Positions 1 to 64,000 of a stretch of 64,000 nucleotides of DNA are shown here, piece by piece. Under the pieces are notes generated by a model. The model was not told where the DNA came from and searched no databases. It saw nothing but the letters and a program-made list of their open reading frames with translations. The DNA lies in contig CAVPAE010000007.1 of the NCBI GenBank assembly GCA_963701455.1, positions 223,761-287,760 on the forward strand. The letters run 5' to 3'. Each line of letters begins with the position of its first letter. Positions within the stretch are counted from its first letter, which is position 1. The position numbers were made by a program, and so were the translations under genes. This DNA comes from an uncultured Gammaproteobacteria bacterium. GTDB lineage: Bacteria > Pseudomonadota > Gammaproteobacteria > UBA9214.

Positions 1-1741
1 CCTGACTGCCGTGCAGCATGCCATGCCCGGGCTGCTCAATCCGTATGGTGCCAATGCGCCGCAGGCGGTGCAGGAACACTACGACGACAAACCGTTTTTC
101 CTGGACTTCCCGTTTGGTTACGTGGCAGCGGACGTCAACTGGTTCGAGGGCGCGGGTATTCCGTTCGCGGCGTTTGACGATTCTGGCCGGGAAAACGCCT
201 ACCCGCTGGTGCGCGTGGCAGCGAAGAGCGGCGCAAACACGCTGGCGACGGTAGACACAGTGCTACCGATCTCCGGCGAGGCGAGTTGCACCAACTGCCA
301 TGCAGACCCGGCGGATGTGCAGAACAGCCGCAGCAGTGCGCCGACCAATGCGCTCAGCAATGCCGGACTGCCGGTGGCCACCAGCCTCGACGACCCGGAT
401 GCCAATCTGCCGACGAAGGTCAGCGTGGAGTATGCCGCCGACATCAACATCCTGCGGCTGCACGATCTGAAGCACGGGAACCGCTACGTGAGCACAGCGT
501 GTGACAATGTGCCGGCCGGAGAAAACTGCCTCAATACTGCGGCCGATCCCTGCACCATCAACAATGCCACCCCGAACGGGTCGAAGAGTTGCCTGACTAA
601 CAAGGCGCTGGTGCAACTGCAGCCGGTAGTCTGCCAGGTATGTCACTACACACCGGCGCTGGACCTGGCACAGGTCGGACCAATGGCCGGCGCTCCGGGT
701 ACCACCGCCAATGGCCGCAACCAGTTGGCAAACCAGAGCAACTCGCGGGTGATGCACAATCACCATGGGCAGTTTAACAACCTGTTCCCGGCCATTCCGG
801 CACCGACACAGGCCGCCAACGGCATCATCACCAACCAGGCCGCGCGACTGAGGGCGCTGGAAGACAACTGTTACCAGTGCCACCCGGGCTCGACAACCCA
901 GTGCCTGCGCGGTGCGATGTTTAATGCAGACATGCTGTGCAGTGACTGCCATGGCAGCCTGCTGCAGGTGGGCAACGACTTCTCGAAGAACGTCTCGCCG
1001 AGCAACCCGGGAGCCTTTATCCTGGCGGATGACTTCTACACCAATGCCAACACGCCGCGCGTGCCCTGGGCGAACGAACCAGGTTGCGGCTCCTGTCACA
1101 CCGGTGACGCCGACAGCAACCTGGCAGGCACGCCCAATACTATCGTCAACAAGGTCGACACCAACGGCAATACGGACGGTATCCGCCTGCGCCAGGCCTG
1201 GCTGAGTGGAGATGCGAAGGCGACGCCGATCGTGCCGGGTAACAAGCGTTTCGCTGAGCCCGTGGTACCGGCGAAGTTCAATGGCTTCAGCAATCCCGGC
1301 GCCGGCAACCCGCAGTTGTACCGGGTGAGCACCGGCCACGGCGGTGTGATGTGCGAAGGCTGCCACGGGGCCACGCATGCAGAATGGCCGAATGCCAACC
1401 CGAATGCCAACGACAATGTCACAGCCAGCCAGCTGCAGGGACACACCGGGACAATCGTCGAGTGCAGCACCTGCCATGGCACAACAATGAATAACCGCAA
1501 CACCCTGCTTGGGCCGCATGGCATGCACCCGGTTGGCGGCAATACCGGATTTGCCAGGGGCGGCCACGAGAACATGGACACCAGCGGCTGCCCGGCCTGT
1601 CACGGCCCCGGATCCAGATCGCAAAACGCCGGCACCGTACTCTCCCTTGCCAAGACGGACCGCATCCTGGATGGCACCCTGGTACACGAGGGTGAACCGG
1701 TCGGCTGCGCTATCTGTCATGACGGCGGCGATGATGATTAG
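1..1741 (+). CDS. multiheme c-type cytochrome (9 CxxCH motifs), 5'-truncated at window edge
   Basis: The frame is open to position 2 and no signal peptide is visible, so the N-terminus lies outside the window. Nine CxxCH motifs: CTNCH, CQVCH, CYQCH, CSDCH, CGSCH, CEGCH, CSTCH, CPACH, CAICH. The antisense 530-aa ORF has low-complexity R/G/A-rich content. Confidence 0.8.
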   Translation, partial: LTAVQHAMPGLLNPYGANAPQAVQEHYDDKPFFLDFPFGYVAADVNWFEGAGIPFAAFDDSGRENAYPLVRVAAKSGANTLATVDTVLPISGEASCTNCHADPADVQNSRSSAPTNALSNAGLPVATSLDDPDANLPTKVSVEYAADINILRLHDLKHGNRYVSTACDNVPAGENCLNTAADPCTINNATPNGSKSCLTNKALVQLQPVVCQVCHYTPALDLAQVGPMAGAPGTTANGRNQLANQSNSRVMHNHHGQFNNLFPAIPAPTQAANGIITNQAARLRALEDNCYQCHPGSTTQCLRGAMFNADMLCSDCHGSLLQVGNDFSKNVSPSNPGAFILADDFYTNANTPRVPWANEPGCGSCHTGDADSNLAGTPNTIVNKVDTNGNTDGIRLRQAWLSGDAKATPIVPGNKRFAEPVVPAKFNGFSNPGAGNPQLYRVSTGHGGVMCEGCHGATHAEWPNANPNANDNVTASQLQGHTGTIVECSTCHGTTMNNRNTLLGPHGMHPVGGNTGFARGGHENMDTSGCPACHGPGSRSQNAGTVLSLAKTDRILDGTLVHEGEPVGCAICHDGGDDD

Positions 1742-1935
1742 CGCGCAATATGCAGGAATAATGTGCTCTGACAAACGTCTCATACAGCGCTGATCACGCG
1801 CCCGGGACCCGGCCACATCCTGATTGTCTTTCTTTATGCACCTGTAATCCTGCATAATTCAGCCAGCCGGCTGATAACGGGTCGTACTTGCGGGTGTCGC
1901 AAAGCGCCTGCCCAACTCGGATAAAACCTCAGGAT

Positions 1936-3429
1936 ATGTTCACAATGTTGCGATTGATGACACTGTTGTTGTTTGTTTCGGTCCTGTCTGGATGTAATAA
2001 CGGGTCTTCTTCCGGTGGTATTGGTATTGGGGGTGGTGCTGGAGCCGCAAATTCCCGGCCAGTTGTCTACATCGCCGATGCGGATACTGACGGGATCAAC
2101 GAGCTGTACCTTGCGGACGCGACAATGCCCGGTGCTGCTGTCAAGCTGAATGCCGTGCTGGTTGCCGGCGGAAACGTAACCGATTACCGGGCAAACCCGG
2201 AAGGCACGCAGGTGCTGTACCTTGCTGATCAGGAGACGGATGATGTGTTCGAACTCTATCTTGTCGAACTTGCCACACCGGGTGTTGCAACAAAGATCAA
2301 CGGTCTGCTGGTTGGCGGCGGTAACGTAACCAGTGACTTCGCATTCTCACCGGACGGCACGCAGGTTGTCTACCGGGCGGATGAGCATGTCAACGGGGTA
2401 TTCGAACTGTTTCTCGTCAACCTGGCGGCACCCGGGTTTGCTGCGAACCTGAGTGGCCCGCTGACTGGCGGGGGTGATGTATTACCCGGGTTCGCGTTCA
2501 CGCCGGATGGCACCCGGGTCATCTATCATGCCGATGAACTGGCCGGCAATGTCAATGAACTGTTTGTGGTTGATCTTTCCCTGCCGGGAGTATCGACAGT
2601 ACTCAGTGCCCCCCTTGTCGGCGGCGGTGATGTCAATCCGGGATTTATCGTAACCCCCGACAGCTCACAGGTCATATATCGCGCCGACCAGACAGTTGAT
2701 AACCAGGTGGAACTGTATCTCGTTGACCTGGCCACACCCGGTGTTTCCATGACATTAAGCAGCCCGCTGGTTGCCGGGCGCGATGTCTCCGACGGGTTTA
2801 TTATCAGTCCCGATGGCAGCCTGGTTGCCTACCTTGCCGACCAGGACAGTAACGACGTATTCGAACTGTACGTGGTTGCGACAGCAACCCCGGGCGTATC
2901 CACCAGGATCAACCGCAACCCGACTTCCGGCGGTGATGTCCTGCAATCAGGATTCCGCTTCAGCCCTGACAGCAGTGCGCTGGCCTACGTTGCCGACGAG
3001 AATACCAATGACCTTGTCGAGTTTTTCCTGGTCGAGCTGGCAAGCCCGGCGGTCTCAATCAAGCTGAACGGCCCACTGGTAGCAGGCGGAGATATTTCGA
3101 CTGATTTTGCGTTTACCCCGGGAGGCACTGCGCTGATCTACGTTGCGGACCAGGATACTGACGACGTGTTCGAACTGTATCGCGTCGAACGCGCCACACC
3201 GGGCACGACAGTCAAGCTGAATGCCCCGCTGGTGGCCGGTGGCAATGTCCAGTCACCGGGCTTTGAGCAGTCAGATGACGGGGTAGACCTGTTTTATATT
3301 GCCGACCAGGCAATCGATGAGGATTTTGAGCTGTATGTTGTTGACCTGGCAACGCCGGGCGCTGCAACAGAAGTGGGGGTCCCGCCGACAGCCGGGGGGG
3401 ATGTGCTGGAGTTCTCGCTGATTCAATGA
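1936..3429 (+). CDS. lipoprotein with ~11 PD40/TolB-like beta-propeller repeats
   Basis: Signal peptide ends in a lipobox (LLFVSVLSGC). There are about 11 repeats of ~45 aa of the form ELYLVDLATPGV..LN.PLVAGGDV..FSPDG..V.Y.AD, which resembles PD40 repeats. Start chosen at ATG 1936 (MFTMLRLM); ATG 1945 is an alternative. Confidence 0.7.
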   Translation: MFTMLRLMTLLLFVSVLSGCNNGSSSGGIGIGGGAGAANSRPVVYIADADTDGINELYLADATMPGAAVKLNAVLVAGGNVTDYRANPEGTQVLYLADQETDDVFELYLVELATPGVATKINGLLVGGGNVTSDFAFSPDGTQVVYRADEHVNGVFELFLVNLAAPGFAANLSGPLTGGGDVLPGFAFTPDGTRVIYHADELAGNVNELFVVDLSLPGVSTVLSAPLVGGGDVNPGFIVTPDSSQVIYRADQTVDNQVELYLVDLATPGVSMTLSSPLVAGRDVSDGFIISPDGSLVAYLADQDSNDVFELYVVATATPGVSTRINRNPTSGGDVLQSGFRFSPDSSALAYVADENTNDLVEFFLVELASPAVSIKLNGPLVAGGDISTDFAFTPGGTALIYVADQDTDDVFELYRVERATPGTTVKLNAPLVAGGNVQSPGFEQSDDGVDLFYIADQAIDEDFELYVVDLATPGAATEVGVPPTAGGDVLEFSLIQ

Positions 3430-3470
3430 GCTGGACCCCGGCCTTCGCCGGGGTGACGACTTATTCAGGG
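3429..3470 (+). repeat. partial copy (3' 42 bp) of interspersed repeat family C (GC-rich hairpin ccccggccttcgccgggg)
   Basis: Near-identical to the 3' ends of the copies at 44743-44908 and 46618-46784. Lies immediately after the lipoprotein stop codon. Confidence 0.8.
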
Positions 3471-5527
3471 ATCCCCTGGTCTCTAACCTCACGCCTGTCG
3501 AGCAGTGATTCCCAGGCCAGCAAGCTATAGGGCATGGAACCAGGGGCATCGGCCAGTTGCGCGCCGGCCCAGGCCGCGGTTTCCCTGGCTCGTTGCTGAT
3601 ACAGGGTCTCGTTGCTGAATGCTGCCAGCTGCAGCAACACCTGCAACGCCACGCCGTTGGCCGACACGGCGGCACCATCAGCCAGCGGCTTTTCCCGTAG
3701 CCACAACTCCGTGTCAGCGCCGGTATTGAAAAACCCGCCATTCTTGCCGTCCCAGAACCGTGCCAGCATGGCATCGGTCAGGCTGCGCGCCTGCAGCAGC
3801 CAGTCGCGTTTACCGCTGACCTTGTACAACGCCAGCAGCGCCTCGGCCAGCGCGGCATAGTCCTCGCAAAATCCTGCCACGCCACGCACGCCATCACGCC
3901 AGTCCCGGTAGAGTAACTGCGTATCGTCATCCAGCAACCGACCCTCGATGAACTCCGCCGCCGCCACCGCGGCATCAAGATAACGCGGCTCATCCAGCAC
4001 CCGCCCGGCCAGCGCCAGCGTGGTGATCATGTAGCCGTTCCACGCCGTGACCACCTTGTCATCGACAGGGACTGCCGGGCGTTTGCCGCGCGCCGCCAGT
4101 AGTCGTTCATCTACCTGTGCAAGGCTGCTGCGCTGCGACGCCGGGTTCCACCTGGAAACGTGTCGGCCAGCGCGGCTGTGTCCAGTGCGCGGTACAGCAC
4201 GTTGCTGCCGGCGACCTCGCCGTGCGCCTCCCCCGCCTGCGTGATGCCGTAGCGGGCCACTGCCCAGTCACGCAGTTCCTTATCCGGCAGGGCTTCCATC
4301 AGCTGCGCCCAGCTCCAGGTGTAGTAGGCACCTTCCTGCAGGTGCGTCCTGTGCCTTGCCGGGAACCGGGCTGTCCGCACTCAGGGCCGAATAGAACCCG
4401 CCCTGCGGGTCGCGCATTTCAGCCAGCGTGAAATCCAGGATGGCGCGCGCGGTAGCGGCATAACGTGCAGCACCGGTGCGCCGGTAGGCAACCAGGCAGG
4501 CGCGTGCAATCAGCGCCTGGTCGTAAAGCATCTTTTCGAAGTGCGGCACATGCCAGTCAGGATCGGTGGCATAGCGGTGGAAGCCGCCTCCCAGCTGGTC
4601 GTGAATACCGCCGGCGATCATGCTGTCCAGGGTGTGCAGCGCCATCGCTGCACTGTCCGCGTCTGCATCCTGCAGCAGGAACAGCAGGCGTGCCGGTTGC
4701 GGAAACTTCGGTGCCGGGCCGAAGCCGCCCTGCAGTTCGTCATAAGACGCTGCGAACTGTTTGCGTGCCGTGAGCAGGGGCGCATTATCCAGCTGTGCCA
4801 GCGGCGTCGCGGATGCATCCATCCGGCGCAGGGTCGCCACGGCATTGTCCGCAACCCGGCGAATGCCGTCCGCATCCGACGCCCACGCCGCGGCCAGCTT
4901 CTCCAGCAACGGCCGGAAGCCGGGCCTACCCCGGCCTGCTTCCGGCGGATAATAGGTCCCGCCCAGAAACGGCTTGCCGTCCGGCGTCGTCCACACGGAC
5001 ATCGGCCAGCCGCCATGGCCACTGGTCAGGGTGACATAGCGCATGTAGGCGGCATCCACGTCGGGACGCTGCTCACGGTCCACCTTGATGGCGATGAAAT
5101 GCGCGTTCAGCAGCCTGGCGATGGTCGGGTCGCTGAACGATTCACGCGCCATGACGTGACACCAGTGACAGGTGAAATACCCGATGGAAATGAATACCGG
5201 CTTGTTTTCCCGGCGTGCCTGCGCGAACGCCGCCTCACCCCAGGGATGCCAGGCAACCGGGTTATCCGCATGCAGTCGCAGATAGGGGCTGGATTCATCC
5301 GCCAGGCGCCAGCCGCCGGCAGGTTGCGAGGATGCCGGAGTTTCAGCCTGAGCAGGCGCGCCCAGCAGCAGGAGGAGCGCCAGCAACGCAGTGAGGCATT
5401 GTCGCAGTCGCAGGTTGGGCTGAACAACGTGAAGCCCAACATGACGGGATAGACGGAACTCGCACTCGTTGGGCTTCGCAAGCTCAGCCCAACCTGCCTG
5501 CCTTTCCGGCAAAAGTGTCGTCAGCAA
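3461..5527 (-). pseudogene. thioredoxin-domain protein (YyaL/DUF255 family), split over three frames by two apparent frameshifts
   Basis: The N-terminal ORF 4280-5527 has the thioredoxin motif [14 protein letters not shown]. The middle piece 4111-4380 and the C-terminal piece 3461-4054 (six-hairpin glycosidase-like part) are in different frames. Intact homologs are about 680 aa. The 5' end overlaps repeat family A and no in-frame ATG follows the signal-like [17 protein letters not shown] segment, so the start is uncertain. Confidence 0.6.
5413..5494 (-). repeat. 82-bp interspersed repeat family A (nested inverted repeats ggttgggctga / gaagcccaac)
   Basis: The reverse complement aligns almost base for base with 16993-17074. 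Confidence 0.85.
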
Positions 5528-5587
5528 TGCCAGCCCCCTATCGCAAAGTATCAGGAACCATCAAGTCTCCCCTGCGTCATTCGACGG

Positions 5588-6379
5588 TCAGGAGCCCGCA
5601 GGGTTCCAGCTGTCGAGCCGCAGTACCTCCCTGGCATTTGCCGTCGTCCTGCGGGCCAGTTCCTCCACGGGTTCATCTCGGATCTCCGCCAGTGCGGCCA
5701 GGCAGTACGGCAGGTACTCCGGGCTGTTACGCTCACCGCGATGCTGCGCCACGGTCATGTCGGGCGCATCGGTTTCCAGCACCAGGTCCTCCAGCGGCAG
5801 CGCGCGCGCCAGCGCCCGCAGCTTGCTGGAACGTTCGAATGTCAGCATGCCGCCAAAACCGAACTTGAAGCCGAGATCGCGGTACTGCGCCGCCTGCTGC
5901 AGGCTGCCGTTGAAGGCATGCGCAATGCCGCCGCAAACACGAACCCGCTTCAGGGTCGCCAGCACCTGGTCATGCGCCTTGCGCACATGCAGCAGCACCG
6001 GCAAAGCGGCCGCCTGTGCCAGTTGCAGCTGCTGCTCGAACAGGACCTGCTGGCGCTGGTGATCCAGACCGTCCACGTAGTAGTCGAGCCCGATCTCGCC
6101 AACGGCCACGGCCGGCTCCCGCGCCAGCCAGGTTTCCAGGGCCTGCAGGTCTGCCGGCTGATGCAGTTCCAGATAGACCGGGTGCAGACCGTATGCCGGG
6201 TACAGGCGGCTGTCGCTGGCACAGAAGTCCCGCAGCCCGCTCCAGCCGGCAGCGGCAACACCGGGGATTACAATCCCGCAAACGCCCTGTTCAAGGGTGC
6301 GTCGCAGGACGGCCGGCCGGTCGGCGTCGAACTCGCTGACGTCCAGGTGGCAATGGGTGTCGATGATTTCCACAGTCAT
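5588..6379 (-). CDS. tatD: TatD-family metal-dependent DNase/hydrolase
   Basis: MTVEIIDTHCHLD ... LLHVRKA ... AHAFNG ... LETDAPDM, 264 aa. The upstream part of the long ORF 5588-7045 is read-through, antisense to tcdA. Confidence 0.85.
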   Translation of the reverse strand: MTVEIIDTHCHLDVSEFDADRPAVLRRTLEQGVCGIVIPGVAAAGWSGLRDFCASDSRLYPAYGLHPVYLELHQPADLQALETWLAREPAVAVGEIGLDYYVDGLDHQRQQVLFEQQLQLAQAAALPVLLHVRKAHDQVLATLKRVRVCGGIAHAFNGSLQQAAQYRDLGFKFGFGGMLTFERSSKLRALARALPLEDLVLETDAPDMTVAQHRGERNSPEYLPYCLAALAEIRDEPVEELARRTTANAREVLRLDSWNPAGS

Positions 6380-6526
6380 GATTGTAGGCGCTCGCGCACG
6401 GCAAACACAGTGGCCGGAAGTTCTGCCCGGAAAATCGGCGCTATGGCGTTCCCGGATTACGCTCCGCTTCATCCGGGCTACAATGATGGTTTTGCGGCCC
6501 GGGCCGCGCACGGGAGTTGTTGCACA

Positions 6527-7327
6527 GTGGTAAACGAAAACCAGGATACAGAGCGCCGCTTTGGCGGCATCCAGCGCCTTTACGGGGATGCCGCCCTGCA
6601 AGGATTCCGGCAGGCGCACGTCTGCGTGATCGGCATCGGCGGCGTCGGTTCCTGGGCGGCCGAGGCACTGGCGCGTTCGGCCATCGGCCACATCACGCTC
6701 ATCGATCTTGACCATGTCGCCGAGTCCAACATCAACCGCCAGCTGCCCGCCCTTACCGCCACCCTTGGCATGGCCAAGGTCCGGGTCATGGCGGAACGAA
6801 TTGCACAGATCAATCCGGACTGCGTTGTCACCACCGTCGAGGAATTCATTACCCCCGACAACCTGGAACAGCAACTCGACCGGGGCTTTGACTACGTCAT
6901 CGACTGCATCGACGGCTTTCGGACCAAGGCCAGGCTCATAGCCCATTGCCGCCGCAACCGCATTCCGGTGGTGACCGTGGGTGGCGCCGGTGGACAGAGC
7001 GATCCGACACGCATCCGGGTCGCCGACCTGAGCCGCACCGAGCACGATGCGCTGTTCTCCAAGACCCGCAAACTGCTGCGCACCGACTACGGCTTCACGA
7101 AAAATCCGCAGCGCCGTTTCGATGTCCCCTGCGTTTATTCACTGGAGCAGCCCGTGTTCGCCAGTGCTGACGGCTGCATCAGCCAGGAAAAACCGTCCGG
7201 CACCACCACGGGCGGGCTGACCTGCGCCGGCGGCCTGGGCTCTTGCATGCCGGTCACGGCCAGTTTCGGGCTGGCCGCGGCCGCCCATGTCCTCAAGAAA
7301 CTGCATCAGGCCAGCTCCCGCACCTGA
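6527..7327 (+). CDS. tcdA: tRNA threonylcarbamoyladenosine dehydratase (ThiF-family, TcdA/CsdL)
   Basis: RFGGIQRLYG..VCVIGIGGVGSWAAEALARSAIGHITLIDLDHV..NINRQ. Start taken at GTG 6527 (GGGAG lies 10 nt upstream). ATG 6443 is an alternative. The first ~260 aa of ORF 5741-7327 are antisense to tatD and not coding. Confidence 0.85.
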   Translation: MVNENQDTERRFGGIQRLYGDAALQGFRQAHVCVIGIGGVGSWAAEALARSAIGHITLIDLDHVAESNINRQLPALTATLGMAKVRVMAERIAQINPDCVVTTVEEFITPDNLEQQLDRGFDYVIDCIDGFRTKARLIAHCRRNRIPVVTVGGAGGQSDPTRIRVADLSRTEHDALFSKTRKLLRTDYGFTKNPQRRFDVPCVYSLEQPVFASADGCISQEKPSGTTTGGLTCAGGLGSCMPVTASFGLAAAAHVLKKLHQASSRT

Positions 7328-7339
7328 CGCGCAGGTATT

Positions 7340-8128
7340 TCAGCGCCGCCGCCAGGGAAACAGCCGCGGCACCGTCTGCTGATACTTCCGGTACGGCATA
7401 CCGAGGTAGCGCACCAGGTCGCGTTCCTCGAAGCCGATGCCGATCAGGATATAGGCAGTCAGCCCGAGCGCCAGCAGCAGGTGCCCCTGCGTCATCGTCG
7501 GGATCGACCAGACACCAAGCAGCACACCCAGCATCAGCGGATGGCGGACGTACCTGTATGCCCCGCGGGTAACGAAAGGCGAGTGGCTGTATTCGCGCCG
7601 GCGAAAATGCAGCCAGACCTGGCGCAGCCCGAACAGGTCGTAGTGGTCGATCATGTAGCTGGAGGCGAACAGCAGCAGCCAGCCGGCGGCACAGATTGTC
7701 CACAACAGTCCGGCGAGCAGTGTGGAGTCCACCTGCCAGACAATTTCGGGCAGCGGTCGCCAGTAGTAGCACAACGCACCCAGGATCAGTGACGTGGTCA
7801 ACACGAACGTGCTGCGCTCCGCGGCATCCGGAATATAGCGCGTCAGCCACTGCTTGAAACCACTGCGCGCCATGAGGGTATGTTGCACGGCAAACAGCAC
7901 TATCAGCGCCAGGTTCGTGATCGCCGCCAGCAACGGCGGCGCATCCGGCCCGCGATCGACGCTCCGCGGCACGAACAGGTCCGTCACGAAGGCGATGAAA
8001 TAAACGAACACGGCAAAAAAGATGGCATAGCTGAATACGCCGTAGGCCAGCACCAGGCTGCGGCACAGGAGACCGGGCGTCGCCACCGATGTGAAACGGG
8101 GCATACCTGGATTATCCATGGTGAGCAC
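7340..8128 (-). CDS. membrane methyltransferase of the isoprenylcysteine carboxyl methyltransferase (ICMT)/PEMT-like family
   Basis: Polytopic membrane protein. C-terminal region reads RGAYRYVRHPLMLG...FEERDLVRYLGMPYRKY. Confidence 0.7.
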   Translation of the reverse strand: MLTMDNPGMPRFTSVATPGLLCRSLVLAYGVFSYAIFFAVFVYFIAFVTDLFVPRSVDRGPDAPPLLAAITNLALIVLFAVQHTLMARSGFKQWLTRYIPDAAERSTFVLTTSLILGALCYYWRPLPEIVWQVDSTLLAGLLWTICAAGWLLLFASSYMIDHYDLFGLRQVWLHFRRREYSHSPFVTRGAYRYVRHPLMLGVLLGVWSIPTMTQGHLLLALGLTAYILIGIGFEERDLVRYLGMPYRKYQQTVPRLFPWRRR

Positions 8129-8178
8129 CTCCTGTCAGAACTGCAATGACCGCAGAGCCCGGCCATGCAGCGGAAAAG

Positions 8179-8550
8179 TCAGGCACCGGCATAGCCGAAC
8201 TCGGCCTGCCACTTGCCGCGGCGATAGTCGAGCCGCAGCCAGTGAGGGAAATAACGCTCGGGTCTGACAACGGGCATATCCACGAGCGGCGGCATTTCCC
8301 CGTCGCAGTCACTGATGGAACAGGTCCGGGTCGCGACCGGGCGGAACCGGACCAGCAAGCGGTCAGTCAGGGAAATATAGCCCTCCGCGGGCGGTGCTTC
8401 ACGCACGTAGACCCGCTTGCGGATCAGGCAGCTGAAATACAGTTCCAGCTCCAGGCACAGCGGCTGCGCACGCCGCTCGAGCTGTCGCCTCGCGGCATCG
8501 CTGATGTCGAGATGAAAGGACTTGCCCCGGATGCTGAGGGTCTCGCTCAT
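8179..8550 (-). CDS. hypothetical protein (124 aa)
   Basis: ORF starting at MSETLSIRGK, directly downstream of the TusE/DsrC-like gene on the same strand. I recognised no family. Confidence 0.4.
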   Translation of the reverse strand: MSETLSIRGKSFHLDISDAARRQLERRAQPLCLELELYFSCLIRKRVYVREAPPAEGYISLTDRLLVRFRPVATRTCSISDCDGEMPPLVDMPVVRPERYFPHWLRLDYRRGKWQAEFGYAGA

Positions 8551-8593
8551 GGTGCTGCCCGTCGGCTGCAGACGCAGACGACGGGACAAACGG

Positions 8594-8995
8594 CTATTGC
8601 ACGCTGCCGAATCCGGCGTCGGCACTGCCGGCGGGCGGCTCCAGCCCGGCCAGCCTGCAGCCCTGCGACACCGGGCCGCCGGGAAACAACCGGTACAGGA
8701 ATTTCATGCCGCCATGCGCATGGAAGCGTTCTTCAAGCGCGTCATGGAGTTCCCGGGTATTGATGGTCGGCCCGTCATGGCGGGCATAGAACTCCTGCAG
8801 GGCGCGCACGGCTGTCCAGTGATCTGCCTCTGCGGTAATGCCCTCGCCGGCCGCCACATCCAGGGCGGCTTGCCGGGACCAGCCGGTCGGTGCATGCGGA
8901 AAATCTTTCGGGTTGCTTGTCTCTGTCAAGGTCTGCTCCTCCGTTGCGGGTTGGAATAAACCCATTGCCCCCTGACTCTGACTGTAGTTTGCCAA
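8594..8995 (-). CDS. TusE/DsrC-family protein lacking the C-terminal penultimate Cys
   Basis: ...HWTAVRALQEFYARH...KFLYRLFPGGPVSQGCRLAGLEPP... aligns with the TusE/DsrC C-terminal region (LYRLFPxGPAKQAxKIAGLPKP). It ends ...GFGSVQ with no terminal Cys-Val. Confidence 0.65.
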   Translation of the reverse strand: MANYSQSQGAMGLFQPATEEQTLTETSNPKDFPHAPTGWSRQAALDVAAGEGITAEADHWTAVRALQEFYARHDGPTINTRELHDALEERFHAHGGMKFLYRLFPGGPVSQGCRLAGLEPPAGSADAGFGSVQ

Positions 8996-9067
8996 TCGCC
9001 TGCTGACAAGCCGCGCATGCGGCGAACGCCCTCCTCGCCCGGTCCGACCGTCTTTCAGCGGCAGCCC

Positions 9068-9529
9068 TCAGCCAATCAGGAAACGCCCACCCGACGCAAT
9101 TGCAACCACCACCAGACCGATCGCCAGATTGACACCGATCAGGACGCGTATCTGCGCCAGCGCCTTGCCGCCTGCCGGCCAGTCCTCCGCCGCCACTGCG
9201 CGCTTGAGGCGCGTGAATGGCGCAAAGAAGACATGCAGGAAGATCAGCATCATGACATAACCTGGCCAGACCATCAGGTGCACGTGCAGGCCAACGGCAT
9301 CGAAGCCGCCATAGAACGCCAGCACCATCCAGTAGCCGCTCGCCAGGAGTATCGCGATGGCGGCAAATACCCAGGGGAAAAATCTCCGGAACACTCCCGC
9401 CCACAGAGCCAGGCGCAGCGGTGGTTCCAGCTGTGCGACCGCAACCGGACGCAGCATCACGTGGCCAAAAAACATTCCACCGACCCAGACCACGGCGGAC
9501 AACAGATGCAACGTCAATGCGATTCCCAT
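9068..9529 (-). CDS. small integral membrane protein (CopD/DUF2214-like, 4 TM)
   Basis: MGIALTLHLLSAVVWVGGMFFGH... Four hydrophobic helices. Start set at the ATG ending at 9529. The longer upstream extension of ORF 9068-9919 is probably not coding. Confidence 0.55.
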   Translation of the reverse strand: MGIALTLHLLSAVVWVGGMFFGHVMLRPVAVAQLEPPLRLALWAGVFRRFFPWVFAAIAILLASGYWMVLAFYGGFDAVGLHVHLMVWPGYVMMLIFLHVFFAPFTRLKRAVAAEDWPAGGKALAQIRVLIGVNLAIGLVVVAIASGGRFLIG

Positions 9530-9689
9530 GACACTTCCCCTTCTATCCCGATTGAAAATTCCCGCCATTGTCGCACAAGCGGCGGCTGGAGAAATACGCG
9601 GCAACCTTCCCTGCGTACAGTGTTGCATGCAGGCCCGGCGGAAAAGCGTATGATGTCTCGCCGTCAATCCGACAAGCGGACAACCCGGC

Positions 9690-10223
9690 ATGAACCAGAC
9701 AACAAGTGACAACGTATTGATCAGCCAGTCGGTCGCCATCCTGGTCGACGGCAACAATATCGAGCGCAGCATCCACGCCGAAACCAACAAGCCGAATACC
9801 ATGCTGAACTTCGACACCCTGGTGCCGCGCCTGCTGGGCAATCGCGGCCTGAACCGGCTGGTGTACTTCCGCGAGGGCAAGCAGATTTCATCGAAACTCA
9901 GGGAACGCCTGCACGCCAATTACCACGGCTCGGTCCGCCCCTGCCACAAGAGCGCGGACATCCCGCTGTCCATCAAGGCCACCCAGCTCGCCAACAAGGT
10001 GGATACCATCATCATCATGTCCGGGGATTCCGACTATGTCGAGCTGGTGCGGCACCTGAAGGCCGAGGGCGTGCGCGTGGAAATCGCCGCCGTTCCCACC
10101 ACCACCTCGAGGCTGCTGATCGATGAGGCCGACTATTTCCACAAGATAACGAAGGATGACTGGTTCACCCTGGAACCCAAGAAGCCCGGCCGGAAAAATG
10201 CTTCAAAAGAGGCGCCGGAGTAG
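9690..10223 (+). CDS. NYN-domain (LabA-like) protein
   Basis: AILVDGNN...KSADIPLSIKA...DTIIIMSGDSDYVELVRHLKAEGVRVEIAAV. Confidence 0.8.
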   Translation: MNQTTSDNVLISQSVAILVDGNNIERSIHAETNKPNTMLNFDTLVPRLLGNRGLNRLVYFREGKQISSKLRERLHANYHGSVRPCHKSADIPLSIKATQLANKVDTIIIMSGDSDYVELVRHLKAEGVRVEIAAVPTTTSRLLIDEADYFHKITKDDWFTLEPKKPGRKNASKEAPE

Positions 10224-10259
10224 CCCTGGCGCAGCGCCGCCGCGGCGGTAATCGAAGCG

Positions 10260-10694
10260 TCAGCCAGCCGGGACCAGCACCAGCCGGGTATGGCCCGACA
10301 CCTTGTAGCTCAGGTTCCTGGAAACCGGGCAGTTTTCCATGCGCTCGACAATGTAGTCGAGGTCGCCCTGCGTTGGCGTGCCGGCGCGCAATTTACTGGT
10401 AAATTCAACCTGCAGGTCACTGAGCACCCAGTCTTCCGTGGTGGTGACATGGATATAACCCTCGGCGCTATCCAGCAGCAGGCCGCGCTCCGCACAATTC
10501 AATCGCATGTACATGTGCTGGCAGTTGAGTACGGCGTAGACGAAAATCAGGAAACCGGCCGAACCGGAATTCAGGTCGAATACCTGCCACTCCTCCTCGG
10601 CGAAGATCTCGACCCGCAGACTGGCAACGCTGTTTTCGGGTTCCTGGTACTGGCCATACAGGCGCAATTGAAAGTGACGCTCGTTCATACTCAC
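10260..10694 (-). CDS. OsmC/Ohr-family protein (probable)
   Basis: About 144 aa with two Cys-containing segments (AVLNCQHMYM and ERMENCPVSRNL) placed as in OsmC-family proteins. Confidence 0.45.
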   Translation of the reverse strand: MSMNERHFQLRLYGQYQEPENSVASLRVEIFAEEEWQVFDLNSGSAGFLIFVYAVLNCQHMYMRLNCAERGLLLDSAEGYIHVTTTEDWVLSDLQVEFTSKLRAGTPTQGDLDYIVERMENCPVSRNLSYKVSGHTRLVLVPAG

Positions 10695-10704
10695 AGCCCT
10701 TGCT

Positions 10705-10770
10705 TGAGGAATTCAGTTGTAGCCCGGATGGAGCGCAGCGGAATCCGGGGATGATGCGATGCACCCGTGC
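10705..10770 (+). repeat. ~65-bp interspersed repeat family B (core GTAGCCCGGATGGAGC..GCG.AATCCGGG hairpin)
   Basis: Second copy at 14845-14913. Both begin aggaattc.g and both are intergenic. Confidence 0.75.
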
Positions 10771-10836
10771 CCCGCGCACAAACCATGACAATGACTTTAC
10801 GTATCCGGCATATACCTGTAAAGCCCCGGCGGGCAC

Positions 10837-11118
10837 TCAGGATTCCGCCCGGATGCCCGCCATGCCATTCGTTTCAGAGGCAATCAGCTGGCACTTCTGC
10901 GCCCGGTTCAATTTCTTTATCGCCGCTTCGCGCCGGCTGGCGGTACTGCGGGTGTGCCCGCCCTCGAGGTAGACCACCCGCTGCGGGCGGCGTCCCCGGA
11001 AATAACGGGCGCCGCCGCGCCGGCCGCCATGCTGTGACAGGCGCCGCTCGATGTCGGTGGTGATTCCCGTGTACAGGGAGTCATCCGAACACAGAATGAT
11101 ATAGACCTGCCAGTTCAT
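10837..11118 (-). CDS. GIY-YIG nuclease superfamily protein (UPF0213/YhbQ-like)
   Basis: WQVYIILCSDDSLYTGITTDIERRLSQH...VVYLEGGHTRSTASRREAAIKKL. Confidence 0.85.
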   Translation of the reverse strand: MNWQVYIILCSDDSLYTGITTDIERRLSQHGGRRGGARYFRGRRPQRVVYLEGGHTRSTASRREAAIKKLNRAQKCQLIASETNGMAGIRAES

Positions 11119-11250
11119 AATCCCGTGGATTTTTCAAAAATACCCGGATAAATCAAGGCATTTAACACAAAAGCAAAATCCCTGTGTTAACATCCCCGCC
11201 TCACAATCAGGACAGAACATACCAGATCACCGCTTACCAGGAGCTATTTC

Positions 11251-11736
11251 ATGCAAATCGCAGACAACCACGTCGTAACCCTCGCGTACACCCTCAAAGA
11301 CAATGACGACAACATCATCGATAAATCCGACGACGGCAGTTTCTGCTATCTGCACGGGGCCAGTAATATCATCCCCGGACTGGAAAACGCCCTGACCGGC
11401 AAGACCGCCGGCGATGAGCTCAGCGTATCGATTCCGCCGGAGGAAGCCTACGGCTTGCGTGACGAGGCGCGCCAGCAGGAAGTGCCGCGCGAGATGTTCC
11501 CGGAAGATGTCGAAATCGAGGTCGGCATGCAGTTCCACGCCCAGAACCCGGAAGGTCATGCGGTCATGGTCAGCGTGATCAAGGTCGATGACGCCAGTGT
11601 CACGGTGGACGGCAACCACCCGCTGGCCGATGTGCACCTGAACTTCGACGTGCGCATCATGGACATCCGCGAGGCCACGGCCGAGGAACTTGAGCACGGC
11701 CATGTGCATGGACCGCACGGGCATCACCACGACTGA
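11251..11736 (+). CDS. slyD: FKBP-type peptidyl-prolyl cis-trans isomerase SlyD
   Basis: MQIADNHVVTLAYTLKD...YLHGASNIIPGLENAL..., IF-domain insertion, His-rich C-terminal tail (HGHVHGPHGHHHD). Confidence 0.9.
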   Translation: MQIADNHVVTLAYTLKDNDDNIIDKSDDGSFCYLHGASNIIPGLENALTGKTAGDELSVSIPPEEAYGLRDEARQQEVPREMFPEDVEIEVGMQFHAQNPEGHAVMVSVIKVDDASVTVDGNHPLADVHLNFDVRIMDIREATAEELEHGHVHGPHGHHHD

Positions 11737-11748
11737 GCTGCCGCCCGC

Positions 11749-12312
11749 ATGAAAGCCAGCGAACTCAAGAAGGGCCAGGTACTGGATATCGACGGCCGCC
11801 GCATCCTGGTCCGGGACCTCGAGGTGCAGAGTCCGTCATCGCGCAGCGGCAGCACGCTTTACAAGGTGCGCGGCTTCGACATTGTCACGCGGCAGAAATA
11901 CGAAAACCGCTTCAAGGGCGATGACAATCTCCAGGGTGTCGAATTCAACCGCCGTGCGGTGCAGTTCCTGTACCGCGACGCGGAGAGCTGTACCTTCATG
12001 GACAGGGAAAGCTATGAACAGTACACGCTGGACAGCGCGGACCTCGAAGCCGAATTGCAGTACCTCAGCGATGACCTTGACGGCATTATCGCCATGATCG
12101 CCGATGATGCCGTCATCGGCATCGAGCTGCCGGCCACCGTGGTGCTGGAGATCCTGGAAACCGCGCCCGGCATGAAGGCGGCCTCGGCCTCGGCGCGCAA
12201 CAAGCCCGCCACGCTGAGCACCGGCCTGGTCGTGCAGGTCCCCGAGTACCTCACGCCCGGCGAGCGCATCAAGGTCAACACCGGCAGCGGCGAGTACGTC
12301 TCAAGGGCCTGA
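11749..12312 (+). CDS. yeiP: elongation factor P-like protein (YeiP/EfpL)
   Basis: MKASELKKGQVLDIDGRRILV...TLYKVRGFDIVTRQKYENRF..., 187 aa, three OB-like domains. Confidence 0.85.
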   Translation: MKASELKKGQVLDIDGRRILVRDLEVQSPSSRSGSTLYKVRGFDIVTRQKYENRFKGDDNLQGVEFNRRAVQFLYRDAESCTFMDRESYEQYTLDSADLEAELQYLSDDLDGIIAMIADDAVIGIELPATVVLEILETAPGMKAASASARNKPATLSTGLVVQVPEYLTPGERIKVNTGSGEYVSRA

Positions 12313-12648
12313 TTATCCCTTCTTATCACGAAGTCCTCGTGTGATTTTGTCACCTTGGGGGAATGTAACAATCCACCTGAAGTAGAACTTACTGACTCTT
12401 CGATTAGAAGAGGCGGGAAAGCGGGCCCTGGCCGGACCAACAGAATTTATACTTGAACTTCCGGAAAGTACTGTGATGAGTCCATCCCGTTGGGCTCGAT
12501 CCTTTTCCTGCCATGCAGGATCCTGGTTCAAGCAGCGATGAGTGGGCAATATCCCTGCTCTTGTCGGTGTTGTGTACCAAATACTTGCCGGTCGTACAAT
12601 TGGGTTGGCAGCCAAGGGGATGTTCAATGCCGCCAGATCTCAGTGAGA

Positions 12649-13716
12649 TTATTTAATGTATTGTTCCCTGTTTTTGTCCGTCAAAGCCTTCAGGAAATCT
12701 ACAATATCACTTACCTGCTGAGATGTGAGTTCTTCGTCCAGTTGCAGTTTCCCCATCTTGCGCACAGCTTCATCGAGTGTTTTGATTTTTCCGTCATGAA
12801 AATACGGTGCTGTTAAGGCCACATTACGAAGAGCGGCCACCTTGAAAACCATGCGGTCACTTTCGTCCTTTGAGAGCGTGTATATACCCGGGTCAGACTG
12901 GTTTTCATAGGGGTTTTCCTTGCCGAGAGGTTCATATGTCTCGCCACCAACCAGCATTCCATCGTGGCATGATCTGCAATCAACCTTGATAAAGGTTTTC
13001 AGGCCTCGCTGCTCAGCCTCGCTTAAGGCATTAGCATCGCCATTCATGAAATCATCGAAACGGCTTGGTGTTATCAACGTGCGCTCAAAGGCCGCTATGG
13101 CTTCGGCAATATTCTGGTAGGTGATAGCAGGTTCATCGCCGGGGAATGCCGAAGCGAAAGCATCCCGGTATTCAGCGATGCCCCGTATCTTTTCTTCCAC
13201 CGTTTCCTCGTCGGGCATGCCCATTTCGATCGGATTTAGAATCGGTCCCTTTGCCTGCTCGACCAGGTCCTCGGCACGACCATCCCAGAACTGGCTGTCC
13301 TGCCAGCCCGCATTCAGTACCGTCGGGCTGTTGCGAGTTCCCGGTTCACCTTTTGCGCCAGGCGAAGTAGGGAGGTTATCGACGCCTGCAAAACCATCAT
13401 CGAGTCGGTGACAGGAAGCACAGGACTGGGTGTCATTGATAGACAGGCGGTTTTCAAAATATAGCTTCTTGCCCAGCGCAATGCGTTCCGACGTGTCGTT
13501 TTCTGATCCCGGCATGGCATTCGACAATGGTGAAAAATAGCGGTTTGCACTACGGATCAACAGGTCAGTATCTTCAGCGAAAACGGTGTTTGTCGCCAGC
13601 AACAGGGATGAAATAACGATCCAGGTGATGTGTTTCATGTCTGCTCTACTTTTATCTGTCAGGTTACACTGAGTAATATCAGGAATACCGGTATTATACT
13701 CCAGTCTTTTCTCCAT
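12649..13716 (-). CDS. di-heme cytochrome c peroxidase (CCP/MauG family)
   Basis: Signal peptide. Two CxxCH motifs (CASCH, CRSCH). Also has ...FWDGRA...GPILNP.EMG... and ...AALRNVALTAPYFHDGKIKTLDEAVRKM. Confidence 0.9.
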   Translation of the reverse strand: MEKRLEYNTGIPDITQCNLTDKSRADMKHITWIVISSLLLATNTVFAEDTDLLIRSANRYFSPLSNAMPGSENDTSERIALGKKLYFENRLSINDTQSCASCHRLDDGFAGVDNLPTSPGAKGEPGTRNSPTVLNAGWQDSQFWDGRAEDLVEQAKGPILNPIEMGMPDEETVEEKIRGIAEYRDAFASAFPGDEPAITYQNIAEAIAAFERTLITPSRFDDFMNGDANALSEAEQRGLKTFIKVDCRSCHDGMLVGGETYEPLGKENPYENQSDPGIYTLSKDESDRMVFKVAALRNVALTAPYFHDGKIKTLDEAVRKMGKLQLDEELTSQQVSDIVDFLKALTDKNREQYIK

Positions 13717-13833
13717 CTTCTGTTGCTGATTTCAGCTGCTTTAGAACCCAGATCACGTTGTGGCCGTCTGTTTTGCTCCTGCAAGCAGCCCTTTAGCGTG
13801 CGATAGATACTGACACCAACCCTCTGTCACGTA

Positions 13834-14712
13834 TCAATCAGCCCCGGCAGGTTCGATCACCCCCATCTTCCCCGACTGGAAGTCACTGATGGCGGCGGCG
13901 ATTTCGGCCTCGGTGTTCATGACGAATGGCCCATGCTGTACAACCGGCTCGTTGAGCGGGACGCCGCCCAGCAGCAGCACCTGCGTATCGACTGCATTGC
14001 CTGCAGCCGCCACCAGTTCCACCACATCCCCGGCACCGAGCACTCCCATCTGGCCATCCGCGATGCGGATACCGTTCGACTGCAACTCTCCTGCAAACAC
14101 GTACACCAGGCCGTTGTGATCCGGCCGCAAGGGCTGCTCGACACGGGCGCCGGGCGCTAGCGTCCAGTGCAGGTAGACAATCGGGGTATGGGTATCGATG
14201 CGCGCCGCGACACCCAGTGCCTCGCCGGCAATGACACGCACCCGCGCCAGGCCGTCTTCAGTTACGGCCTCGGGAATACCGCTGCCTGCCATTTCCTGGT
14301 AACGGGGTTGTGTCATTTTCAGGCGCGCCGGCAGGTTCACCCAGATCTGGAAGCCATGCACCCGACCGCCCTCCTCCAGGATGCGGGCCGAGGGCATCTC
14401 GGAATGCACCACCCCACTCCCGGCCGTCATCCACTGCACATCGCCCGGGCGCAGACTGCCGGCATGGCCGGCCGAATCCCGGTGCTCAAATTCACCTGCC
14501 AGCATGTAGGTCACCGTTTCGAAACCGCGATGCGGATGGTCCGGTGCGCCCACGGCCTCGCCGGGGGCATAGTCGGCCGGCCCCATTTCATCGATCATCA
14601 GGATGGGGTCTACCGTACGCACACCCGCTGCCGGCAGCGGCCGACGCACCGTGAACCCGCCACCTTCCCGCTGCCTGCGTGCCGTTGTCACGCGCTCGAC
14701 CGGTCTCAACAT
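13834..14712 (-). CDS. pirin-family protein
   Basis: HPHRGFETVTYMLAGEFEHRDSAGH...GDVQWMTAGSGVVHSEMP. RBS GGAGGTG precedes ATG 14712. The ORF extension to 14886 is unlikely to be coding. Confidence 0.85.
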   Translation of the reverse strand: MLRPVERVTTARRQREGGGFTVRRPLPAAGVRTVDPILMIDEMGPADYAPGEAVGAPDHPHRGFETVTYMLAGEFEHRDSAGHAGSLRPGDVQWMTAGSGVVHSEMPSARILEEGGRVHGFQIWVNLPARLKMTQPRYQEMAGSGIPEAVTEDGLARVRVIAGEALGVAARIDTHTPIVYLHWTLAPGARVEQPLRPDHNGLVYVFAGELQSNGIRIADGQMGVLGAGDVVELVAAAGNAVDTQVLLLGGVPLNEPVVQHGPFVMNTEAEIAAAISDFQSGKMGVIEPAGAD

Positions 14713-14844
14713 GATCACCTCCGTAATCGGGATATAGACCGCGATAAGCTGATATTGTTTTATCAATTCTTGCTTAAGGATGCTCTGAACAAGCCCCGCC
14801 CCCGGATTACGGCCTGTGGCCTGCATCCAGGCTACGGTATGTGG

Positions 14845-14913
14845 AAAGGAATTCGGAACAGGTAGCCCGGATGGAGCAACGCGCAATCCGGGAACGAGCG
14901 TGCATTTCCCGGC
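14845..14913 (+). repeat. second copy of interspersed repeat family B
   Basis: Matches 10705-10770. Intergenic, between the pirin gene and the SGNH/TPR gene. Confidence 0.75.
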
Positions 14914-15025
14914 TAGCGGACCTGCAGCCGGACGAATTACCGCTACCGGCTGGACCTGCAGCAGAGCACTGAGCTGGATATCCGGCGTACAGCTCGGCTA
15001 CAATTTTGTTAAAACAGGCTCTCGA

Positions 15026-17002
15026 ATGCGTATGTTTCTCAAGCACTCGCTATTCACAGTCATTATCGTGGCGGCGTTCTTCGGGGCCATGGAGGTCGTC
15101 CTTGCCGTGGCCGGCGTGCGCCCGCTGCTGCTGACCGAGGACCCCTTCGTCGGCTTCGCCGACAACGTGCCCCAGTTCGTCCCCGATACCCGGCCCGACG
15201 GCACCGCTATCCTCCGAACCGCCCGCAACAAGCGCGGCCTGTTCAATTACCAGGAATTCCCCCGGGCCAAGGGCGACAACAGCGTCCGCATCTTCTGCAT
15301 GGGCGGCTCCACCACCTACGGCCGCCCCTACTTCGACGAGGTCTCCTTCTGCGGCTGGCTGCGCGCCTACCTGCAGGCCGCCGACCCGAACCGCCACTGG
15401 GAGGTCATCAACGCCGGCGGCGTCAGCTTCGCCAGCTACCGGGTGACCCGCCTGATGGACGAACTCAGCCAGTACCAGCCGGACCTGTTCATCGTCTATT
15501 CCGGGCAGAACGAATTCCTCGAACAGCGCTCCTACGGCGGCCTGATCGACCAGCCCGACTGGCTCATCAACCTCAATGCCAGCCTCAGCGGCACCCGGGT
15601 CTATACCGCCCTGGCGCAGCTGATCGAGGCCGTGCAGCCCGACTCGCTGCAGCAGGCACAGGCCCGCAGCCAGCTGAACGGCGAGGTCGACGAGATCCTC
15701 AACCACACCATCGGCCCGCAAAGCTACCAGCGCGACGACACCCTGAAGCAGCAGATCCTGACCCACTACCGCCTTAACCTGGTACGCATGGTCGGGATCG
15801 CGCGCAGCGTGGATGCGGGCATCCTGTTCGTACAGCCCGCGATCAATCTCAAGGACATGTCGCCCTTCAAGAGCGCGCACCGCGAGGGGCTGGACGAAGC
15901 AGCGCTGCAGGCATGGCAGGCGCTGTATGACCGAGCCGGGGAACTGGCGGCCGCGGGCGATGCCGCTGGCGCACTGGCGCTGTACCGTGAGGCGCTGGCA
16001 CTCGATGACCGCTATGCGGAACTGCATTACCGGATGGGCCAGGCGCTGTTCAGCCTGGGGCACTACGCGGAGTCGGAGCAGGCCTTCCAGCAGGCGGTGG
16101 AGGAAGACATTGCGCCGCTGCGGATGCTGGGCGCGATGCAGCGCAGCGTGGCGGAGGTGGCGGCAGAGGCAGGCGTGCCGCTGGTGGATTTCCCGGAAAT
16201 CCTGCGCACGGCATATCGCGAGGACTACCCGCATGCGGTCTTCGGCAAGGAGTATTTTGTCGACCACGTGCATACCAGCATGGAGGGCTACCGGCGGCTG
16301 GGACTGGCGCTGTTCGACGAACTGGTCAGTCAGGGCATAGCCAGACCGGATGCCGGCTGGAATGCGGCACGCCGCGCGGCGGTCGAGCAGCAGGTGATCG
16401 CGGGCCTGGATCCCAGGAATGTGGGACGATCGCTGGTGAACCTGGGGAAAGTACTCGGCTGGGCCGGCAAGTTCCAGGAAGCCTACGACTCCTTCCAGCG
16501 GGCATTGGAAACCCTGGGACCGCATCCCGCCGTGTATTACGGACTCGCCTCGGCCCTGTATTCGCTGGGAAAACCCGAAGAAGCGGCGCAGTACTATCAG
16601 GCGACATTGATCCTCGCGCCCGACAGGCACGGCGTCCATGCGGAGCTGGCAAGAATTTTCGCTGAACAGGGCAAAACCAACGCAGCAATCGAACATTGCC
16701 AGGCGGAACTGAAGCTCGACCCCGATAACTATCACGTGCATGTGGCAGTTGCGGAACTTCTGGAAACACAGGGCGATCAGGCAACCGCGCTGCAGCACCT
16801 GCAAACAGCGTTACAGATCAACCCGCAGCAACACCGTGCCCACACGGCGCTTGGCCTGATCCTGAAACAACAGGGAGATGACCGGCAGGCCATCCAGCAT
16901 TTCTCGGAGGCCTTGCGGCTGGAACCGGGCGACAGAACCGCTGAGGAAAACCTGCGAGAACTGCAGGCGGAACATAACAAGACAGCAGGCAGGCTGGGCT
17001 GA
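15026..17002 (+). CDS. SGNH/GDSL-type hydrolase domain protein with C-terminal TPR repeats, N-terminal membrane anchor
   Basis: MRMFLKHSLFTVIIVAAFFGA (TM helix). RIFCMGGSTTYG ... VINAGGVSFASYRV ... YQPDLFIVYSGQNEF. Multiple TPR units in the C-terminal 300 aa. The 584-aa antisense ORF is low-complexity. Confidence 0.75.
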   Translation: MRMFLKHSLFTVIIVAAFFGAMEVVLAVAGVRPLLLTEDPFVGFADNVPQFVPDTRPDGTAILRTARNKRGLFNYQEFPRAKGDNSVRIFCMGGSTTYGRPYFDEVSFCGWLRAYLQAADPNRHWEVINAGGVSFASYRVTRLMDELSQYQPDLFIVYSGQNEFLEQRSYGGLIDQPDWLINLNASLSGTRVYTALAQLIEAVQPDSLQQAQARSQLNGEVDEILNHTIGPQSYQRDDTLKQQILTHYRLNLVRMVGIARSVDAGILFVQPAINLKDMSPFKSAHREGLDEAALQAWQALYDRAGELAAAGDAAGALALYREALALDDRYAELHYRMGQALFSLGHYAESEQAFQQAVEEDIAPLRMLGAMQRSVAEVAAEAGVPLVDFPEILRTAYREDYPHAVFGKEYFVDHVHTSMEGYRRLGLALFDELVSQGIARPDAGWNAARRAAVEQQVIAGLDPRNVGRSLVNLGKVLGWAGKFQEAYDSFQRALETLGPHPAVYYGLASALYSLGKPEEAAQYYQATLILAPDRHGVHAELARIFAEQGKTNAAIEHCQAELKLDPDNYHVHVAVAELLETQGDQATALQHLQTALQINPQQHRAHTALGLILKQQGDDRQAIQHFSEALRLEPGDRTAEENLRELQAEHNKTAGRLG

Positions 17003-17074
17003 GCCTGCGAAGCCCAACGAGCGGGATTCCCGTCGATCGTGCCATGTTGGGCTTCACCTTGTTCAACCCAACCT
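16993..17074 (+). repeat. 82-bp interspersed repeat family A, second copy (inverted relative to 5413-5494)
   Basis: ggctgggctgagcctgcgaagcccaacgag...catgttgggcttcaccttgttcaacccaacc. Confidence 0.85.
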
Positions 17075-17156
17075 ACGACCTTTTTCCAGGGCCCGCCCCC
17101 CCTGGTCTATGCAGGAGCGGTCATGGGTACTGGCAGCGATACCGCAGTGTGCCGGG

Positions 17157-17855
17157 TTATGAAATCTTCACGACGATGTCATGCAACACTTCGCCGGCGC
17201 GCGCCAGGCGGTCCGAGGCATTGGAAAGGTGACGATAGATTTCACGGTGCTTGAAGATGTCAAGAACCAGTTTGACGGCTGCCACCCTGGTATCCGTTTC
17301 ATGCTGGGCCAGTGCCTCGATATAGGCATCTTCCCGGAACAACTCGCCCAGCGCCCTGCGATAGACTTTTTCAGAGCTGCGTTCCGCCTTGCGCGCGGCC
17401 TGCGAGTCAACTTCCGCCTGATGCGGGTTGACCGAAAGCTTTTGGTAACCCCGCTGCAGCGCATACGCACCTTCTTTCAGCAGCACCGCAAGTTCCAGCA
17501 TGTACTTGTCAGGCTCCACCTGGAGCACTTCGATTTCGCGGGTCGTGGTCTTGGCATAATTGACGATGTGATCGATGGTGGTAATCGCGCGGTAGATATC
17601 CTCGCGATCCATGGGGGTGGAAAACGACTTGTTGAGAATATCGGTATTCCTCACCTTGAGTACATCGCCACGTTTTTCCAGTGCCCGCACCTGTTTGGCC
17701 AGAGCCTTGTCACCGTTTTCCATGAACTGGACAAAGACCTCCATCGCCTCGACAACGAGATCACATTGCTCATTGAGCAGTGAATAGAAATCCGGCATGC
17801 GGGGGAACACCCTGTCTACCAGGCGGGTTAATACAGAGTCTGTGCTACCATTCAT
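17157..17855 (-). CDS. DUF47/TIGR00153 PhoU-like accessory protein of PiT phosphate transporter
   Basis: About 230-aa helical protein immediately upstream of the PiT-family transporter on the same strand, a conserved pairing. Confidence 0.75.
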   Translation of the reverse strand: MNGSTDSVLTRLVDRVFPRMPDFYSLLNEQCDLVVEAMEVFVQFMENGDKALAKQVRALEKRGDVLKVRNTDILNKSFSTPMDREDIYRAITTIDHIVNYAKTTTREIEVLQVEPDKYMLELAVLLKEGAYALQRGYQKLSVNPHQAEVDSQAARKAERSSEKVYRRALGELFREDAYIEALAQHETDTRVAAVKLVLDIFKHREIYRHLSNASDRLARAGEVLHDIVVKIS

Positions 17856-17919
17856 TGTTGTCTTCTCCGTGCAATAAAGGCTGTCCTGCAGCCGGATTAT
17901 CGATACGTTCCGATGCAGC

Positions 17920-18960
17920 CTATGCCACGCCGGTTAGCAGGTGCACCAGGTAATAGCTGAGTATTGCTACCGTGGCGGCACCGGGAATTGTGATGATCCA
18001 TGTCTTGAGGATTTCGCGCGCCTTGCCCCAGCGCACCGCCTTGGGCCGTTCCGAAGCGCCGATTCCCATGATGGACGAACTCACCACGTGGGTGGTTGAT
18101 ACCGGTGCGCCGATCATCGATGCCGCAAAGATGACCGATGCAGAGGTTAGCTGGGCATCGAAGGCGTGCAGCGGCCGCACCTTGTAAATGCCAAAACCAA
18201 CGGTGCGCACAATGCGCCAGCCGCCGGACATAATACCCAGGGTAATCGCGCAGGCGCAGGCAAGAATCACCCAGAACGGCACTTCGAATTCCGTGATGAA
18301 TCCGCCCAGCAAGAGTACCAGCGTGATGATACCCATACTTTTCTGGGCGTCATTGGCACCATGCGAGAAGGCCAGACCAGCCGAAGTAACAAACTGGACG
18401 CGACGCAGGTACTTGTTGGCAACGGGCTTTGCCCCGCGCAACAGGAATTTCATCGACCGGTGGATCAGGAAACCCGCCCAGAAACCGATGATCGGCGAGA
18501 CCACCAGGGCAATGAGCACCTTGGTCACGCCGGTGAAGTGGCCCTGGGCAAGCTCGGTAAACCCCCATGCCACATGGCCAACACCGGCTGATACCACCAC
18601 CGCACCCACCAGACCGCCCACCAGGGCGTGCGATGATGAAGACGGTATCCCGAACCACCATGTCCCGAGGTTCCAGGTGATTGCCCCGACGATGCCGCAC
18701 AGGATGATTGTTACGGCGTCCAGCGATTGCAGATCGCTGATATCGATAAACTTGCCAATGGTGTTGGCTACCGCCGTGCCGCCAAGCATCGGCCCCAGGA
18801 ATTCAAACGTCGCGACGATGATGACGGCCTGCACCGGCGTCATTGCACGGGAGGCAATCACCGTGGCGATGATGTTGGAGGCATCATGGAAACCATTGGT
18901 GTAGTCGAATATCAATACGACGATGACCGCGATCACAGCGAGCGTCACCAGAGCATCCAT
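17920..18960 (-). CDS. inorganic phosphate transporter, PiT family
   Basis: Polytopic membrane protein with the characteristic GANDAQK motif, 346 aa. Confidence 0.85.
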   Translation of the reverse strand: MDALVTLAVIAVIVVLIFDYTNGFHDASNIIATVIASRAMTPVQAVIIVATFEFLGPMLGGTAVANTIGKFIDISDLQSLDAVTIILCGIVGAITWNLGTWWFGIPSSSSHALVGGLVGAVVVSAGVGHVAWGFTELAQGHFTGVTKVLIALVVSPIIGFWAGFLIHRSMKFLLRGAKPVANKYLRRVQFVTSAGLAFSHGANDAQKSMGIITLVLLLGGFITEFEVPFWVILACACAITLGIMSGGWRIVRTVGFGIYKVRPLHAFDAQLTSASVIFAASMIGAPVSTTHVVSSSIMGIGASERPKAVRWGKAREILKTWIITIPGAATVAILSYYLVHLLTGVA

Positions 18961-19229
18961 AGGTTCTCCAGAAATTGGTATTGTTATGGCAGTGGCAACT
19001 GCCCGCCGCCGGGCGGTAAACGTTTTGCTCCCGCATCAGATGGCCGGCGCATGATACACACAGCCGGAACAAAAATATCCAGTTTATTTCCAGCTTTTTC
19101 CTGGCGGCTAACCCGGTCTTTTACCCGCCATGATCAGTTCGGGAAAACGACGCACGTGCACAATAAAACCTGCATCCTGTTGCCTTATCACCGGTCCATG
19201 GTGATTCAGCGCCAGCCGGGAACGGCAAC

Positions 19230-20660
19230 TCAGAAATACGCGGCGTTAACCCACATGTGCGTCGCGATGCTGGCGGCATAACCCAGCGCGATCGCCGGCG
19301 TCCACTTCAGGTGACTGAAGAAGGTGTACTTGCCGCGCGCCTGCCCCATCAGTGCCACGCCGGCAGCCGAACCGATCGACAGCATGCTGCCACCCACACC
19401 GGCGGTCAGCGTGACCAGCAGCCACTGCCCGGTCGACATGTCAGGGTTCATGCTCAGCACCGCGAACATCACCGGGATGTTGTCCACGATGGCGGACATC
19501 ACGCCGACGGCGATGTTTGCATTCGTTGCACCCCAGCCGGTGTACATGGTTTCGGAAGCCATACCGAGATAGCCGATGAAACCCAGCCCGCCAACGCACA
19601 GCACCACGCCGTAGAAAAACAGCAGCGTGTCCCACTCGGCACGTGCGATGTGGTTGAAGATGTCGAATGGCACCACGTCGCCCATCTGGCCGTCGTGCTC
19701 GGCATCATCGGGATGACTCAGATCGCGCCCGGCCGTCTTCTTCAGGTAATAACCGAATACCTGCAGGAAACCCAGGCCGGTCAGCATGCCCAGCACCGGC
19801 GGCAGGCCGAGGAAGTTATGAAAGCTGACCGCTGTGGCGATAGTCAGCAGGAACAGGCCGATAACGCGCCGCGCCCCGCGTTGCAGGATCACGACTTCGC
19901 CACCCGCCTCCGGTTTGAGATCGGGCACTGCGAAGTGCATCAATGCGGCCGGCACCAGGAAATTGACCAGCGAGGGAATGAACAGCGCAAGGAATGTCCC
20001 GAAATCCACCATGCCCTTCTGCCAGACCATCAGCGTGGTGATATCGCCGAAGGGACTGAAGGCGCCGCCGGCGTTTGCGCCGACCACGATGTTGATGCAC
20101 GCCAGGCTGACAAACCGCAGGTTGTCCCCGCCGACTGCCATCACCACCGCGCACATCAGCAGTGCCGTGGTCAGGTTGTCCGCGATCGGTGAAATAAAGA
20201 AGGCCAGCAGGCCTGTCAGCCAGAACAGTTTGCGAAAACCGAATCCCTTGTAGATCAGCCAGGAACGCAGCGCGGTGAATACGCGCCGCTCATCCATGGT
20301 GTTGATGTAGGTCATGGCCACCAGCAGGAACAGCATCAGCTCCGCGTATTCCAGCAGGTTGTGGCGCATCGCGACTTCGGCTGTTTCCGACATGCCGTGG
20401 CTGCTATACAGCCAGCCAATCGCACCCCAGATCAGGCCCGCCGCGATGATCACCGGTTTTGACTTGCGCAGGTGAGTGAACTCCTCGGCCATGACCAGCA
20501 GGTATGCCAGCACAAATATCACCAGGGCGAATATGCCGACACCGTGACCGGTCAGGTCCAGCGTCTCGGCGGCAGCGCCTTCACTGGCCAGGACAACACC
20601 CGGCAACAAAACAACCAGCGGCAACCACAGGGCTGCCGTGTATTTCAGGAAATTGGGCAC
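19230..20660 (-). CDS. ArsB/NhaD-superfamily permease, NhaD-like Na+/H+ antiporter
   Basis: 476 aa, more than 10 TM helices, signal-like N-terminus. Size and topology are typical of NhaD. The family assignment comes from overall pattern only. Confidence 0.5.
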   Translation of the reverse strand: MPNFLKYTAALWLPLVVLLPGVVLASEGAAAETLDLTGHGVGIFALVIFVLAYLLVMAEEFTHLRKSKPVIIAAGLIWGAIGWLYSSHGMSETAEVAMRHNLLEYAELMLFLLVAMTYINTMDERRVFTALRSWLIYKGFGFRKLFWLTGLLAFFISPIADNLTTALLMCAVVMAVGGDNLRFVSLACINIVVGANAGGAFSPFGDITTLMVWQKGMVDFGTFLALFIPSLVNFLVPAALMHFAVPDLKPEAGGEVVILQRGARRVIGLFLLTIATAVSFHNFLGLPPVLGMLTGLGFLQVFGYYLKKTAGRDLSHPDDAEHDGQMGDVVPFDIFNHIARAEWDTLLFFYGVVLCVGGLGFIGYLGMASETMYTGWGATNANIAVGVMSAIVDNIPVMFAVLSMNPDMSTGQWLLVTLTAGVGGSMLSIGSAAGVALMGQARGKYTFFSHLKWTPAIALGYAASIATHMWVNAAYF

Positions 20661-20670
20661 GCAGGTCTCC

Positions 20671-22653
20671 TCAGAAAACCAGGTTGAGCATCAGTAGTGA
20701 CACCACCAGGAACAGCACCGTCATGATGCCGCCCGCTCGCAGAAAATCTGGCACGCGGTAGCCGCCAGGGCCCATGATAAGCGCATTTACCTGGTGCGTG
20801 GGAATCAGGAAGGAGTTCGAGGTGGCGATAGCGACCGTCAGCGCGAATATCGCCGGGTCGGCACCCACACCAATGGCAATGTTGACCGCCAGCGGCACCA
20901 GCAACACGGTGGCGCCGACGTTCGACATAACGAGAGTGAAGAAGGTTGCCAGCAGCGCGACGGCAGACTGGATCACCCACAACGGCATGTGGCCGACCAC
21001 GGCAAGCGTCTGCTCGGCAATCCACTTGGCGGTACCGGTGGTTTCCACGGCCAGGCCGAGCGGTATCAACGAGGCCAGCAGGAACACGGTCTTCCAGCTG
21101 ACCGCCTTGTAGGCCTCATCTATCGACAGCACGCCGGAGAGGATCATGCCCACGGCCCCGGTCAGCAGGGCAATCGACAGGCGGATATCGGTGAACAGCA
21201 CCAGGAACAGGGCAATGCCGAAAAACAGCCCGGCCCAGTAGACCTTTTTCGGGCGCATTTCCTCGTGCGGAAACTCGGTGGTGACCACCACGAAGTTGCG
21301 GTTCCGCTCCAGGCGCGCCAGTGCCTCCCAGGTCGTATGTACCACCAGGGTATCACCGGCCTGCAGCGGCAGGTCGCGGATGCCGTCACCCTCGCGCAGT
21401 GTTTCGGCATTGCGGTGCAGCGCGACCATGGCGATGCCGTAAGTCTTGCGCAGCCAGACGTCCCGGGCGCTCTTGCCCACGAGACTGGAACCGGGTGGAA
21501 TGACCACCTCGGCAATACCGGAGCGGGTGGCTGACAGCGCCTCGGTGAAGGTCTCGATGTCCCTGCGCAGTTGCAGGCCGTAGTGCTCGACAAAGGCCTT
21601 CAGGTTGTAGGGCGCCGCCAGGATACCCAGTACGGTGCCGGGTTCGATGCCGACATCACGTGCCAGGCTGCCCGGTCCGACGCACATTTCCTCGTGACAC
21701 AGCGCTGCGATCACGCGGATGCGCTCCTGCTGCTCGACATCATCCAGGTTCTTGCCCACCAGGCTGCTGTCCGCAGGCACTACCACCTCGAACAGGCTGT
21801 AGTTCAGGCCGTAAACGTCCTGGAAGTACTGCATGGTGTTGGCGGAAGTGGTGCCGTCGCCGCGCACGTCGCGGGGCAGTACAAAGCGGCCCGCCAGGAC
21901 GAAATAGAGGATACCGGTGGCCACCAGCGCCAGCCCGATCGGGGTCACCGAGAACAGTGACCAGGCATCCATGTGCTGCCCGGCCGGCAGTGCCTTGTTG
22001 GATGTCAGCATCAGGTCGTTCAGCAGAATCAGCGGACTGGAACCGACCATGGTGACCGTGCCGCCGAGGATGGCGCAGAAGCCCATGGGCATGAGCAGAC
22101 GCGACATCGGCAGACCGGAGCGCGCCGAGATGCGGCTGACCACCGGCAGAAACAGCGCGGCCGCTCCCACGTTCTGCATGAAACTGGAAATAATGCCGAC
22201 CGTACTGGAGATAATCGGGATGATGCGCTTCTCGCTGGTCCCGCCCACTCTCAGGATAAAGCCGGCGACCTTGCTCATGATGCCGGTCTTGTCGAGGCCG
22301 GCGCCAATGATCATGACGGCGATAATCGACATGACCGCGTTACTGGAAAAGCCGTCGAACAGGTGTTTGGTATCCACCAGCCCCTGCTCCAGCCCCATCC
22401 AGGGCGCCAGCAACGAGGATAGCCCCAGCAGCACCATGATCGTGACTGCAGCCAGGTCCACACTGACGACTTCAAAGGCAAACAGGTAAATGGTCAGCAG
22501 CAGCATGGCCGTGACCCAGGCGATTTCTATACTGGGCACCAGGGTCGAAAGGTACAGCGCGACCAGGACGAATATCACGGGGGCAACCCATAACTTGGGC
22601 CCCGAGAGTCGGGTCGGCGCGATCACGCTCTCTTCATCAGCTAATGTTGTCAC
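20671..22653 (-). CDS. SLC13/DASS-family anion transporter with two central TrkA-C domains
   Basis: Two TrkA_C-like segments (VVVPADSSLVGKNLDDV... and VVIPPGSSLVGKSARDV...) sit between two polytopic permease halves. Confidence 0.8.
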   Translation of the reverse strand: MTTLADEESVIAPTRLSGPKLWVAPVIFVLVALYLSTLVPSIEIAWVTAMLLLTIYLFAFEVVSVDLAAVTIMVLLGLSSLLAPWMGLEQGLVDTKHLFDGFSSNAVMSIIAVMIIGAGLDKTGIMSKVAGFILRVGGTSEKRIIPIISSTVGIISSFMQNVGAAALFLPVVSRISARSGLPMSRLLMPMGFCAILGGTVTMVGSSPLILLNDLMLTSNKALPAGQHMDAWSLFSVTPIGLALVATGILYFVLAGRFVLPRDVRGDGTTSANTMQYFQDVYGLNYSLFEVVVPADSSLVGKNLDDVEQQERIRVIAALCHEEMCVGPGSLARDVGIEPGTVLGILAAPYNLKAFVEHYGLQLRRDIETFTEALSATRSGIAEVVIPPGSSLVGKSARDVWLRKTYGIAMVALHRNAETLREGDGIRDLPLQAGDTLVVHTTWEALARLERNRNFVVVTTEFPHEEMRPKKVYWAGLFFGIALFLVLFTDIRLSIALLTGAVGMILSGVLSIDEAYKAVSWKTVFLLASLIPLGLAVETTGTAKWIAEQTLAVVGHMPLWVIQSAVALLATFFTLVMSNVGATVLLVPLAVNIAIGVGADPAIFALTVAIATSNSFLIPTHQVNALIMGPGGYRVPDFLRAGGIMTVLFLVVSLLMLNLVF

Positions 22654-22721
22654 GATGTCTGTCTCCTCAATTCAAGTTCCAGAAAATTCTTTAGCCGTCA
22701 GCAGCAACCCGCCAGACTGCG

Positions 22722-23270
22722 TCACATCGCACCGGCGGCAGCCAGCCGCTGCTCCGGTTTGTTTCCCACCAGTACCAGTGGCACGGGCAGATACTTGCGG
22801 CGTGTCGGCGGCGCTTCCTCGACCATCTCCGCGATGTCCGGATCATCCAGCGCGGCCACCATGTAGATCAGTGAGTGCTTCTGCCCTGCATAGTCAGCAA
22901 TCCCGCTGGCAACCGGGCCGGACAGGTAGATGGACTGAAATGCCACACCGGCACGCTGCACCGCGGCTTCCAGCTGCACCATCCGCTCCCGGCTGGACGG
23001 CCCACTCAGCAGCAGGTCCAGATGTGCTCCAAGGCGCTGGCAGGACTGGAGCGCATGTGCAAACGCGGCTTCCGTCGATCCCTTGTTGATGACAACGGCG
23101 ACGCGCCCGGGAGTCGCATGTGGTACAGCAGTCGTTGCAGCCACTGGTGAACCCGCCTGACCAGGACGGCCTATTTTCCGCAGTTTCTCGTCCATTGAGA
23201 GGTAATCACCGCCATCCTGAAAGGCAAGGCCGTCCAGCATACGTTTCAGATCTTCGGTCAGTTTTTTCAT
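22722..23270 (-). CDS. hypothetical protein
   Basis: ORF starting MKKLTEDLKRML. Same strand as, and upstream of, the SLC13 and NhaD-like transporters. Confidence 0.35.
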   Translation of the reverse strand: MKKLTEDLKRMLDGLAFQDGGDYLSMDEKLRKIGRPGQAGSPVAATTAVPHATPGRVAVVINKGSTEAAFAHALQSCQRLGAHLDLLLSGPSSRERMVQLEAAVQRAGVAFQSIYLSGPVASGIADYAGQKHSLIYMVAALDDPDIAEMVEEAPPTRRKYLPVPLVLVGNKPEQRLAAAGAM

Positions 23271-23519
23271 CGAACCACGCACTCCTGAGTATCACTGACC
23301 AAATTGAGTGCAAGCCTTATGCCAATAAAACAGGCTTGTAAGCTATTGATAAATAATAGCGTATAAGCAGTCCCTCATGAATCGCATGTTTCGTATTGCA
23401 ACAAACCGCATCCGGAGCTATATAAGCACTGCAGTATATACTGATTTGAGCGTATTTCCAGCGTGCGTTACACTATGCAACGCAATTTTGCAAATTGAAA
23501 CGCTCCAGCCAGTCCCGCC

Positions 23520-24989
23520 ATGCCCAGCCTCAGAGGCAAGATCCGTCTCGCCTACTCCAGCCTCGCGATCATCGTGATCACGCTCTGCGGGATTGCGGTC
23601 TTTGAGCTGATATTCCTGGAGCGCCAGGTACACGAGGGCGTGGCGGTCTCGGACCTGAACAACGCCGTGCTGGAAATGCGCCGCCAGGAGAAGAACCTGT
23701 TTCTTTATAAAGACCCCGACGCGCTGACGGATGCCGAGATGCATGCCGGGGCGGCCCTGGAAATCCTGCGCAGTGAACAGTCGGTATTGACCACTGTCTC
23801 GACCACCCACCTGCTGGCGAGCCTTGCGGACTCCATTGAGGCGTATCGCAGCATGCTTGGCGACTGGCGTACGGAGCAGGTGCCCCGCCACGACCTCGAA
23901 ACCGGACTGCGGGAACAGGGACAACAGATATCTTCCCTGGTAGACGGTATCGCTCGCAGCGAACGACTGGTGCTTGCCAGGGCGGTTCGCCAGTCCCGCG
24001 GGTGGCTGCTGCTCTCGATCGTGGTTGTCGGCGTGCTGGTGTTCCTGGTCGGCAGACACCTCGCCCTTGCCGTGGTCACCCCGCTGCGGCGCCTGGAACT
24101 GAACCTGGCACCGATCGCCGCCGGACGCTTCGACCACCTGGAGGCAGGCTCCAGCGACCGCGAGTTCGTTGCCTTTGCCGAGGCATTCAACCGCATGCTG
24201 CGGGAACTGGATACCCGCCGTCGCCGCATGCACCAGTCGGAAAAGCTGGCCTCCCTGGGTGTGCTGGTCGCGGGCGTGGCCCACGAGCTGAACAATCCCC
24301 TGGCCAACATTTCCTCATCCTGCCAACTACTGCTGGAGGAACTGGAGTCAGCCCACCCGGAACAACTCGCCACCTGGCTGCAACAAATCGACGGCGAAAC
24401 CGAACGCGCCCGGCGGATTGTGCTGGCACTGCTGGAATTCGGCAGGCAGCGCGAGCTGAACCTGGAACCCGTGCGCCTGGTGGACCTGTTCGAGAAGACG
24501 CGCATGCTGCTGGGCAACAACCTGCGCAGCAGCGCGGCACACCTCGAAATCGATGTACCCGACGACCTCGTGGTGCACGCGGACCCGCACCGCCTGCAGC
24601 AGGTCTTCATCAACTTGCTGCGCAATGCCCTGGATGCCGGCGGCGAGGGTGTGCAGATCCGCATCCTCGCCAGTGACTGCAACATTGCACACACCACGCT
24701 GCCTGCCGATGCCCAGGTGCTCGGCGAAGCGGACTGCACCCTGTCCGGCGACCGCTCCTGCGCCGAGATCCTGGTCGAGGACAACGGGCCCGGCATTCCC
24801 GCCGCGGTACTGCCGCAGGTCTTCGACCCGTTCTTCACCACCCGGGAACCCGGCAAGGGCATGGGCCTTGGCATGTACATCATTCAGGAAATCATTCTGG
24901 AACACGGCGGCTGCATCGCGGTCAACACGCGTCCCGCCAGCGGCACCCGCGTCACCATCCGGCTGCCACGCAAGGAGCGACAGACATGA
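23520..24989 (+). CDS. sensor histidine kinase (NtrB-like; TM, HAMP, HisKA, HATPase_c)
   Basis: H-box AHELNNPL, then N, G1 (DNGPGI) and G2 (GKGMGLGM) boxes. The stop overlaps the regulator start as ATGA at 24986-24989. Confidence 0.9.
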   Translation: MPSLRGKIRLAYSSLAIIVITLCGIAVFELIFLERQVHEGVAVSDLNNAVLEMRRQEKNLFLYKDPDALTDAEMHAGAALEILRSEQSVLTTVSTTHLLASLADSIEAYRSMLGDWRTEQVPRHDLETGLREQGQQISSLVDGIARSERLVLARAVRQSRGWLLLSIVVVGVLVFLVGRHLALAVVTPLRRLELNLAPIAAGRFDHLEAGSSDREFVAFAEAFNRMLRELDTRRRRMHQSEKLASLGVLVAGVAHELNNPLANISSSCQLLLEELESAHPEQLATWLQQIDGETERARRIVLALLEFGRQRELNLEPVRLVDLFEKTRMLLGNNLRSSAAHLEIDVPDDLVVHADPHRLQQVFINLLRNALDAGGEGVQIRILASDCNIAHTTLPADAQVLGEADCTLSGDRSCAEILVEDNGPGIPAAVLPQVFDPFFTTREPGKGMGLGMYIIQEIILEHGGCIAVNTRPASGTRVTIRLPRKERQT

Positions 24990-26356
24990 GTATCGATACC
25001 GGCAGCGGCGGCAGCCTGCTGATCGTCGATGACGAGGCAGTCGCCGTAGAAAACCTGGCCCATGCTTTTCGCAAGGCCGGTTACACGGTAACAACGCGCA
25101 CCACCGGCCCCGGCGGCATCGAGGCACTGGAAAATAACCGCTTCGACGTGGTGCTGACCGACGTGCGCATGGAACATATCGACGGCATGGCAATCCTGAA
25201 CCGCGCCCTGGAACTCGATCCGGATGCCGCGGTGGTACTGATCACCGGTCACGCCACCCTGGGCTCAGCGGTTGCCGCCATGCGCGCCGGCGCCTACCAC
25301 TACATCGCCAAGCCGTTTCGCCTGGACGAGGTCCGCAAGGTCGTCGCCAACGCCATGGAACGTGCACACCTGCGGCGTGAAAACCGGCAACTGCGCCACC
25401 AGGTGAATGACAGCCACAGTGGAACCCGCATCATCACCCAGGATGCCTCCATGCAACGACTGCTGGAGACGGCACGGCAGATTGCACCCACCGACTGCAA
25501 CGTCCTCATCGCCGGTGAAAGCGGCACCGGCAAGGAACTGCTCGCGCGCTATATCCACCTGCAAAGTGGACGCGCGGAAAAACCGTTCCTTGCCATCAAC
25601 TGCGGCGCCCTGCAGGAGGAATTGCTTGCCAATGAACTGTTCGGCCACGAGAAAGGTGCATTCACCGGCGCTGGCGAGAAACGCACCGGCCTGATCGAGG
25701 CCGCAGACGGCGGCACCCTGCTGCTGGACGAAATCGGCGACATGTCGCTGGCCATGCAGGTCAAGCTGTTGCGCGTGCTCCAGGAACGCGAAGTCCTGCA
25801 CCTCGGCAGCACCCGGCCGGTGCCGGTCGATGTGCGTTTTCTTGCCGCGACCAATCGCGACCTGCGCAACGAGGTCGATGCGGGACGTTTCCGCCACGAC
25901 CTCTACTTCCGCCTCGACGTCGTAACACTGGAACTACCGCCGCTGGCCGAGCGGCGCGACGATATCCCCCTGCTCGCCTACTATTTCCTCAAGAAAGTTG
26001 CGCATCGCATGGGACGGCCCGTGGCGGATATCGAACCCGAGGCCATGTCCCTGCTGCGCGACTATGACTACCCGGGAAACGTCCGCGAACTGGAAAATGT
26101 GATCGAACGCGGCGTAGCCCTGGCCACCGGTCGCAAACTTACACCCACGCAGCTGCCCCCGTCACTGGTAGACCAGGCGGTGCACGTCGTGCGCACCACA
26201 GGAGACCAGCTGCCCACACTGGAAGAGCGGGAGACGCAATATATTCGCTGGGTGCTGAAACGCACCGGCGGCAATCGCACCAGGGCGGCGGAAATCCTCG
26301 GAATCGACCGCGTGTCACTGTGGAGAAAGCTGAAAAACCTCGATACCACCGAGTAA
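24986..26356 (+). CDS. sigma-54-dependent response regulator (NtrC family: REC, AAA+, HTH)
   Basis: Receiver Asp region VVLTDVRM. Walker [15 protein letters not shown] motif present. C-terminal HTH. Confidence 0.9.
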
Positions 26357-26763
26357 ACCCGACAGTTGCATAAATTTCGGCCTGACAATTCATTTCACCC
26401 CCCTGATTTACAGGATGCAATGACTATTTCATGCTATTTCCGGAATTCACACCTGGCGAGCTTCTGGTCCGATCTTGCAGGAGCACCGTGAATACTCCAC
26501 CAGCTAAAGCCGGTGGCTTCGGGTTACGGCTAAAAGCCGGATTGATCGGCCCTTCGGCCGATTGCCTCGATATCCACCGCCGATGGCATTCCACGCTCCC
26601 TGTGCACTGCTCTCGCCGATACACGATCTACTGACCTCGTCATTGCGGCGCAGGCCGCAATCCAGATTCACCCGTGGACTGATTTCTCTGGATGCCGGCC
26701 TGCGCCGGCATGACGACTTTCCGTCTGAAGGCGGGGGGGGTGTACTGATCCCCTGTTCGAGAC

Positions 26764-26831
26764 TCTAAAGGGCATAAACGGTTTTCATGCGCGAATCACG
26801 GCTGTAAGCCGTTTATGCCCTTTAGGGTGCT
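26764..26831. other. perfect 17-bp inverted repeat (ctaaagggcataaacgg ... ccgtttatgccctttag) with 33-nt loop, within a 580-bp structured non-coding gap
   Basis: Read directly from the sequence. Additional hairpins at 26644-26661 (ttgcggc gcag gccgcaa) and 26693-26712 (atgccggc ctgc gccggcat). Confidence 0.7.
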
Positions 26832-26937
26832 CCTACAGCAAGAATTTTTGCAATGATCGGGTAAAGTCTACCCCGACAATCTCGCGACAGAGTGTCAATC
26901 AGCGGCCGAATCACGCGCCAGGCGTAACCCCGGACAC

Positions 26938-28553
26938 TCAGAAGTCAGCCCGGTAGCCCAGGTTAATAAAATAGCTGTTGCTCTCTTCAGAGCCATCAAC
27001 AATTTCGCGGTCCGAATATTCCCCCCCGATTTCGGCTTCCAGGCGCAGCCTGCGCTTGATCCGATAGTCCAGCCGCAGTGACGGGCGGTAGGTGATCTGG
27101 TCCGTGCCGTCATCCCGGTTATTGCTGTAATCCATTCTGAAGCGTGGGTTGACCCGAAATTCACTGGTGACGGGATATCGCGTATTTAAATTCAGGGAAT
27201 AGATATCCCTGTTGCCCGCATCGGAATAACGCAGACCTGCTATCGTAATATCACCCGGCTTTACCAGATTGCTTCCGACGAGTTGCAGGTTGTAAACAAA
27301 ATCGGTGCCTGTTCCATCCGTCGCCGCAACACCACCTGAAGCGCTGGTACCAGAAAGGTTAAATGCCGTGACATCACCGCTTACCTGCAGTTTTTCGGTT
27401 ATTGGATGCGACACGCCCAGGGTCGCAAGCTTGCTGGTTGCCGTGCGATCACGCGCCAGATCCTGAATTTCACTGGCTGCAAGGCTGTTCTGCAGCTCAT
27501 CGATTGAGCTGACAGCCTGGCCCACCAGCGCATTCCGGCTCGTAAGGATCGGACTCCTTCTGTAATCTGCGACCACGTTGACCGTGGTCTTGTCCGAGAA
27601 TGTCCAGTTCCCGAGCAGCTGCCCGATATTCAGTTCGTTGTAATGTATGTCGTAGTCGACGAGACTGAAAAACGAACGAGCGGCGTCAAAATATCTGAGC
27701 TCACCACCAACCGCACGACGATCTGTGATTCCATCCACCTGCTGCTCGATAACAAAGGCATTTGCATCCCACCCCTTCGCAAACCCTTCAGTCTCGAGAG
27801 TCAACCCATAGAAGTATCTGTCCGTACCTTCGAAAGCATCAGTCGATGATTCTACCGGGAATCCGCCAACCGCACTCACCGAGAACTTTTTGCCCAAAGG
27901 GACCCCCAGCAACAGGCCGTCAAAGCGCCCCAATACTCCTCCGGTACTGCGGGACTGTCGTCCGATTCGCATGGACATGTCGCTCTGTGTTGAGCTGGCA
28001 TCAAAGTACAGTCGAACTCACAGTGGTATCAGTGTTAGCACCGTCATCAATAAAGTCATGCAAATAGCCACCGGTAAAGCGGGCCTGTAGATTGTAGTCG
28101 CTACCGCGCAGCCGGGCAGTGACATCCATATTGCTGTCCAGAGATGACTGGGTCAGCGTCGTGAGTTCATTGTCATCATCAATATTGGTTGTATTCTCAT
28201 TACGCCGGTAGTACTGGGAAACTCCACCGAACACATCCCACTGCGACTCCGCTTCATTACGCGACTTGCTCCGGGTTGTGCCCAGTTTCTCCCTGGGCTG
28301 TTTTCTGGCAGTCATCAGGGCCGCAAAACGTTGTTTGACACGTTCAGCACCCTCTCCTTCCGGGTAACGCTCAAGATAAGTCCTGTATACCAGTTCTCGC
28401 CTGCGCCAGCTGGTCGTTGCGTTCACGGGCCAGTCCCAGGTATTCCAGGGAATCCTGGCTGTACTGGTTATCGGGCTGCTCCAGAATCTTGGTATATAGC
28501 CTGATTGCCCCGGCATAGTCCTTGTCGGTCATATTGTTACGCGCCTCCTGCAC
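26938..28553 (-). pseudogene. TPR-domain + outer-membrane beta-barrel protein, interrupted by at least 2 frameshifts (may merge with the upstream SPOR-like ORF)
   Basis: C-terminus ends ...GYRADF, an aromatic terminal residue typical of OM beta-barrels. Alternating beta-strand pattern throughout 26938-28516. A one-base shift near 28003-28020 joins ...SSTVL to FDASSTQSDMSMRIG.... A shift near 28385 joins ...LGLARERNDQLAQAR to RELVYRTYLERYPEG... (TPR). Confidence 0.55.
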
Positions 28554-29572
28554 CAGGGAAGCAAGTCGCTCCGGCGTGACAACATTGCCCGCAGCAACTT
28601 CACGCGGAACAACGACTGCAGACGCGTAGTCGCCTCTGGTTGGGCTGTTGTGCCCGCACCGGATCCGGACAGGTTACCGGCGAGCATGGATTCACCGGAA
28701 CGGGTCCTTTCTGCTACTGATGCTTTGGCAACCCAGGAATCCGGGTAATAGGCCTTGAGTTCTTCCCTGACAATATCTGCTTGCTGCACCTTCCTGAAAA
28801 ACCCGAATCGCAGCCGGTACCATGTCTTGCCGTCCTTGACAAAGGTGGTGGTGTAAACGCGATATGCCTGGGATTCACCAGGATCTGGCAAATCCATGAA
28901 TACTTCCGGATCAGGCAAATCATTTACCTCGAACGGCGTGACTGATGAGGCCAGATTAATAACATAAGGATAGAGCGTGGCAGTGGTCGCCGCCTCCACC
29001 GGGACTTCCGTATTGGCAGCAGTCGCTTCAGTCATGATCGCGACAGGTGTTGTCGAATCGCTATCAGGCCGGTTTCCCGGCCCCGCGTGAAGTACGTCTT
29101 CCACTGCAGACGCACCCGGATTTCCCCTGCTTTGCGGATGCTTTACAACTACATCGATGGTCCTGAAATCTCCTGAACGAGGTATCTCGAATTCCACCTC
29201 CTTCTGAAAGCGCAAGGTAATGCTTGTATTCGCGAATCCGGCGCCTTCGTAGGTCACGTCGTACAATGGCATATCTCTGTCCGGACTCCACTGTATCGTC
29301 TGCTCCCCCAGCAATGTATCCCCGGCAGAGCCGAGTGACGGGGCCGGTTCCACAAAGATGCGCAGCAGATCACCGGATCGTTCCGGCGCATGTGATTTGT
29401 AGCTCACCGGAATGGTAAGCCTGATATGGATAGTCGACTGATCCCGGCCAGGTGTGATATCGATGCTGTCGATAACATCAATGGCGGCCTGCGCTCCCGT
29501 AGTAACCGGCACACAACATATAACGCATAACAGCCGCGCGAACCTCGCCATGCCGTGAAATATATTTTTCAT
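28529..29572 (-). CDS. periplasmic protein with SPOR-like domain; 3' end uncertain (probable frameshift into TPR frame near 28640-28680)
   Basis: Signal peptide MKNIFHGMARFARLLCVICCVPVTTGAQA. SPOR-like segment KTWYRLRFGFFRKVQQADIVREELKAYYPDSWV. The alternative frame past 28680 reads protein-like (...VVVPREVAAGNVVTPERLASLVQEARNNMTDKDYAG...). Confidence 0.5.
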   Translation of the reverse strand: MKNIFHGMARFARLLCVICCVPVTTGAQAAIDVIDSIDITPGRDQSTIHIRLTIPVSYKSHAPERSGDLLRIFVEPAPSLGSAGDTLLGEQTIQWSPDRDMPLYDVTYEGAGFANTSITLRFQKEVEFEIPRSGDFRTIDVVVKHPQSRGNPGASAVEDVLHAGPGNRPDSDSTTPVAIMTEATAANTEVPVEAATTATLYPYVINLASSVTPFEVNDLPDPEVFMDLPDPGESQAYRVYTTTFVKDGKTWYRLRFGFFRKVQQADIVREELKAYYPDSWVAKASVAERTRSGESMLAGNLSGSGAGTTAQPEATTRLQSLFRVKLLRAMLSRRSDLLPWCRRRVTI

Positions 29573-30060
29573 TCGCTGACAGGGTCCACAACCGGTTGCT
29601 GCTGGACTTCCGGCGCAACCTCGTCCACATAAACCACGATACTGCGAGAATCCCTGCCCTGTTCCACCCAGAAATCGACACAACGATTGAAGAACAGGGT
29701 CAGATACGGACCACCTTCGATATCTCCCTCATAAACCACCTCGTCGAGCGGCAGGTTTTCATAGTCGAAGGGAACGAGAGTTTCCCGCTTGTGCAAGGCA
29801 TTCAGGTCATCCGCGCTGATCCCAAAAGGCCTGATCCTGATACGCAGTTCCTTGCCAGACTCATACGGGAAGTGGCTGTCATACCTTACCCGCGTTGTCA
29901 GACTGACCTGCACTGTCGTCACAGCATCGGTCTCGTACACATCCAGGGTATCGAGTATTTTCTTTCTGACCGGCTCGGAATCCACCAGCTGCGTGAATAG
30001 GAGCACGCCAAGCGCCAGCAAGATTCCGGCTCGTGCTTTTCGTCCAGGCATCTGCATCAC
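29569..30060 (-). CDS. secreted hypothetical protein (163 aa)
   Basis: Signal peptide (MMQMPGRKARAGILLALGVLLFT). Its stop overlaps the downstream start as ATGA at 29569-29572. Confidence 0.5.
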   Translation of the reverse strand: MMQMPGRKARAGILLALGVLLFTQLVDSEPVRKKILDTLDVYETDAVTTVQVSLTTRVRYDSHFPYESGKELRIRIRPFGISADDLNALHKRETLVPFDYENLPLDEVVYEGDIEGGPYLTLFFNRCVDFWVEQGRDSRSIVVYVDEVAPEVQQQPVVDPVSE

Positions 30061-30070
30061 TGCACCTCCG

Positions 30071-33000
30071 TCAGAAATCGCTACTGGTTGTACGGTGCTC
30101 AGGCCCGGGGCGACGGTCCTTGATCGTCGTCATGCTGCTGTCCGTATACATATGACAGCTTCCCGAACAGTCCCTCAACTCGCTGACACTGTAGGTCGTA
30201 TCGGGATTCTCGTATTTCTTGTGTGCGCTCTGCTTGAAATCATTCGCATGACACGCTGCACAATCCGGCACATACGCAGGTGCCGACCAGTTCACTACCT
30301 CACTGTTTGCCTGGTGACACGCAGTACAGAGAAGATTACTTCTGTGGTCTCCCGGATATGACGCCGAGGTATGCTGGAAATCCAGTGGCACCCAGTAAGA
30401 CGTCGTATGACATGCGTCGCACTGTAAACTGGTGACGAAGTGCCCGCCGGGCTTGCCGGTTGCCGTTGTACCGTTATGACAATTCGAGCATGAACCCGTG
30501 ACTTGGTCGTGATTAAAGCTGGCCGGCAGCCATGCGATAGTCGAATGGCATTCATCGCATTGCGCCGACGTGATGACATGTCCGGATGGCTTTCCGGTTG
30601 AGGTAACCCCGTTGTGGCAGGTAGTACATGTTCCGGGGGTCACATTGGCATGATCGAATACCGCCGGCAGCCAGGCGCTCGTGCTGTGACAGTCATCGCA
30701 GGTGTTGTTGCTGGCGATGTGGTTGACCGACTTGCCGGGCGCCGTGCTGCCATCGTGGCAGCTGAAGCAGGTCCCCAGCACGTCGGCATGGTCCACCCGG
30801 GTCACCGGTAGCCAGGCGCTCGTGCTGTGACAGTCATCGCACAGCGCCGTGGTCTGGATATGGGTACTGTTCTTGCCCGTGGCCGTGGTGCCGTCGTGGC
30901 AGCTCGCGCAGTTGCCGCTCACCGTGCTGTGATCGAAGGTCGCCGGTAGCCAGGCGCTCGTGCTGTGACAGTCATCGCAGGTGTTGTTGCTGGCGATGTG
31001 ATTGGCCGTCTTGCCGGGCGCCGTGCTGCCATCGTGGCAGCTGAAGCAGGTCCCCAGCACGTCGGCATGGTCCACCCGGGTCACCGGCAGCCAGCTACTG
31101 GTGCCGTGGCAGTCCTCGCACAACGCCGTGGTCTGGATGTGGGTCGGGTTCTTGCCCGTGGCCGTGGCACCGTCATGACAGCTCGCGCAGTTGCCGCTCA
31201 CCGTGCTGTGATCGAAGGTCGCCGGCAGCCAGGCACTCGTGCTGTGACAGTCATCGCAGGTGTTGTTGCTGGCGATGTGGTTGACCGACTTGCCGGGCGC
31301 CGTGCTGCCGTCGTGGCAGCTGAAGCAGGTCCCCAGCACGTCGGCATGGTCCACCCGGATCACCGGCAGCCAGCTACTGGTGCCGTGGCAGTCCTCGCAC
31401 AACGCCGTGGTCTGGATGTGGGTCGGGTTCTTGCCCGTGGCCGTGGCACCGTCATGACAGCTCGCGCAGTTGCCGCTCACCGTGCTGTGATCGAAGGTCG
31501 CCGGCAGCCAGGCACTCGTGCTGTGACAGTCATCGCAGGTGTTGTTGCTGGCGATGTGGTTGACCGACTTGCCGGGCGCCGTGCTGCCATCGTGGCAGCT
31601 GAAGCAGGTCCCCAGCACGTCGGCATGGTCCACCCGGGTCACCGGGATCCAGCTGCTGGTGCCGTGGCAGTCCTCGCACAGCGCCGTGGTCTGGATATGG
31701 GTACTGTTCTTGCCCGTGGCCGTGGTGCCGTCGTGGCAGCTCGCGCAGTTGCCGCTCACCGTGCTGTGATCGAAGGTCGCCGGTAGCCAGGCGCTCGTGC
31801 TGTGACAGTCATCGCAGGTGTTGTTGCTGGCGATGTGGTTGGCCGTCTTGCCGGGCGCCGTGCTGCCATCGTGGCAGCTGAAGCAGGTCCCCAGCACGTC
31901 GGCATGGTCCACCCGGGTCACCGGCAGCCAGCTACTGGTGCCGTGGCAGTCCTCGCACAACGCCGTGGTCTGGATGTGGGTCGGGTTCTTGCCCGTGGCC
32001 GTGGCACCGTCGTGACAGCTCGCGCAGTTGCCGCTCACCGTGCTGTGATCGAAGGTCGCCGGTAGCCAGGCGCTCGTGCTGTGACAGTCATCGCAGGTGT
32101 TGTTGCTGGCGATGTGATTGGCCGTCTTGCCGGGCGCCGTGCTGCCATCGTGGCAGCTGAAGCAGGTCCCCAGCACGTCGGCATGGTCCACCCGGGTCAC
32201 CGGCAGCCAGCTACTGGTGCCGTGGCAGTCCTCGCACAGCGCCGTGGTCTGGATATGGGTACTGTTCTTGCCCGTGGCCGTGGTGCCGTCGTGGCAGCTC
32301 GCGCAGTTGCCGCTCACCGTGCTGTGATCGAAGGTCGCCGGCAGCCAGGCGGTGGTGCTGTGACAGTCCTCGCAGGTCGCGGCACTGGGGATGTGGTTCG
32401 TACTCTTGCCGATGGCGGTGGCACCGTCGTGGCAGCTCACGCAGGTCCCCAGTACCTCGGCATGATCGACCTGGATCGCCGGCAGCCAGGCCGTCGTCTG
32501 GTGGCAGGCCTCGCAGATCGTCGTGGTCTGGATGTGGGTCGGATTCTTGCCGGTGGCCGCGGTGCCGTCGTGACAGCTCGCGCAGTTGCCGCTCACCGTG
32601 CTGTGATCGAAGGTCGCCGGTAGCCAGGCGCTCGTGCTGTGACAGTCATCGCAGGTGTTGTTGCTGGCGATGTGGTTCGCACTCTTGCCGATGGCGGTGG
32701 CACCGTCGTGGCAGCTCACGCAGGTCCCCAGCACCTCGGCATGATCGACCTGGATCGCCGGCAGCCAGGCCGTCGTCAGGTGGCAGGCCTCGCAGATCGT
32801 CGTGGTCTGGATGTGGGTACTGTTCTTGCCGGTGGCCGCGGTGCCGTCGTGGCAGCTCGCACAGTTACCGGTGACGTTGCTGTGGTCGAAGGTCGCCGGC
32901 AGCCAGGCGGTGGTGCTGTGACAATCCTCGCAGGTCGCGGCACTGGGGATGTGGTTCGTACTCTTGCCGATGGCGGTGGCACCGTCGTGGCAACTCACGC

Positions 33001-33808
33001 AGGTCCCCAGTACCTCGGCATGATCGACCTGGATCGCCGGCAGCCACGCCGTCGTCAGGTGGCAGGCCTCGCAGACCGTGCTGGTCTGGATGTGTGAGCG
33101 GCGCTTGCCCGTGGCAACGATGCCGTCATGGCAGCTCGAACAGGCACCAGTGATATTGGCATGGTCGAAACTCGCATTCGCCCAGGCGATGGTGGTATGG
33201 CAATCCTCGCAGGTATCGGCACTCGGAACGTGGTGATTCGACTTACCTGTGGCCGTAGCACCATCATGGCAACTTGAGCATGTAGCGGTAACATTACTGT
33301 GATCGAAGGTCGCAGTTGTCCAGGCAGTTGTGGTATGGCAGTCCTCGCAAGTATCGGCACTTGAGATATGATTGGTGGTCTTGCCGGTCGATGTTGATCC
33401 ATCATGACAAGTTGCGCAGGATCCAATAACTGCATCGTGACTCATGTTAGCCAGTGGTTTCCAGTACGCATCCGTATGACATTCTTCACAAACAAGGTTC
33501 GTCTGGATATGATCAGACGGCATCTTGTCTGCCGGCATCGAGCTGGCCTGGTTGTGACAAACCCCGCATTCAACCGGTGTTCCCTCAAATATTCCACGCA
33601 GGTGACAACTCGTACAGGGTGCATTTTTATGCGCGCCTTCAAGCGGGAATCCTGTAGAAAAATGATCAAACCCGGCATTGGTTCCGAGCGCCATCACACC
33701 ATGTGACAGCAAGAACAGGAAACAGACAAACAGGAACATAACAGTCGCAGGCCGGCGGATTTCCCTCGACCCGGCCATTGACATGGTGACTTGTTGTTTA
33801 GGCTTCAT
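30071..33808 (-). CDS. giant c-type cytochrome with about 50 heme-binding motifs (49 CxxCH + 1 CX3CH)
   Basis: Signal peptide ...FLFLLSHGVMA. My hand count gives 49 CxxCH plus CSGSCH near the C-terminus. About nine tandem 93-aa tetraheme modules, with one extra His per heme (FDHS, THIQ, VDHA, NHIA). Start taken at ATG 33808 (MKPKQQ); ORF ATG 33847 is an alternative. Confidence 0.85.
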   Translation of the reverse strand: MKPKQQVTMSMAGSREIRRPATVMFLFVCFLFLLSHGVMALGTNAGFDHFSTGFPLEGAHKNAPCTSCHLRGIFEGTPVECGVCHNQASSMPADKMPSDHIQTNLVCEECHTDAYWKPLANMSHDAVIGSCATCHDGSTSTGKTTNHISSADTCEDCHTTTAWTTATFDHSNVTATCSSCHDGATATGKSNHHVPSADTCEDCHTTIAWANASFDHANITGACSSCHDGIVATGKRRSHIQTSTVCEACHLTTAWLPAIQVDHAEVLGTCVSCHDGATAIGKSTNHIPSAATCEDCHSTTAWLPATFDHSNVTGNCASCHDGTAATGKNSTHIQTTTICEACHLTTAWLPAIQVDHAEVLGTCVSCHDGATAIGKSANHIASNNTCDDCHSTSAWLPATFDHSTVSGNCASCHDGTAATGKNPTHIQTTTICEACHQTTAWLPAIQVDHAEVLGTCVSCHDGATAIGKSTNHIPSAATCEDCHSTTAWLPATFDHSTVSGNCASCHDGTTATGKNSTHIQTTALCEDCHGTSSWLPVTRVDHADVLGTCFSCHDGSTAPGKTANHIASNNTCDDCHSTSAWLPATFDHSTVSGNCASCHDGATATGKNPTHIQTTALCEDCHGTSSWLPVTRVDHADVLGTCFSCHDGSTAPGKTANHIASNNTCDDCHSTSAWLPATFDHSTVSGNCASCHDGTTATGKNSTHIQTTALCEDCHGTSSWIPVTRVDHADVLGTCFSCHDGSTAPGKSVNHIASNNTCDDCHSTSAWLPATFDHSTVSGNCASCHDGATATGKNPTHIQTTALCEDCHGTSSWLPVIRVDHADVLGTCFSCHDGSTAPGKSVNHIASNNTCDDCHSTSAWLPATFDHSTVSGNCASCHDGATATGKNPTHIQTTALCEDCHGTSSWLPVTRVDHADVLGTCFSCHDGSTAPGKTANHIASNNTCDDCHSTSAWLPATFDHSTVSGNCASCHDGTTATGKNSTHIQTTALCDDCHSTSAWLPVTRVDHADVLGTCFSCHDGSTAPGKSVNHIASNNTCDDCHSTSAWLPAVFDHANVTPGTCTTCHNGVTSTGKPSGHVITSAQCDECHSTIAWLPASFNHDQVTGSCSNCHNGTTATGKPGGHFVTSLQCDACHTTSYWVPLDFQHTSASYPGDHRSNLLCTACHQANSEVVNWSAPAYVPDCAACHANDFKQSAHKKYENPDTTYSVSELRDCSGSCHMYTDSSMTTIKDRRPGPEHRTTSSDF
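30500..33050. repeat. tandem array of about nine 279-bp units (93-aa tetraheme modules) inside the 50-heme cytochrome gene, several copies near-identical at DNA level
   Basis: Identical antisense ORF peptides recur at 31260, 31539 and 31818 (279-bp spacing). 30965 and 32081 share peptide text 1116 bp (4 x 279) apart. This is coding, not a CRISPR array. Confidence 0.85.
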
Positions 33809-33861
33809 ATGCTGTTCTGTTTCCTGAATTAGCAATACCCGGAACACCGGAAATAGCGCCC

Positions 33862-35445
33862 TTACCTGATTTCCACCACGTCAAACGATTCCGTCGTGTG
33901 GCAACGATCGCAATACTTCCCAAACTCTCCGTCATGCACATCCTCCTGGCGATGACAGGAAACACAGGTACCTGGCAGCCTGATTTCTCCTGTTATTTCC
34001 TCAACGTGACAGGACAGACAATCAATATCCTGATGCGCACCATCCAGTTCGTAATTCGTGTGAACGTTGTGTTCAAACTCCCACAAAGACCAGTCATTCG
34101 GGTTATGACACGACTCACAGCGCGGGCCCAAGCGGCGTTCATGCACATCATCCGGCTGATGACAAACATTGCATTCACGTGCCGCCTGTTTGTATGCCGA
34201 TGTCAGATGGCACTCCTCGCACGGGGTAACCGCATGCAAACCGAGAAGCGGGAAATCGGTCATATCGTGTTCGAAACGCACCTTCCCGCCCCAGCCATCC
34301 TCGTCATGGCATTTCTCACAACGCTTGCCCTCCTGGCCCTCGTGCACATCATCCGCTCCATGACAACTGAAACATTCCGTTGCAAGTTTTTCCTCGTAAA
34401 CCTCACCCCTGTGACAGGATGAGCAACTGGCTTCCTGATGCTTCCCGCGCAATGGAAACTCCGTTTCCCGATCATGCTCGTACTTCACCTTGTCCCAGCC
34501 ACGCGTGCTGTGGCAGGCCTGGCATTTATTCCCGTATCGGCCAGCGTGCTTGTCGTCACCGCGATGACAGTCGATACATTCCGTGCCCAGTGCCGTGTCA
34601 TACAGTTTCCCCACATGGCAGACATCGCACTTCACTTCCCGGTGACTTCCGGAAAGCGAATATCCCGTATCACGATCATGATCGAACCGGGAGCGGTCCC
34701 AGCCTGCCTCTGAATGACAGTCTTTGCATTTCTGCCCGTAACGACCGGCATGCACATCATTCAGCCTGTGGCAGGTATGGCATTCCCCGGGGATATCCTT
34801 GTATTTGTGATTGACGTGGCAACTGTCACAGGCCAGTTCTGCATGCTTTTCCCGAAGCACGAAATCCGTGTCGTCGTGGTTGAATTCCTGGCTGGTCCAA
34901 CTGCGCTCGGCATGGCAATCCGCACACTGCTCACCAAGCCTGCCTGCATGAATGTCGTCTCCCTCATGGCATGAGACGCACTCCTGCGGCGCATCGCGGA
35001 ATTTTTTCCCTTCAGCGTGGCAGGCTGCACAACGCGTCGCAATATGCGCACCCTTTAGCAAGTAATCCGTTTCATCATGTGCAAAGGTTTCAACATCCAG
35101 CTGGACTACGTCTGCATCGCGACCCTTGTGATCGCTATGGCAATGACTGCACTCTGCATTCCTTGCCACTCCCAACCCGTGGAAACCTGTCTGCTGCCGA
35201 ATATCTGCATCGACTTCCTCGTGACAGTCCCGGCACAGCATGCTTTGGCTCTCCTTGCTGAAGGGCTTGTGGCACTTTTCACACTCTTCCTCGTATTTCA
35301 TGTGCCCCTCTATCACCTGCCCCGGTTTGACCAGTGATTCGATTCCTGCAAACACAGTCGAACCGAAGCACATAGCCGCCACAAAGAGGGTGGCGGCAAT
35401 ACAAATCCGGTACCGTTTCACAGTGACTTTTCTTGCATGGGCCAT
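33862..35445 (-). CDS. 21-heme c-type cytochrome (7 x tri-heme repeat)
   Basis: Signal peptide MAHARKVTVKRYRICIAATLFVAAMCFGSTVFA. 21 CxxCH motifs in a repeating CxxCH-x~15-CxxCH-xxDDxHxGxxGxxCxxCH-x4-W-x5-FxH pattern. Its start shares one nucleotide with the upstream stop (TGATG at 35443-35447). Confidence 0.85.
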   Translation of the reverse strand: MAHARKVTVKRYRICIAATLFVAAMCFGSTVFAGIESLVKPGQVIEGHMKYEEECEKCHKPFSKESQSMLCRDCHEEVDADIRQQTGFHGLGVARNAECSHCHSDHKGRDADVVQLDVETFAHDETDYLLKGAHIATRCAACHAEGKKFRDAPQECVSCHEGDDIHAGRLGEQCADCHAERSWTSQEFNHDDTDFVLREKHAELACDSCHVNHKYKDIPGECHTCHRLNDVHAGRYGQKCKDCHSEAGWDRSRFDHDRDTGYSLSGSHREVKCDVCHVGKLYDTALGTECIDCHRGDDKHAGRYGNKCQACHSTRGWDKVKYEHDRETEFPLRGKHQEASCSSCHRGEVYEEKLATECFSCHGADDVHEGQEGKRCEKCHDEDGWGGKVRFEHDMTDFPLLGLHAVTPCEECHLTSAYKQAARECNVCHQPDDVHERRLGPRCESCHNPNDWSLWEFEHNVHTNYELDGAHQDIDCLSCHVEEITGEIRLPGTCVSCHRQEDVHDGEFGKYCDRCHTTESFDVVEIR

Positions 35446-36413
35446 CAGTACATGTGCACGGCATACACATGGACAAGACCGGCAATCAAAAGCATGATGA
35501 AGAGAGGCAGATGGAGAACGTGCCACATGGAAAACAACCGCTCGAAGAATGAAAAGCCGGCCACCTTGCGGACCGTATACAGGTATGTGCGCAGGTAATA
35601 CCCTGCCTTGCGGTAATAATAGCGGCGTTGCTCTCGAGTCAGTCTCTCGCGAACAATCGGTGTCCTGAAGAATCGGCGCAACTCCAGCAGGGATACCAGC
35701 AGGCACCAGCGTGATCTGATGTTGATCACCAGCATACTGACCAGGCAAGAGAGAAAGCCGTTTTGGGTTGCCACCGCCTTGTCTTCAATACGCTGCAGCC
35801 GGACCTTCATTCCCGGCATTTCCTTGAAGACGGGTCCGAGTTCCGCCATGGCCATTGCTGTATCGCTGCCCAGATCCTCAAGATCTGCTTTTCGGCCATA
35901 CAGACCGTAGTGGACTTTTGAATATATAAATCTGCCGATCAGGCCACTGCCGGCAACCAGCAGCATACTGAACAGGGCGACATTCCCGTTTATGGAACCG
36001 AGCTGGAAGTTACAATGCAGGAGAATACAAACAGGCCCCAGGATACCCAGCAACATGTGCCCCCTGAACCAGTGGCGCACCGGTCCGAAGCCCTGTGCCC
36101 AGCGCGCATGCTTGCGTAGCGGATACAGCATGAGCAACAGCATCATCGTGCCTCCTGTTATACCAAGGGCATAACCGATACCTAGCTCCGGTGTGAGATA
36201 AAGGTAACTGCCATACTTCCATCCGCAATACACAAGCAGCAGGACCAACAGGTGGAAGACCGGTAACTCCGGAACCCGGGAAGACCTCTCACGTCCCTCA
36301 TTATCCCGTTTGATAATGGGTTCATTTGCAGGGTCCTGAGGGTATCCCGCGACGCCTGCGGCTTGAGTTATCGAGTTCTTGTCAATATCAAAAACAGTCT
36401 GTACTTCACTCAT
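35445..36413 (-). CDS. polytopic membrane protein with conserved His in TM helices; putative b-type cytochrome / quinol-interacting subunit
   Basis: About 6 TM helices. His residues sit in TM1 (FHLL), TM3 (HWFRGHMLLG...LLHCNF) and TM6 (MWHVLHLP...LVHVYAVHMY). Translationally coupled to the 21-heme gene. Start at MSEVQ (36413); ATG 36503 is an alternative. Confidence 0.5.
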   Translation of the reverse strand: MSEVQTVFDIDKNSITQAAGVAGYPQDPANEPIIKRDNEGRERSSRVPELPVFHLLVLLLVYCGWKYGSYLYLTPELGIGYALGITGGTMMLLLMLYPLRKHARWAQGFGPVRHWFRGHMLLGILGPVCILLHCNFQLGSINGNVALFSMLLVAGSGLIGRFIYSKVHYGLYGRKADLEDLGSDTAMAMAELGPVFKEMPGMKVRLQRIEDKAVATQNGFLSCLVSMLVINIRSRWCLLVSLLELRRFFRTPIVRERLTREQRRYYYRKAGYYLRTYLYTVRKVAGFSFFERLFSMWHVLHLPLFIMLLIAGLVHVYAVHMY

Positions 36414-36766
36414 TACCGCCCCCGTTCCCCAGGATGTACAAACACCGCAATATCTGTACCTGCATATCGGACCTGCAGCGAAAGTTCTCAACCAGCCAGG
36501 CAACCCAGAAATACGTATCCGGAGGGGCTCTCATGCTTGAGAAATTCCATAACCCACTGCTTTTACTAGTGAATACACTGCACCACAGAACATAAACACA
36601 GAATCACACAAATGTGACGGACTTCACTATTTGGGAGGATATTCCCATTTGTTGATATACTATGCAACATTCAATTACAGGATTGCCGATGCAGTCACAC
36701 AACAGAAAAGCTTTCAGAAAACATAATTCACATGCGAGCACAGAACCCGCGTACAGGTAGACACCG

Positions 36767-38068
36767 ATGACCGATACCGCACTTTATTTCTATCTGACCC
36801 CGATGCTGTTCATCTGGGGCATTTACTATGGATTTCGCACCAGGAGGCATCGCCGCGCCACCCGCTTGCGCGATGACGCACAAAAGTCCGGTCTTCTGGC
36901 TCCGGCATCACTCCACCCCGTGATAGATTCATGCCGCTGCCTGGGTTGTCGGTCCTGCGTAAGCGCCTGCCCGGAAAAATCAGTACTGGGAATTATTGAT
37001 AGCAAATCCGTGCTGGTCAGCCCTGCCAACTGCATCGGGCACGGCGCATGCAAAACCGCCTGCCCGATGAACGCAATCACACTGGTGTTTGGCACATCCG
37101 AACGCGGCGTCGATATTCCACTGGTTGCTCCCGACTACGAGACCAATGTTCCCGGTCTTTTTATTGCCGGAGAACTGGGCGGGATGGGGCTGATTCGCAA
37201 CGCCGTTGAACAGGGCCGTCAGGCAATGGCATCCATCATCGAGCACTGTCGGAAGGGAAACAGGCAGGAACTGGATGTCGTAATCGTCGGCGCCGGACCC
37301 GCGGGTCTTTCAGCCAGCCTGGCCGCACAGGAAAGCGGCCTGCGCTACGCAACACTCGAACAGGATTCTCTCGGGGGAACGGTATCCCATTTCCCGCGAG
37401 GAAAAATTGTCATGACAGCTCCTGTAAAGCTACCCCAGGTCGGCACAGTTAAATTCAGGGAGATATCCAAGGAAGCACTGCTGGAATTCTGGGAGGACGT
37501 CATCAGGAAGACAGGCGTGCAGATCATATTCAGGGAACGCGTTGAAGCCATCACGCCTCTTGCAGGAGGACTAGAAGTCAGGACTCCCGGGAATGTCTAT
37601 CGCACCAAATGCGTCCTGCTCGCGATTGGCCGGCGCGGCACACCGCGCAAGCTGGATGTGCCTGGCGAAGAATCAACAAAAGTCGTCTACCGGCTGATAG
37701 ATCCAGAGCAATACCGCAATCAGAAAGTACTGGTTGTCGGGGGTGGAGACAGCGCCCTGGAGGCCGCGATAAGTATTGCCGAGCAGCCCGGCACGGATGT
37801 CAGCCTGTCTTATCGCAGCGCTGCATTTTCCCGCGCCAAGGAAAAGAACCGGCAGAAGATTGATGACTTGAACAATTCAGGCCGCTTGAAAGTCTTCCTG
37901 AATTCCACGGTCAGCGAAATACATGAGAACAGGGTAGAAATAGACCAGCAAGGCAACATGATTGATATCGGGAATGATGCCGTGATCGTCTGTGCCGGTG
38001 GCATTTTACCTACACCCTTCCTGAAAGAAATCGGCGTCGAGGTGGAAACAAAATATGGCACGCAGTAA
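36767..38068 (+). CDS. membrane-anchored 4Fe-4S ferredoxin-domain + FAD/NAD(P)-binding pyridine nucleotide-disulfide oxidoreductase-like protein
   Basis: N-terminal TM helix. Two Cys clusters (CRCLGCRSCVSACP and CIGHGACKTACP). Two Rossmann GxGxxG motifs (VVIVGAGPAG, VLVVGGGDSA). Confidence 0.7.
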   Translation: MTDTALYFYLTPMLFIWGIYYGFRTRRHRRATRLRDDAQKSGLLAPASLHPVIDSCRCLGCRSCVSACPEKSVLGIIDSKSVLVSPANCIGHGACKTACPMNAITLVFGTSERGVDIPLVAPDYETNVPGLFIAGELGGMGLIRNAVEQGRQAMASIIEHCRKGNRQELDVVIVGAGPAGLSASLAAQESGLRYATLEQDSLGGTVSHFPRGKIVMTAPVKLPQVGTVKFREISKEALLEFWEDVIRKTGVQIIFRERVEAITPLAGGLEVRTPGNVYRTKCVLLAIGRRGTPRKLDVPGEESTKVVYRLIDPEQYRNQKVLVVGGGDSALEAAISIAEQPGTDVSLSYRSAAFSRAKEKNRQKIDDLNNSGRLKVFLNSTVSEIHENRVEIDQQGNMIDIGNDAVIVCAGGILPTPFLKEIGVEVETKYGTQ

Positions 38069-40145
38069 GACGATTACCGGATTCTGCAGCCACGGACCGT
38101 TATTACGCTCCTGTTCAGCCATTGCTGCATGTCTGCTGTTTGCCTGCCTCTTCGCACCATCTGCCGCCGCCACCGGGGAGTTTGATGAAATACGCGCCGC
38201 CATCCGGGTGCGTGACTTTGGAAAGGCCATCCCCCTGCTTGAAACCCTGGCAAGCTCGGGCAACCCCGACGCCCAGTATCAACTTGCCGCCTTGTATCGC
38301 GCAGGCTCCGGCGTTGCAAAGGATCACGAAACCGCATTTTACTGGCTGGACAAGGCCGCACACCGGAATCACAGGCAGGCCCAGTACAACCTGGGCGTTA
38401 TGTATGAATATGGATGGGGAACGCTGGCAAGCGCGGCAGCTGCAGCCGACTGGTATGAAAAGGCCGCCGCACAGGGCCACCCGATGGCGCAGGAAAAGCT
38501 TAACGAGAGTGATATAGCCGCACGCCGCACAAGAGATAATACGCGGCCTGGCGAAGCACCCGACCCGGACCTGTTACTGCGGCGGGCCGTGACAAGGGGC
38601 GATGCGCGGTCGGCCAGTGAAGCCATCAAGGCCGGCGCCAATGTGGATGCAACTGACAAATACGGCAGAACCGCGCTCATTGATGCCGCCGAACAGGGAT
38701 TTACTGAAATCGTCGAGCTGTTGATAAGCAATAATGCCGACATCAACCACGAGGATGCCTATCGCAACAGCGCACTGCTCCTGGCAACCGGCAATGGCCA
38801 TTCCGATACGGTCAGGAAACTGCTCACTGCCAATGCAGACAGCAACGCCACGGACACAAATGGCAACACCCCGTTGATGATCGCGAGTGGAAGGAATGAT
38901 GTAGAGATTGTCCGGGCATTGATAGCACAGGGCGCACGCCTTTACGGGAAAAACACCACGGGTGATTCTGCCGCTGATATCGCGGCCCGCAAGCGGCATG
39001 CTGAGATACTGAAAATCCTGCAGGCGCGTGGCGCCAATCCTGAAAAGCATTTTGCCCAGAAGAAGGCGACGATCGCCAAACGCCTTGCCATGCAGAATCC
39101 TGACCCGGCATCCGGATCCGGTGGCAAGGAATCATCACAGCCATATGCAGGCTGGTCAGCGCTGATGGAGTCTGCCTGGCGCGGCCAGGAAGAAATCGTC
39201 CGGGAACTGCTGGACCGGGGCGTCGATATCAATAGCAGGGATGATCAGGGCCACACTGCCCTGACGCGCGCAGCCAGCAAGGGGAACAGCAAGATTGTGC
39301 AGCTGTTACTGGAAGCCGGCGCCGATACCGGTGTCACCCGTGACGATGGCATGACCTTGCTCATGCTGGGCACTGCATCGGGTGATGCCGACACGGTCAC
39401 GTTGCTGCTTGCAAGGGAGCGCAATATCAACGCAAGGGATACCGATGGTTGCACTGCCCTCTGCTACTCGGTCCGCAACGGTGACACGGATATTGCCAGC
39501 CTGCTGTTGCAGCATGGTGCCGACAGCAACCTGGCTCTGAATGACGGCAGGACGGTCCTGATGCTGGCGGCTGAAATGGACACACCGGAGATACTGGCTC
39601 TGCTGCTCGCAAACGCACCCGCGGTCAACCAGCCGGACAAGACCGGCCTGACTGCCTTGTCATACGCGGTTATCAAGGGACACGAAAAGAATGCGCGCAT
39701 GCTGCTGGAGCATGGCGCGAAGCCAAACATCAGCGACTCGAAAAAGCGCACCCCGCTTACGCTTGCCGCCACGGGTAAAAACACAAATATTGTCGACCTG
39801 CTGATCAAGCACCGGGCTGACATCGCAACAAGCACCAGCGATGGTAATACGCCGCTTATTCTTGCAGCCAATTCCGGGAATACTGCCATCGCCGGCCGTC
39901 TGATAAAAGCAGGAGCAGATATCAATGTGCGCAACAATAATGGAAACACAGCCCTGATGCTTGCTGCCGCAAACAATCATGTCGACATCGTCAGGATCCT
40001 GCTGGAAACCGGCGCCAGGGCGGGAATCAGGAACAACAATCGCAAAAGCGCCAGCGACCTGGCCGAGGCCTCGGGAAATACGGAAACACTTGCCGTCCTT
40101 GAAAAGCACCGCAGTAGCGGGCTATGGTCATCCAGCTGGTTCTGA
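38055..40145 (+). CDS. secreted Sel1-repeat + ankyrin-repeat (about 15 ANK) protein
   Basis: Signal peptide. Sel1-like units (AQYQLAALYRAGSGVAKD, AQYNLGVMYEYGWG). Then repeated G.TALM.AA..G...IV..LL..GA..N units through the C-terminus. Overlaps the upstream gene by 14 nt. Confidence 0.8.
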   Translation: MARSKTITGFCSHGPLLRSCSAIAACLLFACLFAPSAAATGEFDEIRAAIRVRDFGKAIPLLETLASSGNPDAQYQLAALYRAGSGVAKDHETAFYWLDKAAHRNHRQAQYNLGVMYEYGWGTLASAAAAADWYEKAAAQGHPMAQEKLNESDIAARRTRDNTRPGEAPDPDLLLRRAVTRGDARSASEAIKAGANVDATDKYGRTALIDAAEQGFTEIVELLISNNADINHEDAYRNSALLLATGNGHSDTVRKLLTANADSNATDTNGNTPLMIASGRNDVEIVRALIAQGARLYGKNTTGDSAADIAARKRHAEILKILQARGANPEKHFAQKKATIAKRLAMQNPDPASGSGGKESSQPYAGWSALMESAWRGQEEIVRELLDRGVDINSRDDQGHTALTRAASKGNSKIVQLLLEAGADTGVTRDDGMTLLMLGTASGDADTVTLLLARERNINARDTDGCTALCYSVRNGDTDIASLLLQHGADSNLALNDGRTVLMLAAEMDTPEILALLLANAPAVNQPDKTGLTALSYAVIKGHEKNARMLLEHGAKPNISDSKKRTPLTLAATGKNTNIVDLLIKHRADIATSTSDGNTPLILAANSGNTAIAGRLIKAGADINVRNNNGNTALMLAAANNHVDIVRILLETGARAGIRNNNRKSASDLAEASGNTETLAVLEKHRSSGLWSSSWF

Positions 40146-40247
40146 ATCCCGCATCAAGTCACACCGCTTGTTCCCGACGGATTACGTTCCGGAGACGAAC
40201 ATGAAAAGCCTTGCTGACCCGGACTGTTGCAGGTTCATGAAACGGAA

Positions 40248-41318
40248 TTATGCTGGCTGAAGCTGCGCGATCGGCATGGAAGCGCGAATTGTTGTCCCTT
40301 CTCCATCTCCACTGGACATGGATATTTTCCCATCGACGAGTTCAATTCGTTCCCTCATACCACCGAGCCCCGCTCCCCTGAGAGAATCGTCTACAGACAG
40401 AGCGTCCTCAAGACTGAACCCGACCCCGTTATCCTGCACGGTCAATTCCAGAAAGTCGTTTATCCTGTGCAGACTGATGAGGACCTGATCTGCCTTGCTG
40501 TGCCGGGCCACATTGTTAAGTGCTTCCTGCACTACCCTGTAGACCACGACCTTCAGATTGTCCGCTATCTCGTCATCAGTTATTACAATGTCGCTGTGAA
40601 CCTGGATACCCGGATTGGCATCCTGAAAATCGCGCCGTAACCAGGTAAGTGTCGCCGAAAGGCCCAGATCATCCAGCATGGATGGCCGCAATCGCATGTA
40701 GATATTACGTACTTCCTCAATAGTCTCCTGAACAACAGGAACAAGAATCCTCGACATTTCAGCAGGGTTCAATGCTTCGTCAACCGATTCGTGCAGGGCG
40801 TGCTCAATCCTGAACTTCATCGCAACCAGTGTCTGGCTTACATTGTCATGGAGATCCTTCGCGATCCTGCGTCTTTCATTTTCCTGTGCGGCCAGCAATT
40901 GCGCCGAGAGCAGGCGCAGTTCTTTATCGGATTTACGTAACGCCTCTTCTGTTTGAGCCTGTTCTGCAATTGCATTTTCAAGTTTCTTGTTGGTATCAAG
41001 CAATTCCCGGGTACGATCCTGCACTCGATGTTCAAGATTGTCGTATGCCCGGGTCAAGGCCTCTCTTGCCTGATCGGCGTCGTTCATACTGACAAAAGCC
41101 AACCTGGCTGGAATTATCAGCGCGACCGTTGTGAAAATCAGTGTAGTGACAACATATTCCCAGCGCTCGTATAACGGCTCTGGGTGATAAAACTCGTAAA
41201 TGTGTGGTACCACCAGATCCTCAAGGTAAAACTCCCAGAAAGCACACAGCAACGTCACTCCTGCCAGGATCAGCAGAAACAGCAACATGAGGCCTCCAAG
41301 GCGACTTCTCACTGCCAC
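40248..41318 (-). CDS. membrane sensor histidine kinase, HisKA_3 (NarX/DesK-like) type
   Basis: Two N-terminal TM helices. H-box LHDNVSQTL after LAAQENERRRIAKD. HATPase_c at the C-terminus. No response regulator is adjacent. Confidence 0.8.
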   Translation of the reverse strand: MAVRSRLGGLMLLFLLILAGVTLLCAFWEFYLEDLVVPHIYEFYHPEPLYERWEYVVTTLIFTTVALIIPARLAFVSMNDADQAREALTRAYDNLEHRVQDRTRELLDTNKKLENAIAEQAQTEEALRKSDKELRLLSAQLLAAQENERRRIAKDLHDNVSQTLVAMKFRIEHALHESVDEALNPAEMSRILVPVVQETIEEVRNIYMRLRPSMLDDLGLSATLTWLRRDFQDANPGIQVHSDIVITDDEIADNLKVVVYRVVQEALNNVARHSKADQVLISLHRINDFLELTVQDNGVGFSLEDALSVDDSLRGAGLGGMRERIELVDGKISMSSGDGEGTTIRASMPIAQLQPA

Positions 41319-41590
41319 TCAACCCCTGCCTGCCGGTAAACCCCATTACCATCAAGAACCATCTGCAGCCCCCCTCCCTCGAATTGCTCAACTTTTCAGA
41401 GTGAAAACAGACAATACCATTCATGCGAATGCGAATCAATCTCATTAATCATCAGTTACCAGGAATGCCATCCAGATAATTTGAAAATGCATATCCAGGG
41501 AAGTGGATTTGTGAATCAGGGCATGGAGCTGCCACCAGCGTATTGATAACGGCGCCTGACGGTCAGTTCAGGAATTGCCCCACTCCGGTT

Positions 41591-42073
41591 TCATGGCACC
41601 AGCCAGACGGGCTCACGGTGACCAGAGAGGTCGACGAGATACCCACCTCTTGAGAGAACCCGCTGACCGGGTGTGATACCGGCGCGGAGATACAGGGGCA
41701 GATAGGCGGTGAGTGTTGACGAGTGGTTGAGCAGGTCCAGGAGGTAGTCGCGGGAAATGTAGAGACCCATGTGTTTCGCGCCATCGGCAAAAGCGAGGCA
41801 GGCAAAATAGGCCAGCGCCTGATGCCGTTCTTCCCGGATCGGTATACCTCTTGCCCGGGTCCAGGCGCGGAAGCGCTGCAGCGACGGGTCGGGCTCACCG
41901 GGAAGCGCGGAGAGGTGAACCACCGGTGTCCGTGCCCGCAAGGCGTCGGGCACATCTACCCACGTCGCACCGAGCAGGGTCGGTGACAGAAATACCGGCG
42001 CCTCCCCGTTACTGAAACCCGGTTCTGCCGCCATGCGTCGGACACCAGCTGCCCTTCTCGGCAAGTGCTCCAT
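41591..42073 (-). CDS. truncated paralog (C-terminal ~150 aa) of the cytochrome-c/periplasmic-binding-protein fusion at 42986-44707; possible gene remnant
   Basis: WTRARGIPIREERHQALAYFACLAFADGAKHMGLYISRDYL...GGYLVDLSGHREPVWLV aligns with WLKVRGIPATNLAIQSRMYFLGWMLPDAIKHMRGEFYRDYF...GCYIVQLSGDENPELIKV in the larger gene. Confidence 0.5.
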   Translation of the reverse strand: MEHLPRRAAGVRRMAAEPGFSNGEAPVFLSPTLLGATWVDVPDALRARTPVVHLSALPGEPDPSLQRFRAWTRARGIPIREERHQALAYFACLAFADGAKHMGLYISRDYLLDLLNHSSTLTAYLPLYLRAGITPGQRVLSRGGYLVDLSGHREPVWLVP

Positions 42074-42233
42074 GCTTTGCCCTACCGCCTGCGTCCATGC
42101 AGGCGTCCCGGAGGGAGAAGGAACTCTTATTCGAAAGGCGCATAAGTGCTCGACAGAACATCATTTCCATGCAACCTGATCCATCGCCTAAAGGCGAGGG
42201 GTTTACGGATCCCCTATCGGTGACTCTAAATGG

Positions 42234-42917
42234 TCAAAGTAAAGAAGGATCTCTCCGGGGATCGGTCTGTCTTGTCAATGCCTGGTATTCACGCACCAGG
42301 TCACCGGCACTCGCAAAACCCTCCATGCGAACCCAGCCTGTTTGCGGTGCAGCATGCATGAATGTCAACGGTATGTGATTCATCTTGTCGCGCCGGTATG
42401 CATCAAAAGCTTTCAGCACCGCCACGATGTCTTCACGATCCCCGGTCAGAAACGTCCAGCCTGTGCTGGCCTGGAAACGCTGCGCATATTCCCGAAGTTT
42501 TGCCGGAGTATCATGCTCAGGATCGATGGTAACTGAGATCATTCGAACATTATCCGCTTCAGGACCAAGGGCCTTCCGGGTCTGGGTAAAGCTGGCACTC
42601 AGGACCGGACAGATAGTTGTGCACGTGGTAAATATAAAATTCAGCATCACCGGCTCATTACCCTCCAGCATGTCGTGCAGGGAAACCTTCCTGCCGTCCT
42701 GATCGGTCAGTACGACATCGGGCACCTGGTATTCCTGTTCCTTGCGGACATAGCCCTTTTGCTGCAGCATCTGCCTGTGCTGCGAATGATCAACTCCATG
42801 CTGGTGCATATGGTGGGCAGCATCTCCGTCATCCAGGGCATGACCGGACGATGCCATGCCGAACGTAACCAGCAGGCCCATCATCCTGCCCGCAAACCTT
42901 ATTTTGTTATTCAGCAT
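42234..42917 (-). CDS. SCO1/SenC-family thioredoxin-like copper chaperone
   Basis: Membrane anchor, His-rich stretch (HHMHQHGVDHSQH), CxxxCP motif (FTTCTTICP), DPEHDT motif. Start at MLNNKIRF (42917). Confidence 0.8.
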   Translation of the reverse strand: MLNNKIRFAGRMMGLLVTFGMASSGHALDDGDAAHHMHQHGVDHSQHRQMLQQKGYVRKEQEYQVPDVVLTDQDGRKVSLHDMLEGNEPVMLNFIFTTCTTICPVLSASFTQTRKALGPEADNVRMISVTIDPEHDTPAKLREYAQRFQASTGWTFLTGDREDIVAVLKAFDAYRRDKMNHIPLTFMHAAPQTGWVRMEGFASAGDLVREYQALTRQTDPRRDPSLL

Positions 42918-42985
42918 GTCGTATTCTCCTTTTGTAATAACGTCCCTGCTTGTTGATATTCCCCGCGGCAGAGCCACAGCCGCTT

Positions 42986-44707
42986 CTAGTTGACGACCCA
43001 GTCACTCACTTTTATCAGCTCCGGATTTTCATCACCGCTGAGTTGCACGATATAACAACCTTTTGATGCATAGCGCTGACCAGGGCCAAAACTCAGCCGG
43101 GGAAACACGGCAATTGCTGCATCCTGATCTGTCATCATGTCGAAAGATTCCAGGAAATAGTCCCGGTAGAACTCGCCACGCATATGTTTTATGGCGTCCG
43201 GCAACATCCAGCCAAGAAAATACATCCTCGACTGGATTGCCAGATTGGTAGCCGGAATACCCCGCACCTTGAGCCATTGCTGCAGCGCCATCTGCCTGTA
43301 TTTATTTTCTTCGGGAAGGCTTTCCGGATAAGTCAGATAGAGAATGTTGCGCATCCCGGCGGGAACAAGATCCAGCCTCCCTTCCAGCAGGCTCGCAGAG
43401 GCAAACAGCATGGCGTCCCTCTCCTGATTCACAACCTGGCTACGCAGAGCTTCGGTGAGATCTTCCGCAGCAAGCCACAGCAGCACCACTGGCGCAGCTT
43501 GTTCATCCTCTCCTCGCCACCATGTCGCCGGCAGGGCACCGTTATCTTCGGGCTGCCGGAACTCCGGGACACCTCCTCCATATTCAGCCCAGGCATCCTG
43601 GAACCCTCGCGCAAGCATCTCCCCCTCGCTCCCCGGCCGGTACACCTGAATGACCCGGGTATCCGGCCCGACCTTCCCGGATGCCTGCAGAAACTTGGCC
43701 GCGGTTTCTCCCTCCTGGTAGAGCCCCCTGGAGAAATACAAGGTATACCAGTCGGATTTTGAAACTACCGGCTGATCAGTCACCGGGAAGATATTGGGTA
43801 TTTCATTGTCCTCGCAGAAGTCATGAATTGGCGCCCATCTGCCGGAACCAATCCCGCCAAGCAGGGCAAACACAGGTCGCAACCGGTAATAGGATTCAAG
43901 CTGCTCGCGCCAGGTTTCAGGCGGGCCGGTCAACTCCCACACATCGAGTGCGAGCTTGCGATAGGAACCGTACTGTTCGGTCTTGTAGAAAGGGCCCTGA
44001 CTGGCCCGGCGCAGATGAGGCCGGGTCTGGGTATTGCGCGCATCGATGTGCGCCTGCAGCACCGAAAGCATGGCATCACGATCAGTAGGGGACACACCAT
44101 CGGTCACCACGGTTGCAAAGCGCAGCGTCTCCCCGTCGAGCCCCGGAGCGTTGTTGACGGAAAGGTTTTTCAGGTAATGGATGAGGATCTCCATATCCCC
44201 CTCCTCCAGATCATAACGGGGCATTGCCTGGCTCAGCACCCTACCGTCCGCAGCCACACCGGTGCGCATAGCCCTGGCCAGGGTTTCTGCCGTATAGGGC
44301 GGACGGGCATCAACAGCCCGATTCTGGGACGGCAGCGACCAGCGCTCCGCAGCGCCCGGCCCGTGACCTTCGGCGGCAGGACTCCAGGCACCGGTACGCC
44401 GTCTCGGGACAAACAATTCCTTGCCATTGATCGGCCAGGTGACGATCGAACCCTCCACCGAGCCCAGTCCGCTGCGCTGGTGGCAGTTAATACAGGTAAA
44501 CATACGTCCATCCACGAATATATCCCCTGCGATGAGGGCCTGTACCGGTTCCCCGTCGGAGAGAATTCCTTCCCGGTAGAGACGCTCTCCCAACTGTAAG
44601 GTCGCATCCTCCTGAAGGCCCGCAGCCACAGCTGGACCCGGAACAAACGCGGTCCCTCCAACTACGCCGAGGAACAATAAACACCGGGTTATGTACCGTG
44701 GCATCAT
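42986..44707 (-). CDS. fusion of mono-heme cytochrome c domain (CINCH) with a type-I periplasmic-binding-protein (LivK-like) domain
   Basis: Signal peptide. A single CxxCH with a downstream Met-rich cytochrome c fold region. The C-terminal ~350 aa has the PBP-like alternating alpha/beta pattern. Confidence 0.65.
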   Translation of the reverse strand: MMPRYITRCLLFLGVVGGTAFVPGPAVAAGLQEDATLQLGERLYREGILSDGEPVQALIAGDIFVDGRMFTCINCHQRSGLGSVEGSIVTWPINGKELFVPRRRTGAWSPAAEGHGPGAAERWSLPSQNRAVDARPPYTAETLARAMRTGVAADGRVLSQAMPRYDLEEGDMEILIHYLKNLSVNNAPGLDGETLRFATVVTDGVSPTDRDAMLSVLQAHIDARNTQTRPHLRRASQGPFYKTEQYGSYRKLALDVWELTGPPETWREQLESYYRLRPVFALLGGIGSGRWAPIHDFCEDNEIPNIFPVTDQPVVSKSDWYTLYFSRGLYQEGETAAKFLQASGKVGPDTRVIQVYRPGSEGEMLARGFQDAWAEYGGGVPEFRQPEDNGALPATWWRGEDEQAAPVVLLWLAAEDLTEALRSQVVNQERDAMLFASASLLEGRLDLVPAGMRNILYLTYPESLPEENKYRQMALQQWLKVRGIPATNLAIQSRMYFLGWMLPDAIKHMRGEFYRDYFLESFDMMTDQDAAIAVFPRLSFGPGQRYASKGCYIVQLSGDENPELIKVSDWVVN

Positions 44708-44742
44708 TAATCGCCTGAGCAGTTACCTGTATTCTAGGAGTC

Positions 44743-44908
44743 TCTGAACAAGTCCCGACTCGTCATTCCGGCGCATGCCGGACAAAAGCGCAAGGCGCGT
44801 TGAACGCCCGGAGGGCGGCCCGCAGGGTGAGCGAAGCGAAGCATCCTGGAAATCAACAAGCTGGACCCCGGCTTTCGCCGGGGTGACGACTTATTCAGGA
44901 TTTCCTTG
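44743..44908 (+). repeat. ~167-bp interspersed repeat family C, full copy
   Basis: About 90% identical to 46618-46784. Contains the hairpins cattccggcgcatgccgg and ccccggctttcgccgggg. Confidence 0.85.
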
Positions 44909-44919
44909 ATTCATTATCG

Positions 44920-46596
44920 CTAGCGACACGCCCGGTTCTTGCGGCAGCCTGAATCAAGACAATCGACAAGCCCGTCACCGTCGTTGTCGAGACTGTCAGA
45001 GCATGTGCCGCCCTTGCCTTCCACACCACCGCCAGTGCCACCCCCACCGGTGTCACCGCCTCCGTCACCTCCGGGGACCGGGCAGGACTTACCTTTCAGT
45101 CTGTCCTTACCGTCGCAGTCCTGGTCGATGCCGTCCCGCTTGATATCGCAGGCATCGGGGTTGATAGCGGCGTTGCTGTCATCACAGTCCGGTAACGTTC
45201 CGCAGTTTAACTCGGCATAGAAATTATCACTGTCGTTATCCGTACATGGGGGGGGCGGCGGATTGCTCAGCAGAGCGGATGCCGCGACCACGTCGACCAG
45301 TCCGAAACCGGAGTCGTTATCCGCACCGGCCTGGCCGATGTCCATGGCTGAATCCTGCAGGGATTGTTCGAGTTCGGCCACGCTGACACCGGGAAAGGCA
45401 CCGCGCAGCAGTGCCAGCGCGCCCGCGACATGCGGCGCGGCGGCTGAAGTGCCGCTCACGGACACATAGGAATCCGGGAACAGTCCACCGGAGGTCAGGT
45501 CCGCTGTCCTGACGTTCACACCGGGCGCGACCACTTCCGGATACAGGGTCCCGCTACAGGCCGATGGTCCGCGCCCGCTGGTCGAGGCGATGTTCAGCGC
45601 AGCGTCTACGGCGCCAACCGCGAAACCATCTGGATTATTGGCCGGGCTTTCACTGGATGACCCTGACGGCCCCTTGTTACCGGCGGAAAATGCCACGGCA
45701 ATACCGGCAGCCTTGAGTACCTGAATATCTGTCTCGAATTCCAGGTAACACTGATCCAGCAGTTGCGGGAATCCCCAGGAATTATTGACCACGTGCGGCG
45801 CATCATCACTCGCCGGGTTGCCGTCGGGATCCAGCAGCCATTGGAACCCCTGGTGAATGCCGCTCAGCGAGGCTGTCCCGCTGTCGTCAAAGATCTTCAC
45901 CGCGATCCACTGCGCGCCGGGCGCCACGCCGATTGCCGTACCCCCGGCATCTCCACCAACCGCCAGTCCCATGACCTGGGTTCCATGACCATTCCTGTCA
46001 TGGGGTGAGGCATGCTCGCCATTGGGATCGAACCAGCTGTTGTTACCGCCACGCCAGCGAGGAGCCAGGTCCGGATGGTTCACATCAACCCCGGTGTCCA
46101 TACCCGCCACAACCATACCGGTTCCGGTGTAGCCCAGCCCCCAGAACTCCGGTGCACGTATTGCATCGAGATTCCACTCCGATGTCGTGGCGGTCGCCGC
46201 TGCCGGCGCCGGAGCCTGGACACTGGCATCAAGCGTAATACTGTCCACCCCCGGAAGTCCGAGTAACGGCTGAATGACATCCGCCCTGGCCGTCACAGCA
46301 AGGGCATTGATCGACCATAACTGAATGAGCCGTTTTGCCCCGTTCCCCTGCAGGAAGGCGATGGCTGGTCCCTGGCTGGCATTCGCCGTATTCCGCAAGG
46401 CCTGGATCAGCGCTGCCAGTTCGACACCCCTGCCCTGCCCCTTCCCTGGGAATGCCTCCAGATCCACACGTTCGGAAAATCTGACAATGAATGCCACATC
46501 TTTCCCGTCCTGGATGGCTTGTTGCACTTCCGCTGTCATGGTGGCGGCCTGCACTCCTGGCCCCCATGCGGAAACGCAGACCATGCCAAACAGCAG
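44920..46596 (-). CDS. subtilisin-like serine protease (S8) with C-terminal Cys/Asp-rich DxDxDG module
   Basis: Catalytic triad contexts: VAGMDTGVD (Asp), HGTQVMG (His), GTSAAAPHVAGA (Ser). The C-terminus has ...DIKRDGIDQDCDGKD..., a Gly-rich run and further Cys. The start is uncertain: the ORF 5' end (MRRNDGSGLVQ) is encoded by repeat C, so GTG about 46596 or ATG 46575 are more likely. Confidence 0.8.
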   Translation of the reverse strand: MLFGMVCVSAWGPGVQAATMTAEVQQAIQDGKDVAFIVRFSERVDLEAFPGKGQGRGVELAALIQALRNTANASQGPAIAFLQGNGAKRLIQLWSINALAVTARADVIQPLLGLPGVDSITLDASVQAPAPAAATATTSEWNLDAIRAPEFWGLGYTGTGMVVAGMDTGVDVNHPDLAPRWRGGNNSWFDPNGEHASPHDRNGHGTQVMGLAVGGDAGGTAIGVAPGAQWIAVKIFDDSGTASLSGIHQGFQWLLDPDGNPASDDAPHVVNNSWGFPQLLDQCYLEFETDIQVLKAAGIAVAFSAGNKGPSGSSSESPANNPDGFAVGAVDAALNIASTSGRGPSACSGTLYPEVVAPGVNVRTADLTSGGLFPDSYVSVSGTSAAAPHVAGALALLRGAFPGVSVAELEQSLQDSAMDIGQAGADNDSGFGLVDVVAASALLSNPPPPPCTDNDSDNFYAELNCGTLPDCDDSNAAINPDACDIKRDGIDQDCDGKDRLKGKSCPVPGGDGGGDTGGGGTGGGVEGKGGTCSDSLDNDGDGLVDCLDSGCRKNRACR

Positions 46597-46617
46597 CAGA
46601 ATCACCTTGAGGAGAAA

Positions 46618-46784
46618 CTGAACAAGTCCTGATCCGTCATTCCGGCGCATGCCGGACAAAAGTGCATGGCGCGTTGAACGCCCGGAGGGCGGCCCGCAGG
46701 GCGAGCGAAGCGAGTCATCCAGGGAAATCAACAAGCTGGACCCCGGCCTTCGCCGGGGTGACGACTTATTCAGGGTTTCCTTGA
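46618..46784 (+). repeat. ~167-bp interspersed repeat family C, full copy
   Basis: Direct repeat of 44743-44908. The two copies flank the protease gene. Confidence 0.85.
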
Positions 46785-46804
46785 GCTTCAGGCTTTTCAT
46801 GGCA

Positions 46805-47308
46805 TCACTCCACAACGATGTGCTCTTGCCTGAAGTCACCGATCACCAGGGTGACCTGATCTCCAGCCTTGACGGCACGGCCGGGATTGGCAAAGAACAT
46901 AAAATAGTTCCGGTCCACCTTGGCAAACTTCGGTGCCTGGCGCAGCGGCCCGATCTTGGCCGAGACCGGCACCTGCAGCTTGTGGCCGTTTTTTTCCACG
47001 ATCAGCTGCGGTTTAATCTTGCGGTCCATGATGGCAGCGGCCTTTTCCGGGTCCAGCATCCGGAACCGGAAATCCAGCATGTAATCAGCCGCGGTCCGGC
47101 GGATCCCGATGACACGTATCCCCCAGGGATCTCCGGGGTCTGCCTGTTCCTGCTCAGCAACGTTCGGCACTGCGACACTTGTTGCAAAGACCAGCTGTCC
47201 TGGCATAAACATGAACGCAAGCCCCAGCACCACCAGCAGGGCTACCGCGATTTGTACGGTATGGACGCATACCCCCAAGGTGATCCGCCTGGTCTGAGTC
47301 TGTTGCAT
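46805..47308 (-). CDS. membrane-anchored periplasmic hypothetical protein (167 aa)
   Basis: A single TM helix (IAVALLVVLGLAFMF) then a soluble domain. Lies between the MCO-like triad and the protease. Confidence 0.45.
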   Translation of the reverse strand: MQQTQTRRITLGVCVHTVQIAVALLVVLGLAFMFMPGQLVFATSVAVPNVAEQEQADPGDPWGIRVIGIRRTAADYMLDFRFRMLDPEKAAAIMDRKIKPQLIVEKNGHKLQVPVSAKIGPLRQAPKFAKVDRNYFMFFANPGRAVKAGDQVTLVIGDFRQEHIVVE

Positions 47309-47420
47309 GGTTTTATTCCCCTTCAGTCGTGATCAAACAATAGTCCGATCTCTCTACCAGTTCGTCAGTCATTGCAAGCAGTGGCGGGTACCTCCCCCAC
47401 TGGAGAGGTACCCGGAGCAC

Positions 47421-49244
47421 TTATTTCAGGATATCCACCCGGACGGTAGCCTCATTCGAGGTCGCGTCGAGATCATCCATGACGGTGTAGCCGAGCGCAT
47501 CCGAGCCGCGCTTGCCGGCGGTCGGCGTGTAGGTGATTGTGCCGTTACCGTTGTTCACCGCAGCGCCCTTGCGCGGGTTGCTGGTGATGATCACGGTATT
47601 GGCGACAACCGTACCGTCGTCGGTGTCATTGGCGACCACATTGATGGTCACGGAGTTGGTGCTGGCACCGGTATTACGCATCACCGTGGCGTAGTCGTCG
47701 TTGGCTACCGGAGACTGATTACCTGGCGCCGCATTGACCGTGACTGTGACCGTCGCGGAGTCGACACCACCATTGCTATCAGAGATGTCATAGGTGAAGG
47801 TTTCGTCACCGGAGAATCCCGCCAGCGGGCTGTAGGTCACGGTATTGCCATCCGTCGTGGCCGTTCCACCATTATCCGTTGCACCTACCGCAGTTATCGT
47901 CAGCGCATCGCCATCCACGTCGGTATCGTTGGCCAGCACGTCGAGACTGTTGTTGATCGAATCCTGGGCTACGCCAAAGGGATCGTCGACTGCAACCGGA
48001 TCATCGTTGAGCGGCGTTACCGTTACGCTCACGGTCGCGGCATTGGAAATATTCCCTGCCGTATCACGAACCGTGTAGGTGAAACCGTCCGCCCCGCTGA
48101 AATCGGGACTCGGGGTATAGGACACGGTACCGTCGTTAATCGCAACAGCCTGACCGTTGACCGCCGGACTGGCGATCGCCACTGTTGCCAGATCAATCGG
48201 ATTCCCGACAGGCGTATCGTTTGCCAGGACGCTGATGCTGCTGCCTGTCGAATCCTCCGCCACGGACGACACATCATCGACCGCCGTTGGCCCGGGTACC
48301 GCCGCGGCCACCGACAGATTGGTGAGCATCCCGCTACGCAGACGCCGGTCATACACGGGGTAGGTACCATTGGCGGCCGGCGTGAAGATCGCATCCTTTG
48401 TCTTGCCAGCGGCCATCAACACCGTGTGCTGCACGCGCGGGAAGGGATAGACATTGCCGTCCTCTGCAACCAGGGTCATGTGCTGGCCCTGCAATACCAT
48501 GGCATGGTCTTCCAGGCCTGCATTGAGCAAGCGGACCAGTGTATTGCTGCCTGCTGTACCGGCAGGCAAAGGCGCATCACCGGGCACAAAGGGGGCGCCA
48601 TTGACCAGGAAATATTTCGGTGCATAGTTGATCGTGCTGGGATAGCTTGCTGTCCCGTAGGTGCCACCGGCCACGGCTGCGTGCAGGGCCGGATCGATCT
48701 CGCTGTACAACAGCGACACCTCGCTATCATAGGAAATACCCGCATAGGCCTCTCCGGTCTGCGCATCGTGCGTCACCGCGCCGTACAGGCCCATCTGCAC
48801 CTGCACCGCCGGGTGTGTACCACTCGAATACAGGAAGGTCCCCGGTTTGAGGTTGCTCCATGCATAGATCCCGGTGGCTGCAGGGAGCGTCTCGTGGGTA
48901 AACGAACGCACCCGCTGCCGGCCCTGGTCATCGGTAAAAAACACCGGTGTCATTGCCGCCTGCTGGCCGGAGATCACGATCGACACCGGACTGGCGAGTT
49001 CATTACGCAGGTTGACCGTGAGCGTAGTGTCACCTACCGGCACCGTCAGCTGCGGGCCCGGTACGGTTGGCGTGCATGGCACACCCGTGTCCAGCCCGTA
49101 GCCCCACATGGTTATCACTGTGCTATCCGGCATGGTCAGGGTCGTCGTGCCGGCGCAGAGATCGTAAGTCACCGCACCGGCCTGGCCGGCAGCCGTCAGC
49201 AGGGCGGTGAGTGCCACACCTTGTTTGATTGATCTTATGTTCAT
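47421..49244 (-). CDS. secreted cupredoxin/multicopper-oxidase-like protein with degenerate Cu sites + C-terminal tandem Ig-like (cadherin/VCBS-like) domains
   Basis: Signal peptide. N-terminal ~330 aa are paralogous to the 49266 and 50569 genes (MWGYG..PGP.L.V; LEDHAMVLQGQHMTLVAEDGN aligns with HPFHFHGNHVTLIGRDGR). There is no HCH motif. Three Ig-like repeats (VAEDSTGSSISVLANDT..., ...LDVLANDTDVDGDALTI...). The 641-aa antisense ORF is R/G/H-rich junk. Confidence 0.7.
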   Translation of the reverse strand: MNIRSIKQGVALTALLTAAGQAGAVTYDLCAGTTTLTMPDSTVITMWGYGLDTGVPCTPTVPGPQLTVPVGDTTLTVNLRNELASPVSIVISGQQAAMTPVFFTDDQGRQRVRSFTHETLPAATGIYAWSNLKPGTFLYSSGTHPAVQVQMGLYGAVTHDAQTGEAYAGISYDSEVSLLYSEIDPALHAAVAGGTYGTASYPSTINYAPKYFLVNGAPFVPGDAPLPAGTAGSNTLVRLLNAGLEDHAMVLQGQHMTLVAEDGNVYPFPRVQHTVLMAAGKTKDAIFTPAANGTYPVYDRRLRSGMLTNLSVAAAVPGPTAVDDVSSVAEDSTGSSISVLANDTPVGNPIDLATVAIASPAVNGQAVAINDGTVSYTPSPDFSGADGFTYTVRDTAGNISNAATVSVTVTPLNDDPVAVDDPFGVAQDSINNSLDVLANDTDVDGDALTITAVGATDNGGTATTDGNTVTYSPLAGFSGDETFTYDISDSNGGVDSATVTVTVNAAPGNQSPVANDDYATVMRNTGASTNSVTINVVANDTDDGTVVANTVIITSNPRKGAAVNNGNGTITYTPTAGKRGSDALGYTVMDDLDATSNEATVRVDILK

Positions 49245-49265
49245 GTCTATTCCCCCGCCCTGCGT

Positions 49266-50540
49266 TTATGGAATCGGAACACCGTTGGGCTCGACGATCA
49301 TCATGGTCATCATGCCGCCCGGAAAGATGTCGTTGTTGGCAAGTTCTTTCTCTGCATGGGAATGCCACATGAAGAACATGCCCCCGTCCAGGTTCAGACC
49401 GCCCTCGCCCGGCGGCAGGTCACCAAACTGACCCAGGAACGGGCTGCCGCGGTAGAAGCCACCAAAGGTCATGTCCTGGATCGCCGGCAGTACCACCGGT
49501 AACTTCTTGCCGTGATCCGGCGCGTATTCGTTGGGTTCCAGCGGGTCGCCGTTTTTGTGGCCGTAGATGTCCCAGCCGAGCTTGTAACCGGTCCAGCTCC
49601 ACAGGGCATCATAGGTCGAGCCCGGCACCGCCTGCAGGGTGAAGTCGACACGCGCCAGGTCAGGTCCCGCTCCGGGCGTGCTCTCCAGCATGCGACCGTC
49701 GCGACCGATGAGGGTGACGTGATTACCGTGGAAGTGGAAGGGATGCAAGTCCCGTCCGGCGCTGATCACCCGCGCCAGTACTGTCTCACCGACATGCGTC
49801 CGCGGCAGGATGTTGTAGGGCTGGTTCGGCAGCCACGGGGCATATGCATCCGCCATGGTATCCGGACCATTGCGGCCGTTGATGAACCACAGCACCGCCT
49901 TGTGTTCGCTGTTGTCGATGACATCGTACAGTTCCAGCGAGGCGTAGTAATGGACCATCGGGTCCATTTCGGTGAGCAGGAACAGGTATTCCTGGTCGAA
50001 CGCCGTGTCCGGATGATTGTAGGCCTGGTTAGCAGCAGCAGGCCGGACGATGATGGCGCCCAGCAGGCCCATCTCGACCTGCAACTCCGGGCGCGTGCCG
50101 CTGTTGTACAGGTAGGTTCCGGGATTACTGGCGGTAAAGGTGTAGGTCACCTTGTCCGCTAGCGCGGGCCCGGTACTCTCCTGGGTCAACAGTCCCGCTG
50201 AGCCGCCGGTTGCACTCACCCCCTCCTGACCGGGAAATACCAGCGACACCGGCATGTTCGGCACGCCGAGCGCATTGGTCAGGTTGATGGTAATGGTATC
50301 GCCCTGGTCGACGATCAGCGTCGGCCCGGGATACTGCATTTCGCCGTCATCCAGCGCGTAACCCCAGACCAGCAGGCTGTCACCGTCCGGCGTGGAGATA
50401 ATGGCCGGTTTTGCAGTGAAGTCGAAGTTCGTTCCGGTGACGCCGTCGATGGCCGCCTCGGTCCTGGCACCCGCCAGGGACATCAGCAGCAGGGCAAATC
50501 CCGCCAGCCAGTGTCCGGTTTGCAGTGTTTTCGTATTCAT
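49266..50540 (-). CDS. multicopper-oxidase-like protein lacking the type-1 Cu cysteine (HSH instead of HCH)
   Basis: Signal peptide. HPFHFHGNH fits the HxxHxH motif. FMWHSHAE occupies the position of the HCH motif with Ser replacing Cys. Confidence 0.7.
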   Translation of the reverse strand: MNTKTLQTGHWLAGFALLLMSLAGARTEAAIDGVTGTNFDFTAKPAIISTPDGDSLLVWGYALDDGEMQYPGPTLIVDQGDTITINLTNALGVPNMPVSLVFPGQEGVSATGGSAGLLTQESTGPALADKVTYTFTASNPGTYLYNSGTRPELQVEMGLLGAIIVRPAAANQAYNHPDTAFDQEYLFLLTEMDPMVHYYASLELYDVIDNSEHKAVLWFINGRNGPDTMADAYAPWLPNQPYNILPRTHVGETVLARVISAGRDLHPFHFHGNHVTLIGRDGRMLESTPGAGPDLARVDFTLQAVPGSTYDALWSWTGYKLGWDIYGHKNGDPLEPNEYAPDHGKKLPVVLPAIQDMTFGGFYRGSPFLGQFGDLPPGEGGLNLDGGMFFMWHSHAEKELANNDIFPGGMMTMMIVEPNGVPIP

Positions 50541-50568
50541 GGACTTATCCCCCGGTTCCGGTCTGTTG

Positions 50569-51828
50569 TCATAACCCGATGTGGATTTCGGTCATCATGC
50601 CGCCGAAATCCTCGTCGTTGTTGCTGAGATAATTCAGGTTGGTGGTGTAGAGGAAGTAGGTCCCCGGCGCCACGCCCGCTGTATCGATAATTGCGTCAAC
50701 CGACTCGCCCCCGCCCAGCGTCACCGAAGCGGTGTCGTAGTACAGTTCCTCGCCGCTGGCCACGCCGCCGCCTTTCAGGATGCGCGCGCCGGTGCCCACC
50801 ACCTTCATGGTCAGCCCCAGGGTAGTCAGGGTGTAGTAGCGGGTGACGTTCAGGTTGGAGATGCGCAGCAGGATCTTTTGCCCGGCAGTGGCCTCAATCC
50901 GTGAACTGACCGGCTGGGAGGTGCTGAGCGGGCTAACAGCAGTTGGGAAATCCCCAGCTCTGACAGGATTGGCGCCACTCTCCAGTGTGTGCGGAAAGTC
51001 GAAGGTACTGGCATCGGCGGTATCAGGGTAGCCGCGGCCGTTCAGCATGGCATAGCGGTCGGTCATGTTGGCAAACGGCAGCGGCTGGGTATTCATGCTG
51101 GCATCGTGAAAGTCCGGATCGAAGGAACCGATCTGGATGGGAAACTCGACGTCATAGCCGGTTGAACCGTCGGTGTCGTTGTACACAAACTTGTTATAGC
51201 CACCAATGGTGGTCCCGTTCTGTGCCGGCCTGACATAGAGGTTGCCCAGCATGCCCATCTGCATGTGCTCGGTAGCCTCGACATGACAGTGATACATGTA
51301 GGTGCCGGGCTCCGCGAGATTGTAGTAATAGGTCACGCTGGCCCCCATGTTGATGGAGATGGTGGCATCCGGCACCCCGTCGAAGATATCCGAGGCGTTC
51401 GGGAAACCGTGGAAATGCACGGTATGCGGATCGGCCAGATCCGGACGCATCAACATGCCGTAGTTGGTCAGCGTCAGGTAGAATTCCTTGCCCTCGTCCA
51501 GCACGATGGTCGGCGCTGGAAAGTTTGCTGCCAGAATGCTCGCATCGAGTGCCTGGTCATGGGGCACACCCGTCAGGTCGACGAAGCTGAACATGTACTG
51601 CAGCCTGCGGATGTCATCGGACATGCTGACAAAACCGTCCCCGGCGCCCAGGTGCATGCACCTCACATTCGCGGTTGACTGTCCCTTGTGCATCGCCTTG
51701 TCAACTACGGCATCGCCATCGGTATCACCGGGACACTGCACCAGGGCCGCGGCACCTGCCAGGCCCGGCAATCCCGTCAACAGCAACAGGAGTGCAGCGG
51801 CAAGTGGATTTACGTGGTTGTCTTTCAT
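50569..51828 (-). CDS. multicopper oxidase with intact type-1 copper motif
   Basis: RBS GGAGGA lies 7 nt before ATG 51828. Signal peptide MKDNHVNPLAAALLLLLTGLPGLAGAAA. HTVHFHG, then YMYHCHVEATEHMQMGM (HCHxxxxHxxxxM). C-terminal cupredoxin domain ends FGGMMTEIHIG. Confidence 0.75.
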   Translation of the reverse strand: MKDNHVNPLAAALLLLLTGLPGLAGAAALVQCPGDTDGDAVVDKAMHKGQSTANVRCMHLGAGDGFVSMSDDIRRLQYMFSFVDLTGVPHDQALDASILAANFPAPTIVLDEGKEFYLTLTNYGMLMRPDLADPHTVHFHGFPNASDIFDGVPDATISINMGASVTYYYNLAEPGTYMYHCHVEATEHMQMGMLGNLYVRPAQNGTTIGGYNKFVYNDTDGSTGYDVEFPIQIGSFDPDFHDASMNTQPLPFANMTDRYAMLNGRGYPDTADASTFDFPHTLESGANPVRAGDFPTAVSPLSTSQPVSSRIEATAGQKILLRISNLNVTRYYTLTTLGLTMKVVGTGARILKGGGVASGEELYYDTASVTLGGGESVDAIIDTAGVAPGTYFLYTTNLNYLSNNDEDFGGMMTEIHIGL

Positions 51829-51889
51829 TGGTCTATCCTCCTGTGTGCCCCGGGGTGGAGGCATCCCACCCCGGAACGCTAGCCCTTGG

Positions 51890-54800
51890 TTACGGCGTGA
51901 ACTCATCAGCCCCGATGTCGTCACGGTTCCGCCAGACCGTCGTCGGCCGGGTATCGCCGTCAATATCAACAGCCGGTGCATTATCATTGTTGTTACCTGC
52001 GCCCCTGTCGATTGCGGCCAGCCTTGAGACTGACGTATCGACAAGGTGGTAATCACCCGTCGGTGCCAGCGGGCCAAAGCGGACCTGGATGAAGTTGCCA
52101 CCCTCGTCGAAGGCCGGTTGCGTGGCGATGGTGGTGGTGAGTTCCACCTGCTGGATGGTCTCGCCGTTGTCGGTATTGACGTATGGCAGAACAAACAGGT
52201 CCAGTGGATCGGTGATACCGCTGCCGTCACGGTTGTTGTTGTGGTAACCAGTAGTATCAGTCAGCAGGTTGAAACGCGGGTCCAGCGAACCGGTCGCACC
52301 GAGCACTGCCAGGTCCTGGTAGGGCGTGGCGGCACTGTTCAGACCGTACACCGCAGGTTCCACCGTCGTATCGATCTCGAAGAAGAACGACCGGTTGCGC
52401 CAGACAATGTTGTTCAGCAGCAACGGCTTGGAGAACACACCGTATTGATTTTGCCGGTTATTGGGTATTTCGCCGTTCAGTGCCGAGCTGTGCGCACGCG
52501 AGACGATACCCGCCGGTTGCGCCGTAGACTGGTTCGGACTGCCGGGTGCAAATGCCTCACCCGCCGTGGCCGTGGAGTCATTGTGGGCAACGGTGTTGTT
52601 GACGATGTTCACTCTCACCGTATCCTGCAGGGCGATACCGCCGGCAGCCATGCCCGCCATGTTGTTGACGACGATGTTGTTGACAATATCCAGCGGATAC
52701 CAGCCGTTTGGATTGTTTGATGCTTGCACATCTGTGCCGTTGACAGCCGCGGCCGCGATACCGCCACCGTCACCGGCACCGGCCTGGTTACCCTGGATGA
52801 CGTTGGACAGGATCTGTACCGGACCGGACCCCGGGCTCAGTGCGCCGGGATTCAGGGCCGCAGCGCCGCCGATGAAGATGCCACCGCCGTTGCGTGCCTG
52901 CCCCTGGTTAAAGGACTGGTTGAACATGATGGTGTTGTTGGCGATGAGACCCGAGAGCACCGTATTTCCGGATCCAAAGCCGCCACTGCGGCCATAGTGG
53001 CCGATGCCGCCGCCGTCACCCTGGGTGAAGTTACCGCAGATGGTGTTGTCCGTTACCTGGTAACTGTCACTGCCGTGATACAGGCTGACACCGCCACCGG
53101 CACCATTGCCGCTGCCGTTCCCGGCAATCAGATTATGGTGGATACGGATGTTGTCATTGAAGCCGTCCTGGTAGACCAGATTGGCGCCCTGTTCAAGGGC
53201 CAGGAACGGATGACCGACGCGGATACCGCCGCCGTAGATGCCATGATTGCCGAAGATACGGTTATTAGACATTTCCAGGTTTTCGGCATAGCCGTTGACC
53301 ACGATACCGCCGGCACTGTCCGACCCGGTAATGCTGAGGCCGTCGATACGTGACACATTTTTACCGAAAGTGTCGTCCTGCGTACTCCCTGTACCATCCA
53401 GGCCCAGCACGATGATGCCGGGGCCTTCCTCGGTGAACAGGACGTCCGGTTCACCGGCCACGCCGAACCCGACCTCCTGGGCCGGCAGCAGGTGATACTT
53501 GCCCTGGGTGTGCAATGTCTCGACATCCTGGCGCCAGGCGGTGATTTTCTCGCCCGGCGACTTGATGGCGCTGATGGTGGTGGAAGCGCCCGAGCCCTGC
53601 AGGCGCACCGGCTTGTGCATGATGACCAGTTCCTCGTACTCGCCCGGCGGCACCAGTATCAGGTCACCGGGACTGGCCACATCGATGGCAGCCTGGATGG
53701 AGCCGCCCGGGGCCACCTGTATTGCACCGCCACCCACCGTCACGGTGATACCCGCGACAGTCGACCGACCGTTGTCACCCCGGGTGATCTGCAACTGACC
53801 GGTGGTGGTACCGGCGGTCACCGTGCCGCTGATGGAACCGTTCGACCAGCTGACGTTCGTCAGTGGAACGCCGCTGATAGTGACGCTACCCGTCCCCTGG
53901 GAAGCGCCGAAGCCATAGTCGCGGCCGCCGGGGTCCTGGGCTGCCGTGATCGTGATTGACTGCGTGCCGTCGGCAACATACGGATTGTTGCCGTTGGGTG
54001 CCGGTGCGTCGACGTATGGTCCGCTCAGTGAGCCGACTACCGACCAGATTACCGGCGTACCATCCTGGTCCCGGCAGTCCAGCGGCTGCTGGTTCGGGCC
54101 CGTAAAGGCTGCGACGGGTACCACCGGTGTATCCAGGAAGGTGGTCACGCCCGGCATGTACTGGAAGGTGTAGCAGAACTGGCTGTACTGCGAGTTATAG
54201 TTCGGATCCGTGACGAAACCACCGGCACCATCGGGAATGGGGCCCGGATCATTCATGCAGGTGGTGACCATGTTCGGCGAAGTGCCACTGGCACTTGCAT
54301 TGCTGTTGGTAAACATGGAGGGCAATACCGCATTGAACGTGCCCCAGCGGTCGGAGTAGGTGCGCGCATACTCCCGCCCCTTCCAGTCGCGAATCGACAC
54401 CGGCAGGTAGGGCGGCGAGTACTTCTCGCCGAAGGTCGGTGAATTGGGGTCAAACTCGTTCGACAGATCGTCGAGAATGAACCCTGTTACCTTCGCCGCC
54501 ACCGGCACCTGGGTGAACATGAAGAAGTCGGCCGCCGCGTTCTTGCCATCGGTCAACAGGACCTGCTTGCGGTCGCACAACGGGGTATCGGTGCCGGCCA
54601 GGAATGGTGATTCTCCTGGAATCGGGAATAGCGAGAAATCATCGGGCACCAGGTGCAGGTCACCGACACAGACCGGTGGCAACAGTTCAGGCGCCGGCAC
54701 GAACTCATCACCGAAGTCCACGTTGCGGTCTTCTTCCTTGAGTGTCTGGTAGACCGGGTGCTCACCGGTAGCGACGATGTAGATGCCCTTGGGCAAGGAA

Positions 54801-57022
54801 TCCACCTCGGCAGCGCCCGAATCGACGCCACCCGGCACGTAGGAATCGAAGGCATAACCACCGTCGAACACCGCCGGGCGTACCTGGTTGTAGTTACGTA
54901 TGCCGTCGTAGCAATCCGTCGGTACCGAACCATTGACCATGAAAACGTCACCCTGGCAGCCGGTCGGGATGTTGTCGTCCCAGCTGTCAGTGGTGCTTAT
55001 CTGGATGGCATCACCGCCGTCGAAGCTGCCGTTTTCCGAATCGGCCAGCGGCGCACAACCGTTGAGCGGATCCAGCGCAGGGTAGTCGAAGTCCTCGGCG
55101 CCCGGGAAGTTGCCAAATGGATAGTTATCCACATCCGCCAGTGTCTGGCAGCCATCGCCGTTGAGGTCGTCAATCACGCCATCGCCACCGGGGGGAATAT
55201 TATCCTCGTACAGGACCACCTGGATGCGCGGTATACCCGGCTCCCACAACTCGGCGCCGGCATAGGCCGGATCGTCCTCGGCGCGGGTCACGGCATAAAA
55301 GACGATTCCCGAAATGCCGCCGTTCTCACCGATCACGTAGGGTTTCTTGCCCCACTGGATGACATTGGTCTGGCCGAGGAAGGCCTGTACGCCCTGGGTC
55401 AGCACCGGCCCGGTCTCGGTACGGTAGGAAGCGCCACCGTTCTCTGACTGGGGCTGGGGATTGAGCACGCCATCAAATGACCAGGGATCATTGGGGTCGA
55501 CCGGCCCGCCGTCATCCACGATGATGGTTGCACCGGTTGCCTTGTAGCGGGTAAAGCCGACTTCCGCGACCAGCCAACTGAAGAAGGGGAATACCTCGTC
55601 ATAGGGCGCGGCCCCGCCAAGGTCCGTGGGGAATCCCTGGTAGATGGTGCCATCACGCCAGCGCAGCGCGGTGCCCTCTTCGAACATCGGCGCCTCTCCG
55701 GCGTCCCAGAAGCCGTTTTCGTTCTGGTCGTTGAATACGTGTTGTTCGACACGGCCAAACCAGGCAAACACCGGCACATCCAGCAGGCTGCAGCTGCCAC
55801 CATTACACTGGCCGTTCAGAACGGTGACACCCTGGGAACCGAAGATGTAATCCAGATTCTTGTCCCAGATCGCCAGCTGGTAATTGCCATCGGGCACGCC
55901 GGAAATAGAGAACTTGCTGTCCTCGTCACAGGGGACCGCGATGACACCCTGGCCGATATTGACTGCCAGGTCGTTGAGACCAACCCAGCAGCCGGGTACG
56001 GGTGCCCCGGTATGAAAAGCAAAATCCGGCGGGCGCGAGTTATGGATACTGCGCACCTGGCCGGTGATAGTGACACCACCGCCGAGTGTGGCACCATTCT
56101 GGAGTCCTTCCCTGACGAAACCCATAAACACGTGCGGGCCTGGCGGGCCGAACTCGGTGAAGAACGGCGGTTCATTAGCCTTCACCCAGGCATCGATAAT
56201 CTTCTTGCCCTCGAGGGTGGTGGTCTGTGACCAGCTGGTCGGATCGCCATTTGCATCGGTGGTTGGTGGAACTGCCTGGATGCCATACTTGGCCGGGACG
56301 AGGTTCTTGATCAGGGCGATACCGTTCGCATCGGTCGTGACGGTGCCATCCCCCAGGCTGACAACATTGCCGGCATTGCCATAGGTGGTGCCGAGCGGGT
56401 TGCCGAAGGCATCCGTGGTGATCTGCTGGCCGGAGATACCGTAGCGACCACCGGCATCCTCGAGCAGGATATTGAATCCGCCCAGCCCGACTTCTTCCGG
56501 GGTATCCGGTGCACCGTTGATAGGCCAGTTATCCTCGAAGATGAAGATACGGATCTGCGCCGTGGGAACAGGATGCTCATTGACGCTGATCGGGACAATG
56601 ACCTGACCCGCCGCGATCTGCGCACCGCCCATGCTGAAGCCTGAATCGGGCAGTATGGACACATAGTAGCGCTTGTTGTCATCCAGGGCTGGCAGGGAGG
56701 AAGGATCACTGGAATGACCTTCCGCGACGACCGGCAGGTAGCTCTTGTGGAAGTTCACCGACAGGCAGTCAGCCTCAAAATCAGGCTGGCAGGTCTCCCC
56801 CGGCACGATGTCGTAGGTGACATCCTCTTCAATCAGCCAGCGATAAGCCGGAACAGGTACCGAGCCGCCATTGGCGTCAACGCCGGTTACATTCAGGACA
56901 GGCACTGCAGCCGCCACAGGCCAGGCAATCAGCACGCAGGTGAGCAACGCCACAAGACCTGAGTAGCGGCTGACAAGCAATTCCCCCCAACTCTTTTCCC
57001 AATGAATAGTGATTGCGTTCAT
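51890..57022 (-). CDS. giant (about 1700 aa) secreted/surface protein: N-terminal signal-anchor, SdrD-B/carboxypeptidase-regulatory-like region, C-terminal right-handed parallel beta-helix repeats
   Basis: TM/signal segment LVALLTCVLIAWPVAAA. The C-terminal ~500 aa have repeated beta-helix rungs (NNRIFGNHGIYGGGIRVGH; NLIAGNGSGNGAGGGVSLYHG; NTICGNFTQGDGGGIGHYG; NNTIMFNQSF; NVIQGNQAGAGDGGGIAA; NNIVVNNMAGMAAGGIALQD). The antisense ORFs are low-complexity. Confidence 0.7.
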   Translation of the reverse strand: MNAITIHWEKSWGELLVSRYSGLVALLTCVLIAWPVAAAVPVLNVTGVDANGGSVPVPAYRWLIEEDVTYDIVPGETCQPDFEADCLSVNFHKSYLPVVAEGHSSDPSSLPALDDNKRYYVSILPDSGFSMGGAQIAAGQVIVPISVNEHPVPTAQIRIFIFEDNWPINGAPDTPEEVGLGGFNILLEDAGGRYGISGQQITTDAFGNPLGTTYGNAGNVVSLGDGTVTTDANGIALIKNLVPAKYGIQAVPPTTDANGDPTSWSQTTTLEGKKIIDAWVKANEPPFFTEFGPPGPHVFMGFVREGLQNGATLGGGVTITGQVRSIHNSRPPDFAFHTGAPVPGCWVGLNDLAVNIGQGVIAVPCDEDSKFSISGVPDGNYQLAIWDKNLDYIFGSQGVTVLNGQCNGGSCSLLDVPVFAWFGRVEQHVFNDQNENGFWDAGEAPMFEEGTALRWRDGTIYQGFPTDLGGAAPYDEVFPFFSWLVAEVGFTRYKATGATIIVDDGGPVDPNDPWSFDGVLNPQPQSENGGASYRTETGPVLTQGVQAFLGQTNVIQWGKKPYVIGENGGISGIVFYAVTRAEDDPAYAGAELWEPGIPRIQVVLYEDNIPPGGDGVIDDLNGDGCQTLADVDNYPFGNFPGAEDFDYPALDPLNGCAPLADSENGSFDGGDAIQISTTDSWDDNIPTGCQGDVFMVNGSVPTDCYDGIRNYNQVRPAVFDGGYAFDSYVPGGVDSGAAEVDSLPKGIYIVATGEHPVYQTLKEEDRNVDFGDEFVPAPELLPPVCVGDLHLVPDDFSLFPIPGESPFLAGTDTPLCDRKQVLLTDGKNAAADFFMFTQVPVAAKVTGFILDDLSNEFDPNSPTFGEKYSPPYLPVSIRDWKGREYARTYSDRWGTFNAVLPSMFTNSNASASGTSPNMVTTCMNDPGPIPDGAGGFVTDPNYNSQYSQFCYTFQYMPGVTTFLDTPVVPVAAFTGPNQQPLDCRDQDGTPVIWSVVGSLSGPYVDAPAPNGNNPYVADGTQSITITAAQDPGGRDYGFGASQGTGSVTISGVPLTNVSWSNGSISGTVTAGTTTGQLQITRGDNGRSTVAGITVTVGGGAIQVAPGGSIQAAIDVASPGDLILVPPGEYEELVIMHKPVRLQGSGASTTISAIKSPGEKITAWRQDVETLHTQGKYHLLPAQEVGFGVAGEPDVLFTEEGPGIIVLGLDGTGSTQDDTFGKNVSRIDGLSITGSDSAGGIVVNGYAENLEMSNNRIFGNHGIYGGGIRVGHPFLALEQGANLVYQDGFNDNIRIHHNLIAGNGSGNGAGGGVSLYHGSDSYQVTDNTICGNFTQGDGGGIGHYGRSGGFGSGNTVLSGLIANNTIMFNQSFNQGQARNGGGIFIGGAAALNPGALSPGSGPVQILSNVIQGNQAGAGDGGGIAAAAVNGTDVQASNNPNGWYPLDIVNNIVVNNMAGMAAGGIALQDTVRVNIVNNTVAHNDSTATAGEAFAPGSPNQSTAQPAGIVSRAHSSALNGEIPNNRQNQYGVFSKPLLLNNIVWRNRSFFFEIDTTVEPAVYGLNSAATPYQDLAVLGATGSLDPRFNLLTDTTGYHNNNRDGSGITDPLDLFVLPYVNTDNGETIQQVELTTTIATQPAFDEGGNFIQVRFGPLAPTGDYHLVDTSVSRLAAIDRGAGNNNDNAPAVDIDGDTRPTTVWRNRDDIGADEFTP

Positions 57023-57516
57023 CAGCGTTCCCCCAATCTGTTTTTCGGTTTTTCTGGCTGGCCACCACACGGCGACGCTACAGATCCATATTCCCTACAC
57101 ATCAGTCAGTTACTGCACAGATTCCGCAACATTCGATCACTACAGGTACTGTGACAAAACCAACTACTCCGGCAGCACTACAACACTTGTGGGGTAACTG
57201 TAGGCGGATTGAGTCTCAAAGAGAGGTAGTTCAACACCGTATTTCACGGCACCAATGCACGATAAATCAGGTAGGGTATTCCGGTAGCTTCAGGCTACTG
57301 CACCGGGTTTCTGCGCCTGGAATTCAGCCCGGATAAATGGCACGGACCAACCCGGCAAGGGACAGAACAAGGGACGAGTAAACGCCATGCGCCTGGCCAC
57401 CGATAATCAGGGGGATATATTTGCAGGAATGGAACGACAAGCGTCGTTAATGAAAGCGCACTGCTACTAGAGGTAAAAGAAACAGCCCTGCCAGGCCGAA
57501 ACGGAACGATCCCGAA

Positions 57517-57924
57517 TCAGTGGCGCAGGCTTTTGCTTATGGTCCCCTCGACACGGGCCAGTATATCTTCTATGCAGGAGTCGTCTCCCTTTGAGAGAAA
57601 ACAGTCCGCGCCGTTCCGGAAGGCCTCCTGACGATACTCGGGCAGATCGTAGCTGGTAAGAATAACGATCACAATGTAGTCATACACCAGCTTTATCTTT
57701 TTGGTCACCTCCAGTCCATTTTCTCCAGGTAACTGGATATCCATAAAGATAATATCCGGACGCAGATACTCAACCTTACTCAAGGCCTCTCCTCCATCTC
57801 CAGCCTCGTCAACACCAATCAACGGGAAGTACGAGAGCAATATATCCGAGAGTGAATTTCGGAATGTGACATTGTCTTCAACAAGCAGCGCATGGAACAT
57901 TGATGCCTCCTCAGCCGAATGCAT
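57517..57924 (-). CDS. single-domain response regulator (CheY-like receiver)
   Basis: LLVEDN...DIIFMDIQLPGENGLEV...ILTSY...K. Start is either ATG 57924 or 57900. Confidence 0.75.
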   Translation of the reverse strand: MHSAEEASMFHALLVEDNVTFRNSLSDILLSYFPLIGVDEAGDGGEALSKVEYLRPDIIFMDIQLPGENGLEVTKKIKLVYDYIVIVILTSYDLPEYRQEAFRNGADCFLSKGDDSCIEDILARVEGTISKSLRH

Positions 57925-58173
57925 ATGCCACCATTAATAGCATCCGTTGCTAACATCATAAGGAGATAACTGCCGTTTAATAGGTAGGCAAACACCCCAT
58001 ATTGCTCCACCAGGCACCGTATTCTTGTGGCTGCTGATATCAGGGTTATGCTGCAGCGTCGGCGTCATGCAGACGCCAGGGCCATGCCATTGCCCCGGCA
58101 ACAAGTGGAGTCTTTCTGCCAGTCCGGCACAGACAGGGATAAATGCAGACGGTGTCTGAATAATAGCCGCCTG

Positions 58174-60264
58174 TTAACCAGTGAATCCCGGGCACTTGTT
58201 GTAGCGCCTGCGAAATAACTGACCCACCAGTGATATCAGCAGCAGGACATACAAAGTCGGATCAAGCACGGCACCGGGCCTGACACTGCAGCCACCGCCC
58301 CCACCCCCTCCGCCGTTATTTACCAACGCATTTGCATTTGCATTGTCAGTGGTAACTGACACCGTGTCGGGCGCACTGCCCACCATCCCGTCGTTGACGA
58401 TCAACTGCGCCACATAGGTACCGGGCAGATCTGCCACAAAAGCAGGATTGACTGTTGTTGCATTCGACAGCGTCGCTGTGCTGCCCGCCGGCACACTCGC
58501 CAGCGACCAGGCATAAGTCAGTCCATCACCGTCCGCATCATACGAGCCACTGCCGTCCAGCGTCACGGTATCGCCCACCAGCACCGACTGGTCCGCACCG
58601 GCAGCGGCCACCGGCGCGGAATTATCGGTGCTGATACTCACGCTGTCAGGCGCACTGCCCACCATCCCGTCGTTGACGATCAACTGCGCCACATAGGTAC
58701 CGGGCAGGTCTACCACGAAGGTGGGCTTGACTGCCGCGGCATTGGACAGCATGGCCGCGCTGCCCGCCGGCACACTCGCCAGTGACCAGGCATAGGTCAG
58801 TCCATCACCGTCCGCATCATGCGAGCCACTGCCGTCCAGCGTCACGGTATCGCCCACCAGCACCGACTGGTCCGCACCGGCAGCGGCCACCGGCGCGGAA
58901 TTATCGGTGCTGATACTCACGCTGTCAGGCGCACTGCCCACCATCCCGTCGTTGACGATCAACTGCGCCACATAGGTACCGGGCAGGTCTACCACGAAGG
59001 TGGGCTTGACTGCCGCGGCATTGGACAGCATGGCCGCGCTGCCCGCCGGCACACTCGCCAGTGACCAGGCATAGGTCAGTCCATCACCGTCCGCATCATG
59101 CGAGCCACTGCCGTCCAGCGTCACGGTATCGCCCACCAGCACCGACTGGTCCGCACCGGCAGCGGCCACCGGCGCGGAATTATCGGTGCTGATACTCACG
59201 CTGTCAGGCGCACTGTCCATCTTCCCGTCGTTGACAACCAGCTGCGCCACATAGGTACCGGGCAGGTCTACCACGAAGGTGGGCTTGACTGCCGCGGCAT
59301 TGGACAGCATGGCCGCGCTGCCCGCCGGCACACTCGCCAGTGACCAGGCATAGGTCAGTCCATCACCGTCCGCATCATACGAGCCACTGCCGTCCAGCGT
59401 CACGGTATCGCCCACCAGCACCGACTGGTCCGCACCGGCAGCGGCCACCGGCGCGGAATTATCGGTGCTGATACTCACGCTGTCAGGCGCACTGTCCACC
59501 TTCCCGTCGTTGACAACCAGCTGCGCCACATAGGTACCGGGCAGGTCTACCACGAAGGTGGGCTTGACTGCCGCGGCATTGGACAGCATGGCCGCGCTGC
59601 CCGCCGGCACACTCGCCAGTGACCAGGCATAGGTCAGTCCATCACCGTCCGCATCATGCGAGCCACTGCCGTCCAGCGTCACGGTATCGCCCACCAGCAC
59701 CGACTGGTCCGCACCGGCAGCGGCCACCGGTGGATTATTGCCCTGACTAACCAGCTGGATTTCAGGCGTGTAGGCCCACAGGGTGGCATCCTCGCCACCT
59801 GGTGGATTCCTGTACGTCACAACGATATTACCGTCAGCACCCGGCGCAACTGGCGACCCATCGATAAACGTGCCGCTGAACAGATAGGCAGCGCGATAAG
59901 TCAACACCACGGAATTGACACGCGACGGCGGGTTGCCACCCTCGTACTTTAACTGCAATACGCTCTCGACATTCCCTCCCCCGGCGTCGAAGATGCTGTA
60001 TTCCGTCAAGCCGGCGCTGACTACACACCCGTTACATAACGAGGTGGCTGGAAACAGCGGCTGGCCTATATCGACCTGCTCATAGTCGCCAGCAAGGTTG
60101 GTGAAATCCCAATCATAGGTTACCGTCCGCTGAACCGTATCTACCGTCGTCGTGATCGTCACACCATTCGACATCATCGCGGTCATGGCCGCGGCCGATG
60201 CAGCACCAGCCAATCCTACACATAGCAATAACAGTAATAGTTGAACTCTTGTTATTAGCCTCAT
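58174..60264 (-). CDS. secreted protein with 5-6 tandem PKD domains and a C-terminal GlyGly-CTERM/PEP-CTERM-like sorting tail
   Basis: Signal peptide MRLITRVQLLLLLLCVGLAGAASA. Repeated 93-aa unit APVAAAGADQSVLVGDTVTLDGSGSHDADGDGLTYAWSL... (PKD signature). C-terminus reads NNGGGGGGGGCSVRPGAVLDPTLYVLLLISLVGQLFRRRYNK. Confidence 0.8.
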   Translation of the reverse strand: MRLITRVQLLLLLLCVGLAGAASAAAMTAMMSNGVTITTTVDTVQRTVTYDWDFTNLAGDYEQVDIGQPLFPATSLCNGCVVSAGLTEYSIFDAGGGNVESVLQLKYEGGNPPSRVNSVVLTYRAAYLFSGTFIDGSPVAPGADGNIVVTYRNPPGGEDATLWAYTPEIQLVSQGNNPPVAAAGADQSVLVGDTVTLDGSGSHDADGDGLTYAWSLASVPAGSAAMLSNAAAVKPTFVVDLPGTYVAQLVVNDGKVDSAPDSVSISTDNSAPVAAAGADQSVLVGDTVTLDGSGSYDADGDGLTYAWSLASVPAGSAAMLSNAAAVKPTFVVDLPGTYVAQLVVNDGKMDSAPDSVSISTDNSAPVAAAGADQSVLVGDTVTLDGSGSHDADGDGLTYAWSLASVPAGSAAMLSNAAAVKPTFVVDLPGTYVAQLIVNDGMVGSAPDSVSISTDNSAPVAAAGADQSVLVGDTVTLDGSGSHDADGDGLTYAWSLASVPAGSAAMLSNAAAVKPTFVVDLPGTYVAQLIVNDGMVGSAPDSVSISTDNSAPVAAAGADQSVLVGDTVTLDGSGSYDADGDGLTYAWSLASVPAGSTATLSNATTVNPAFVADLPGTYVAQLIVNDGMVGSAPDTVSVTTDNANANALVNNGGGGGGGGCSVRPGAVLDPTLYVLLLISLVGQLFRRRYNKCPGFTG
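58310..59700. repeat. tandem array of five near-identical 279-bp units (PKD modules) inside the CDS
   Basis: Antisense ORFs 58819-59064 and 59098-59343 give 80 of 81 identical residues (one HPVVDDQ/LPVVDNQ-region difference) 279 bp apart. The coding repeat is 93 aa. Confidence 0.85.
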
Positions 60265-60616
60265 CCCCCTCTCCCCGAAAGTCAGTGTTCTTGCGTGAGA
60301 CCGAATTGCGACTTGTCACGCTTGAGCCTAAAGGAATCGTCTCTATGGAAAAGGTAGGGAAACACCCCAGAATCGATCTTAAAACACTCTATTTTCATGC
60401 CTGCAGACGTAACAAATGCGGCTATTAAGTACAACTTACTGAATCTAAGTATATTTACGGATTGCCAATATTCCGGCTGTTGACTAGCATGATAAGGTAA
60501 TCCTGATTAACTCATGCGTCTCGTCCCTCACCATGAGGCTTTAACCAGTAGGTTCTAAATAATGCCTGTTACGTAATACGGTAGTAAAGAATTAGAATCA
60601 ACCTTAGGGAGAAAAG

Positions 60617-61273
60617 GTGATGCTAAAACAAAAAGTCCTCCTCGCCGAGGATCATGCAATATTACGGGAAGGCCTGCGAGCCTTGCTTTCAAGTACACCT
60701 GAGCTGGAAATCATCGGAGAAGCCGAGGATGGACAGGAAGCTATCAACCTGGCCAGACAACTCGAACCAGACCTTATCCTGATGGACCTCACCATGCCGA
60801 ACATCAACGGCACAGAGGCCATGCGCACGATAAAGCGCAACAGTCCCGACATCAAAATCATTGTGCTGACCGTTCACAAGTCAGAAGAGTATGTCCGGGC
60901 CACTCTGGATGCGGGTGCGAATGGTTATGTCCTCAAGGACGATACACATAGCGACCTGTTAACTGCCATTCTGAACGTGCAGAAGGGTAATGTGTATTTG
61001 AGTCCCGGCATCTGTGACAAAGTAATCAACGGCTACCTTGACACCTCCACTCGCGACACTTTCTCTATACCTTGGAACCAGCTCACTGTACGTGAACGCG
61101 AGGTAACAAAACTCATAGCCGAAGGCAAAAAGAGTCGGGAAGTTGCCGATTACCTTTCGGTGAGTCTCAAGACTGTGGAAAAGCACCGTTCCAACCTCAT
61201 GAGGAAACTTGATCTCCACAATGTTTCGGCAATAACCAAGTACGCCATTGAAAACAAGCTGGTGCAGCTATAG
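60617..61273 (+). CDS. LuxR/NarL-family response regulator (REC + HTH_LuxR)
   Basis: VLLAEDH...LILMDLTMPNINGTEA...IIVLT...K, then a C-terminal HTH (EREVTKLIAEGKKSREVADYLSVSLKTVEKHRSNLMRKL). Confidence 0.9.
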   Translation: MMLKQKVLLAEDHAILREGLRALLSSTPELEIIGEAEDGQEAINLARQLEPDLILMDLTMPNINGTEAMRTIKRNSPDIKIIVLTVHKSEEYVRATLDAGANGYVLKDDTHSDLLTAILNVQKGNVYLSPGICDKVINGYLDTSTRDTFSIPWNQLTVREREVTKLIAEGKKSREVADYLSVSLKTVEKHRSNLMRKLDLHNVSAITKYAIENKLVQL

Positions 61274-61339
61274 GCGTAATAGCGCACAGAGGCATGCCTG
61301 CCCAGGACAGCCTCGACAAATAAACGTTCCGGAGGCATA

Positions 61340-63609
61340 TCAAGTCCCCACGATAGCCGGCCATGCGGCACGGATGAGCGTGCCAGCTCCTGGCACTGAT
61401 TCAAGATCGAACTCCCCGCCCGAAAGCTCCACCCTGTTACGCATGCCGCTTAGCCCGAAACCATGCACCGGGCATAAGGTTTCCGGCATAATTCCCTTGC
61501 CGTCGTCTTTAACCGACAGGGTGAGCATGCCGCCTGTATTCAGCAACTCGACTGATATGCTACCTGCTTCCGCGTGCTTGCCCGTATTATTCAGTGACTC
61601 CTGAACAACCCTGAATATCACGATTTTCTGAAGATCTGACAGATCACTTTCCGCAACATCAATCTGCAAATCCACAGAGATCGACGGAAAGTGAGTAATA
61701 AATTCCCTGATGAACCATTTAACCGTTGCCTTCAATCCCAGGTCATCGAGAATTGACGGTCTGAGGTTCATGGAAATATTTCGTACTTCATCAATAGTGT
61801 CACGCAGTTTCTCGATAATACCGCGCAGGTATAGCTTACCCGAACCCGGCAAGCTGCTCTCATATTCCCGCATGGCATTTTCCATACCGAATTTGATCGC
61901 ACTGATACTTTGACCGACGCTGTCATGCAGCTCCGACGCAATCCGCTTCCTTTCCGCTTCCTGGGCTTCCATGAGTTTTCCCGAGAGAATCTTGAGCTCG
62001 CACTGAGAGCGGCGCAGGGCATCCTCGGTATTTTTCTGCGCTGTGATATCTATGATGTTCCCCATAATCATGAATTCGTTCGCGCAACCAACCCTGGTCA
62101 GATTTCTTTGCAACCAGAGCGCCCTCCCGTCCCGGGTCACACCCTTGATAATTCGTTCTTCAGATGCCCACTCCTCTTCCGCAATCGTGCCATTCATGTC
62201 TGCACTGCTTCTGCTTCTGCACGAGGAAACAAAACCTGCATATCCAATGTGGCGACTTCTTCCTGCGTGTATCCGAATATTTCCGCAAACCGGTTATTGC
62301 AGAAAACAATACGCTTGTCTTGCATAACGTAGAGCCCGGTCAGCGTGGTCTCCACGAGGCAGGTGTATTTTTTTTCTGATTCTCTCAGCGCTTCCCCATC
62401 ACGCATGTGGTCCTGGATTTCTCCCCTCAATGCTGCATTCGCCTTTGTGAGGTCTATCGTTCTTTCTTGCAGTCGCTTCTCCAGTTCCTCGTTGTAATCC
62501 TGCATGACCCGTTCAGCCCGCTTCTGCAGGCTGATGTCCTCAATGACCAGGAATGCAAAACCTTCCTCCTCTATACCATCCTCATATTGAGACTTTTTGC
62601 ATTTGTTAATGGAACATCGCAGGTCCTGTCCCGGGGTTGCATTATGGTATTCACATGTCACGAAGTCGGTATTCAGCAGTTGTTGCCACATGTCATAGAA
62701 TTTTGTTTTCAGCGCGCAACGCCAGTTGCTGCATCCGGGATGGATGACATCGTGCACATGTTTCCCTCTCACCGAGGTAACATCACCCAGCCCCCATGTC
62801 TCCAGCGTCCGGTTGGACCTGATTACATGTCCGTTCTCGTCTATCAGGCACACCAGTTGCGGCAGGGCATCCAGCGTGCTTTCCCACTGGTGTTTTGCCT
62901 GAATAACCTGCTGCATATTGCGGGTATGCGCCAATTCCGCATGTTCACTTTCGACGGTCAGGCTCAACATGTTCATCATTGCACGCAGAAACACGGCATC
63001 CTGCCCTGAAAATACAACACCGGATTCCGAACTACCGGCAAACGCCGCCAGGTTGCCATCCCTGCAGGGCACCATAACGAATATGCCGGCGCCAAGCGTG
63101 TATTTCTCCAGGATCGCGACTGAAGGAATATAGATGTTTCCCTGCAGTTGACCAGGACCAGGGCTAACATCCACCACCTCTGCGCAGCCGGGCTGTTGCG
63201 ACAATTCGGCAAGCGCATGCGCGAATCCCGCGGCAGTGGCCCGGTCCCAGCCGATGCTCGAGTTAAAGCGCGAGTCGGTATCAACAGCGCCGAGATCCTG
63301 AATCAGGATATGATCCGCAGGCAGCCCTGCAGCGATAACCTCGATTGCCCGACGCAACAGATTATTTATTTCCGTAGTGGAAAGTGCGTCGTAAACAGCC
63401 GAGATCATCTGTCTGCACCCGACAGTCCCGACATACCGCACGGACCCTGGTACTGCAGCCCCGGGACACTGCCTGTTTAGATCGATTTTAATTTTTTCCG
63501 GACAAGGGTAATCGGCAAACAACAGAAAATCACTCCCGGCACTCCCGTGCGGATTGGCAGAACGCTGGCCTTCAGAAACCGTAAGCATAATATTGGCGTT
63601 AGAATGCAT
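61340..63609 (-). pseudogene. GAF-PAS-PAS-HisKA_3-HATPase sensor kinase split by a frameshift inside a PAS domain (~62195)
   Basis: ORF 62194-63609 ends mid-PAS (...YVMQDKRIVFCNNRFAEIFGYTQEEVATLDMQVLFPRAEAEAV). ORF 61340-62197 begins with the rest of the same PAS domain (EEWASEERIIKGVTRDGRALWLQRNLTRV...NIIDITAQK), then the H-box ELHDSVGQS and HATPase_c. It is convergent with the LuxR-type regulator. Confidence 0.6.
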
Positions 63610-64000
63610 GTTTATGATCGCCTATAATGAAGACTGGACTACTCTTTGAATACACAGATATTTATACCAACGATATCACTTGCTGGATATAAGTAGAAAT
63701 ACTTACCAGCAGAGGGCCTTAAATAAGGACACTTCACCTGTACCGTGTAAAATATTGTAGCCAATGATTCGGTTGCTGTCTTGAACCCGACTGGTCAGAT
63801 GATGCGCGTAGTTGCTGCTTCCGTGAAAATACGCCGTCAGGGTCGGACCTCTCCAGCACAACGTGTCGCAGCACATCCCTGTGCCGCGAACCATGCGATA
63901 ACCGTTACCTGATCTTGTTGTCGTGTCACAGGGTGCAGTTCACCTCGGCGTCCTCGGTTACGAAGATCACGTTCTCGCCGTTCAACCTACCGCCACACTT

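Follow-up and report, generated by a model that had tools for sequence, protein, structure and literature searches.

A probable PCC3 porin-cytochrome gene cluster with a frameshifted porin gene and two linked partner genes in an uncultured gammaproteobacterium

The minus-strand cytochrome genes of the window (the whole 64,000-nucleotide stretch that was analysed) very probably constitute a member of the PCC3 porin-cytochrome gene clusters, as judged from the defining features and from homologues in the same bacterial groups. The locus is a further example of PCC3, with the porin gene broken by three frameshifts, and two divergent genes lie beside it. Four components define the class (He et al. 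2017, Front Microbiol 8:1584; PMC5566968): an inner-membrane protein (IMP) of ~300 aa, which has five TM helices and carries SGXXG as well as two WX3HX13H motifs; a periplasmic cytochrome with 21 hemes; a second, very large cytochrome built of repeats rich in Thr, Ser, and Ala (median 34 hemes, reported maximum 63); and a porin. Its hosts include Sideroxydans lithotrophicus ES-1 (Slit_0867-0870 and Slit_1446-1449), Leptothrix cholodnii SP-6, and the endosymbionts of Riftia, Tevnia, and Ridgeia (PMC5566968).

All four components, the IMP motifs, and a seven-repeat 21-heme cytochrome are present in the window (Table 1), in the same order as in Slit_1446-1449 (IMP, periplasmic cytochrome, extracellular cytochrome, porin), and the large cytochrome is likewise Thr/Ser/Ala/Gly-rich and internally repeated, with ~25 aa per heme. 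The window differs by its 50 heme motifs, which are high against the median of 34 (the Thiodiazotropha loci of the comparison reach 67-68), by an additional small paralogue of the porin N-domain, and by the splitting of the porin through three indels. The earlier note had read the locus as a three-layer conduit made of components outside any described family; the reading agrees with what the literature proposes for such clusters, but the components match PCC3 feature by feature (PMC5566968). An entirely novel type of extracellular electron transfer, beyond every described family, is thus contradicted and was rejected as highly improbable: the IMP lacks a Pfam or NCBIfam family match, the small secreted protein and the barrel lack a curated Pfam/NCBIfam model, and no solved structure was found for the cluster components, yet every defining feature of the published class is found. 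Taken as one claim, the PCC3 identity and the general trans-envelope conduit reading are likely to hold; that PCC3, a class which is a bioinformatic construct, works as a trans-envelope conduit is held with moderate confidence.

Table 1. Coordinates of the features of the locus in the window
Feature	Coordinates	Strand	Basis or remark
Inverted repeat, 33-nt arms	26762..26828	.	~110 nt downstream of porin stop
Outer-membrane SPOR-TPR-barrel (porin) gene	26938..29572	-	SPOR Pfam match, AF2 model, intact orthologues
Span of three frameshift sites	28013..28627	-	Alignment to intact L163 orthologue, 82.7% DNA identity
Secreted protein, ~160 aa, paralogue of porin N-terminal domain	29569..30057	-	30% identity to porin N-domain
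50-heme cytochrome, ~1245 aa, 49 CXXCH + 1 CX3CH	30071..33808	-	Matches PCC3 'extracellular MHC'
Tandem array, 8.9 copies of 279-bp unit (93 aa, 4 hemes)	30651..33138	.	Inside 50-heme gene
21-heme cytochrome, 527 aa, 21 CXXCH	33862..35445	-	Motif count; matches PCC3 'periplasmic MHC'
IMP, 322 aa, 5 predicted TM helices	35445..36413	-	Motifs, 27 homologues, AF2 model
Flavoprotein, 433 aa, divergent from IMP	36767..38068	+	Fe-S/FAD/NAD(P) motifs, linkage counts
Ankyrin/Sel1 protein, 696 aa	38055..40145	+	Signal peptide, Sel1 repeats, many ankyrin repeats

Sequence and comparison establish the heme and IMP motifs, the predicted barrel, and the gene order with its conservation. The seven consecutive minus-strand ORFs listed earlier sit at the coordinates given for them, but comparison with relatives reduces the cluster to five genes: ORFs 28529-29683, 28001-28516, and 26938-27978, which had been taken for separate SPOR, TPR, and barrel proteins, are fragments of one frameshifted gene that forms a single ORF of 816-883 aa in relatives. 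Both reported overlaps are present: TGATG (35443-35447) joins the IMP stop to the start of the 21-heme gene, and ATGA (29569-29572) the stop of the ~160-aa protein to the porin start. The same gene order occurs in ~140 loci spread over many phyla, where heme numbers reach 68. In 80 IMP-anchored genome loci (Gamma-, Alpha-, and Deltaproteobacteria, Nitrospirota, Thermodesulfobacteriota, and Omnitrophota), the IMP gene is followed, in nearly all, by the 21-heme gene (range 18-27), then by a 10-68-heme gene and the SPOR-TPR-barrel gene. The barrel gene is always downstream of the cytochromes in relatives, directly so in dozens of loci. Many of the host organisms are sulfur or iron lithotrophs. 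The inverted repeat beyond the porin gene may represent a transcript end or a REP-like element.

The heme motifs of the two adjacent cytochromes were recounted and agree with the earlier figures (21, and 49 + 1); such numbers are not due to chance, as every other ORF in the six frames of the window has 9 or fewer. The 21-heme protein starts at ATG 35445, inside a listed ORF that extends over 33862-35748, and contains an N-terminal signal peptide and seven triheme c7-like repeats of ~67 aa (25.1 aa per heme); its counterpart in the Riftia symbiont has seven repeats of ~66 aa (PMC5566968). Those seven triheme modules would form a periplasmic wire. The 50-heme protein probably starts at ATG 33808, while the listed ORF reaches 33847; the ORF 30071-33847 encodes 103 His and, as noted before, one heme per ~25 residues (~24.9 aa). 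The protein is rich in Thr, Ser, Ala, and Gly and has a Sec-type signal peptide. It matches Cytochrome_C7, Paired_CXXCH_1, and an MtrC/MtrF domain in Pfam, shows a match to the DmsE family (TIGR03508) composed of repeated stretches, and matches MtrA (6r2q_A) weakly. Its C-terminal ~170 aa are kept at the gene end in relatives. The array copies share 91% identity without indels, and the wire would have grown by tandem duplication of the 4-heme unit; such recent expansion explains why the heme number varies among relatives (10-68 in homologous genes). The claim that the protein carries about twice the largest known number of hemes does not hold: larger numbers than 50 are on record, with 55-68 CXXCH motifs in homologous second cytochromes and 63 in the work of He et al.

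In the porin protein, an N-terminal domain is followed by a SPOR domain (~28727-28870), a pair of TPR-like hairpins (~28400-28532), and a barrel of 22 strands (~26941-28240) that ends in the YRADF terminus pointed out before. The AF2 model of the repaired TPR and barrel parts contains 4 helices and 22 strands (pLDDT 89.4), consistent with the barrel prediction for the last ORF. The paralogous ~160-aa protein belongs to no known family; a separate copy of it is also encoded in loci L002, L012, L019, and L163 of the comparison. As in MtrCAB/MtoAB/PioAB, a multiheme cytochrome would be threaded through an outer-membrane barrel and accompanied by an outer cytochrome, and the 50-heme protein has MtrA/DmsE-like stretches (TIGR03508; 6r2q_A). 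In contrast to those systems, the cluster lacks a decaheme unit protein and an MtrB/PioB family match, the barrel has 22 instead of 26 strands, one 21-heme protein rather than small shuttles bridges the periplasm, and the place of a CymA/NapC-type protein in the inner membrane is taken by a b-type-like partner with 5 TM helices.

Alternatively, the TPR-barrel gene might have nothing to do with the cytochromes and encode a porin for polysaccharide export of the PgaA/BcsC/PelB type. This identity is scarcely credible and was rejected: the scores do not exceed those of TonB-dependent receptors and porins without any relation to it, there are two TPR hairpins only and 22 strands versus 16-18, the 15 kb on either side contain neither a glycosyltransferase nor a synthase gene, and the gene is always within the cytochrome cluster. 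An extracellular site of the 50-heme protein is proposed for its PCC3 counterpart; the window protein lacks a lipobox, and no secretion genes are nearby. These features, together with the ordinary Sec signal, would also fit a capacitor or redox buffer formed in the periplasm by both giant cytochromes, the SPOR-TPR-barrel protein having a separate envelope role. Charge storage is raised as a possibility by Hoover et al., and SPOR, TPR, and the N-domain indicate peptidoglycan or periplasmic contacts. Such a store is nevertheless improbable given that the barrel gene is held directly behind the cytochromes in dozens of loci and that 22 strands are, by estimate, in principle wide enough for a heme chain. 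In the solved Mtr complex, it is MtrA that sits inside the barrel, and the MtrA/DmsE-like stretches of the large cytochrome likewise argue against storage.

Relative to the L163 orthologue, the window porin has a 4-nt gap near 28627 and one extra base each near 28398 (GCGAGA[A]CT) and 28013 (TTCG[A]CTG); therefore, if these indels did not arise in assembly, the conduit may be without its outer-membrane component. The locus might be a decaying remnant, its porin inactivated by the three indels and no trans-outer-membrane conduit made in this organism, which we regard as rather doubtful. Compared with an 82.7%-identical intact orthologue, three frame-breaking indels fall within a span of 620 bp, none inside a long homopolymer, and the broken 344-aa porin ORF is also present, 100% identical, in the deposited NCBI/ENA assembly. 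However, the four remaining cluster genes and the two partner genes are undamaged and keep their conserved motifs, and the barrel part, 75% identical to that of L002, has no in-frame stops, so any inactivation would be very recent. Similar splits also occur in other genes of related metagenome assemblies (e.g., the Ank gene in L081 and L163), which makes assembly error a live alternative. The PCC3 porin is also frameshifted in a Leptothrix ochracea assembly (PMC5566968).

The IMP starts at ATG 36413, later than the ORF-list start, and has more than 4000 homologues. The motifs are W115-x3-H119-x13-H133 in TM3, S156-G-x-x-G160 in TM4, and W297-x3-H301-x13-H315 in TM5; the four TM-helix His, whose presence at the operon head had been recognized and whose conservation was to be checked, are invariant or nearly so in 27 homologues. 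The AF2 model has 5 helices (pLDDT 66.6), and a helical cytoplasmic domain of ~125 aa lies between TM4 and TM5. The protein is a putative di-heme-b transmembrane electron carrier, in which the four His would ligate two hemes b, with one close to either face of the membrane. Two HX13H His pairs on two TM helices, with one heme near each face, are shared with the ferric reductase domain proteins, namely NOX/FRE/STEAP and the bacterial two-component system MsrQ-Fre; a flavin/NAD(P)H module on the cytoplasmic side would supply the electrons that cross the membrane. MsrQ-Fre has its flavin reductase as a protein of its own, an arrangement also proposed for the locus. Unlike the ferric reductase domain proteins, to which no sequence membership was detected, the IMP has no PF01794 match and 5 instead of 6 TM helices; the proposed reductase is additionally equipped with a membrane anchor and two Fe-S clusters, and the acceptor is a multiheme c wire rather than O2, Fe(III), or MsrP.

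A candidate for such a reductase is encoded by the first of two conserved divergent partner genes (36767-40145), which the earlier note, covering 26938-36503, overlooked. The flavoprotein contains the Fe-S motifs CxxCxxCxxxCP and CxxHxxCxxxCP (two clusters, one with His; 2x[4Fe-4S]), the latter in 116/116 homologues, as well as FAD (GAGPAG) and NAD(P) (GGGDSA) sites. The N-terminal TM helix and the Arg-rich stretch after it are both conserved, so the bulk of the protein should face the cytoplasm; no twin-arginine motif was seen in the sequences ahead of the hydrophobic segment. The gene adjoins the cluster in 73/80 IMP-anchored loci and, reciprocally, the IMP and 21-heme genes are present in 49/58 flavoprotein-anchored loci. 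The ankyrin/Sel1 gene, which overlaps the flavoprotein gene by 14 nt and encodes a signal peptide conserved in homologues, accompanies it at 69/80 genome loci (as a divergent pair in 56, within the same co-directional gene string in 9, and downstream of the porin gene in 4) and is present in 30/48 metagenome loci. Searchable PCC3 literature contains no mention of the porin SPOR/TPR parts or of the linked flavoprotein and ankyrin/Sel1 genes.

Gene association makes the flavoprotein a tentative cytoplasmic redox partner of the IMP. According to the model of He et al., the IMP is instead a quinone-active cytochrome b that joins the quinone pool to the multiheme wires (e.g., in electron uptake from Fe(II) or minerals), which would leave the flavoprotein and ankyrin genes co-regulated and outside the electron path. 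We consider this unlikely, though it has points in its favor: HX13H pairs on two helices also mark quinone-reactive di-heme cytochromes b, sulfur and iron lithotrophs are frequent among the hosts, and the model is the one given in the literature (PMC5566968). The search, however, gave no quinone site and no cytochrome-b family match for the IMP, and the flavoprotein gene stays next to the cluster in three different arrangements and across phyla, a pattern that would be difficult to account for if the two had no functional connection. An energy-conserving redox loop is established for FdnI-type proteins, and a cytoplasmic-side quinone site with membrane-spanning hemes would, by inference, give one for electron uptake; against this model, and also against the conduit reading preferred here, both PCC3 clusters of Sideroxydans ES-1 are lowered in expression on Fe(II). 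PCC4 clusters (He et al. 2017) share the 5-TM IMP pattern with SGXXG and 2x WX3HX13H, and in subgroup II an Fe-S protein gene adjoins the IMP gene (in one genome, the annotation joins the two in a fusion), which provides a precedent for an Fe-S partner. PCC4 nonetheless has no giant extracellular cytochrome, its Fe-S partner is of another family (pfam13247), and its IMPs have no overall sequence similarity to those of PCC3.

In the preferred reading, the inner-membrane module would, tentatively, be a NOX/ferric-reductase-like unit split over two proteins, instead of or in addition to a quinol oxidase; a membrane-anchored, cytoplasm-facing FeS/FAD/NAD(P) flavoprotein would serve it as cytoplasmic partner, and the periplasmic ankyrin/Sel1 protein is proposed to act as a scaffold of the system. 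Electrons would move from one end of the path, on the cytoplasmic face of the inner membrane, to the other, outside the cell, or in reverse, by way of two hemes b, 21 c-hemes, and the barrel-threaded giant cytochrome; outward flow, from NAD(P)H to an external acceptor, would be the thermodynamically easier direction. The cluster class itself was already described; what is new here is a pair of previously unreported partner genes adjoining a PCC3 cluster, and their linkage suggests a NOX-like cytoplasmic entry or exit of electrons.

The minus-strand ORFs that the earlier note listed between 26938 and 36503 are all present, as are the stop/start overlaps at 35443-35447 (TGATG) and 29569-29572 (ATGA). 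The heme motifs had also been counted correctly: ORF 33862-35748 contains 21 CXXCH motifs and ORF 30071-33847 contains 49 CXXCH and one CX3CH, the latter with about two His residues per heme, and at most nine such motifs occur in any other ORF of the window. The true starts are located later than in the mechanical ORF list. The inner-membrane protein (IMP) at the head of the cluster begins at ATG 36413 (322 aa) and the 21-heme protein at ATG 35445 (527 aa with a signal peptide). The 50-heme protein probably begins at ATG 33808, yielding 1245 aa with a Sec-type signal peptide; no lipobox was seen in its sequence. The seven ORFs amount to five genes, as the SPOR, 171-aa, and 346-aa barrel ORFs are pieces of a single gene.

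Clusters of the porin-cytochrome class PCC3 were defined by four components: an IMP, two multiheme cytochromes, and a porin (He et al. 2017, PMC5566968). The IMP, about 300 aa long, has five TM helices and carries WX3HX13H on both TM3 and TM5 as well as SGXXG on TM4; of the cytochromes, the periplasmic one has a median of 21 hemes and the extracellular one a median of 34 and a maximum of 63. Its cytochromes are of low complexity, rich in Thr, Ser, Ala, and Gly, and internally repeated, with about 26 aa per heme, and its hosts include Sideroxydans, Leptothrix, and tubeworm endosymbionts, among others (He et al. 2017, PMC5566968). All four components are encoded in the one cluster of the window. 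The IMP has the expected length, five TM helices, SGXXG, and both WX3HX13H motifs; the periplasmic cytochrome agrees with the class in heme number (about 21, range 18-27), heme spacing (about 26 aa), and repeats; the second cytochrome, predicted to be extracellular, combines 50 motifs with a Thr/Ser/Ala/Gly-rich composition and tandem repeats; and the beta-barrel is present, its gene being disrupted as assembled. The gene order is that of Slit_1446-1449 of Sideroxydans lithotrophicus ES-1 as listed in PMC11429942, and the 21-heme protein of the Riftia symbiont PCC3 is comparable to the repeated 21-heme protein found here. Because of these sequence features and of the order shared by homologous loci, the locus is assigned to a described class, as a new member of PCC3. 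The observations of the earlier note were largely correct and its functional guess reasonable, whereas its claim of novelty is contradicted by the PCC3 match, which makes a wholly new system very unlikely. The combination characteristic of MtrAB, MtoAB, and PioAB (a decaheme MtrA-type cytochrome with an MtrB/PioB-family porin of 26-28 strands) is absent from the locus. The location of the second cytochrome outside the cell and conduction across the envelope are predictions of the literature (He et al. 2017, PMC5566968); periplasmic charge storage, with the outer membrane not crossed, is considered improbable.

Features of the PCC3 cluster and of its surroundings in the window
Feature	Position	Strand	Remarks
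Multiheme cytochrome gene	2-1741	+	truncated by left edge of the window; at least 9 CXXCH, heme-sparse
PD40 beta-propeller protein	1888-3429	+	after the preceding cytochrome gene
Two adjacent CitMHS-family transporter genes	19230-22653	-	476 and 660 aa, 10 bp apart; TrkA_C domain on the second
Sigma-54-like -24/-12 match	23309-23324	-	TGGCATAAGGCTTGCA; 1 mismatch; just 5' of ORF 22722-23282
Sigma-54 activator gene	24986-26356		near the preceding match
Inverted repeat	26762-26828		33-nt arms, 82% complementary, 1 nt between
Porin (barrel) gene	26938-29572	-	
Porin frameshift 3	near 28013	-	one extra base vs L163
Porin frameshift 2	near 28398	-	one extra base vs L163
Porin frameshift 1	near 28627	-	4 nt missing vs L163
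160-aa protein gene	29569-30057	-	
50-heme cytochrome gene	30071-33808	-	
21-heme cytochrome gene	33862-35445	-	
IMP gene	35445-36413	-	
Flavoprotein gene	36767-38068	+	
Ankyrin/Sel1 protein gene	38055-40145	+	
SCO1/SenC	42234-42977	-	
Subtilase with MopE-type metal-binding motif	44920-46839	-	
Two adjacent multicopper oxidase genes	49266-50540, 50569-52230	-	
1726-aa ORF	51890-57070	-	no family
Sigma-54-like match	54289-54304	+	TGGCACTTGCATTGCT; perfect; inside the 1726-aa ORF, opposite strand

The motifs of the IMP read W115FRGH-x13-H133, S156GLIG, and W297HVLH-x13-H315. Across an alignment of 27 homologs, conservation is complete at W115, H119, H133, S156, G157, and G160 and nearly complete at W297, H301, and H315; the helices of the predicted model match the PCC3 expectation. 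The protein has more than 4000 homologs and belongs to no Pfam or NCBIfam family, with no significant profile match to Ferric_reduct, Ni_hydr_CYTB, or Cytochrom_B561 (the Pfam ferric reductase domain and di-heme cytochrome b families), and a PDB sequence search with the IMP and the 21-heme protein matched nothing. The 21-heme protein (25.1 aa per heme) consists of seven triplets with a period of about 67 aa, i.e., seven c7-like triheme units (Pfam Cytochrome_C7). The 50-heme protein (24.9 aa per heme; T 14.1%, S 10.6%, A 10.5%, G 6.8%) contains MtrA/DmsE-like stretches and a conserved, non-repeat C-terminal module, and in its gene a 279-bp unit coding for four hemes is repeated 8.9 times in tandem with 91% identity. 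In published AlphaFold models the cytochromes are long and linear. The window also contains a third multiheme cytochrome gene, at its left edge, with Pfam matches to MtrC/MtrF domain II/IV and c7; together with the PD40 beta-propeller protein it may constitute another extracellular electron transfer module of the same genome.

Three-frame translation revealed that the SPOR, 171-aa, and 346-aa barrel ORFs run into one another in different frames, whereas in relatives the same segments are collinear in one frame, forming single ORFs of 816-877 aa. In one homologous locus (L002) the ortholog is a single 869-aa ORF ending in YRADF, and in a close relative (L163, flavoprotein 89% identical) the porin gene is intact, with 883 aa. 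The porin DNA of the window and of L163 is 82.7% identical, with three frame-breaking differences on the side of the window, none of them at a long homopolymer, and a further, harmless 15-nt deletion. A 409-kb NCBI/ENA contig contains an identical barrel ORF of 344 aa, which places the breaks in the deposited assembly; they reflect either a recent pseudogene or an assembly error. The three indels would fit an inactive remnant, compatible with the PCC3 identity of the cluster; this is possible rather than probable. Similar splits affect other module genes of related metagenome assemblies. The ankyrin/Sel1 gene, a single 696-aa ORF in the window, is split in L163 (10009-11944, 148+500 aa) and in another close relative, L081 (2628-4635, 408+275 aa), so frameshifts in the module may be assembly artifacts in several datasets. 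The contigs of L081 and of a further close relative, L082, stop within the repetitive big cytochrome gene, short of the porin.

The 160-aa protein is a paralog of the N-terminal domain of the porin protein. Neither has a Pfam match even at E<=5; an AMIN-like fold of the domain is a guess. The inverted repeat about 110 nt 3' of the porin stop could act as a terminator or represent a REP-like element. A polysaccharide-export porin of the PgaA/BcsC/PelB type, an alternative that the earlier note had raised for PgaA/BcsC, would require a long TPR array, a 16-18-strand barrel, and a synthase alongside. The barrel protein has only two TPR hairpins and 22 strands, no synthase is encoded in the neighborhood, and the linkage to cytochromes is constant, which renders this function extremely unlikely.

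The 80 closest loci listed by a genome-wide scan anchored on the IMP belong to Gammaproteobacteria (many of them Ca. Thiodiazotropha, Sedimenticolaceae, and Thiohalomonadaceae), Alpha- and Deltaproteobacteria, Nitrospirota, Thermodesulfobacteriota, and Omnitrophota. Indirect support for homology to the PCC3 type genes (Slit_0867-0870, Slit_1446-1449, and Lcho) comes from homologous loci in Sedimenticolaceae, Thiodiazotropha, Thalassolituus, and Hyphomicrobiales. In almost all of the 80, the genes after the IMP gene are, in this order, one for 18-27 hemes, one for 10-68 hemes, and the barrel gene. The 50 hemes, which had been taken for a record, are therefore unexceptional in the class. The most hemes among the loci considered here occur in Ca. 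Thiodiazotropha (lucinid-clam symbionts), where the second cytochrome has 67-68 CXXCH in about 1650-1700 aa (L054, L056, L057, L059, L063, L066, L067, L069, L070, and L074-L076). Taken by itself, the locus is unremarkable, a further PCC3 cluster whose porin is damaged.

The part worth pursuing is a pair of genes that accompanies the cluster across phyla and gene rearrangements. Both lie beyond the coordinates given in the earlier note and are transcribed divergently from the IMP gene. In the flavoprotein, a TM helix at the N terminus precedes an Arg-rich stretch, and no twin-arginine motif was found before the hydrophobic segment; most of the protein should therefore lie on the cytoplasmic side. 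Two ferredoxin-type motifs, a FAD site, and a NAD(P) site are present, and the membrane anchor is kept in orthologs. All 116 full-length homologs (P0244-P0363) carry CxxCxxCxxxCP and CxxHxxCxxxCP, in which His replaces one cluster Cys; this family signature implies an Fe-S cluster that is ligated by His or non-standard in some other way. The ankyrin/Sel1 gene shares 14 nt with the flavoprotein gene, and the signal peptide of its product is conserved. A flavoprotein homolog adjoins the cluster in 73 of the 80 closest IMP-anchored loci and an ankyrin homolog in 69, in three arrangements: 56 divergent, nine co-directional flavoprotein-ankyrin-IMP-cytochrome strings, and four downstream of the porin. 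Reciprocally, of 58 metagenome loci anchored on the flavoprotein, 49 have upstream genes for an IMP (33-80% identity) and for a 21-heme protein, and within this set the ankyrin protein is encoded in 30 of 48 loci. Neither partner is mentioned in the PCC3 papers open to text search.

Two-component genes, SCO1, and a periplasmic binding protein were rejected as module parts, not being conserved with the cluster among the 80 closest loci. The region between the IMP and flavoprotein genes yielded no sigma-54 promoter, though a sigma-54 activator gene lies nearby, and matches across the window are at chance level. Elsewhere in the window, a run of copper and secreted-protein genes (42234-57070, minus strand) could be a metal (Mn/Fe/Cu) oxidation locus, in which the two multicopper oxidase ORFs could represent one split gene. 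The two CitMHS-family genes are probably tandem paralogs.

Conserved synteny, topology signals, and cofactor-binding motifs are shown by the sequences; the mechanism that we infer is one in which electrons would travel, outward or inward, between two b-hemes in the IMP and the cell exterior by way of the 21-heme periplasmic wire and a giant cytochrome associated with the barrel. The outer-membrane part would be tied to peptidoglycan by SPOR and the N-domain. A heme pair spanning the membrane is meaningful only with a partner site on the cytoplasmic side, either a quinone site, as in an FdnI-like redox loop, or the neighboring flavoprotein. A quinone-linked IMP, with the neighboring genes as bystanders, corresponds to the model of He et al. 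(PMC5566968) and is possible rather than probable. The persistent linkage of the flavoprotein favors the latter as the IMP partner. Paired with the flavoprotein, the inner-membrane module would act like a split NADPH oxidase (NOX) or ferric reductase. In the MsrQ-Fre system the reductase is a separate protein, and the comparisons with NOX and MsrQ-Fre draw on established knowledge. A precedent for an Fe-S partner is provided by the IMPs of PCC4, which adjoin an Fe-S protein that was once annotated as fused (He et al., PMC5566968).

Tentatively, PCC3 could be a split NOX-like machine rather than a quinol-linked porin-cytochrome complex, formed by a six- to seven-gene module conserved in at least six phyla. 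Electrons would be swapped directly between the di-heme IMP and the anchored cytoplasmic NAD(P)H/FAD/2x[Fe-S] flavoprotein, more than 70 c-hemes would thereby connect the pyridine-nucleotide pool of the cytoplasm with the cell exterior, and the periplasmic ankyrin/Sel1 solenoid would serve as a scaffold or sheath. Electrons that leave NAD(P)H for the outside move downhill, with the membrane potential assisting, whereas inward passage to NAD(P)+ would be uphill in both respects; an electron-disposal role is therefore favored for PCC3, with low confidence.

PCC3 is widespread and is still termed functionally unverified in the 2025 literature, and in the sole organism in which expression was compared the response to Fe(II) was not the expected one: in S. 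lithotrophicus ES-1, both PCC3 clusters are down on Fe(II) relative to thiosulfate. On magnetite the PCC3 proteins were only modestly detected (PMC11429942). The linkage to the flavoprotein and the ankyrin protein offers a concrete, testable answer to how PCC3 electrons cross the inner membrane. If the NOX-like reading holds, the module would be a new way to dispose of electrons independently of respiration, or to take them up. With the flavoprotein as the partner, PCC3 would couple extracellular redox chemistry to NAD(P)H instead of the quinone pool, and PCC3-type genes would have to be read differently in iron oxidizers, sulfur-oxidizing symbionts, and sediment bacteria.

Follow-up and report, generated by a model that had tools for sequence, protein, structure and literature searches.

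The minus strand of the window, a 64,000-nucleotide stretch of DNA from an uncultured gammaproteobacterium, holds between positions 29572 and 26938 the coding sequence of one protein, divided over three reading frames. Synteny, motifs and homology show that the disrupted gene encodes the putative outer-membrane porin of a PCC3-type porin-cytochrome cluster. A local consensus or assembly error is the most likely cause of the indels, at slightly better than even chances. It is favoured over a very recent pseudogene because the indels are tightly clustered. We infer this artefactual origin, and the porin gene is probably intact in the organism.

One porin gene in three reading frames

Four minus-strand ORFs cover the gene: 29683/29572-28529, 28553-28371, 28516-28001 and 27978-26938, in frames 1, 2, 1 and 0 (position modulo 3). 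Once the frames are joined, the reconstructed product has 877 aa (~877 codons). The porin is a single ORF of 850-885 aa in more than 100 relatives, with identity of up to 81% and coverage of 100%. The reconstructed fusion matches 189 database proteins at E <= 0.001, and the top 40 read it as single ORFs with coverage of 97-100%, which excludes a chance resemblance. At least 120 single-ORF homologues cover 97-100% of the fusion. L001, L002 and L092-L096 are intact orthologue loci that share their upstream genes with the window. Separate, independently translated genes for the SPOR, TPR and barrel parts were absent among more than 500 relatives. Homology shows these segments to be parts of one ancestral ORF of ~880 aa. 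The gene starts with the ATG at 29572, which shares bases with the preceding stop codon (ATGA), and the orthologues have the same overlap.

The initial annotation had read protein-like sequence running on across three frames of the minus strand, and both the ORF frames and the orthologue alignment agree. It had left the choice between one large disrupted gene and several indel errors; the orthologues are a single ORF, and the window copy carries three shifts of the one-nucleotide class. The comparison with orthologous loci that it proposed gave an intact single ORF, collinear with the reconstructed porin.

The reconstructed porin comprises a signal peptide, a beta-sandwich (residues 34-144), a SPOR domain (203-301), probable TPR helices (334-418) and a barrel (446-875). 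Its AF2 model has a pLDDT of 74.8. The barrel is modelled with about 22 strands over residues 446-875 (block pLDDT mostly 80-95). Foldseek matched it to OccK, FadL, MOMP, PelB, AlgE and usher structures (E = 1e-9 to 1e-7). Pfam SPOR (PF05036) scored 26.6 bits against a cut-off of 21, at residues 235-282 and profile positions 28-75 of 76. The same family is precomputed for many porin orthologues, and the model shows a beta-alpha-beta-beta-type fold (SPOR) at 203-301. The TPR_6 match on the window porin is weak (17.4 bits vs a cut-off of 26.3). The orthologues have precomputed TPR matches (PF13174/PF13432), and the model presents five paired helices at 334-418. The single-ORF homologues, the AF2 model and the barrel matches define the whole gene as 26938-29572.

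Position of the frame breaks

We mapped the breaks against intact orthologue proteins and orthologue DNA (L001: 84.7% nucleotide identity, 2633 columns). The three breaks, J1 to J3, span 613 bp: a -1 shift at ~28625/6, a +1 shift at ~28396 and a +1 shift at ~28013.

J1 (28625-28626) is a net -1 shift with one base missing (act ac_ gcg), as placed by DNA and protein alignment. In the alignment with the orthologue this shows up as a 4-nt gap, which falls in a variable linker and can be placed anywhere within about 28620-28650. The junction reads ...AQPEATT-ASAVVVPREV... The frame change that had been proposed near 28640-28680 does exist, but the alignment puts it at 28626/28625. J2 (28394-28397) consists of one extra base, GCGA[G]AACTG, and the G at 28396 is the most parsimonious in the DNA alignment. 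The orthologue counterpart is GCGAAAATG, and the true junction is LAQA(R/K)-LVYRTYL. A change of frame had been expected near 28385. It is present, although aligned to 28394-28397, and the residues 'RE' read there come from the wrong frame. J3 (28012-28013) is one extra base, GTTC[G]ACTGTAC. By DNA alignment and the AF2 model, it falls inside the fourth barrel strand. Its orthologue counterpart is GTTCACTGTAC and its true junction is TTVSS-LYFDASS. The interval 28003-28020, given earlier for this break, contains the extra base at 28012/28013, but the 'TVL' attached to it is out of frame. None of J1, J2 and J3 lies in a homopolymer, as the initial annotation had remarked. In the orthologue-like frame, the sequences that span the junctions are PEATT-ASAVVV, LAQA(K/R)LVYRTYL and TTVSSLYFDASS.

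The segments between the breaks were delimited by ORF reading, with Pfam SPOR for the first and protein alignment for the others. Segment A (28626-29572, frame 1) holds the signal peptide and the beta-sandwich, followed by SPOR and the first part of the linker. Left uncorrected, its ORF continues in the wrong frame until it meets the stop at 28531-28529, with 32 junk residues. Segment B (28398-28625, frame 2) holds the linker and the first TPR helices (...VVVPREVAAGNVVTPERLASLVQEARNNMTDKDYAGAIRLY...LGLARERNDQLAQA). Segment C (28013-28393, frame 1), for which the AF2 model was also used, comprises the remaining TPR helices, a linker and the first barrel strands (LVYRTYLERYPEGEG...DTTVSS). The remainder of the barrel is in segment D (26938-28011, frame 0; LYFDASSTQSDMSMRIGRQSRSTGGVLGRFDG...GYRADF). 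Premature stops lie at 28531-28529, at 28373-28371 (after J2) and at 28003-28001 (after J3). With these stops and the three shifts, an intact, translatable porin ORF is absent. The ORF as written cannot make the porin. What its first fragment would yield is a secreted stub of beta-sandwich and SPOR. The break in the barrel falls within strand four, and the fragment that carries the rest of the barrel has no signal peptide.

The PCC3 cluster and its neighbours

The cluster runs on the minus strand from 36503 to 26938, in the order inner-membrane protein, 21-haem cytochrome, 49-haem cytochrome, 163-aa protein and porin. PCC3 is a putative porin-cytochrome c cluster (He et al. 2017, PMC5566968). 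Its inner-membrane protein has ~300 aa, five TM helices, two WX3HX13H motifs and one SGXXG. Its cytochromes have a median of 21 haems (periplasmic) and 34 haems (extracellular), a low number of amino acids per haem and repetitive sequence (PMC5566968).

By the motif set of PMC5566968, the gene at 35445-36503 encodes the PCC3 inner-membrane protein, di-haem-b-like and intact. It has 352 aa, 5 hydrophobic TM-like segments, WFRGH...H at 145 and WHVLH...H at 327 (WX3HX13H), and SGLIG at 186. The two cytochromes c were recognized by CXXCH counts and Pfam, and both genes are intact. The presumed periplasmic one (33862-35445) has 21 CXXCH motifs, with 29.9 aa per haem. The giant, presumed extracellular one (30071-33847) has 49 motifs, 25.7 aa per haem and 8.9 copies of a 279-nt repeat; 80 of 91 related loci have a homologue. 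Pfam gave cytochrome c7/c3 and MtrC-like domains on the neighbours. The 163-aa secreted protein (29569-30060, intact) is a paralogue of the N-terminal beta-sandwich of the porin by BLASTP (29% identity, E = 7e-14). In 81 of the 91 loci, its gene is the one that immediately precedes the porin gene.

The gene order of the cluster is repeated in L004, L009, L051 and L061, and its synteny is kept in 80-81 of the 91 loci. L061 is Amphritea atlantica DSM 18887, where the 21- and 63-haem counts of PMC5566968 were reproduced. It holds a porin homologue, with 40% identity to the window porin over residues 192-877 (54% for the cytochrome). Other neighbours include an FeS/FAD oxidoreductase. An ankyrin/Sel1-repeat protein is encoded nearby, and REP-like repeats are also found nearby. 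Just downstream of the porin gene, at a palindromic-repeat-rich gap, synteny with the closest relatives is lost. This break shows real genome flux at the porin locus.

In the porin of the relatives, a periplasmic beta-sandwich, a SPOR domain (putatively peptidoglycan-binding) and a TPR module precede the ~22-strand barrel. Following the PCC3 model, the barrel would let the cytochrome chain cross the outer membrane. Trans-outer-membrane electron conduction by PCC3 is a hypothesis of the literature (PMC5566968). The transcripts of S. lithotrophicus ES-1 show PCC3 down-regulated on Fe(II), and a role in Fe(II) oxidation is not supported. We know of no experiment showing electron conduction by PCC3.

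Selection pressure on the porin gene

Apart from the indels, the porin gene looks fully constrained, judging from its substitutions. The terminal branch of the window porin has a dN/dS (NG86) of 0.22, and the intact orthologues range from 0.19 to 0.27. This branch is long (dS 0.13). After the three corrections, the porin has no in-frame stop codons and 0 private changes at invariant columns of its alignment. It shows three changes at columns that are >= 90% conserved. They are conservative (L>F, L>I, T>S), and the intact orthologues have no fewer. An old, decaying pseudogene was thus rejected: omega is 0.22, stops are absent, the invariant columns are kept and the lesions fall within 613 bp. 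A chimeric or recombinant patch was also sought by sliding identity against four orthologues, with no switch of nearest relative and no jump of divergence at the junctions.

A second broken gene

An unrelated YyaL/SSP411 thioredoxin-domain gene (3461-5527, minus strand), taken as comparator, is broken too, as seen with its homologues and a DNA alignment to L097. Single bases are added to it in three places, about 4346, 4166 and 4134 (frames 1>0>2>1), within 212 bp. The YyaL homologues are single ORFs of 646 aa, with 85-89% identity. In a homology scan of the 25.5 kb compared with references, no gene besides yyaL and the porin was out of frame. The broken genes are 2 of ~46. A codon-usage frame scan flagged several sites, of which those at 8100-9950, 35400-35900, 46700-47500 and 49244/49266 are normal gene boundaries, and the gaps between ORFs contain intact small genes. 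Frameshifts throughout the genome, or a genome rich in pseudogenes, were rejected as explanations, as only yyaL and the porin are broken in the 25.5 kb and these four flagged sites are normal. The array of 8.9 copies of 279 nt in the cytochrome gene, the hardest region to assemble, is free of frame errors.

The porin and yyaL have six indels. Five of them are extra bases, and none is in a homopolymer. No inserted base or motif is common to the six: both porin insertions resemble a G before A, and those of yyaL differ. For the 613-bp span of the three porin indels, P is 0.14 under a uniform distribution in the gene and 0.0115 under one over the 9.6-kb operon. For the clustering in the porin and yyaL, the joint within-gene P is 0.0046. 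Six uniform events over 25.5 kb would fall in two or fewer such patches with P = 5e-5.

Origin of the indels

Several observations argue for a sequence error. The dN/dS of 0.22 is within the orthologue range, stops are absent and the conserved columns are kept. The yyaL gene repeats the pattern, with three extra bases in 212 bp, and the remaining genes in the 25.5 kb are in frame. Spontaneous bacterial indels are deletion-biased, so that a set with mostly extra bases (5/6) is atypical. There is also a precedent in the PCC3 porin of L. ochracea, split by a sequencing error (PMC5566968). Against an error, the indels all lie outside homopolymers, where 454, Ion Torrent and Nanopore errors usually occur, and the repeat array of the cytochrome gene, in spite of its difficulty, has no errors. 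At a dS of 0.13, a very recent inactivation would scarcely shift dN/dS or the counts of conserved columns. Synteny ends just downstream of the porin gene, in the palindromic-repeat-rich gap. Exact-protein look-ups with four window proteins gave no match to the window species or to an independent copy. In the searches for a conspecific, the best identity was 65-70% among the matches listed for genome contigs and 63-70% for metagenome contigs.

A genuine, very recent pseudogene is a serious competitor, with somewhat less than an even chance. The porin, and yyaL independently, would have taken three frame-shifting indels. The conduit would be without its outer-membrane part, and the cytochrome genes would not yet have decayed. 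A dead gene is classically marked by several disabling mutations, which here lie outside homopolymers, in the contexts least prone to sequencing errors, and 2 of ~46 genes are broken. The ankyrin/Sel1-repeat protein, the REP-like repeats and the synteny break fit genome flux or host association, and tubeworm endosymbionts are among the carriers of PCC3 (PMC5566968). However, selection is not relaxed (omega 0.22), nonsense codons are absent and the conserved residues are kept. The four partner genes are intact, including the 3.8-kb repetitive cytochrome gene. The indels are clustered (operon P = 0.0115; joint within-gene P = 0.0046 with yyaL), and five of the six are insertions.

It is improbable that the indels are real and arose by localised mutation, with several +1 insertions placed together in tracts of 200-600 bp (e.g. 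by error-prone repair synthesis) and two unrelated genes hit. On this reading, the porin would only recently have been disabled, in a PCC3 cytochrome conduit that is still whole in its other parts.

Programmed recoding (ribosomal frameshifting or transcriptional slippage) or phase variation, by which the full-length porin would be made or switched, is very improbable and effectively refuted by the orthologue comparison. The out-of-frame stretch at J3 ends in CTT TGA T, which resembles by chance the +1 site of prfB, CUU UGA C. Unlike prfB, this motif is not conserved, has no stimulatory element (a Shine-Dalgarno-like stimulator is absent upstream), and a shift at CTT TGA would swap the nearly invariant Y522 for unrelated residues instead of restoring conserved ones. 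The orthologues read one frame at all three junctions, including in 85%-identical DNA, so there is no conserved shift site. Repeats or homopolymers for slippage are absent at the junctions, the -1, +1 and +1 shifts would all need to be efficient, and an unrelated housekeeping-type gene (yyaL) has a like pattern.

Separate adjoining genes for a SPOR protein, a small TPR protein and a barrel protein are the least credible reading, with a negligible chance. The ATGA at 28534-28531, at the end of the SPOR ORF, is a stop/start overlap typical of coupled genes, but it is not a gene boundary because every orthologue reads through it. Homology continues over all three junctions in other frames, and the last 32 residues of the SPOR ORF are without counterpart in any homologue. 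The barrel fragment begins within a beta-strand and without a signal peptide, and more than 100 relatives have a single ORF.

Implications

For annotation, the four apparent small ORFs are one PCC3 porin gene, to be marked as frameshifted/pseudo or corrected. The sequence record merits a flag for at least two local indel patches. If the lesions are real, the organism has a complete set of PCC3 cytochromes minus the outer-membrane conduit, which bears on predicting extracellular electron transfer from genomes. If localised mutation were the cause, the window would show the first step by which a system for extracellular electron transfer is lost, and its carrier may be a host-associated sulfur oxidiser. 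PCC3 itself was already described (He et al. 2017, PMC5566968), and the finding of a disrupted porin is real but ordinary.

The beta-sandwich, SPOR and TPR modules and the conserved 163-aa paralogue are found with the PCC3 porins of a large gammaproteobacterial, desulfobacterotal and nitrospirotal clade. These periplasmic modules and the conserved 163-aa partner suggest a conduit anchored to peptidoglycan. It is a modest by-product of the analysis, a detail absent from the cited PCC3 papers.

Comparison with known systems

The exporters PelB, AlgK/AlgE, BcsC and PgaA have a periplasmic TPR module and a C-terminal barrel, an architecture that is also predicted for the window porin. The Foldseek matches include PelBC (9h80) and AlgE (3rbh), with target-normalised TM-scores of 0.3-0.4 and sequence identity of ~10%. 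However, a polysaccharide synthase and a glycosyltransferase are both absent from the window operon, and the partners that never vary are multihaem cytochromes. An exopolysaccharide exporter of the PelB/BcsC/PgaA/AlgE type was rejected on the neighbouring genes, which encode cytochromes, an inner-membrane protein and an FeS/FAD oxidoreductase.

The role proposed for the window porin is like that of MtrB, MtoB and PioB (MtrCAB-type), in which an outer-membrane barrel encloses a wire of multihaem cytochrome and is partnered by an extracellular cytochrome. The window porin gave no detected sequence homology to these proteins, and Pfam gave no MtrB-type match. The MtrB barrel has 26 strands and is without a SPOR/TPR extension, whereas the barrel of the window porin has about 22 and carries one.

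The closest likeness is with the PCC3 clusters of S. lithotrophicus (Slit_0867-0870) and A. atlantica DSM 18887, which share gene order and content with the window (PMC5566968). They have an inner-membrane protein of ~300-350 aa with two WX3HX13H motifs, a 21-haem and a very large cytochrome (49 haems in the window, 63 in A. atlantica) and a porin. The window porin differs from the published ones in being frame-shifted three times. In its clade, the PCC3 porin has an N-terminal extension of beta-sandwich, SPOR and TPR, and the 163-aa beta-sandwich paralogue sits between the cytochrome and the porin. The cited PCC3 papers name four components and mention neither these modules nor the paralogue. 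Our literature search on SPOR/TPR in PCC3 porins found nothing relevant.

Leptothrix ochracea L12 offers the nearest parallel for the disruption. He et al. 2017 (PMC5566968, legend of Fig. 6) describe its PCC3 porin gene as 'wrongly split to two', on account of a sequencing error. It is the same family, with ORFs split by a frame shift in a draft/metagenomic assembly. Its error is in a homopolymer of A's, whereas the window porin has three indels, all outside homopolymers.

A single porin gene read in three frames

On the minus strand, the porin gene (29572-26938) is divided into four consecutive ORFs. They span 29683/29572-28529 (position modulo 3 = 1), 28553-28371 (2), 28516-28001 (1) and 27978-26938 (0), and agree with the initial annotation, where protein-like sequence runs on from frame to frame. 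We compared the conceptual fusion of the four pieces with a collection of 5.8 billion proteins, and 189 matched at E <= 0.001. Each of the best 40 of these 189 is one protein, roughly 810-886 aa long, and covers 97-100% of the fusion; the top match (P0001, 884 aa) has 81% identity. Their sequences are uninterrupted across the three frame shifts (J1, J2 and J3, in 5'-3' order). These single ORFs support the initial proposal of one large gene, disrupted or hit by indel errors, and contradict separate SPOR, TPR and barrel genes. J1 presents an ATGA stop/start overlap, ruled out as a gene boundary because the homologues continue in the other frame. Likewise, the SPOR ORF ends in 32 residues without a counterpart in any homologue, whereas the other frame has one.

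The lesions were mapped against the intact orthologue DNA of the related locus L001 (84.7% nucleotide identity, 2633 columns). Three differences change the frame, and the sole in-frame length difference is 18 nt at 29117-29138. J1 (~28626, minus strand) is a 4-nt gap in a variable linker, with a net -1 shift. J2 (28396, minus) and J3 (28013, minus) are one extra base each: GCGA[G]AACTG against GCGAAAATG and GTTC[G]ACTGTAC against GTTCACTGTAC, respectively. Comparison with a second locus, L002, had an identical outcome. None of the three sites lies in a homopolymer or repeat, as first noticed for homopolymers. The correct junctions join ...PEATT to ASAVVVP... (J1), ...LAQA(R/K) to LVYRTYL... 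(J2) and ...TTVSS to LYFDASS... (J3). The frame-corrected gene has 2634 nt (877 codons and a stop) without an internal stop.

Pfam detects a SPOR domain in ORF 1 (26.6 bits, cut-off 21); in the remaining ORFs, TPR and porin signals are below threshold. An AlphaFold2 model (32-sequence alignment, mean pLDDT 74.8) starts with a signal-peptide helix, followed by a beta-sandwich at residues 34-144 and a SPOR-like domain at 203-301; five TPR-like helices (334-418) then precede a barrel with roughly 22 strands (446-875). With Foldseek against the PDB, the barrel matches OccK, FadL, MOMP, PelB, AlgE and an usher barrel (E = 1e-9 to 1e-7). An exopolysaccharide exporter was rejected, since the operon content is wrong. 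Taken literally, the sequence would let ORF 1 encode a secreted beta-sandwich/SPOR stub ending in junk residues. J3, at residue ~520, would interrupt the fourth strand of the modelled barrel, and the barrel ORF (346 aa) would lack a signal peptide. No porin could then be made.

A second broken gene and the clustering of indels

Frames were checked with a codon-usage frame scan and a homology scan using all ORFs of related loci. The homology-checked stretches are 1-12.3 kb and 26.9-40.1 kb (25.5 kb). Besides the porin, only a YyaL/SSP411 thioredoxin-domain gene (yyaL, 3461-5527, minus) is broken there, with frames 1>0>2>1; other suspected sites were normal gene boundaries. The yyaL homologues are single 646-aa ORFs (85-89% identity), and the window copy has three single extra bases (~4346, ~4166, ~4134), tightly clustered like the porin indels.

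In the porin gene, all three indels fall within 613 bp; under a uniform distribution this has P = 0.14 within the gene and P = 0.0115 over the operon. Those of yyaL span 212 bp (P = 0.033), which gives a joint within-gene probability of 0.0046. Were six events placed uniformly over the 25.5 kb, they would occupy at most two such patches with P = 5e-5.

Sequence artefact or recent pseudogene

Exact look-ups of four window proteins gave no match. A conspecific copy was found neither in the genome scan (65-70% identity at best, among the matches listed) nor in the metagenome scan (63-70% at best). We judged the question by indirect tests. The terminal branch of the window porin has a Nei-Gojobori dN/dS of 0.22 (dN 0.0285, dS 0.128), and four intact orthologues have 0.19-0.27. 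The reconstructed porin shows zero private changes at columns invariant in the other 31 sequences. At columns at least 90% conserved it has three conservative changes, no more than most intact orthologues. No chimeric patch was found in the gene.

We lean slightly towards an artefact of the sequence record. Two short indel patches in otherwise pristine genes would reflect a local low-quality consensus. This fits better than neutral decay, under which a dead gene or operon should show lesions scattered along it and some lost constraint; neither is seen. A sequencing-error split of the same gene is reported in L. ochracea (He et al., PMC5566968).

A genuine, recent porin pseudogene has a substantial, if somewhat less than even, chance. 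The lesions lie outside homopolymers, and no frame error occurs in the 279-nt x 8.9 repeat array of the cytochrome gene; both count against an artefact. On a branch of dS 0.13, dN/dS would not register an inactivation that happened very recently, and a real rearrangement lies just downstream. Against the pseudogene, five of the six indels in porin and yyaL are extra bases; in bacteria, spontaneous indels are biased towards deletion. Programmed frameshifting or phase variation is rejected: the sites are not conserved and carry neither slippery nor repeated sequence, three different shifts would be needed, yyaL carries the same pattern, and the CTT TGA at J3 simply results from the shift of TAC TTT GAT. 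The frame-shifted porin matters chiefly for annotation and quality control.

The downstream breakpoint and other window genes

In the closest relatives (L001, L092, L095), genes for a Zn-peptidase, ApbE, a Na/Ca exchanger and Usp come after the porin gene. Their place in the window is taken by a palindrome-rich 581-bp gap (26357-26937) and a convergent histidine kinase/sigma-54 response-regulator pair (23520-26356). This difference marks a rearrangement breakpoint at the porin 3' end. The gap, where synteny ends, is full of inverted repeats resembling a REP-like GC-rich palindrome, GTCACCCCGGCGAAGGCCGGGGTCCAG. The latter lies just downstream of three genes (3431-3457, 44861-44887, 46736-46762; zero copies expected by chance), and related palindromes occupy 26637-26716 and 26762-26828.

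A run of outer-surface-type genes (47421-57070, minus) encodes a 1726-aa protein without Pfam match, two multicopper-oxidase-like proteins (50569-52230 and 49266-50540, minus) and a 607-aa protein. A subtilase with a MopE-like Cu-binding motif follows (44920-46839). Together they may form a metal-oxidation or copper-handling island. A DsrC/TusE-family gene (8597-8965, minus) near CopD-like, NnrU-like and ThiF-like genes is syntenic with L097 and consistent with a sulfur-oxidising gammaproteobacterium.

The PCC3 cluster

Upstream of the porin, on the same strand, lie genes for a 163-aa secreted protein (29569-30060), a 1258-aa cytochrome with 49 CXXCH motifs (30071-33847), a cytochrome with 21, and a membrane protein of 352 aa that has five hydrophobic segments, two copies of the WX3HX13H motif and one SGxxG motif. 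Composition and diagnostic motifs are those of the putative "PCC3" porin-cytochrome c cluster (He et al. 2017, PMC5566968), which was later surveyed in Gallionellaceae (PMC9900912). The disrupted gene is thus a frame-shifted copy of a known kind, the PCC3 porin. An electron-conduit role is hypothesised in the literature; in Sideroxydans lithotrophicus ES-1, PCC3 clusters are down-regulated on Fe(II) (PMC8788666).

The 49-haem gene includes a tandem array of 8.9 units, each of 279 nt or 93 aa (30651-33138, minus; 91% identity, no indels). CXXCH counts in this family differ widely, with 37 (L004), 57 (L009), 63 (L061) and 73 (L051), presumably varying by repeat expansion and contraction.

Divergent from the inner-membrane-protein gene is an FeS (2x4Fe-4S) and FAD/NAD(P) pyridine-nucleotide-disulfide oxidoreductase (36767-38068, plus). 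At least 30 loci have it beside the cluster (60-79% identity), so it is a candidate electron partner on the cytoplasmic side. Next to it, a 696-aa protein with Sel1 and many ankyrin repeats (38055-40145, plus) has homologues (~60% identity) at the corresponding place in L004 and L023; it may have a functional link to the cluster or hint at host association.

Of the 91 loci fetched, 80 have the giant cytochrome gene and 81 the gene for the 163-aa protein, a paralogue of the porin's N-terminal beta-sandwich (29% identity, E = 7e-14). In those 81 loci the latter gene lies between those of the giant cytochrome and porin, as in L001 (738-1226) and L061 (9399-9866). This ~160-aa protein is absent from the component lists in PMC5566968, PMC9900912 and PMC8788666, and may be a fifth PCC3 component. 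Mildly new features are limited to the beta-sandwich/SPOR/TPR extension that this porin clade carries and to the conserved paralogous partner.

The link to a described system is direct. L061 is Amphritea atlantica DSM 18887, whose PCC3 cytochromes were reported with 63 and 21 haems (PMC5566968). This locus encodes both, together with an inner-membrane protein with two motifs, an ORF of 156 aa and a porin homologue of 742 aa.

What the first reader, a model, noticed from the sequence alone, without database searches (positions are those of the whole stretch)
30071..33808. About 50-heme c-type cytochrome built from near-identical tetraheme modules, plus a rare CX3CH motif
Directly counted: 49 CxxCH plus CSGSCH (CX3CH) at the C-terminal end in a 1245-aa mature protein. 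Each 93-aa module carries four CxxCH and four additional His (FDHS, THIQ, VDHA, NHIA), consistent with bis-His ligation of every heme. Cytochromes above about 30 hemes are rare. A CX3CH site usually needs a tolerant or dedicated heme lyase, but no dedicated lyase gene is visible in the window.
Basis: seen in the sequence. Interest (0 to 1): 0.88.

Follow-up and report, generated by a model that had tools for sequence, protein, structure and literature searches.

The report
Fifty-heme cytochrome of a PCC3 cluster
The gene really does encode a cytochrome with 50 heme sites. It is an ordinary, large member of an already described but functionally untested family: the big multiheme cytochrome of "PCC3" porin-cytochrome clusters, thought to carry electrons across the bacterial cell envelope.

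Summary
ORF 30071..33808 (-) has 49 CxxCH plus one CSGSCH, against 0.7 CxxCH expected by chance. It contains nine tandem 93-aa tetraheme modules, and nearly every heme site has a spare His 7 residues before the next site.

The gene is not an oddity. It is the third gene of an operon: a 5-TM inner-membrane protein with two WX3HX13H motifs, a 21-heme cytochrome, the 50-heme cytochrome, a small protein, and a SPOR/TPR/beta-barrel outer-membrane protein. This matches the PCC3 cluster of He et al. 2017, who reported a median of 34 hemes for this cytochrome and members with 63 and 85.

In 36 genome loci with a complete orthologue, heme counts run from 9 to 90 (median 30, six with 50 or more). Of the 120 best database homologues, 81 have at least 50.

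The CX3CH is a family hallmark. The last heme site is C-x-G-x-CH in 48 of those 120 homologues and CX4-6CH in 50. The closest orthologue has the identical CSGSCH, so it is not a base error.

Module number varies by lineage-specific tandem amplification between conserved end caps.

Function is inferred: an MtrA/MtrC-like bis-His heme wire. The downstream porin gene carries three frameshifts, and the copy number cannot be verified here.

The parts
30071..33808 (-). Gene for the 50-heme c-type cytochrome, the large PCC3 multiheme cytochrome (1245-aa precursor)
   Evidence: ORF; motif count; Pfam Cytochrome_C7, Cytochrom_c3_2, Paired_CXXCH_1 and MtrC/MtrF II/IV; GC3 0.77; 3490 homologues at E<=1e-10.
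33686..33808 (-). Predicted Sec signal peptide (aa 1 to about 41); no lipobox
   Evidence: Hydrophobic stretch at aa 16-34. The cleavage site after VMA is inferred by eye.
33179..33685 (-). Conserved N-terminal cap (hemes 1-7; first heme-site spacings 16, 26, 24)
   Evidence: The same spacing pattern is seen in orthologues L008, L012, L021, L032, L066, L083 and L067, with 41-59% identity. Residues 60-274 match nearly the whole DmsE/MtrA decaheme profile.
30668..33178 (-). Nine tandem 93-aa (279-bp) tetraheme modules (hemes 8-43)
   Evidence: Six copies are 92-99% identical in DNA, and the longest exact repeat is 229 bp.
30071..30667 (-). Diverged last module plus the conserved C-terminal cap (hemes 44-50; final spacings 31 and 22, then 31 to the CX3CH site)
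   Evidence: 81% identical to L008 and 46-60% to other orthologues. Invariant columns are listed. The cap is always at the protein's C-terminus in 233 clusters.
30152..30169 (-). CSGSCH, the CX3CH heme-binding site (heme 50)
   Evidence: C-x-G-x-C-H is invariant in the cap alignment, and the motif is identical in L008.
33862..35445 (-). 21-heme cytochrome made of seven c7-like triheme units (the PCC3 'periplasmic MHC'), with a signal peptide
   Evidence: 21 CxxCH with a period of 67-68 aa. Pfam Cytochrome_C7. 55% identical to the L001 orthologue. 55 of 68 related loci have exactly 21 hemes.
35445..36413 (-). PCC3 inner-membrane protein (322 aa, 5 hydrophobic helices, two WX3HX13H motifs and SGXXG). 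Its stop codon overlaps the next gene's ATG by 1 nt
   Evidence: Alignment A2 invariants W103, H107, H121, S144, G145, G148, W285, H286, H289 and H303. TM scan. TGATG junction.
29569..30060 (-). 163-aa secreted protein, a paralogue of the porin's N-terminal domain
   Evidence: 30-33% identical to residues 12-168 of the porin orthologues. An orthologue occupies the same place in L008. No family hit.
26938..29572 (-). Outer-membrane partner ('porin'): N-terminal domain, SPOR domain, TPR, then a C-terminal putative beta-barrel ending GYRADF. Broken here by three +/-1 frameshifts (near 28640, 28391 and 28012)
   Evidence: tblastn against the 848-aa L001 and 869-aa L008 orthologues. Frame translations. 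SPOR scores 26.9 bits against a cut-off of 21.
36767..38068 (+). Divergently transcribed flavoprotein with two [4Fe-4S] motifs and an FAD/NAD(P) domain, anchored by an N-terminal helix; a conserved neighbour of the inner-membrane protein
   Evidence: Pfam. N-terminal hydrophobic helix followed by RTRRHRR. Present in 74 of 80 loci at 52-81% identity and in Ferribacterium.
38055..40145 (+). Sel1/ankyrin-repeat protein with a signal peptide; a conserved neighbour
   Evidence: Pfam. Signal peptide. Present in 61 of 80 loci.

Best explanation
The gene encodes the large multiheme cytochrome of a PCC3-type porin-cytochrome cluster.

Shown: it is the third gene of a tightly coupled operon. The order is a putative di-heme-b inner-membrane protein, a 21-heme cytochrome, the 50-heme cytochrome, a small secreted protein, and a SPOR/TPR/beta-barrel outer-membrane protein. 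The protein is built as a conserved N-cap, then n 23-aa one-heme units (here nine 93-aa tetraheme modules), then a conserved C-cap whose last site is C-x-G-x-CH. There is one spare His per heme.

Inferred: after Sec export, the general cytochrome c maturation system attaches 50 hemes, all bis-His ligated. They pack as in MtrA/MtrC into one continuous chain. If the chain is extended it would be roughly 40-50 nm long, scaling from about 8-10 nm per 10 hemes in MtrA. Electrons hop along it between the 21-heme cytochrome, which is fed by or feeds the inner-membrane protein, and a partner at or beyond the outer membrane. The two caps would be the docking ends, and the middle a spacer whose length changes by unequal recombination between modules.

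The direction of electron flow and the physiological partner are unknown; mineral, metal and electrode-like surfaces are all candidates.
For: Motifs and modules.

Operon and synteny with L001, L003, L008 and L087.

The inner-membrane protein carries exactly the motifs that He et al. 2017 give for PCC3 (two WX3HX13H on helices 3 and 5, plus SGXXG).

The 21-heme partner has seven units of about 67 aa, as in their Supplementary Figure 1.

The aa/heme ratio is 24.9 and the composition is rich in T, S, A and G, as they describe.

The same cap-modules-cap architecture occurs with 9 to 90 hemes across 36 complete orthologues.

Modules are more alike within a gene than between orthologues: 92-99% DNA identity within the window gene, 97-99% within L008, and 78-82% between the two genes. 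L008 also has a 46-aa half-module step. This indicates lineage-specific amplification.

Homology to solved heme wires: the two-module profile hits MtrC at 1.6e-12, MtrF at 1.2e-9 and MtrA (6r2q_A) at 5.5e-9. The NCBIfam DmsE/MtrA decaheme model scores 243.5 bits, with residues 60-274 covering profile positions 32-248 of 258.
Against: No PCC3 component has been tested experimentally; the family was still called 'functionally unverified' in 2025.

In this assembly the porin gene has three frameshifts. The conduit may therefore be broken here, or the assembly may have local errors.

Heme occupancy, ligation and chain geometry are not shown. The AlphaFold2 models were weak (pLDDT 46.6 and 67.1) and gave no fold matches.

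The 'extracellular' label of He et al. rests on PSORTb/CELLO predictions. N-terminal SPOR fusions in relatives argue that at least the N-terminus is periplasmic.

The module copy number cannot be checked without reads.
Confidence: 0.7

Rival explanations
1. The 50-heme protein is not extracellular. It stays in the periplasm, tethered at the peptidoglycan layer together with the SPOR-bearing barrel protein. There it serves as an electron store (capacitor) or as a lateral or radial periplasmic wire.
For: It has a Sec signal peptide without a lipobox. The barrel protein carries a SPOR domain above the Pfam cut-off. SPOR domains are fused to the N-terminus of the large cytochrome in two distant lineages: one copy in P0058, P0116 and L012, and three copies in L021 at 84.9 bits. 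Hoover et al. raise a capacitor role for PCC3 cytochromes.
Against: SPOR fusions are rare, at 2 of the 120 best homologues, and the window protein has none. A chain of about 40-50 nm plus the 21-heme partner is longer than a typical periplasm (my estimate). The conserved pairing with a large barrel protein and the homology to MtrA, which sits inside MtrB, favour passage through the outer membrane.
Confidence: 0.2
2. The heme number is an assembly artefact. The near-identical 279-bp modules were collapsed or over-expanded, and the true gene has a different number of modules.
For: Six modules are 92-99% identical and the longest exact repeat is 229 bp. Short-read contigs of close relatives break or garble inside this gene (L004, L005). 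The neighbouring porin gene has three frameshifts, which may signal local sequence errors. The exact protein is not found elsewhere in the collection.
Against: The ORF is intact over 3.7 kb, and every module differs from the others at specific sites in a consistent mosaic. The window's genes lie on a 409-kb contig, which suggests a long-read-quality assembly. Orthologues with 38 to 90 hemes in long contigs show that such arrays are real. Any error would change the count in steps of 2 or 4 hemes, not the nature of the protein.
Confidence: 0.12
3. The cluster is decaying in this organism. With the barrel gene inactivated, the 50-heme gene is a remnant that is no longer used as a conduit.
For: The barrel gene has three independent frameshifts while the L008 orthologue is a single 869-aa ORF.
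Against: All other genes of the cluster are intact, including the 3.7-kb repeat gene, which would be an easy target for disruption. Codon differences among the young modules are more often synonymous (96) than not (61). He et al. found the same kind of split in the Leptothrix ochracea PCC3 porin and attributed it to a sequencing error.
Confidence: 0.1

Closest known systems
PCC3 'extracellular' multiheme cytochrome (He et al. 2017, Front Microbiol 8:1584; Hoover et al. 2023, mSystems 8:e00038-23)
   Same: The gene order is the same: inner-membrane protein, then an approximately 21-heme cytochrome, then the large cytochrome, then the porin. The inner-membrane protein has the same motifs, and the partner has the same seven units of about 66 aa. 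The large cytochrome has the same 23/24-aa heme period, about 25-26 aa per heme and a T/S/A/G-rich composition. Its heme number falls within the reported range (median 34, up to 85).
   Different: This copy comes from an unnamed gammaproteobacterial lineage. The best genome match to the inner-membrane protein is 65-67% identical. Several features found here are absent from the main text of either paper on a term search: SPOR domains; a conserved cap-modules-cap plan; the CX3-6CH last site as a family hallmark; and the conserved flavoprotein and Sel1/ankyrin neighbours. Here the porin gene is frameshifted.
MtrA/MtoA/DmsE decaheme cytochromes and MtrC/MtrF of the Shewanella MtrCAB complex (PDB 6R2Q, 4LM8, 3PMQ)
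   Same: These are the closest solved relatives by profile search and by the NCBIfam and Pfam models. They are bis-His heme chains with very little protein per heme, and they work with an outer-membrane barrel.
   Different: They have 10 hemes in about 300 aa, against 50 hemes in one chain here. MtrC is a lipoprotein with beta-barrel domains, which this protein lacks. The partner barrel here has SPOR and TPR parts and gives no MtrB family hit.
Geobacter c7-type poly-cytochromes (GSU1996 family, 'nanowire' triheme domains, TIGR04257)
   Same: They are tandemly repeated small heme domains within one polypeptide. The 21-heme partner is of this type.
   Different: The 50-heme protein scores below that model's cut-off (28.2 against 40 bits). 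Its unit is a di-/tetraheme module, not a triheme one.
Polymerised cytochrome filaments (OmcS, OmcE, OmcZ)
   Same: The proposed role is the same: long-range electron conduction along stacked hemes.
   Different: Those are non-covalent polymers of 4- to 8-heme subunits. Here the length is encoded in a single polypeptide and set by module number. This comparison is from my own knowledge and was not tested here.

Membership tests
PCC3 porin-cytochrome cluster (He et al. 2017) | [quoted passage not shown] | tested here: met
   The order on the minus strand is 36413 to 26938, with overlapping or near-overlapping stops and starts. The same order is seen in L001, L003, L008 and L087.
PCC3 porin-cytochrome cluster (He et al. 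2017) | Inner-membrane protein of about 300 aa with five TM helices, two WX3HX13H motifs (helices 3 and 5) and SGXXG (helix 4) | tested here: met
   322 aa with five hydrophobic segments. WFRGH-x13-H, SGLIG and WHVLH-x13-H are present, and these residues are invariant or nearly so in 17 homologues. The definition is quoted.
PCC3 porin-cytochrome cluster (He et al. 2017) | Periplasmic cytochrome with about 21 hemes in repeats of about 66 aa | tested here: met
   21 CxxCH, a period of 67-68 aa and 25.1 aa per heme.
PCC3 porin-cytochrome cluster (He et al. 2017) | Large cytochrome with very many hemes, a low aa/heme ratio, low-complexity T/S/A/G-rich sequence, and one heme site per repeat | tested here: met
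   50 sites at 24.9 aa per heme. Composition is T 14.1, S 10.6, A 10.5 and G 6.8%. The period is 23/24 aa.
PCC3 porin-cytochrome cluster (He et al. 2017) | Outer-membrane beta-barrel (porin) | tested here: inconclusive
   The C-terminal 357 aa are 74% identical to the L008 partner and end in GYRADF. The L008 protein gives only a weak KdgM porin hit (E 0.0036, below cut-off). No barrel model was made. The gene is split by three frameshifts in the window.
PCC3 porin-cytochrome cluster (He et al. 2017) | Large cytochrome located outside the cell | not testable with these tools
   The paper's call rests on PSORTb/CELLO. The signal peptide has no lipobox. N-terminal SPOR fusions in relatives suggest a periplasmic N-terminus.
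PCC3 porin-cytochrome cluster (He et al. 2017) | Role in extracellular electron transfer | not testable with these tools
   The role was still untested in the literature read.
DmsE/MtrA decaheme family (NCBIfam TIGR03508) | The model's score cut-off and a decaheme protein of about 300 aa | tested here: not met
   The score of 243.5 bits exceeds the 192.2 cut-off, but it is summed over 10 stretches of a repeat protein. The protein has 50 hemes in 1245 aa. It is a distant relative, not a member.
c7-type triheme 'nanowire' domain proteins (TIGR04257) | Triheme c7 domain above the model's cut-off | tested here: not met
   28.2 bits against a cut-off of 40 for the 50-heme protein.

The most novel reading that the evidence does not exclude
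PCC3 may not be a quinone-linked iron-oxidation conduit. It could instead be a split NOX/MsrQ-like electron exporter. In that reading, a membrane-anchored cytoplasmic FeS flavoprotein takes electrons from NAD(P)H or a similar donor and passes them to the di-heme-b inner-membrane protein. Electrons then run through the 21-heme cytochrome into a peptidoglycan-tethered heme wire. The wire's length is tuned by module number, so the modules act as a genetically adjustable spacer. The conserved C-x-G-x-CH cap would be the specialised terminal site. The flavoprotein (74 of 80 loci), the periplasmic Sel1/ankyrin protein (61 of 80) and the SPOR domains would then be core parts of the machine that published models omit.
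Probability: 0.2. Interest if true: 0.7.

Novelty: new member of a known kind. Interest (0 to 1): 0.36.

Why it matters
PCC3 clusters are widespread. Relatives of the inner-membrane protein were found in 533 stretches of the species-representative genome collection. They occur in Gamma-, Beta- and Alphaproteobacteria, Thermodesulfobacteriota, Myxococcota, Binatia and Omnitrophota. They encode some of the most heme-dense proteins known, yet no component has been tested.

This window adds one more member and does not change that picture. The comparative results are the useful output for anyone designing experiments on how bacteria move electrons over tens of nanometres:
- conserved end caps with a CX3-6CH terminal site;
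- lineage-specific module amplification;
- SPOR links to peptidoglycan;
- two conserved extra genes next to the cluster.

Tried and rejected
- AlphaFold2 of the C-terminal 290 aa with a 12-row alignment gave pLDDT 46.6, too poor to use.
- Single-sequence search against PDB gave only marginal hits. The profile search was the informative one.
- Identifying the organism failed. The best genome match to the inner-membrane protein is 65-67% identical. Exact look-ups show only that the window's genes lie on a 409,460-bp NCBI/ENA contig whose cluster mates are named 'Gammaproteobacteria bacterium'. The contig itself could not be fetched.
- The 50-heme protein is not in the collection under any of five start codons, so there is no independent assembly to confirm the module number.
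- Close metagenomic relatives (inner-membrane protein 90-92% identical) sit on short-read contigs that end or garble inside the repeat gene. A more distant one (81% identical) shows no multiheme cytochrome called downstream of that gene.
- Literature searches for Ccm tolerance of CX3CH/CX4CH sites found nothing quotable. That point rests on memory.
- He et al.'s supplementary figure holds no sequences, so a direct alignment to their PCC3 proteins was not possible.
- I considered a c7/GSU1996-type membership and a true MtrA membership for the 50-heme protein and rejected both.


Full report

Yes. The longest ORF at 30071..33847 (-) is 1258 aa from a GTG.

A regex count gives 49 CxxCH and one CSGSCH, with no CX4CH and no CxxCK. 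Shuffling the protein 2000 times gives 0.69 CxxCH on average and never more than 4. The other five reading frames of the same DNA contain 0-1 motifs and 15-45 stop codons. Third-position GC is 0.77, like other genes of the window.

The spacing of heme sites is 16, 26, 24, then a long run of 23/24, then 31 and 22. TRF reports 8.9 copies of a 279-bp period at 91% matches.

Cut in register, there are nine 93-aa tetraheme modules (aa 211-1047, window 30668..33178). Six of them are 92-99% identical in DNA. Three older ones are 70-91% identical to the rest. The longest exact repeat is 229 bp.

Of the 103 His in the 1245-aa product, 50 are in heme motifs and 53 are not. Of those 53, 44 sit exactly 7 residues before the next CxxCH. 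So the bookkeeping for bis-His ligation works.

One correction: 1245 aa is the precursor. Residues 16-34 are a signal-peptide core.

**2. What is around it?**

The gene is the third in a minus-strand operon with overlapping or nearly abutting stops and starts.
- A 322-aa membrane protein (35445..36413).
- A 21-heme cytochrome built of seven c7-like units of about 67 aa (33862..35445).
- The 50-heme gene.
- A 163-aa secreted protein (29569..30060).
- A gene for a SPOR/TPR/C-terminal barrel-like protein ending GYRADF (26938..29572).

In this assembly the last gene is split by three +/-1 frameshifts. Its orthologues in L001 (848 aa) and L008 (869 aa) are single ORFs.

Two genes are transcribed divergently. 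One is a flavoprotein with two [4Fe-4S] motifs and an FAD/NAD(P) domain behind an N-terminal membrane helix (36767..38068). The other is a Sel1/ankyrin protein with a signal peptide (38055..40145).

No ccm or ccs gene is in the window.

**3. What family is it?**

The arrangement is the 'PCC3' cluster defined bioinformatically by He et al. 2017 (PMC5566968). [quoted passage not shown] The inner-membrane protein is about 300 aa with five helices, two WX3HX13H motifs and SGXXG.

The window protein has WFRGH-x13-H, SGLIG and WHVLH-x13-H. These residues are invariant or nearly so across 17 homologues down to 47% identity.

The paper's example of the periplasmic partner (21 hemes, seven 66-aa repeats) and of the large cytochrome (23/24-aa period, 26 aa per heme) matches the window.

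He et al. give medians of 34 and 21 hemes and cite members with 63 and 85 hemes. Hoover et al. 2023 found 10-35 hemes in Gallionellaceae and modelled the proteins as long and mostly linear. A 2025 preprint still calls PCC3 'functionally unverified'.

**4. How unusual are 50 hemes and the CX3CH within the family?**

The protein search returned 3490 homologues at E<=1e-10. The best 120 carry 22-81 heme motifs (median 57, and 81 have at least 50). That list is biased towards long proteins, because bit score grows with repeat number.

A less biased sample comes from a scan of one genome per species with an inner-membrane-protein profile. It found 533 confirmed stretches, of which the best 80 were kept. 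In those 80 loci the first cytochrome downstream has exactly 21 hemes in 55 of 68 cases. The 36 complete large cytochromes have 9-90 heme sites, with a median of 30 and six at 50 or more. The largest is 90, in an Omnitrophota MAG.

So 50 hemes is in the upper fifth of the family, not outside it.

The last heme site lies within the final 45 residues. It is CX3CH in 48 of the 120 homologues, always with Gly in the middle (TGA, SGA, AGA, AGS, AGT, YGS, NGA). It is CX4CH in 45 and CX5-6CH in 5. In a 12-sequence alignment of the cap, C259, G261, C263, H264 and a final H283 are invariant.

The nearest orthologue, L008, has an 81% identical C-terminal region and the identical CSGSCH. The CX3CH is therefore a conserved feature and not a base error.

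A search of 1.84 billion cluster representatives with the last 110 residues found 233 clusters at E<=0.001. The match lies at the very C-terminus of nearly all of them.

**5. Architecture and evolution**

All orthologues examined share the N-cap spacing (16, 26, 24 or a close variant) and the C-cap spacing (31 or 32, then 22, then 24-31 to the last site). They differ in the number of 23/24-aa units in between.

Modules are much more alike within a gene than between orthologues. Identity is 92-99% in DNA among the six young window modules, 97-99% among six L008 modules, and only 78-82% between the two genes. L008 also contains a 46-aa half-module step.

This is the signature of lineage-specific tandem amplification or homogenisation. 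Heme number is thus a fast-evolving length parameter between conserved ends. Among the young window modules, codon differences are 96 synonymous against 61 non-synonymous.

**6. How it most likely works**

The module profile detects the solved Shewanella heme wires: MtrC 1.6e-12, MtrF 1.2e-9 and MtrA (6r2q_A) 5.5e-9. The DmsE/MtrA decaheme model aligns almost end to end with residues 60-274. Pfam gives MtrC/MtrF II/IV hits.

I therefore infer an MtrA/MtrC-like packing of bis-His hemes into one chain. He et al. quote about 100 Angstrom for decaheme MtrA. Scaling from that, 50 hemes would reach roughly 40-50 nm if extended, which is longer than a periplasm by my estimate. This favours passage through, or extension beyond, the outer-membrane barrel.

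The membership and the architecture are shown. Heme occupancy, ligation, geometry, location and the direction of electron flow are inferred.

**7. Observations that go beyond the published description**

(a) SPOR domains, which bind peptidoglycan, score above the Pfam cut-off in the barrel protein (26.9 bits in the window, 25.1 in L008). They are fused to the N-terminus of the large cytochrome in two distant lineages: one copy in P0058, P0116 and L012, and three copies at 84.9 bits in the deltaproteobacterial L021. This suggests the N-terminus of the 'extracellular' cytochrome is periplasmic. No paper in the library combines 'multiheme cytochrome' with 'SPOR domain'.

(b) The FeS flavoprotein and the Sel1/ankyrin protein accompany the inner-membrane protein in 74 and 61 of 80 loci. 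In Delta/Thermodesulfobacteriota loci they sit on the same strand directly upstream of it. The flavoprotein is also present in the cultured Ferribacterium limneticum. A term search found neither PCC3 paper mentioning them in its main text. He et al. liken the inner-membrane protein to the ferric-reductase/NOX transmembrane domain. Together with that, these neighbours allow a NOX/MsrQ-like reading in which cytoplasmic reductant is exported. I rate this reading as possible but unproven.

(c) A CcmI/CycH-like gene lies in 24 of 80 loci and in F. limneticum, but not in the window.

**8. Caveats**

The module number cannot be verified. Short-read contigs of close relatives break inside the gene. 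The exact protein is not found elsewhere. The porin frameshifts may point to local assembly errors or to decay.

Structure prediction was uninformative.

The organism is known only as an uncultured Gammaproteobacteria-like lineage on a 409-kb contig.

**9. Verdict**

The interpretation of rarity and of the CX3CH is overstated. The gene is a new, large member of the known PCC3 large-cytochrome family. Interest is moderate, because the family is unexplored experimentally rather than because this copy is special.

Noticed in passing
window 26938..29572 (-): The outer-membrane partner gene is interrupted by three +/-1 frameshifts (near 28640, 28391 and 28012). The TPR part is readable only in another frame. 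Orthologues in L001 and L008 are single ORFs of 848 and 869 aa. It is either a pseudogene or local assembly error.
   Followed up: partly
window 36767..38068 (+) and 38055..40145 (+): A membrane-anchored 2x[4Fe-4S] + FAD/NAD(P) flavoprotein and a secreted Sel1/ankyrin protein are conserved next to the PCC3 inner-membrane protein in 74 and 61 of 80 genome loci. In Delta/Thermodesulfobacteriota loci they lie on the same strand upstream of it. A term search found neither gene mentioned in the main text of the two PCC3 papers read.
   Followed up: partly
L021 12563..16117; L012 12517..15621; P0058, P0116: In some relatives the large cytochrome carries one or three N-terminal SPOR (peptidoglycan-binding) domains. 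The barrel protein also has a SPOR domain. This implies a peptidoglycan tether for the complex.
   Followed up: partly
L001 6698..7450; L087 17436..18659; 24 of 80 loci: A CcmI/CycH-like (TPR + Ig_CycH) apocytochrome-chaperone gene is often part of related clusters. It is absent from this window.
   Followed up: partly
window 29569..30060 (-): A 163-aa secreted protein sits between the 50-heme gene and the barrel gene. It is a paralogue (about 30% identical) of the barrel protein's N-terminal domain and is conserved in L008. It gives no family hit.
   Followed up: partly
window 11..1741 (+): Another multiheme cytochrome ORF (576 aa, 9 CxxCH, weak c7/MtrC-type Pfam hits), followed by a PD40/beta-propeller protein at 1888..3429.
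   Followed up: no
window 49266..50540 and 50569..52230 (-): Two adjacent ORFs with multicopper oxidase domains.
   Followed up: no
window 51890..57070 (-): A 1726-aa Gly-rich ORF with a hydrophobic N-terminal stretch and no Pfam hit. It overlaps the upstream end of the multicopper oxidase ORF at 50569..52230 by 340 nt.
   Followed up: no
window 9068..9919, 12649..13716, 42234..42977, 44920..46839: The neighbourhood is rich in periplasmic copper and redox genes: CopD, a di-heme MauG/cytochrome c peroxidase, SCO1/SenC, and a subtilase with a MopE-type copper-binding motif.
   Followed up: no
L083 12824..19291 (Omnitrophota MAG JACKFL010000006.1): An orthologue of the large cytochrome with 90 heme sites (89 CxxCH plus CTGSCH) in 2155 aa. 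This is more than the 85 cited as the record in 2017.
   Followed up: no
window 35443..35447: The stop codon of the inner-membrane protein gene and the ATG of the 21-heme gene overlap by one base (TGATG). The small protein's stop and the barrel gene's start overlap as ATGA. Both suggest translational coupling.
   Followed up: yes

Follow-up and report, generated by a model that had tools for sequence, protein, structure and literature searches.

In-frame 279-bp repeat units of four hemes each in a predicted extracellular multiheme cytochrome gene of a PCC3 cluster

The window analysed here, a stretch of 64,000 nucleotides from an uncultured gammaproteobacterium, carries a 50-heme cytochrome gene with an in-frame tandem array of 279-bp units, each encoding four hemes. 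We consider it likely that this is a real array in the extracellular cytochrome of a PCC3 cluster, that recombination has enlarged and reshuffled it, and that its growth lengthens the heme wire. In iron-oxidising and related bacteria, PCC3 cytochromes are candidates for long-range electron conduits, and the locus shows a DNA-level route by which their heme number varies, namely gain, loss and shuffling of the four-heme unit, presumably by recombination. Such changes separate strains that share flanks of about 98% identity. The gene as such is ordinary.

The cytochrome gene lies on the minus strand (30071..33847) and encodes 1258 amino acids from a GTG at 33847, or 1245 from an ATG at 33808. 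Following a signal-like hydrophobic segment at the N-terminus, the protein has 49 CxxCH motifs and one CX3CH (CSGSCH), 50 heme motifs spaced by 23-24 amino acids. Pfam matches above cut-off were to Cytochrome_C7, Cytochrom_c3_2, Paired_CXXCH_1 and MtrC/MtrF II-IV, and the scores for PF14522 (207.6 bits, cut-off 24.8), PF14537 (176.3 bits) and PF09699 (136.5 bits) place it in the cytochrome c7/c3 superfamily. The search with the cytochrome returned no relatives above 50% identity over the full length, exact look-ups of three proteins of the window in the contig collection had no hits, and a PDB sequence search gave nothing closer than E=1e-5. An AlphaFold2 model of four units, built on a 41-sequence alignment, was of low confidence (pLDDT 61.7, pTM 0.33) and had zero Foldseek matches in the PDB; the wire geometry used below is taken from the literature and not from this model.

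[quoted passage not shown] The hallmarks of the inner-membrane protein given by He et al. 2017 (PMC5566968), about 300 amino acids, five transmembrane helices, SGXXG on TM4 and WX3HX13H on TM3 and TM5, are all found in the 322-amino acid protein encoded at 35445..36413 (minus strand). Its hydrophobic segments span residues 47-65, 77-95, 118-138, 141-163 and 299-317; SGLIG stands at residue 156 within segment 141-163, and WX3HX13H occurs twice, at residue 115 (WFRGH-x13-H, segment 118-138) and at residue 297 (WHVLH-x13-H, segment 299-317). In no GTDB species representative does the identity to this protein exceed 50%. Adjacent to it is a periplasmic multiheme cytochrome with 21 CxxCH motifs (33862..35445, minus strand), within the ~21-27 hemes expected of this partner, whose likely start, an ATG at 35445, overlaps the stop codon of the inner-membrane protein gene and whose heme count is kept in 13 related loci. 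The gene order is that of published PCC3 clusters. The same order, inner-membrane protein, 21-heme cytochrome (24 hemes in three loci) and variable-heme cytochrome, was seen in most of 25 related loci. The 50-heme protein itself resembles the extracellular PCC3 cytochrome in its very many hemes, low number of amino acids per heme (~25 overall, 50 motifs in 1258), Thr/Ser/Ala/Gly-rich composition and internal repeats. Together, these sequence features identify it as the predicted extracellular member of a PCC3 cluster.

The cluster differs from known ones in its host, which belongs to an uncultured lineage, and in its porin-like gene. Directly downstream of the cytochrome lies a gene for a conserved 163-amino acid protein with no assigned function (29569..30060, minus strand), syntenic in all relatives examined, followed by the porin-like gene (26938..29572, minus strand), which has SPOR-like and TPR regions and, towards the C-terminus, a part with weak beta-barrel matches (KdgM and OMP_b-brl_3 in the C-terminal third, both sub-threshold). 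In four relatives (L008, L033, L034, L036) this gene is a single ORF of 882-885 amino acids, whereas in the window it is split into three ORFs by a 4-bp deletion (~28625) and two 1-bp insertions (~28393 and ~28013). The conduit may be non-functional in this organism, or the frameshifts may be local assembly errors. General long-read indel noise is unsupported as their source, as the ~8 kb syntenic neighbourhood compared with L008 shows no frame-breaking indel inside ORFs. The sole exception along that neighbourhood is an ambiguous 155-bp difference in an ankyrin-repeat gene.

The NCBIfam model TIGR03508 (MtrA/DmsE) scored 243 bits with the cytochrome against a cut-off of 192, summed over 10 partial matches, the best of which aligns residues 73-266 of the query with positions 32-222 of the 258-position profile. 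We rejected an MtrA/DmsE orthologue, given 50 hemes in 1258 amino acids versus 10 hemes in ~330 and no end-to-end match. What the protein shares with MtrA/DmsE of MtrCAB is the spacing of heme motifs and, putatively, a role as a heme wire that passes through a porin or extends beyond it.

An earlier note on this DNA had described near-identical 279-bp tandem repeats inside the 50-heme gene, and the repeats are there: Tandem Repeats Finder (TRF) reported 8.9 copies of a 279-bp period (91% matches, score 3558, zero indels) at 30651-33138, with a half-period of 138/141 bp nested in it, and a separate repeat search of the window found 9 copies at exact 279-bp spacing. One unit corresponds to 93 amino acids, that is, two di-heme modules of 46/47 amino acids with four CxxCH hemes and a separate distal His for each of them (bis-His); eight His are invariant per unit, and heme density inside the array is 23.25 amino acids per heme. 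As the unit is in frame and carries four hemes, its gain or loss would keep the reading frame and change the wire by four hemes.

Six units at 30650..32323 (minus strand, residues 509-1066), here denoted young, are 91-99% identical in pairwise comparison and have four CxxCH and four distal His each, with variant blocks in a mosaic arrangement. Three older units of a second subtype (32324..33160, minus strand, residues 230-508) show 86-91% mutual identity and 71-85% identity to the young units. The array is bounded on its 5' side by a diverged unit (33161..33439, minus strand, residues 137-229) with the same two di-heme modules and a DNA identity of 44-48% to array units, and on its 3' side by another diverged unit (30371..30649, minus strand, residues 1067-1159), which is orthologous to a unit of L008 (85%) and of L035 (97%). 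Antisense ORFs at 30965-31786, 32081-32623 and 32639-33097 (plus strand) were rejected as genes; we regard them as stop-free antisense frames of a GC-rich repeat, and they recur with the array.

The near-identity claimed for the repeats stands for the six young units, but the wording "letter-for-letter" and "essentially identical" was too strong: 7-16 of 279 nt separate the units that start at 31260, 31539 and 31818, and 12 of 279 those at 30965 and 32081. The longest exact repeats, 229 bp (31081=31360) and 223 bp (30900=32016), occur only twice each. These two, two shorter exact repeats (173 and 164 bp) and 584 127-mers that are not unique offer some footing for an assembly artefact, in which the array exists while the number or order of units is wrong through collapse, over-expansion or mixing by the assembler or polisher; against this, each unit differs from every other and no 231-mer of the array recurs in the window. 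The unit length is 279 bp without exception, and the 3.8-kb ORF is unbroken with all 50 heme motifs preserved, which also speaks against an artefact. A 394-bp exact tandem repeat in another gene of the window, encoding PKD domains, was likewise resolved in the assembled contig.

To the same effect, 15 of 29 variable sites are synonymous versus 22% expected (p=4e-4), an enrichment that errors would not generate. The heme-ligand Cys and His are all invariant among units and there are no indels. Synonymous enrichment, invariant ligands, lack of indels and the intact ORF indicate, at the level of sequence, that the array is genuine and not an error, and that its units are under purifying selection. 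All four combinations of two variant blocks are found among the six core units, which speaks for turnover of units; this mosaic could also stem in part from polishing or from assembly cross-talk between units, and the artefact reading can claim it along with the three frameshifts in the neighbouring porin-like gene. Weighing these points with the contig evidence described below, we regard an artefact in unit number or order as unlikely.

Synonymous divergence places the multiplication of units in time. The six young units differ from one another by a dS of 0.03-0.27, below both that to the orthologous L008 units (0.43-0.63) and that of the non-repeat flank (0.50), indicating that the young units multiplied or were homogenised after the split from L008. 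The many synonymous differences among them imply that the event was not very recent, which qualifies the suggestion of a recent expansion but leaves expansion as such supported. The three older units are more distant from L008 units (dS 0.73-1.13) than the flank is, which would fit an ancient, stable array whose old units are kept alike by gene conversion alone and whose short orthologues are deletions or collapsed assemblies.

Comparison with relatives bears on this directly. The orthologues in L008 and L034, about 80% identical to the window cytochrome, have 2 core units and 24 hemes, compared with 9 array units and 50 hemes in the window as assembled. L008 and L034 are colinear and 84.6% identical to each other; their 2 core units are 99% (L008) and 93% (L034) identical within the genome, yet different between genomes. 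Such within-genome homogenisation, and the persistence of the 2-unit state across 15% divergence, are what an ancient array under gene conversion would also produce. However, L008 and the 67-kb contig L034 are independent assemblies that cross the array and agree on 2 core units, and 2 array-type units in one clade against at least 9 in the other mean that copy number changed in at least one lineage. With the additional unit of L035 (below), these data make an array that has merely been maintained quite improbable.

L035 matches the window in its 3' flank (97.9% identity), but compared position by position its units are only 79-94% identical to those of the window, and they are not positionally orthologous. 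With identical TRF settings it has at least 9.9 units versus 8.9 in the window, a lower bound since L035 is truncated at its 5' end, and at equal distance from the 3' anchor it has at least one more array-type unit. That heme number may vary between strains, as had been proposed from the sequence of the window, is thus borne out by L008 and L034 on one side and L035 on the other. L035 also follows the window colinearly for 3.78 kb, uninterrupted by any unit-sized gap, and an independent array at least as long as that of the window is difficult to reconcile with an artefact. In a further contig, L027, units 323 and 509 show 94% mutual identity and 84-86% identity to window units. Both L035 and L027 carry single-base indels and, judging from these and from the record names, appear to be long-read contigs, in which the consensus of the repeats may be chimeric in part. 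We keep L027 and L035 apart, as their 280-bp overlap, at 97.5% identity, surpasses the other registers (91-92.5%) by too little to establish a single allele.

Elsewhere in the family, P0101/P0198 (52 hemes) differ from P0199/P0200 (58 hemes) by a clean 161-amino acid indel, equal to one repeat period, with 99.3% identity otherwise; 279/282-bp arrays are present in L003, L017, L022 and L024. In most other family members the heme number stays the same in many assemblies and even in different genera, such as 62 hemes in Sulfuricella, Sulfurirhabdus and Sulfurimicrobium, and a length of 1276 amino acids is shared by at least 12 cluster members, indicating that high variability is not a general property of the family. 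A contingency locus, with high-frequency length change in a clonal population and wires of differing length as bet-hedging, could be read from the different copy number and unit order at ~98%-identical flanks, from the unit-sized indel between otherwise 99.3%-identical alleles, and from identity tracts of 120-229 bp, which suffice for RecA-dependent exchange. The fixed lengths across many samples in most family members, and a dS of 0.03-0.27 under purifying selection, by which single units persist for long, make such rapid switching very unlikely.

We therefore favour growth of the array by recombination. The array probably grew from about 2 core units with 24 hemes, the state of L008 and L034, to at least 9 units with 50 hemes in the window lineage, and unequal homologous recombination between units would be the mechanism. 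The units may still be reshuffled and partly homogenised by recombination or gene conversion; ongoing reshuffling would leave copy number and unit order different even at ~98%-identical flanks. The product would be an extracellular or periplasm-spanning electron conduit of ~45 nm, at ~0.9 nm per heme if the protein is linear in the manner of MtrCAB, with a reach that presumably scales with unit number.

The earlier note had also warned of an assembly hazard, rightly so: 14 of 16 related contigs end at or inside the array, which is crossed only in the two 2-unit alleles. These breaks are a further point for an artefact in the window; they also imply that heme counts and presence/absence calls from short-read MAGs are likely truncated or biased. 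Published heme counts of PCC3 cytochromes have a median of 34 and reach 63, with 10-35 in Gallionellaceae (PMC5566968; PMC10734462), and for such cytochromes they may be too low. A bolder reading is an actively recombining, length-polymorphic 'molecular ruler', in which strains of one species have heme numbers that are multiples of four apart (50 versus at least 54, possibly 66) and the published PCC3 counts (10-35, MAG surveys) are biased to short or diverged alleles. We hold this to be possible but doubtful; if true, gain and loss of units would tune electron-transfer reach among strains of one species. Long reads are needed before heme number is related to ecology.

Arrays of this kind are known from other surface proteins. 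The alpha C and Rib proteins of group B Streptococcus and SasG/Aap of staphylococci contain near-identical long tandem repeats of variable copy number, in frame, a few hundred bp long and one structural module each; recombination alters the length of the extracellular rod, and the repeats are hard to assemble. Those repeats usually exceed 99% identity, function in adhesion or antigenic variation and are free of cofactors, whereas the units described here are 91-99% identical and have four hemes to bind. Among cytochromes, GSU1996 of Geobacter sulfurreducens has four triheme c7 domains with 12 bis-His hemes and is thought to have arisen from module duplication and concatenation. Both proteins are linear chains of repeated small bis-His heme modules, but the present one has 50 hemes in ~24 di-heme modules, and the repeats of GSU1996 are not near-identical in DNA. 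GSU1996 is cited as a dodecaheme 'nanowire' cytochrome in PMC11492766. For the PCC3 family, protein-level repeats and variable heme numbers have already been published (PMC5566968; PMC10734462), and the literature searched on repeat dynamics of multiheme cytochromes yielded only protein-level remarks and the concept of 'grafting and pruning of modules'. In the searchable literature we found no account, for multiheme cytochromes, of near-identity of units at the DNA level, of reshuffling between near-identical strains or of systematic contig breakage. New here are the 2-unit orthologues, the unit turnover in L035, the synonymous enrichment with invariant heme ligands and the breakage of contigs at the array.

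A gene encoding PKD domains in the same window (58365-59730) had been noted for the same 279-bp period. The period is real, with 4.9 copies at 97% in TRF. Kinship of the two arrays was rejected, as blastn between them gave only chance matches of 12-27 nt (E ~1 or worse), and the equal period is a coincidence, arising from two unrelated units of 93 amino acids, one a PKD domain and the other a tetraheme module.

The 279-bp repeats lie within a single gene (30071-33847, minus strand) encoding a multiheme cytochrome of 1258 amino acids, the presumed extracellular cytochrome of a porin-cytochrome c cluster of the PCC3 type. Tandem Repeats Finder placed the array at 30651-33138, with 8.9 copies of the 279-bp period, 91% matches, no indels and a score of 3558, and detected a half-period of 138/141 bp nested within it; a repeat search found nine copies spaced by exactly 279 bp. 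The protein carries 49 CxxCH motifs at 23-24-residue spacing and one CSGSCH (CX3CH) close to the C-terminus, hence the label "50-heme" given to the gene in an earlier note was right. When the protein is laid out in 93-residue rows, residues 137 to 1159 form eleven tetraheme units, each made of two related di-heme modules of 46 and 47 amino acids. Each unit contains eight histidines, four within CxxCH and four others, which are invariant between units and nearly invariant in 40 homologues, a pattern that fits bis-His ligation of every heme. Pfam assigns the protein to the cytochrome c7/c3/paired-CXXCH group. The array is genuine and non-random, and gene and cluster are both of known kind.

Six young units (30650-32323, minus strand) share 91-99% DNA identity. 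Three older units (32324-33160, minus strand) are 86-91% identical among themselves and 71-85% identical to the young ones, and the diverged flanking unit at each end shows less than 55% identity. The copies whose antisense-frame peptides the earlier note called letter-for-letter identical differ at 7-16 of the 279 nucleotides. The longest exact repeats in the array are 229 and 223 bp, in two copies each; all 231-mers are unique, and 584 127-mers are non-unique. The young units have 29 variable sites, 15 of them synonymous where chance would give 22% (p=4e-4), with no variation in the Cys/His heme ligands, no indels, and pairwise dN of 0.00-0.05 and dS of 0.03-0.27. Sequencing or assembly error would not leave such a pattern, which speaks for genuine units kept under selection.

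The closest complete orthologue, on the related contig L008, is syntenic over 26936-42040 at 78-82% nucleotide identity. The N- and C-terminal parts of its cytochrome correspond to those in the window, but the unit is present in only 2.2 copies (23 CxxCH and one CX3CH), with 99% identity between the two. L034, an independent 67-kb contig colinear with L008 and 84.6% identical to it, encodes a cytochrome built in the same way, with 24 hemes and two near-identical units of its own. As two independent contigs agree, the low copy number of this clade is not a collapse artefact. The unit pairs within each genome are more alike than the orthologues, the signature in these sequences of concerted evolution. 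Core units of the window and L008 are 84-86% identical, and the orthologous flanking unit 85%; dS between window and L008 units (0.43-0.63) equals that of the flank (0.50) and exceeds that within the window (0.03-0.27). The multiplication or homogenisation of the young units therefore postdates the split of the two clades, which supports the proposed expansion. In the six young units the a/b and X/Y variant blocks are combined in all four possible ways, which requires recombination or gene conversion, or else reflects assembly cross-talk.

Turnover between close relatives was seen in L035, a 3.9-kb contig beginning inside the array. Identity between L035 and the window is 97.9% over 864 nt of unique 3' flank and 97% for the last diverged unit. 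Compared position by position, the array units of the two reach just 79-94%, and several L035 units match a neighbouring window position better. With the same Tandem Repeats Finder settings, 9.9 copies were counted in L035, whose array is truncated by the end of the contig, and 8.9 in the window. L035 opens with 135 nt of array-type sequence at a point where the window has passed into the diverged 5' unit, so this relative has at least one extra unit. L027, from the same sample, reaches into the array from its 5' end. Identity is 94% between L027 units 323 and 509 and 84-86% between these and window units, and the final 280 nt of L027 align with the start of L035 at 97.5%. Should both contigs come from one allele, which is uncertain, it would comprise 13 array units. 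Other members of the family include alleles that match at 99.3% except for a clean 161-amino acid (six-heme) indel, one repeat period. In several lineages, by contrast, the heme number is the same in many assemblies and even in different genera; variability belongs to homogeneous arrays and not to the whole family. Length variability is thus supported at strain and clade level, by L035 and by the two-unit L008 and L034. A PCC3-linked cytochrome gene in a metagenome-assembled genome (MAG) of a distant lineage (L003:13887-16184) carries an independent large array of 8.2 copies of a 282-bp unit (88% matches) with an 847-bp higher-order period, and is apparently frameshifted into two overlapping ORFs.

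The suspected assembly risk was borne out for the family, as contigs of relatives break at the array. Seven end in it from the 5' side (L009, L026, L027, L028, L029, L030, L031). From the 3' side, L035 begins within it, L033 (154 kb) begins 724 bp before the stop codon, L036, L037, L038 and L040 about 620-640 bp and L039 about 500 bp before it. Only L008 and L034 cross it, each with two units. The window array itself has units that are all distinct, an intact ORF, synonymous-biased differences and colinearity with L035 over 3.78 kb, which argue that it is probably right in essentials as assembled.

Identity tracts of 120-229 bp between units would suffice for RecA-dependent unequal exchange between sister chromosomes; alternatively, slipped realignment during replication could act over the same tracts. 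As the unit is 93 codons, each gain or loss is in frame and changes the protein by four hemes. The MtrCAB chain spans about 18.5 nm with 20 hemes. By this analogy a unit would lengthen the wire by roughly 3.7 nm, for a reach of about 45 nm with all 50 hemes. Our own four-unit structure model was of low confidence and no fold match was found for it, so the wire geometry rests on the literature, in which PCC3 models are reported to be long and mostly linear (PMC10734462).

The surrounding genes define a PCC3 cluster as described (He et al. 2017, PMC5566968; Hoover et al. 2023, PMC10734462). Upstream on the same strand is a 322-amino acid membrane protein whose WX3HX13H (residues 115 and 297) and SGXXG (residue 156) motifs fall on the hydrophobic segments where they are expected, followed by a 21-CxxCH cytochrome; downstream of the array gene are a conserved 163-amino acid protein and a large porin-like gene. 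Most of 25 related loci, retrieved with the membrane protein as query, share the order inner-membrane protein, 21-heme cytochrome (24 in three loci) and 13-35-heme cytochrome. The host has no close cultured relative; among genome representatives the best matches are MAGs of Gammaproteobacteria, whose inner-membrane protein is no more than 50% identical. PCC3 cytochromes have a median of 34 and a maximum of 63 hemes, low amino acid/heme ratios and internal repeats (PMC5566968), and heme numbers vary among those of Gallionellaceae (PMC10734462); the gene family and its protein-level repetitiveness were therefore already known, and the novelty is modest. What the analysis adds is direct evidence that tetraheme units turn over by recombination between near-identical strains, and the likely systematic bias of heme counts from short-read MAGs.

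The porin-like gene (26938-29683, minus strand) falls into three ORFs because of a 4-bp deletion at ~28625 and 1-bp insertions at ~28393 and ~28013, none at an obvious homopolymer. It is a single ORF of 882-885 amino acids in L008, L033, L034 and L036, and in the window is either a recent pseudogene or carries local assembly errors. The closest full-length database homologues of the cytochrome, P0058 and P0116, have a SPOR-like N-terminal domain fused to it, whereas the SPOR-like region of the window lies in the porin-like gene, a domain rearrangement within the cluster.

Divergent from the PCC3 operon (36767-40145, plus strand) are genes for a Fer4 and pyridine-nucleotide-disulfide oxidoreductase (433 amino acids) and an ankyrin/Sel1-repeat protein (696 amino acids). 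They hold the same position in L026, L028, L029 and L034, loci extending far enough upstream; in L027 the ankyrin gene is split, and in L030 and L031 the contig stops within it. The two genes may represent accessory genes of this PCC3 subtype that had gone unrecognised. A 155-bp length difference from L008 inside the ankyrin gene (~38456-38620) is probably a repeat-number or alignment difference. A copper-related neighbourhood (42234-50540, minus strand), partly syntenic in L028, encodes SCO1/SenC, a periplasmic-binding-like protein, a subtilase with a MopE-type Cu-binding motif and two multicopper-oxidase-like proteins, one fused to Big_9/cadherin domains; this gene content may point to metal oxidation. 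An ORF of 1726 amino acids (51890-57070, minus strand) has a high GC3 of 0.73 and no Pfam match at E<=0.001.

The gene at 58174-60264 (minus strand) encodes a secreted protein with five PKD domains in a 279-bp array (4.9 copies, 97%), two units being 100% identical across 394 bp. The shared period reported earlier is there, but no sequence similarity was found between the PKD and heme arrays; one PKD domain and one tetraheme unit each happen to be 93 amino acids. This gene is a second hard-to-assemble repeat locus within the window. The C-terminus of its product, with a Gly-run, a hydrophobic segment and a basic tail, matches the JDVT-CTERM sorting domain (NF033191, E=1.4e-9).
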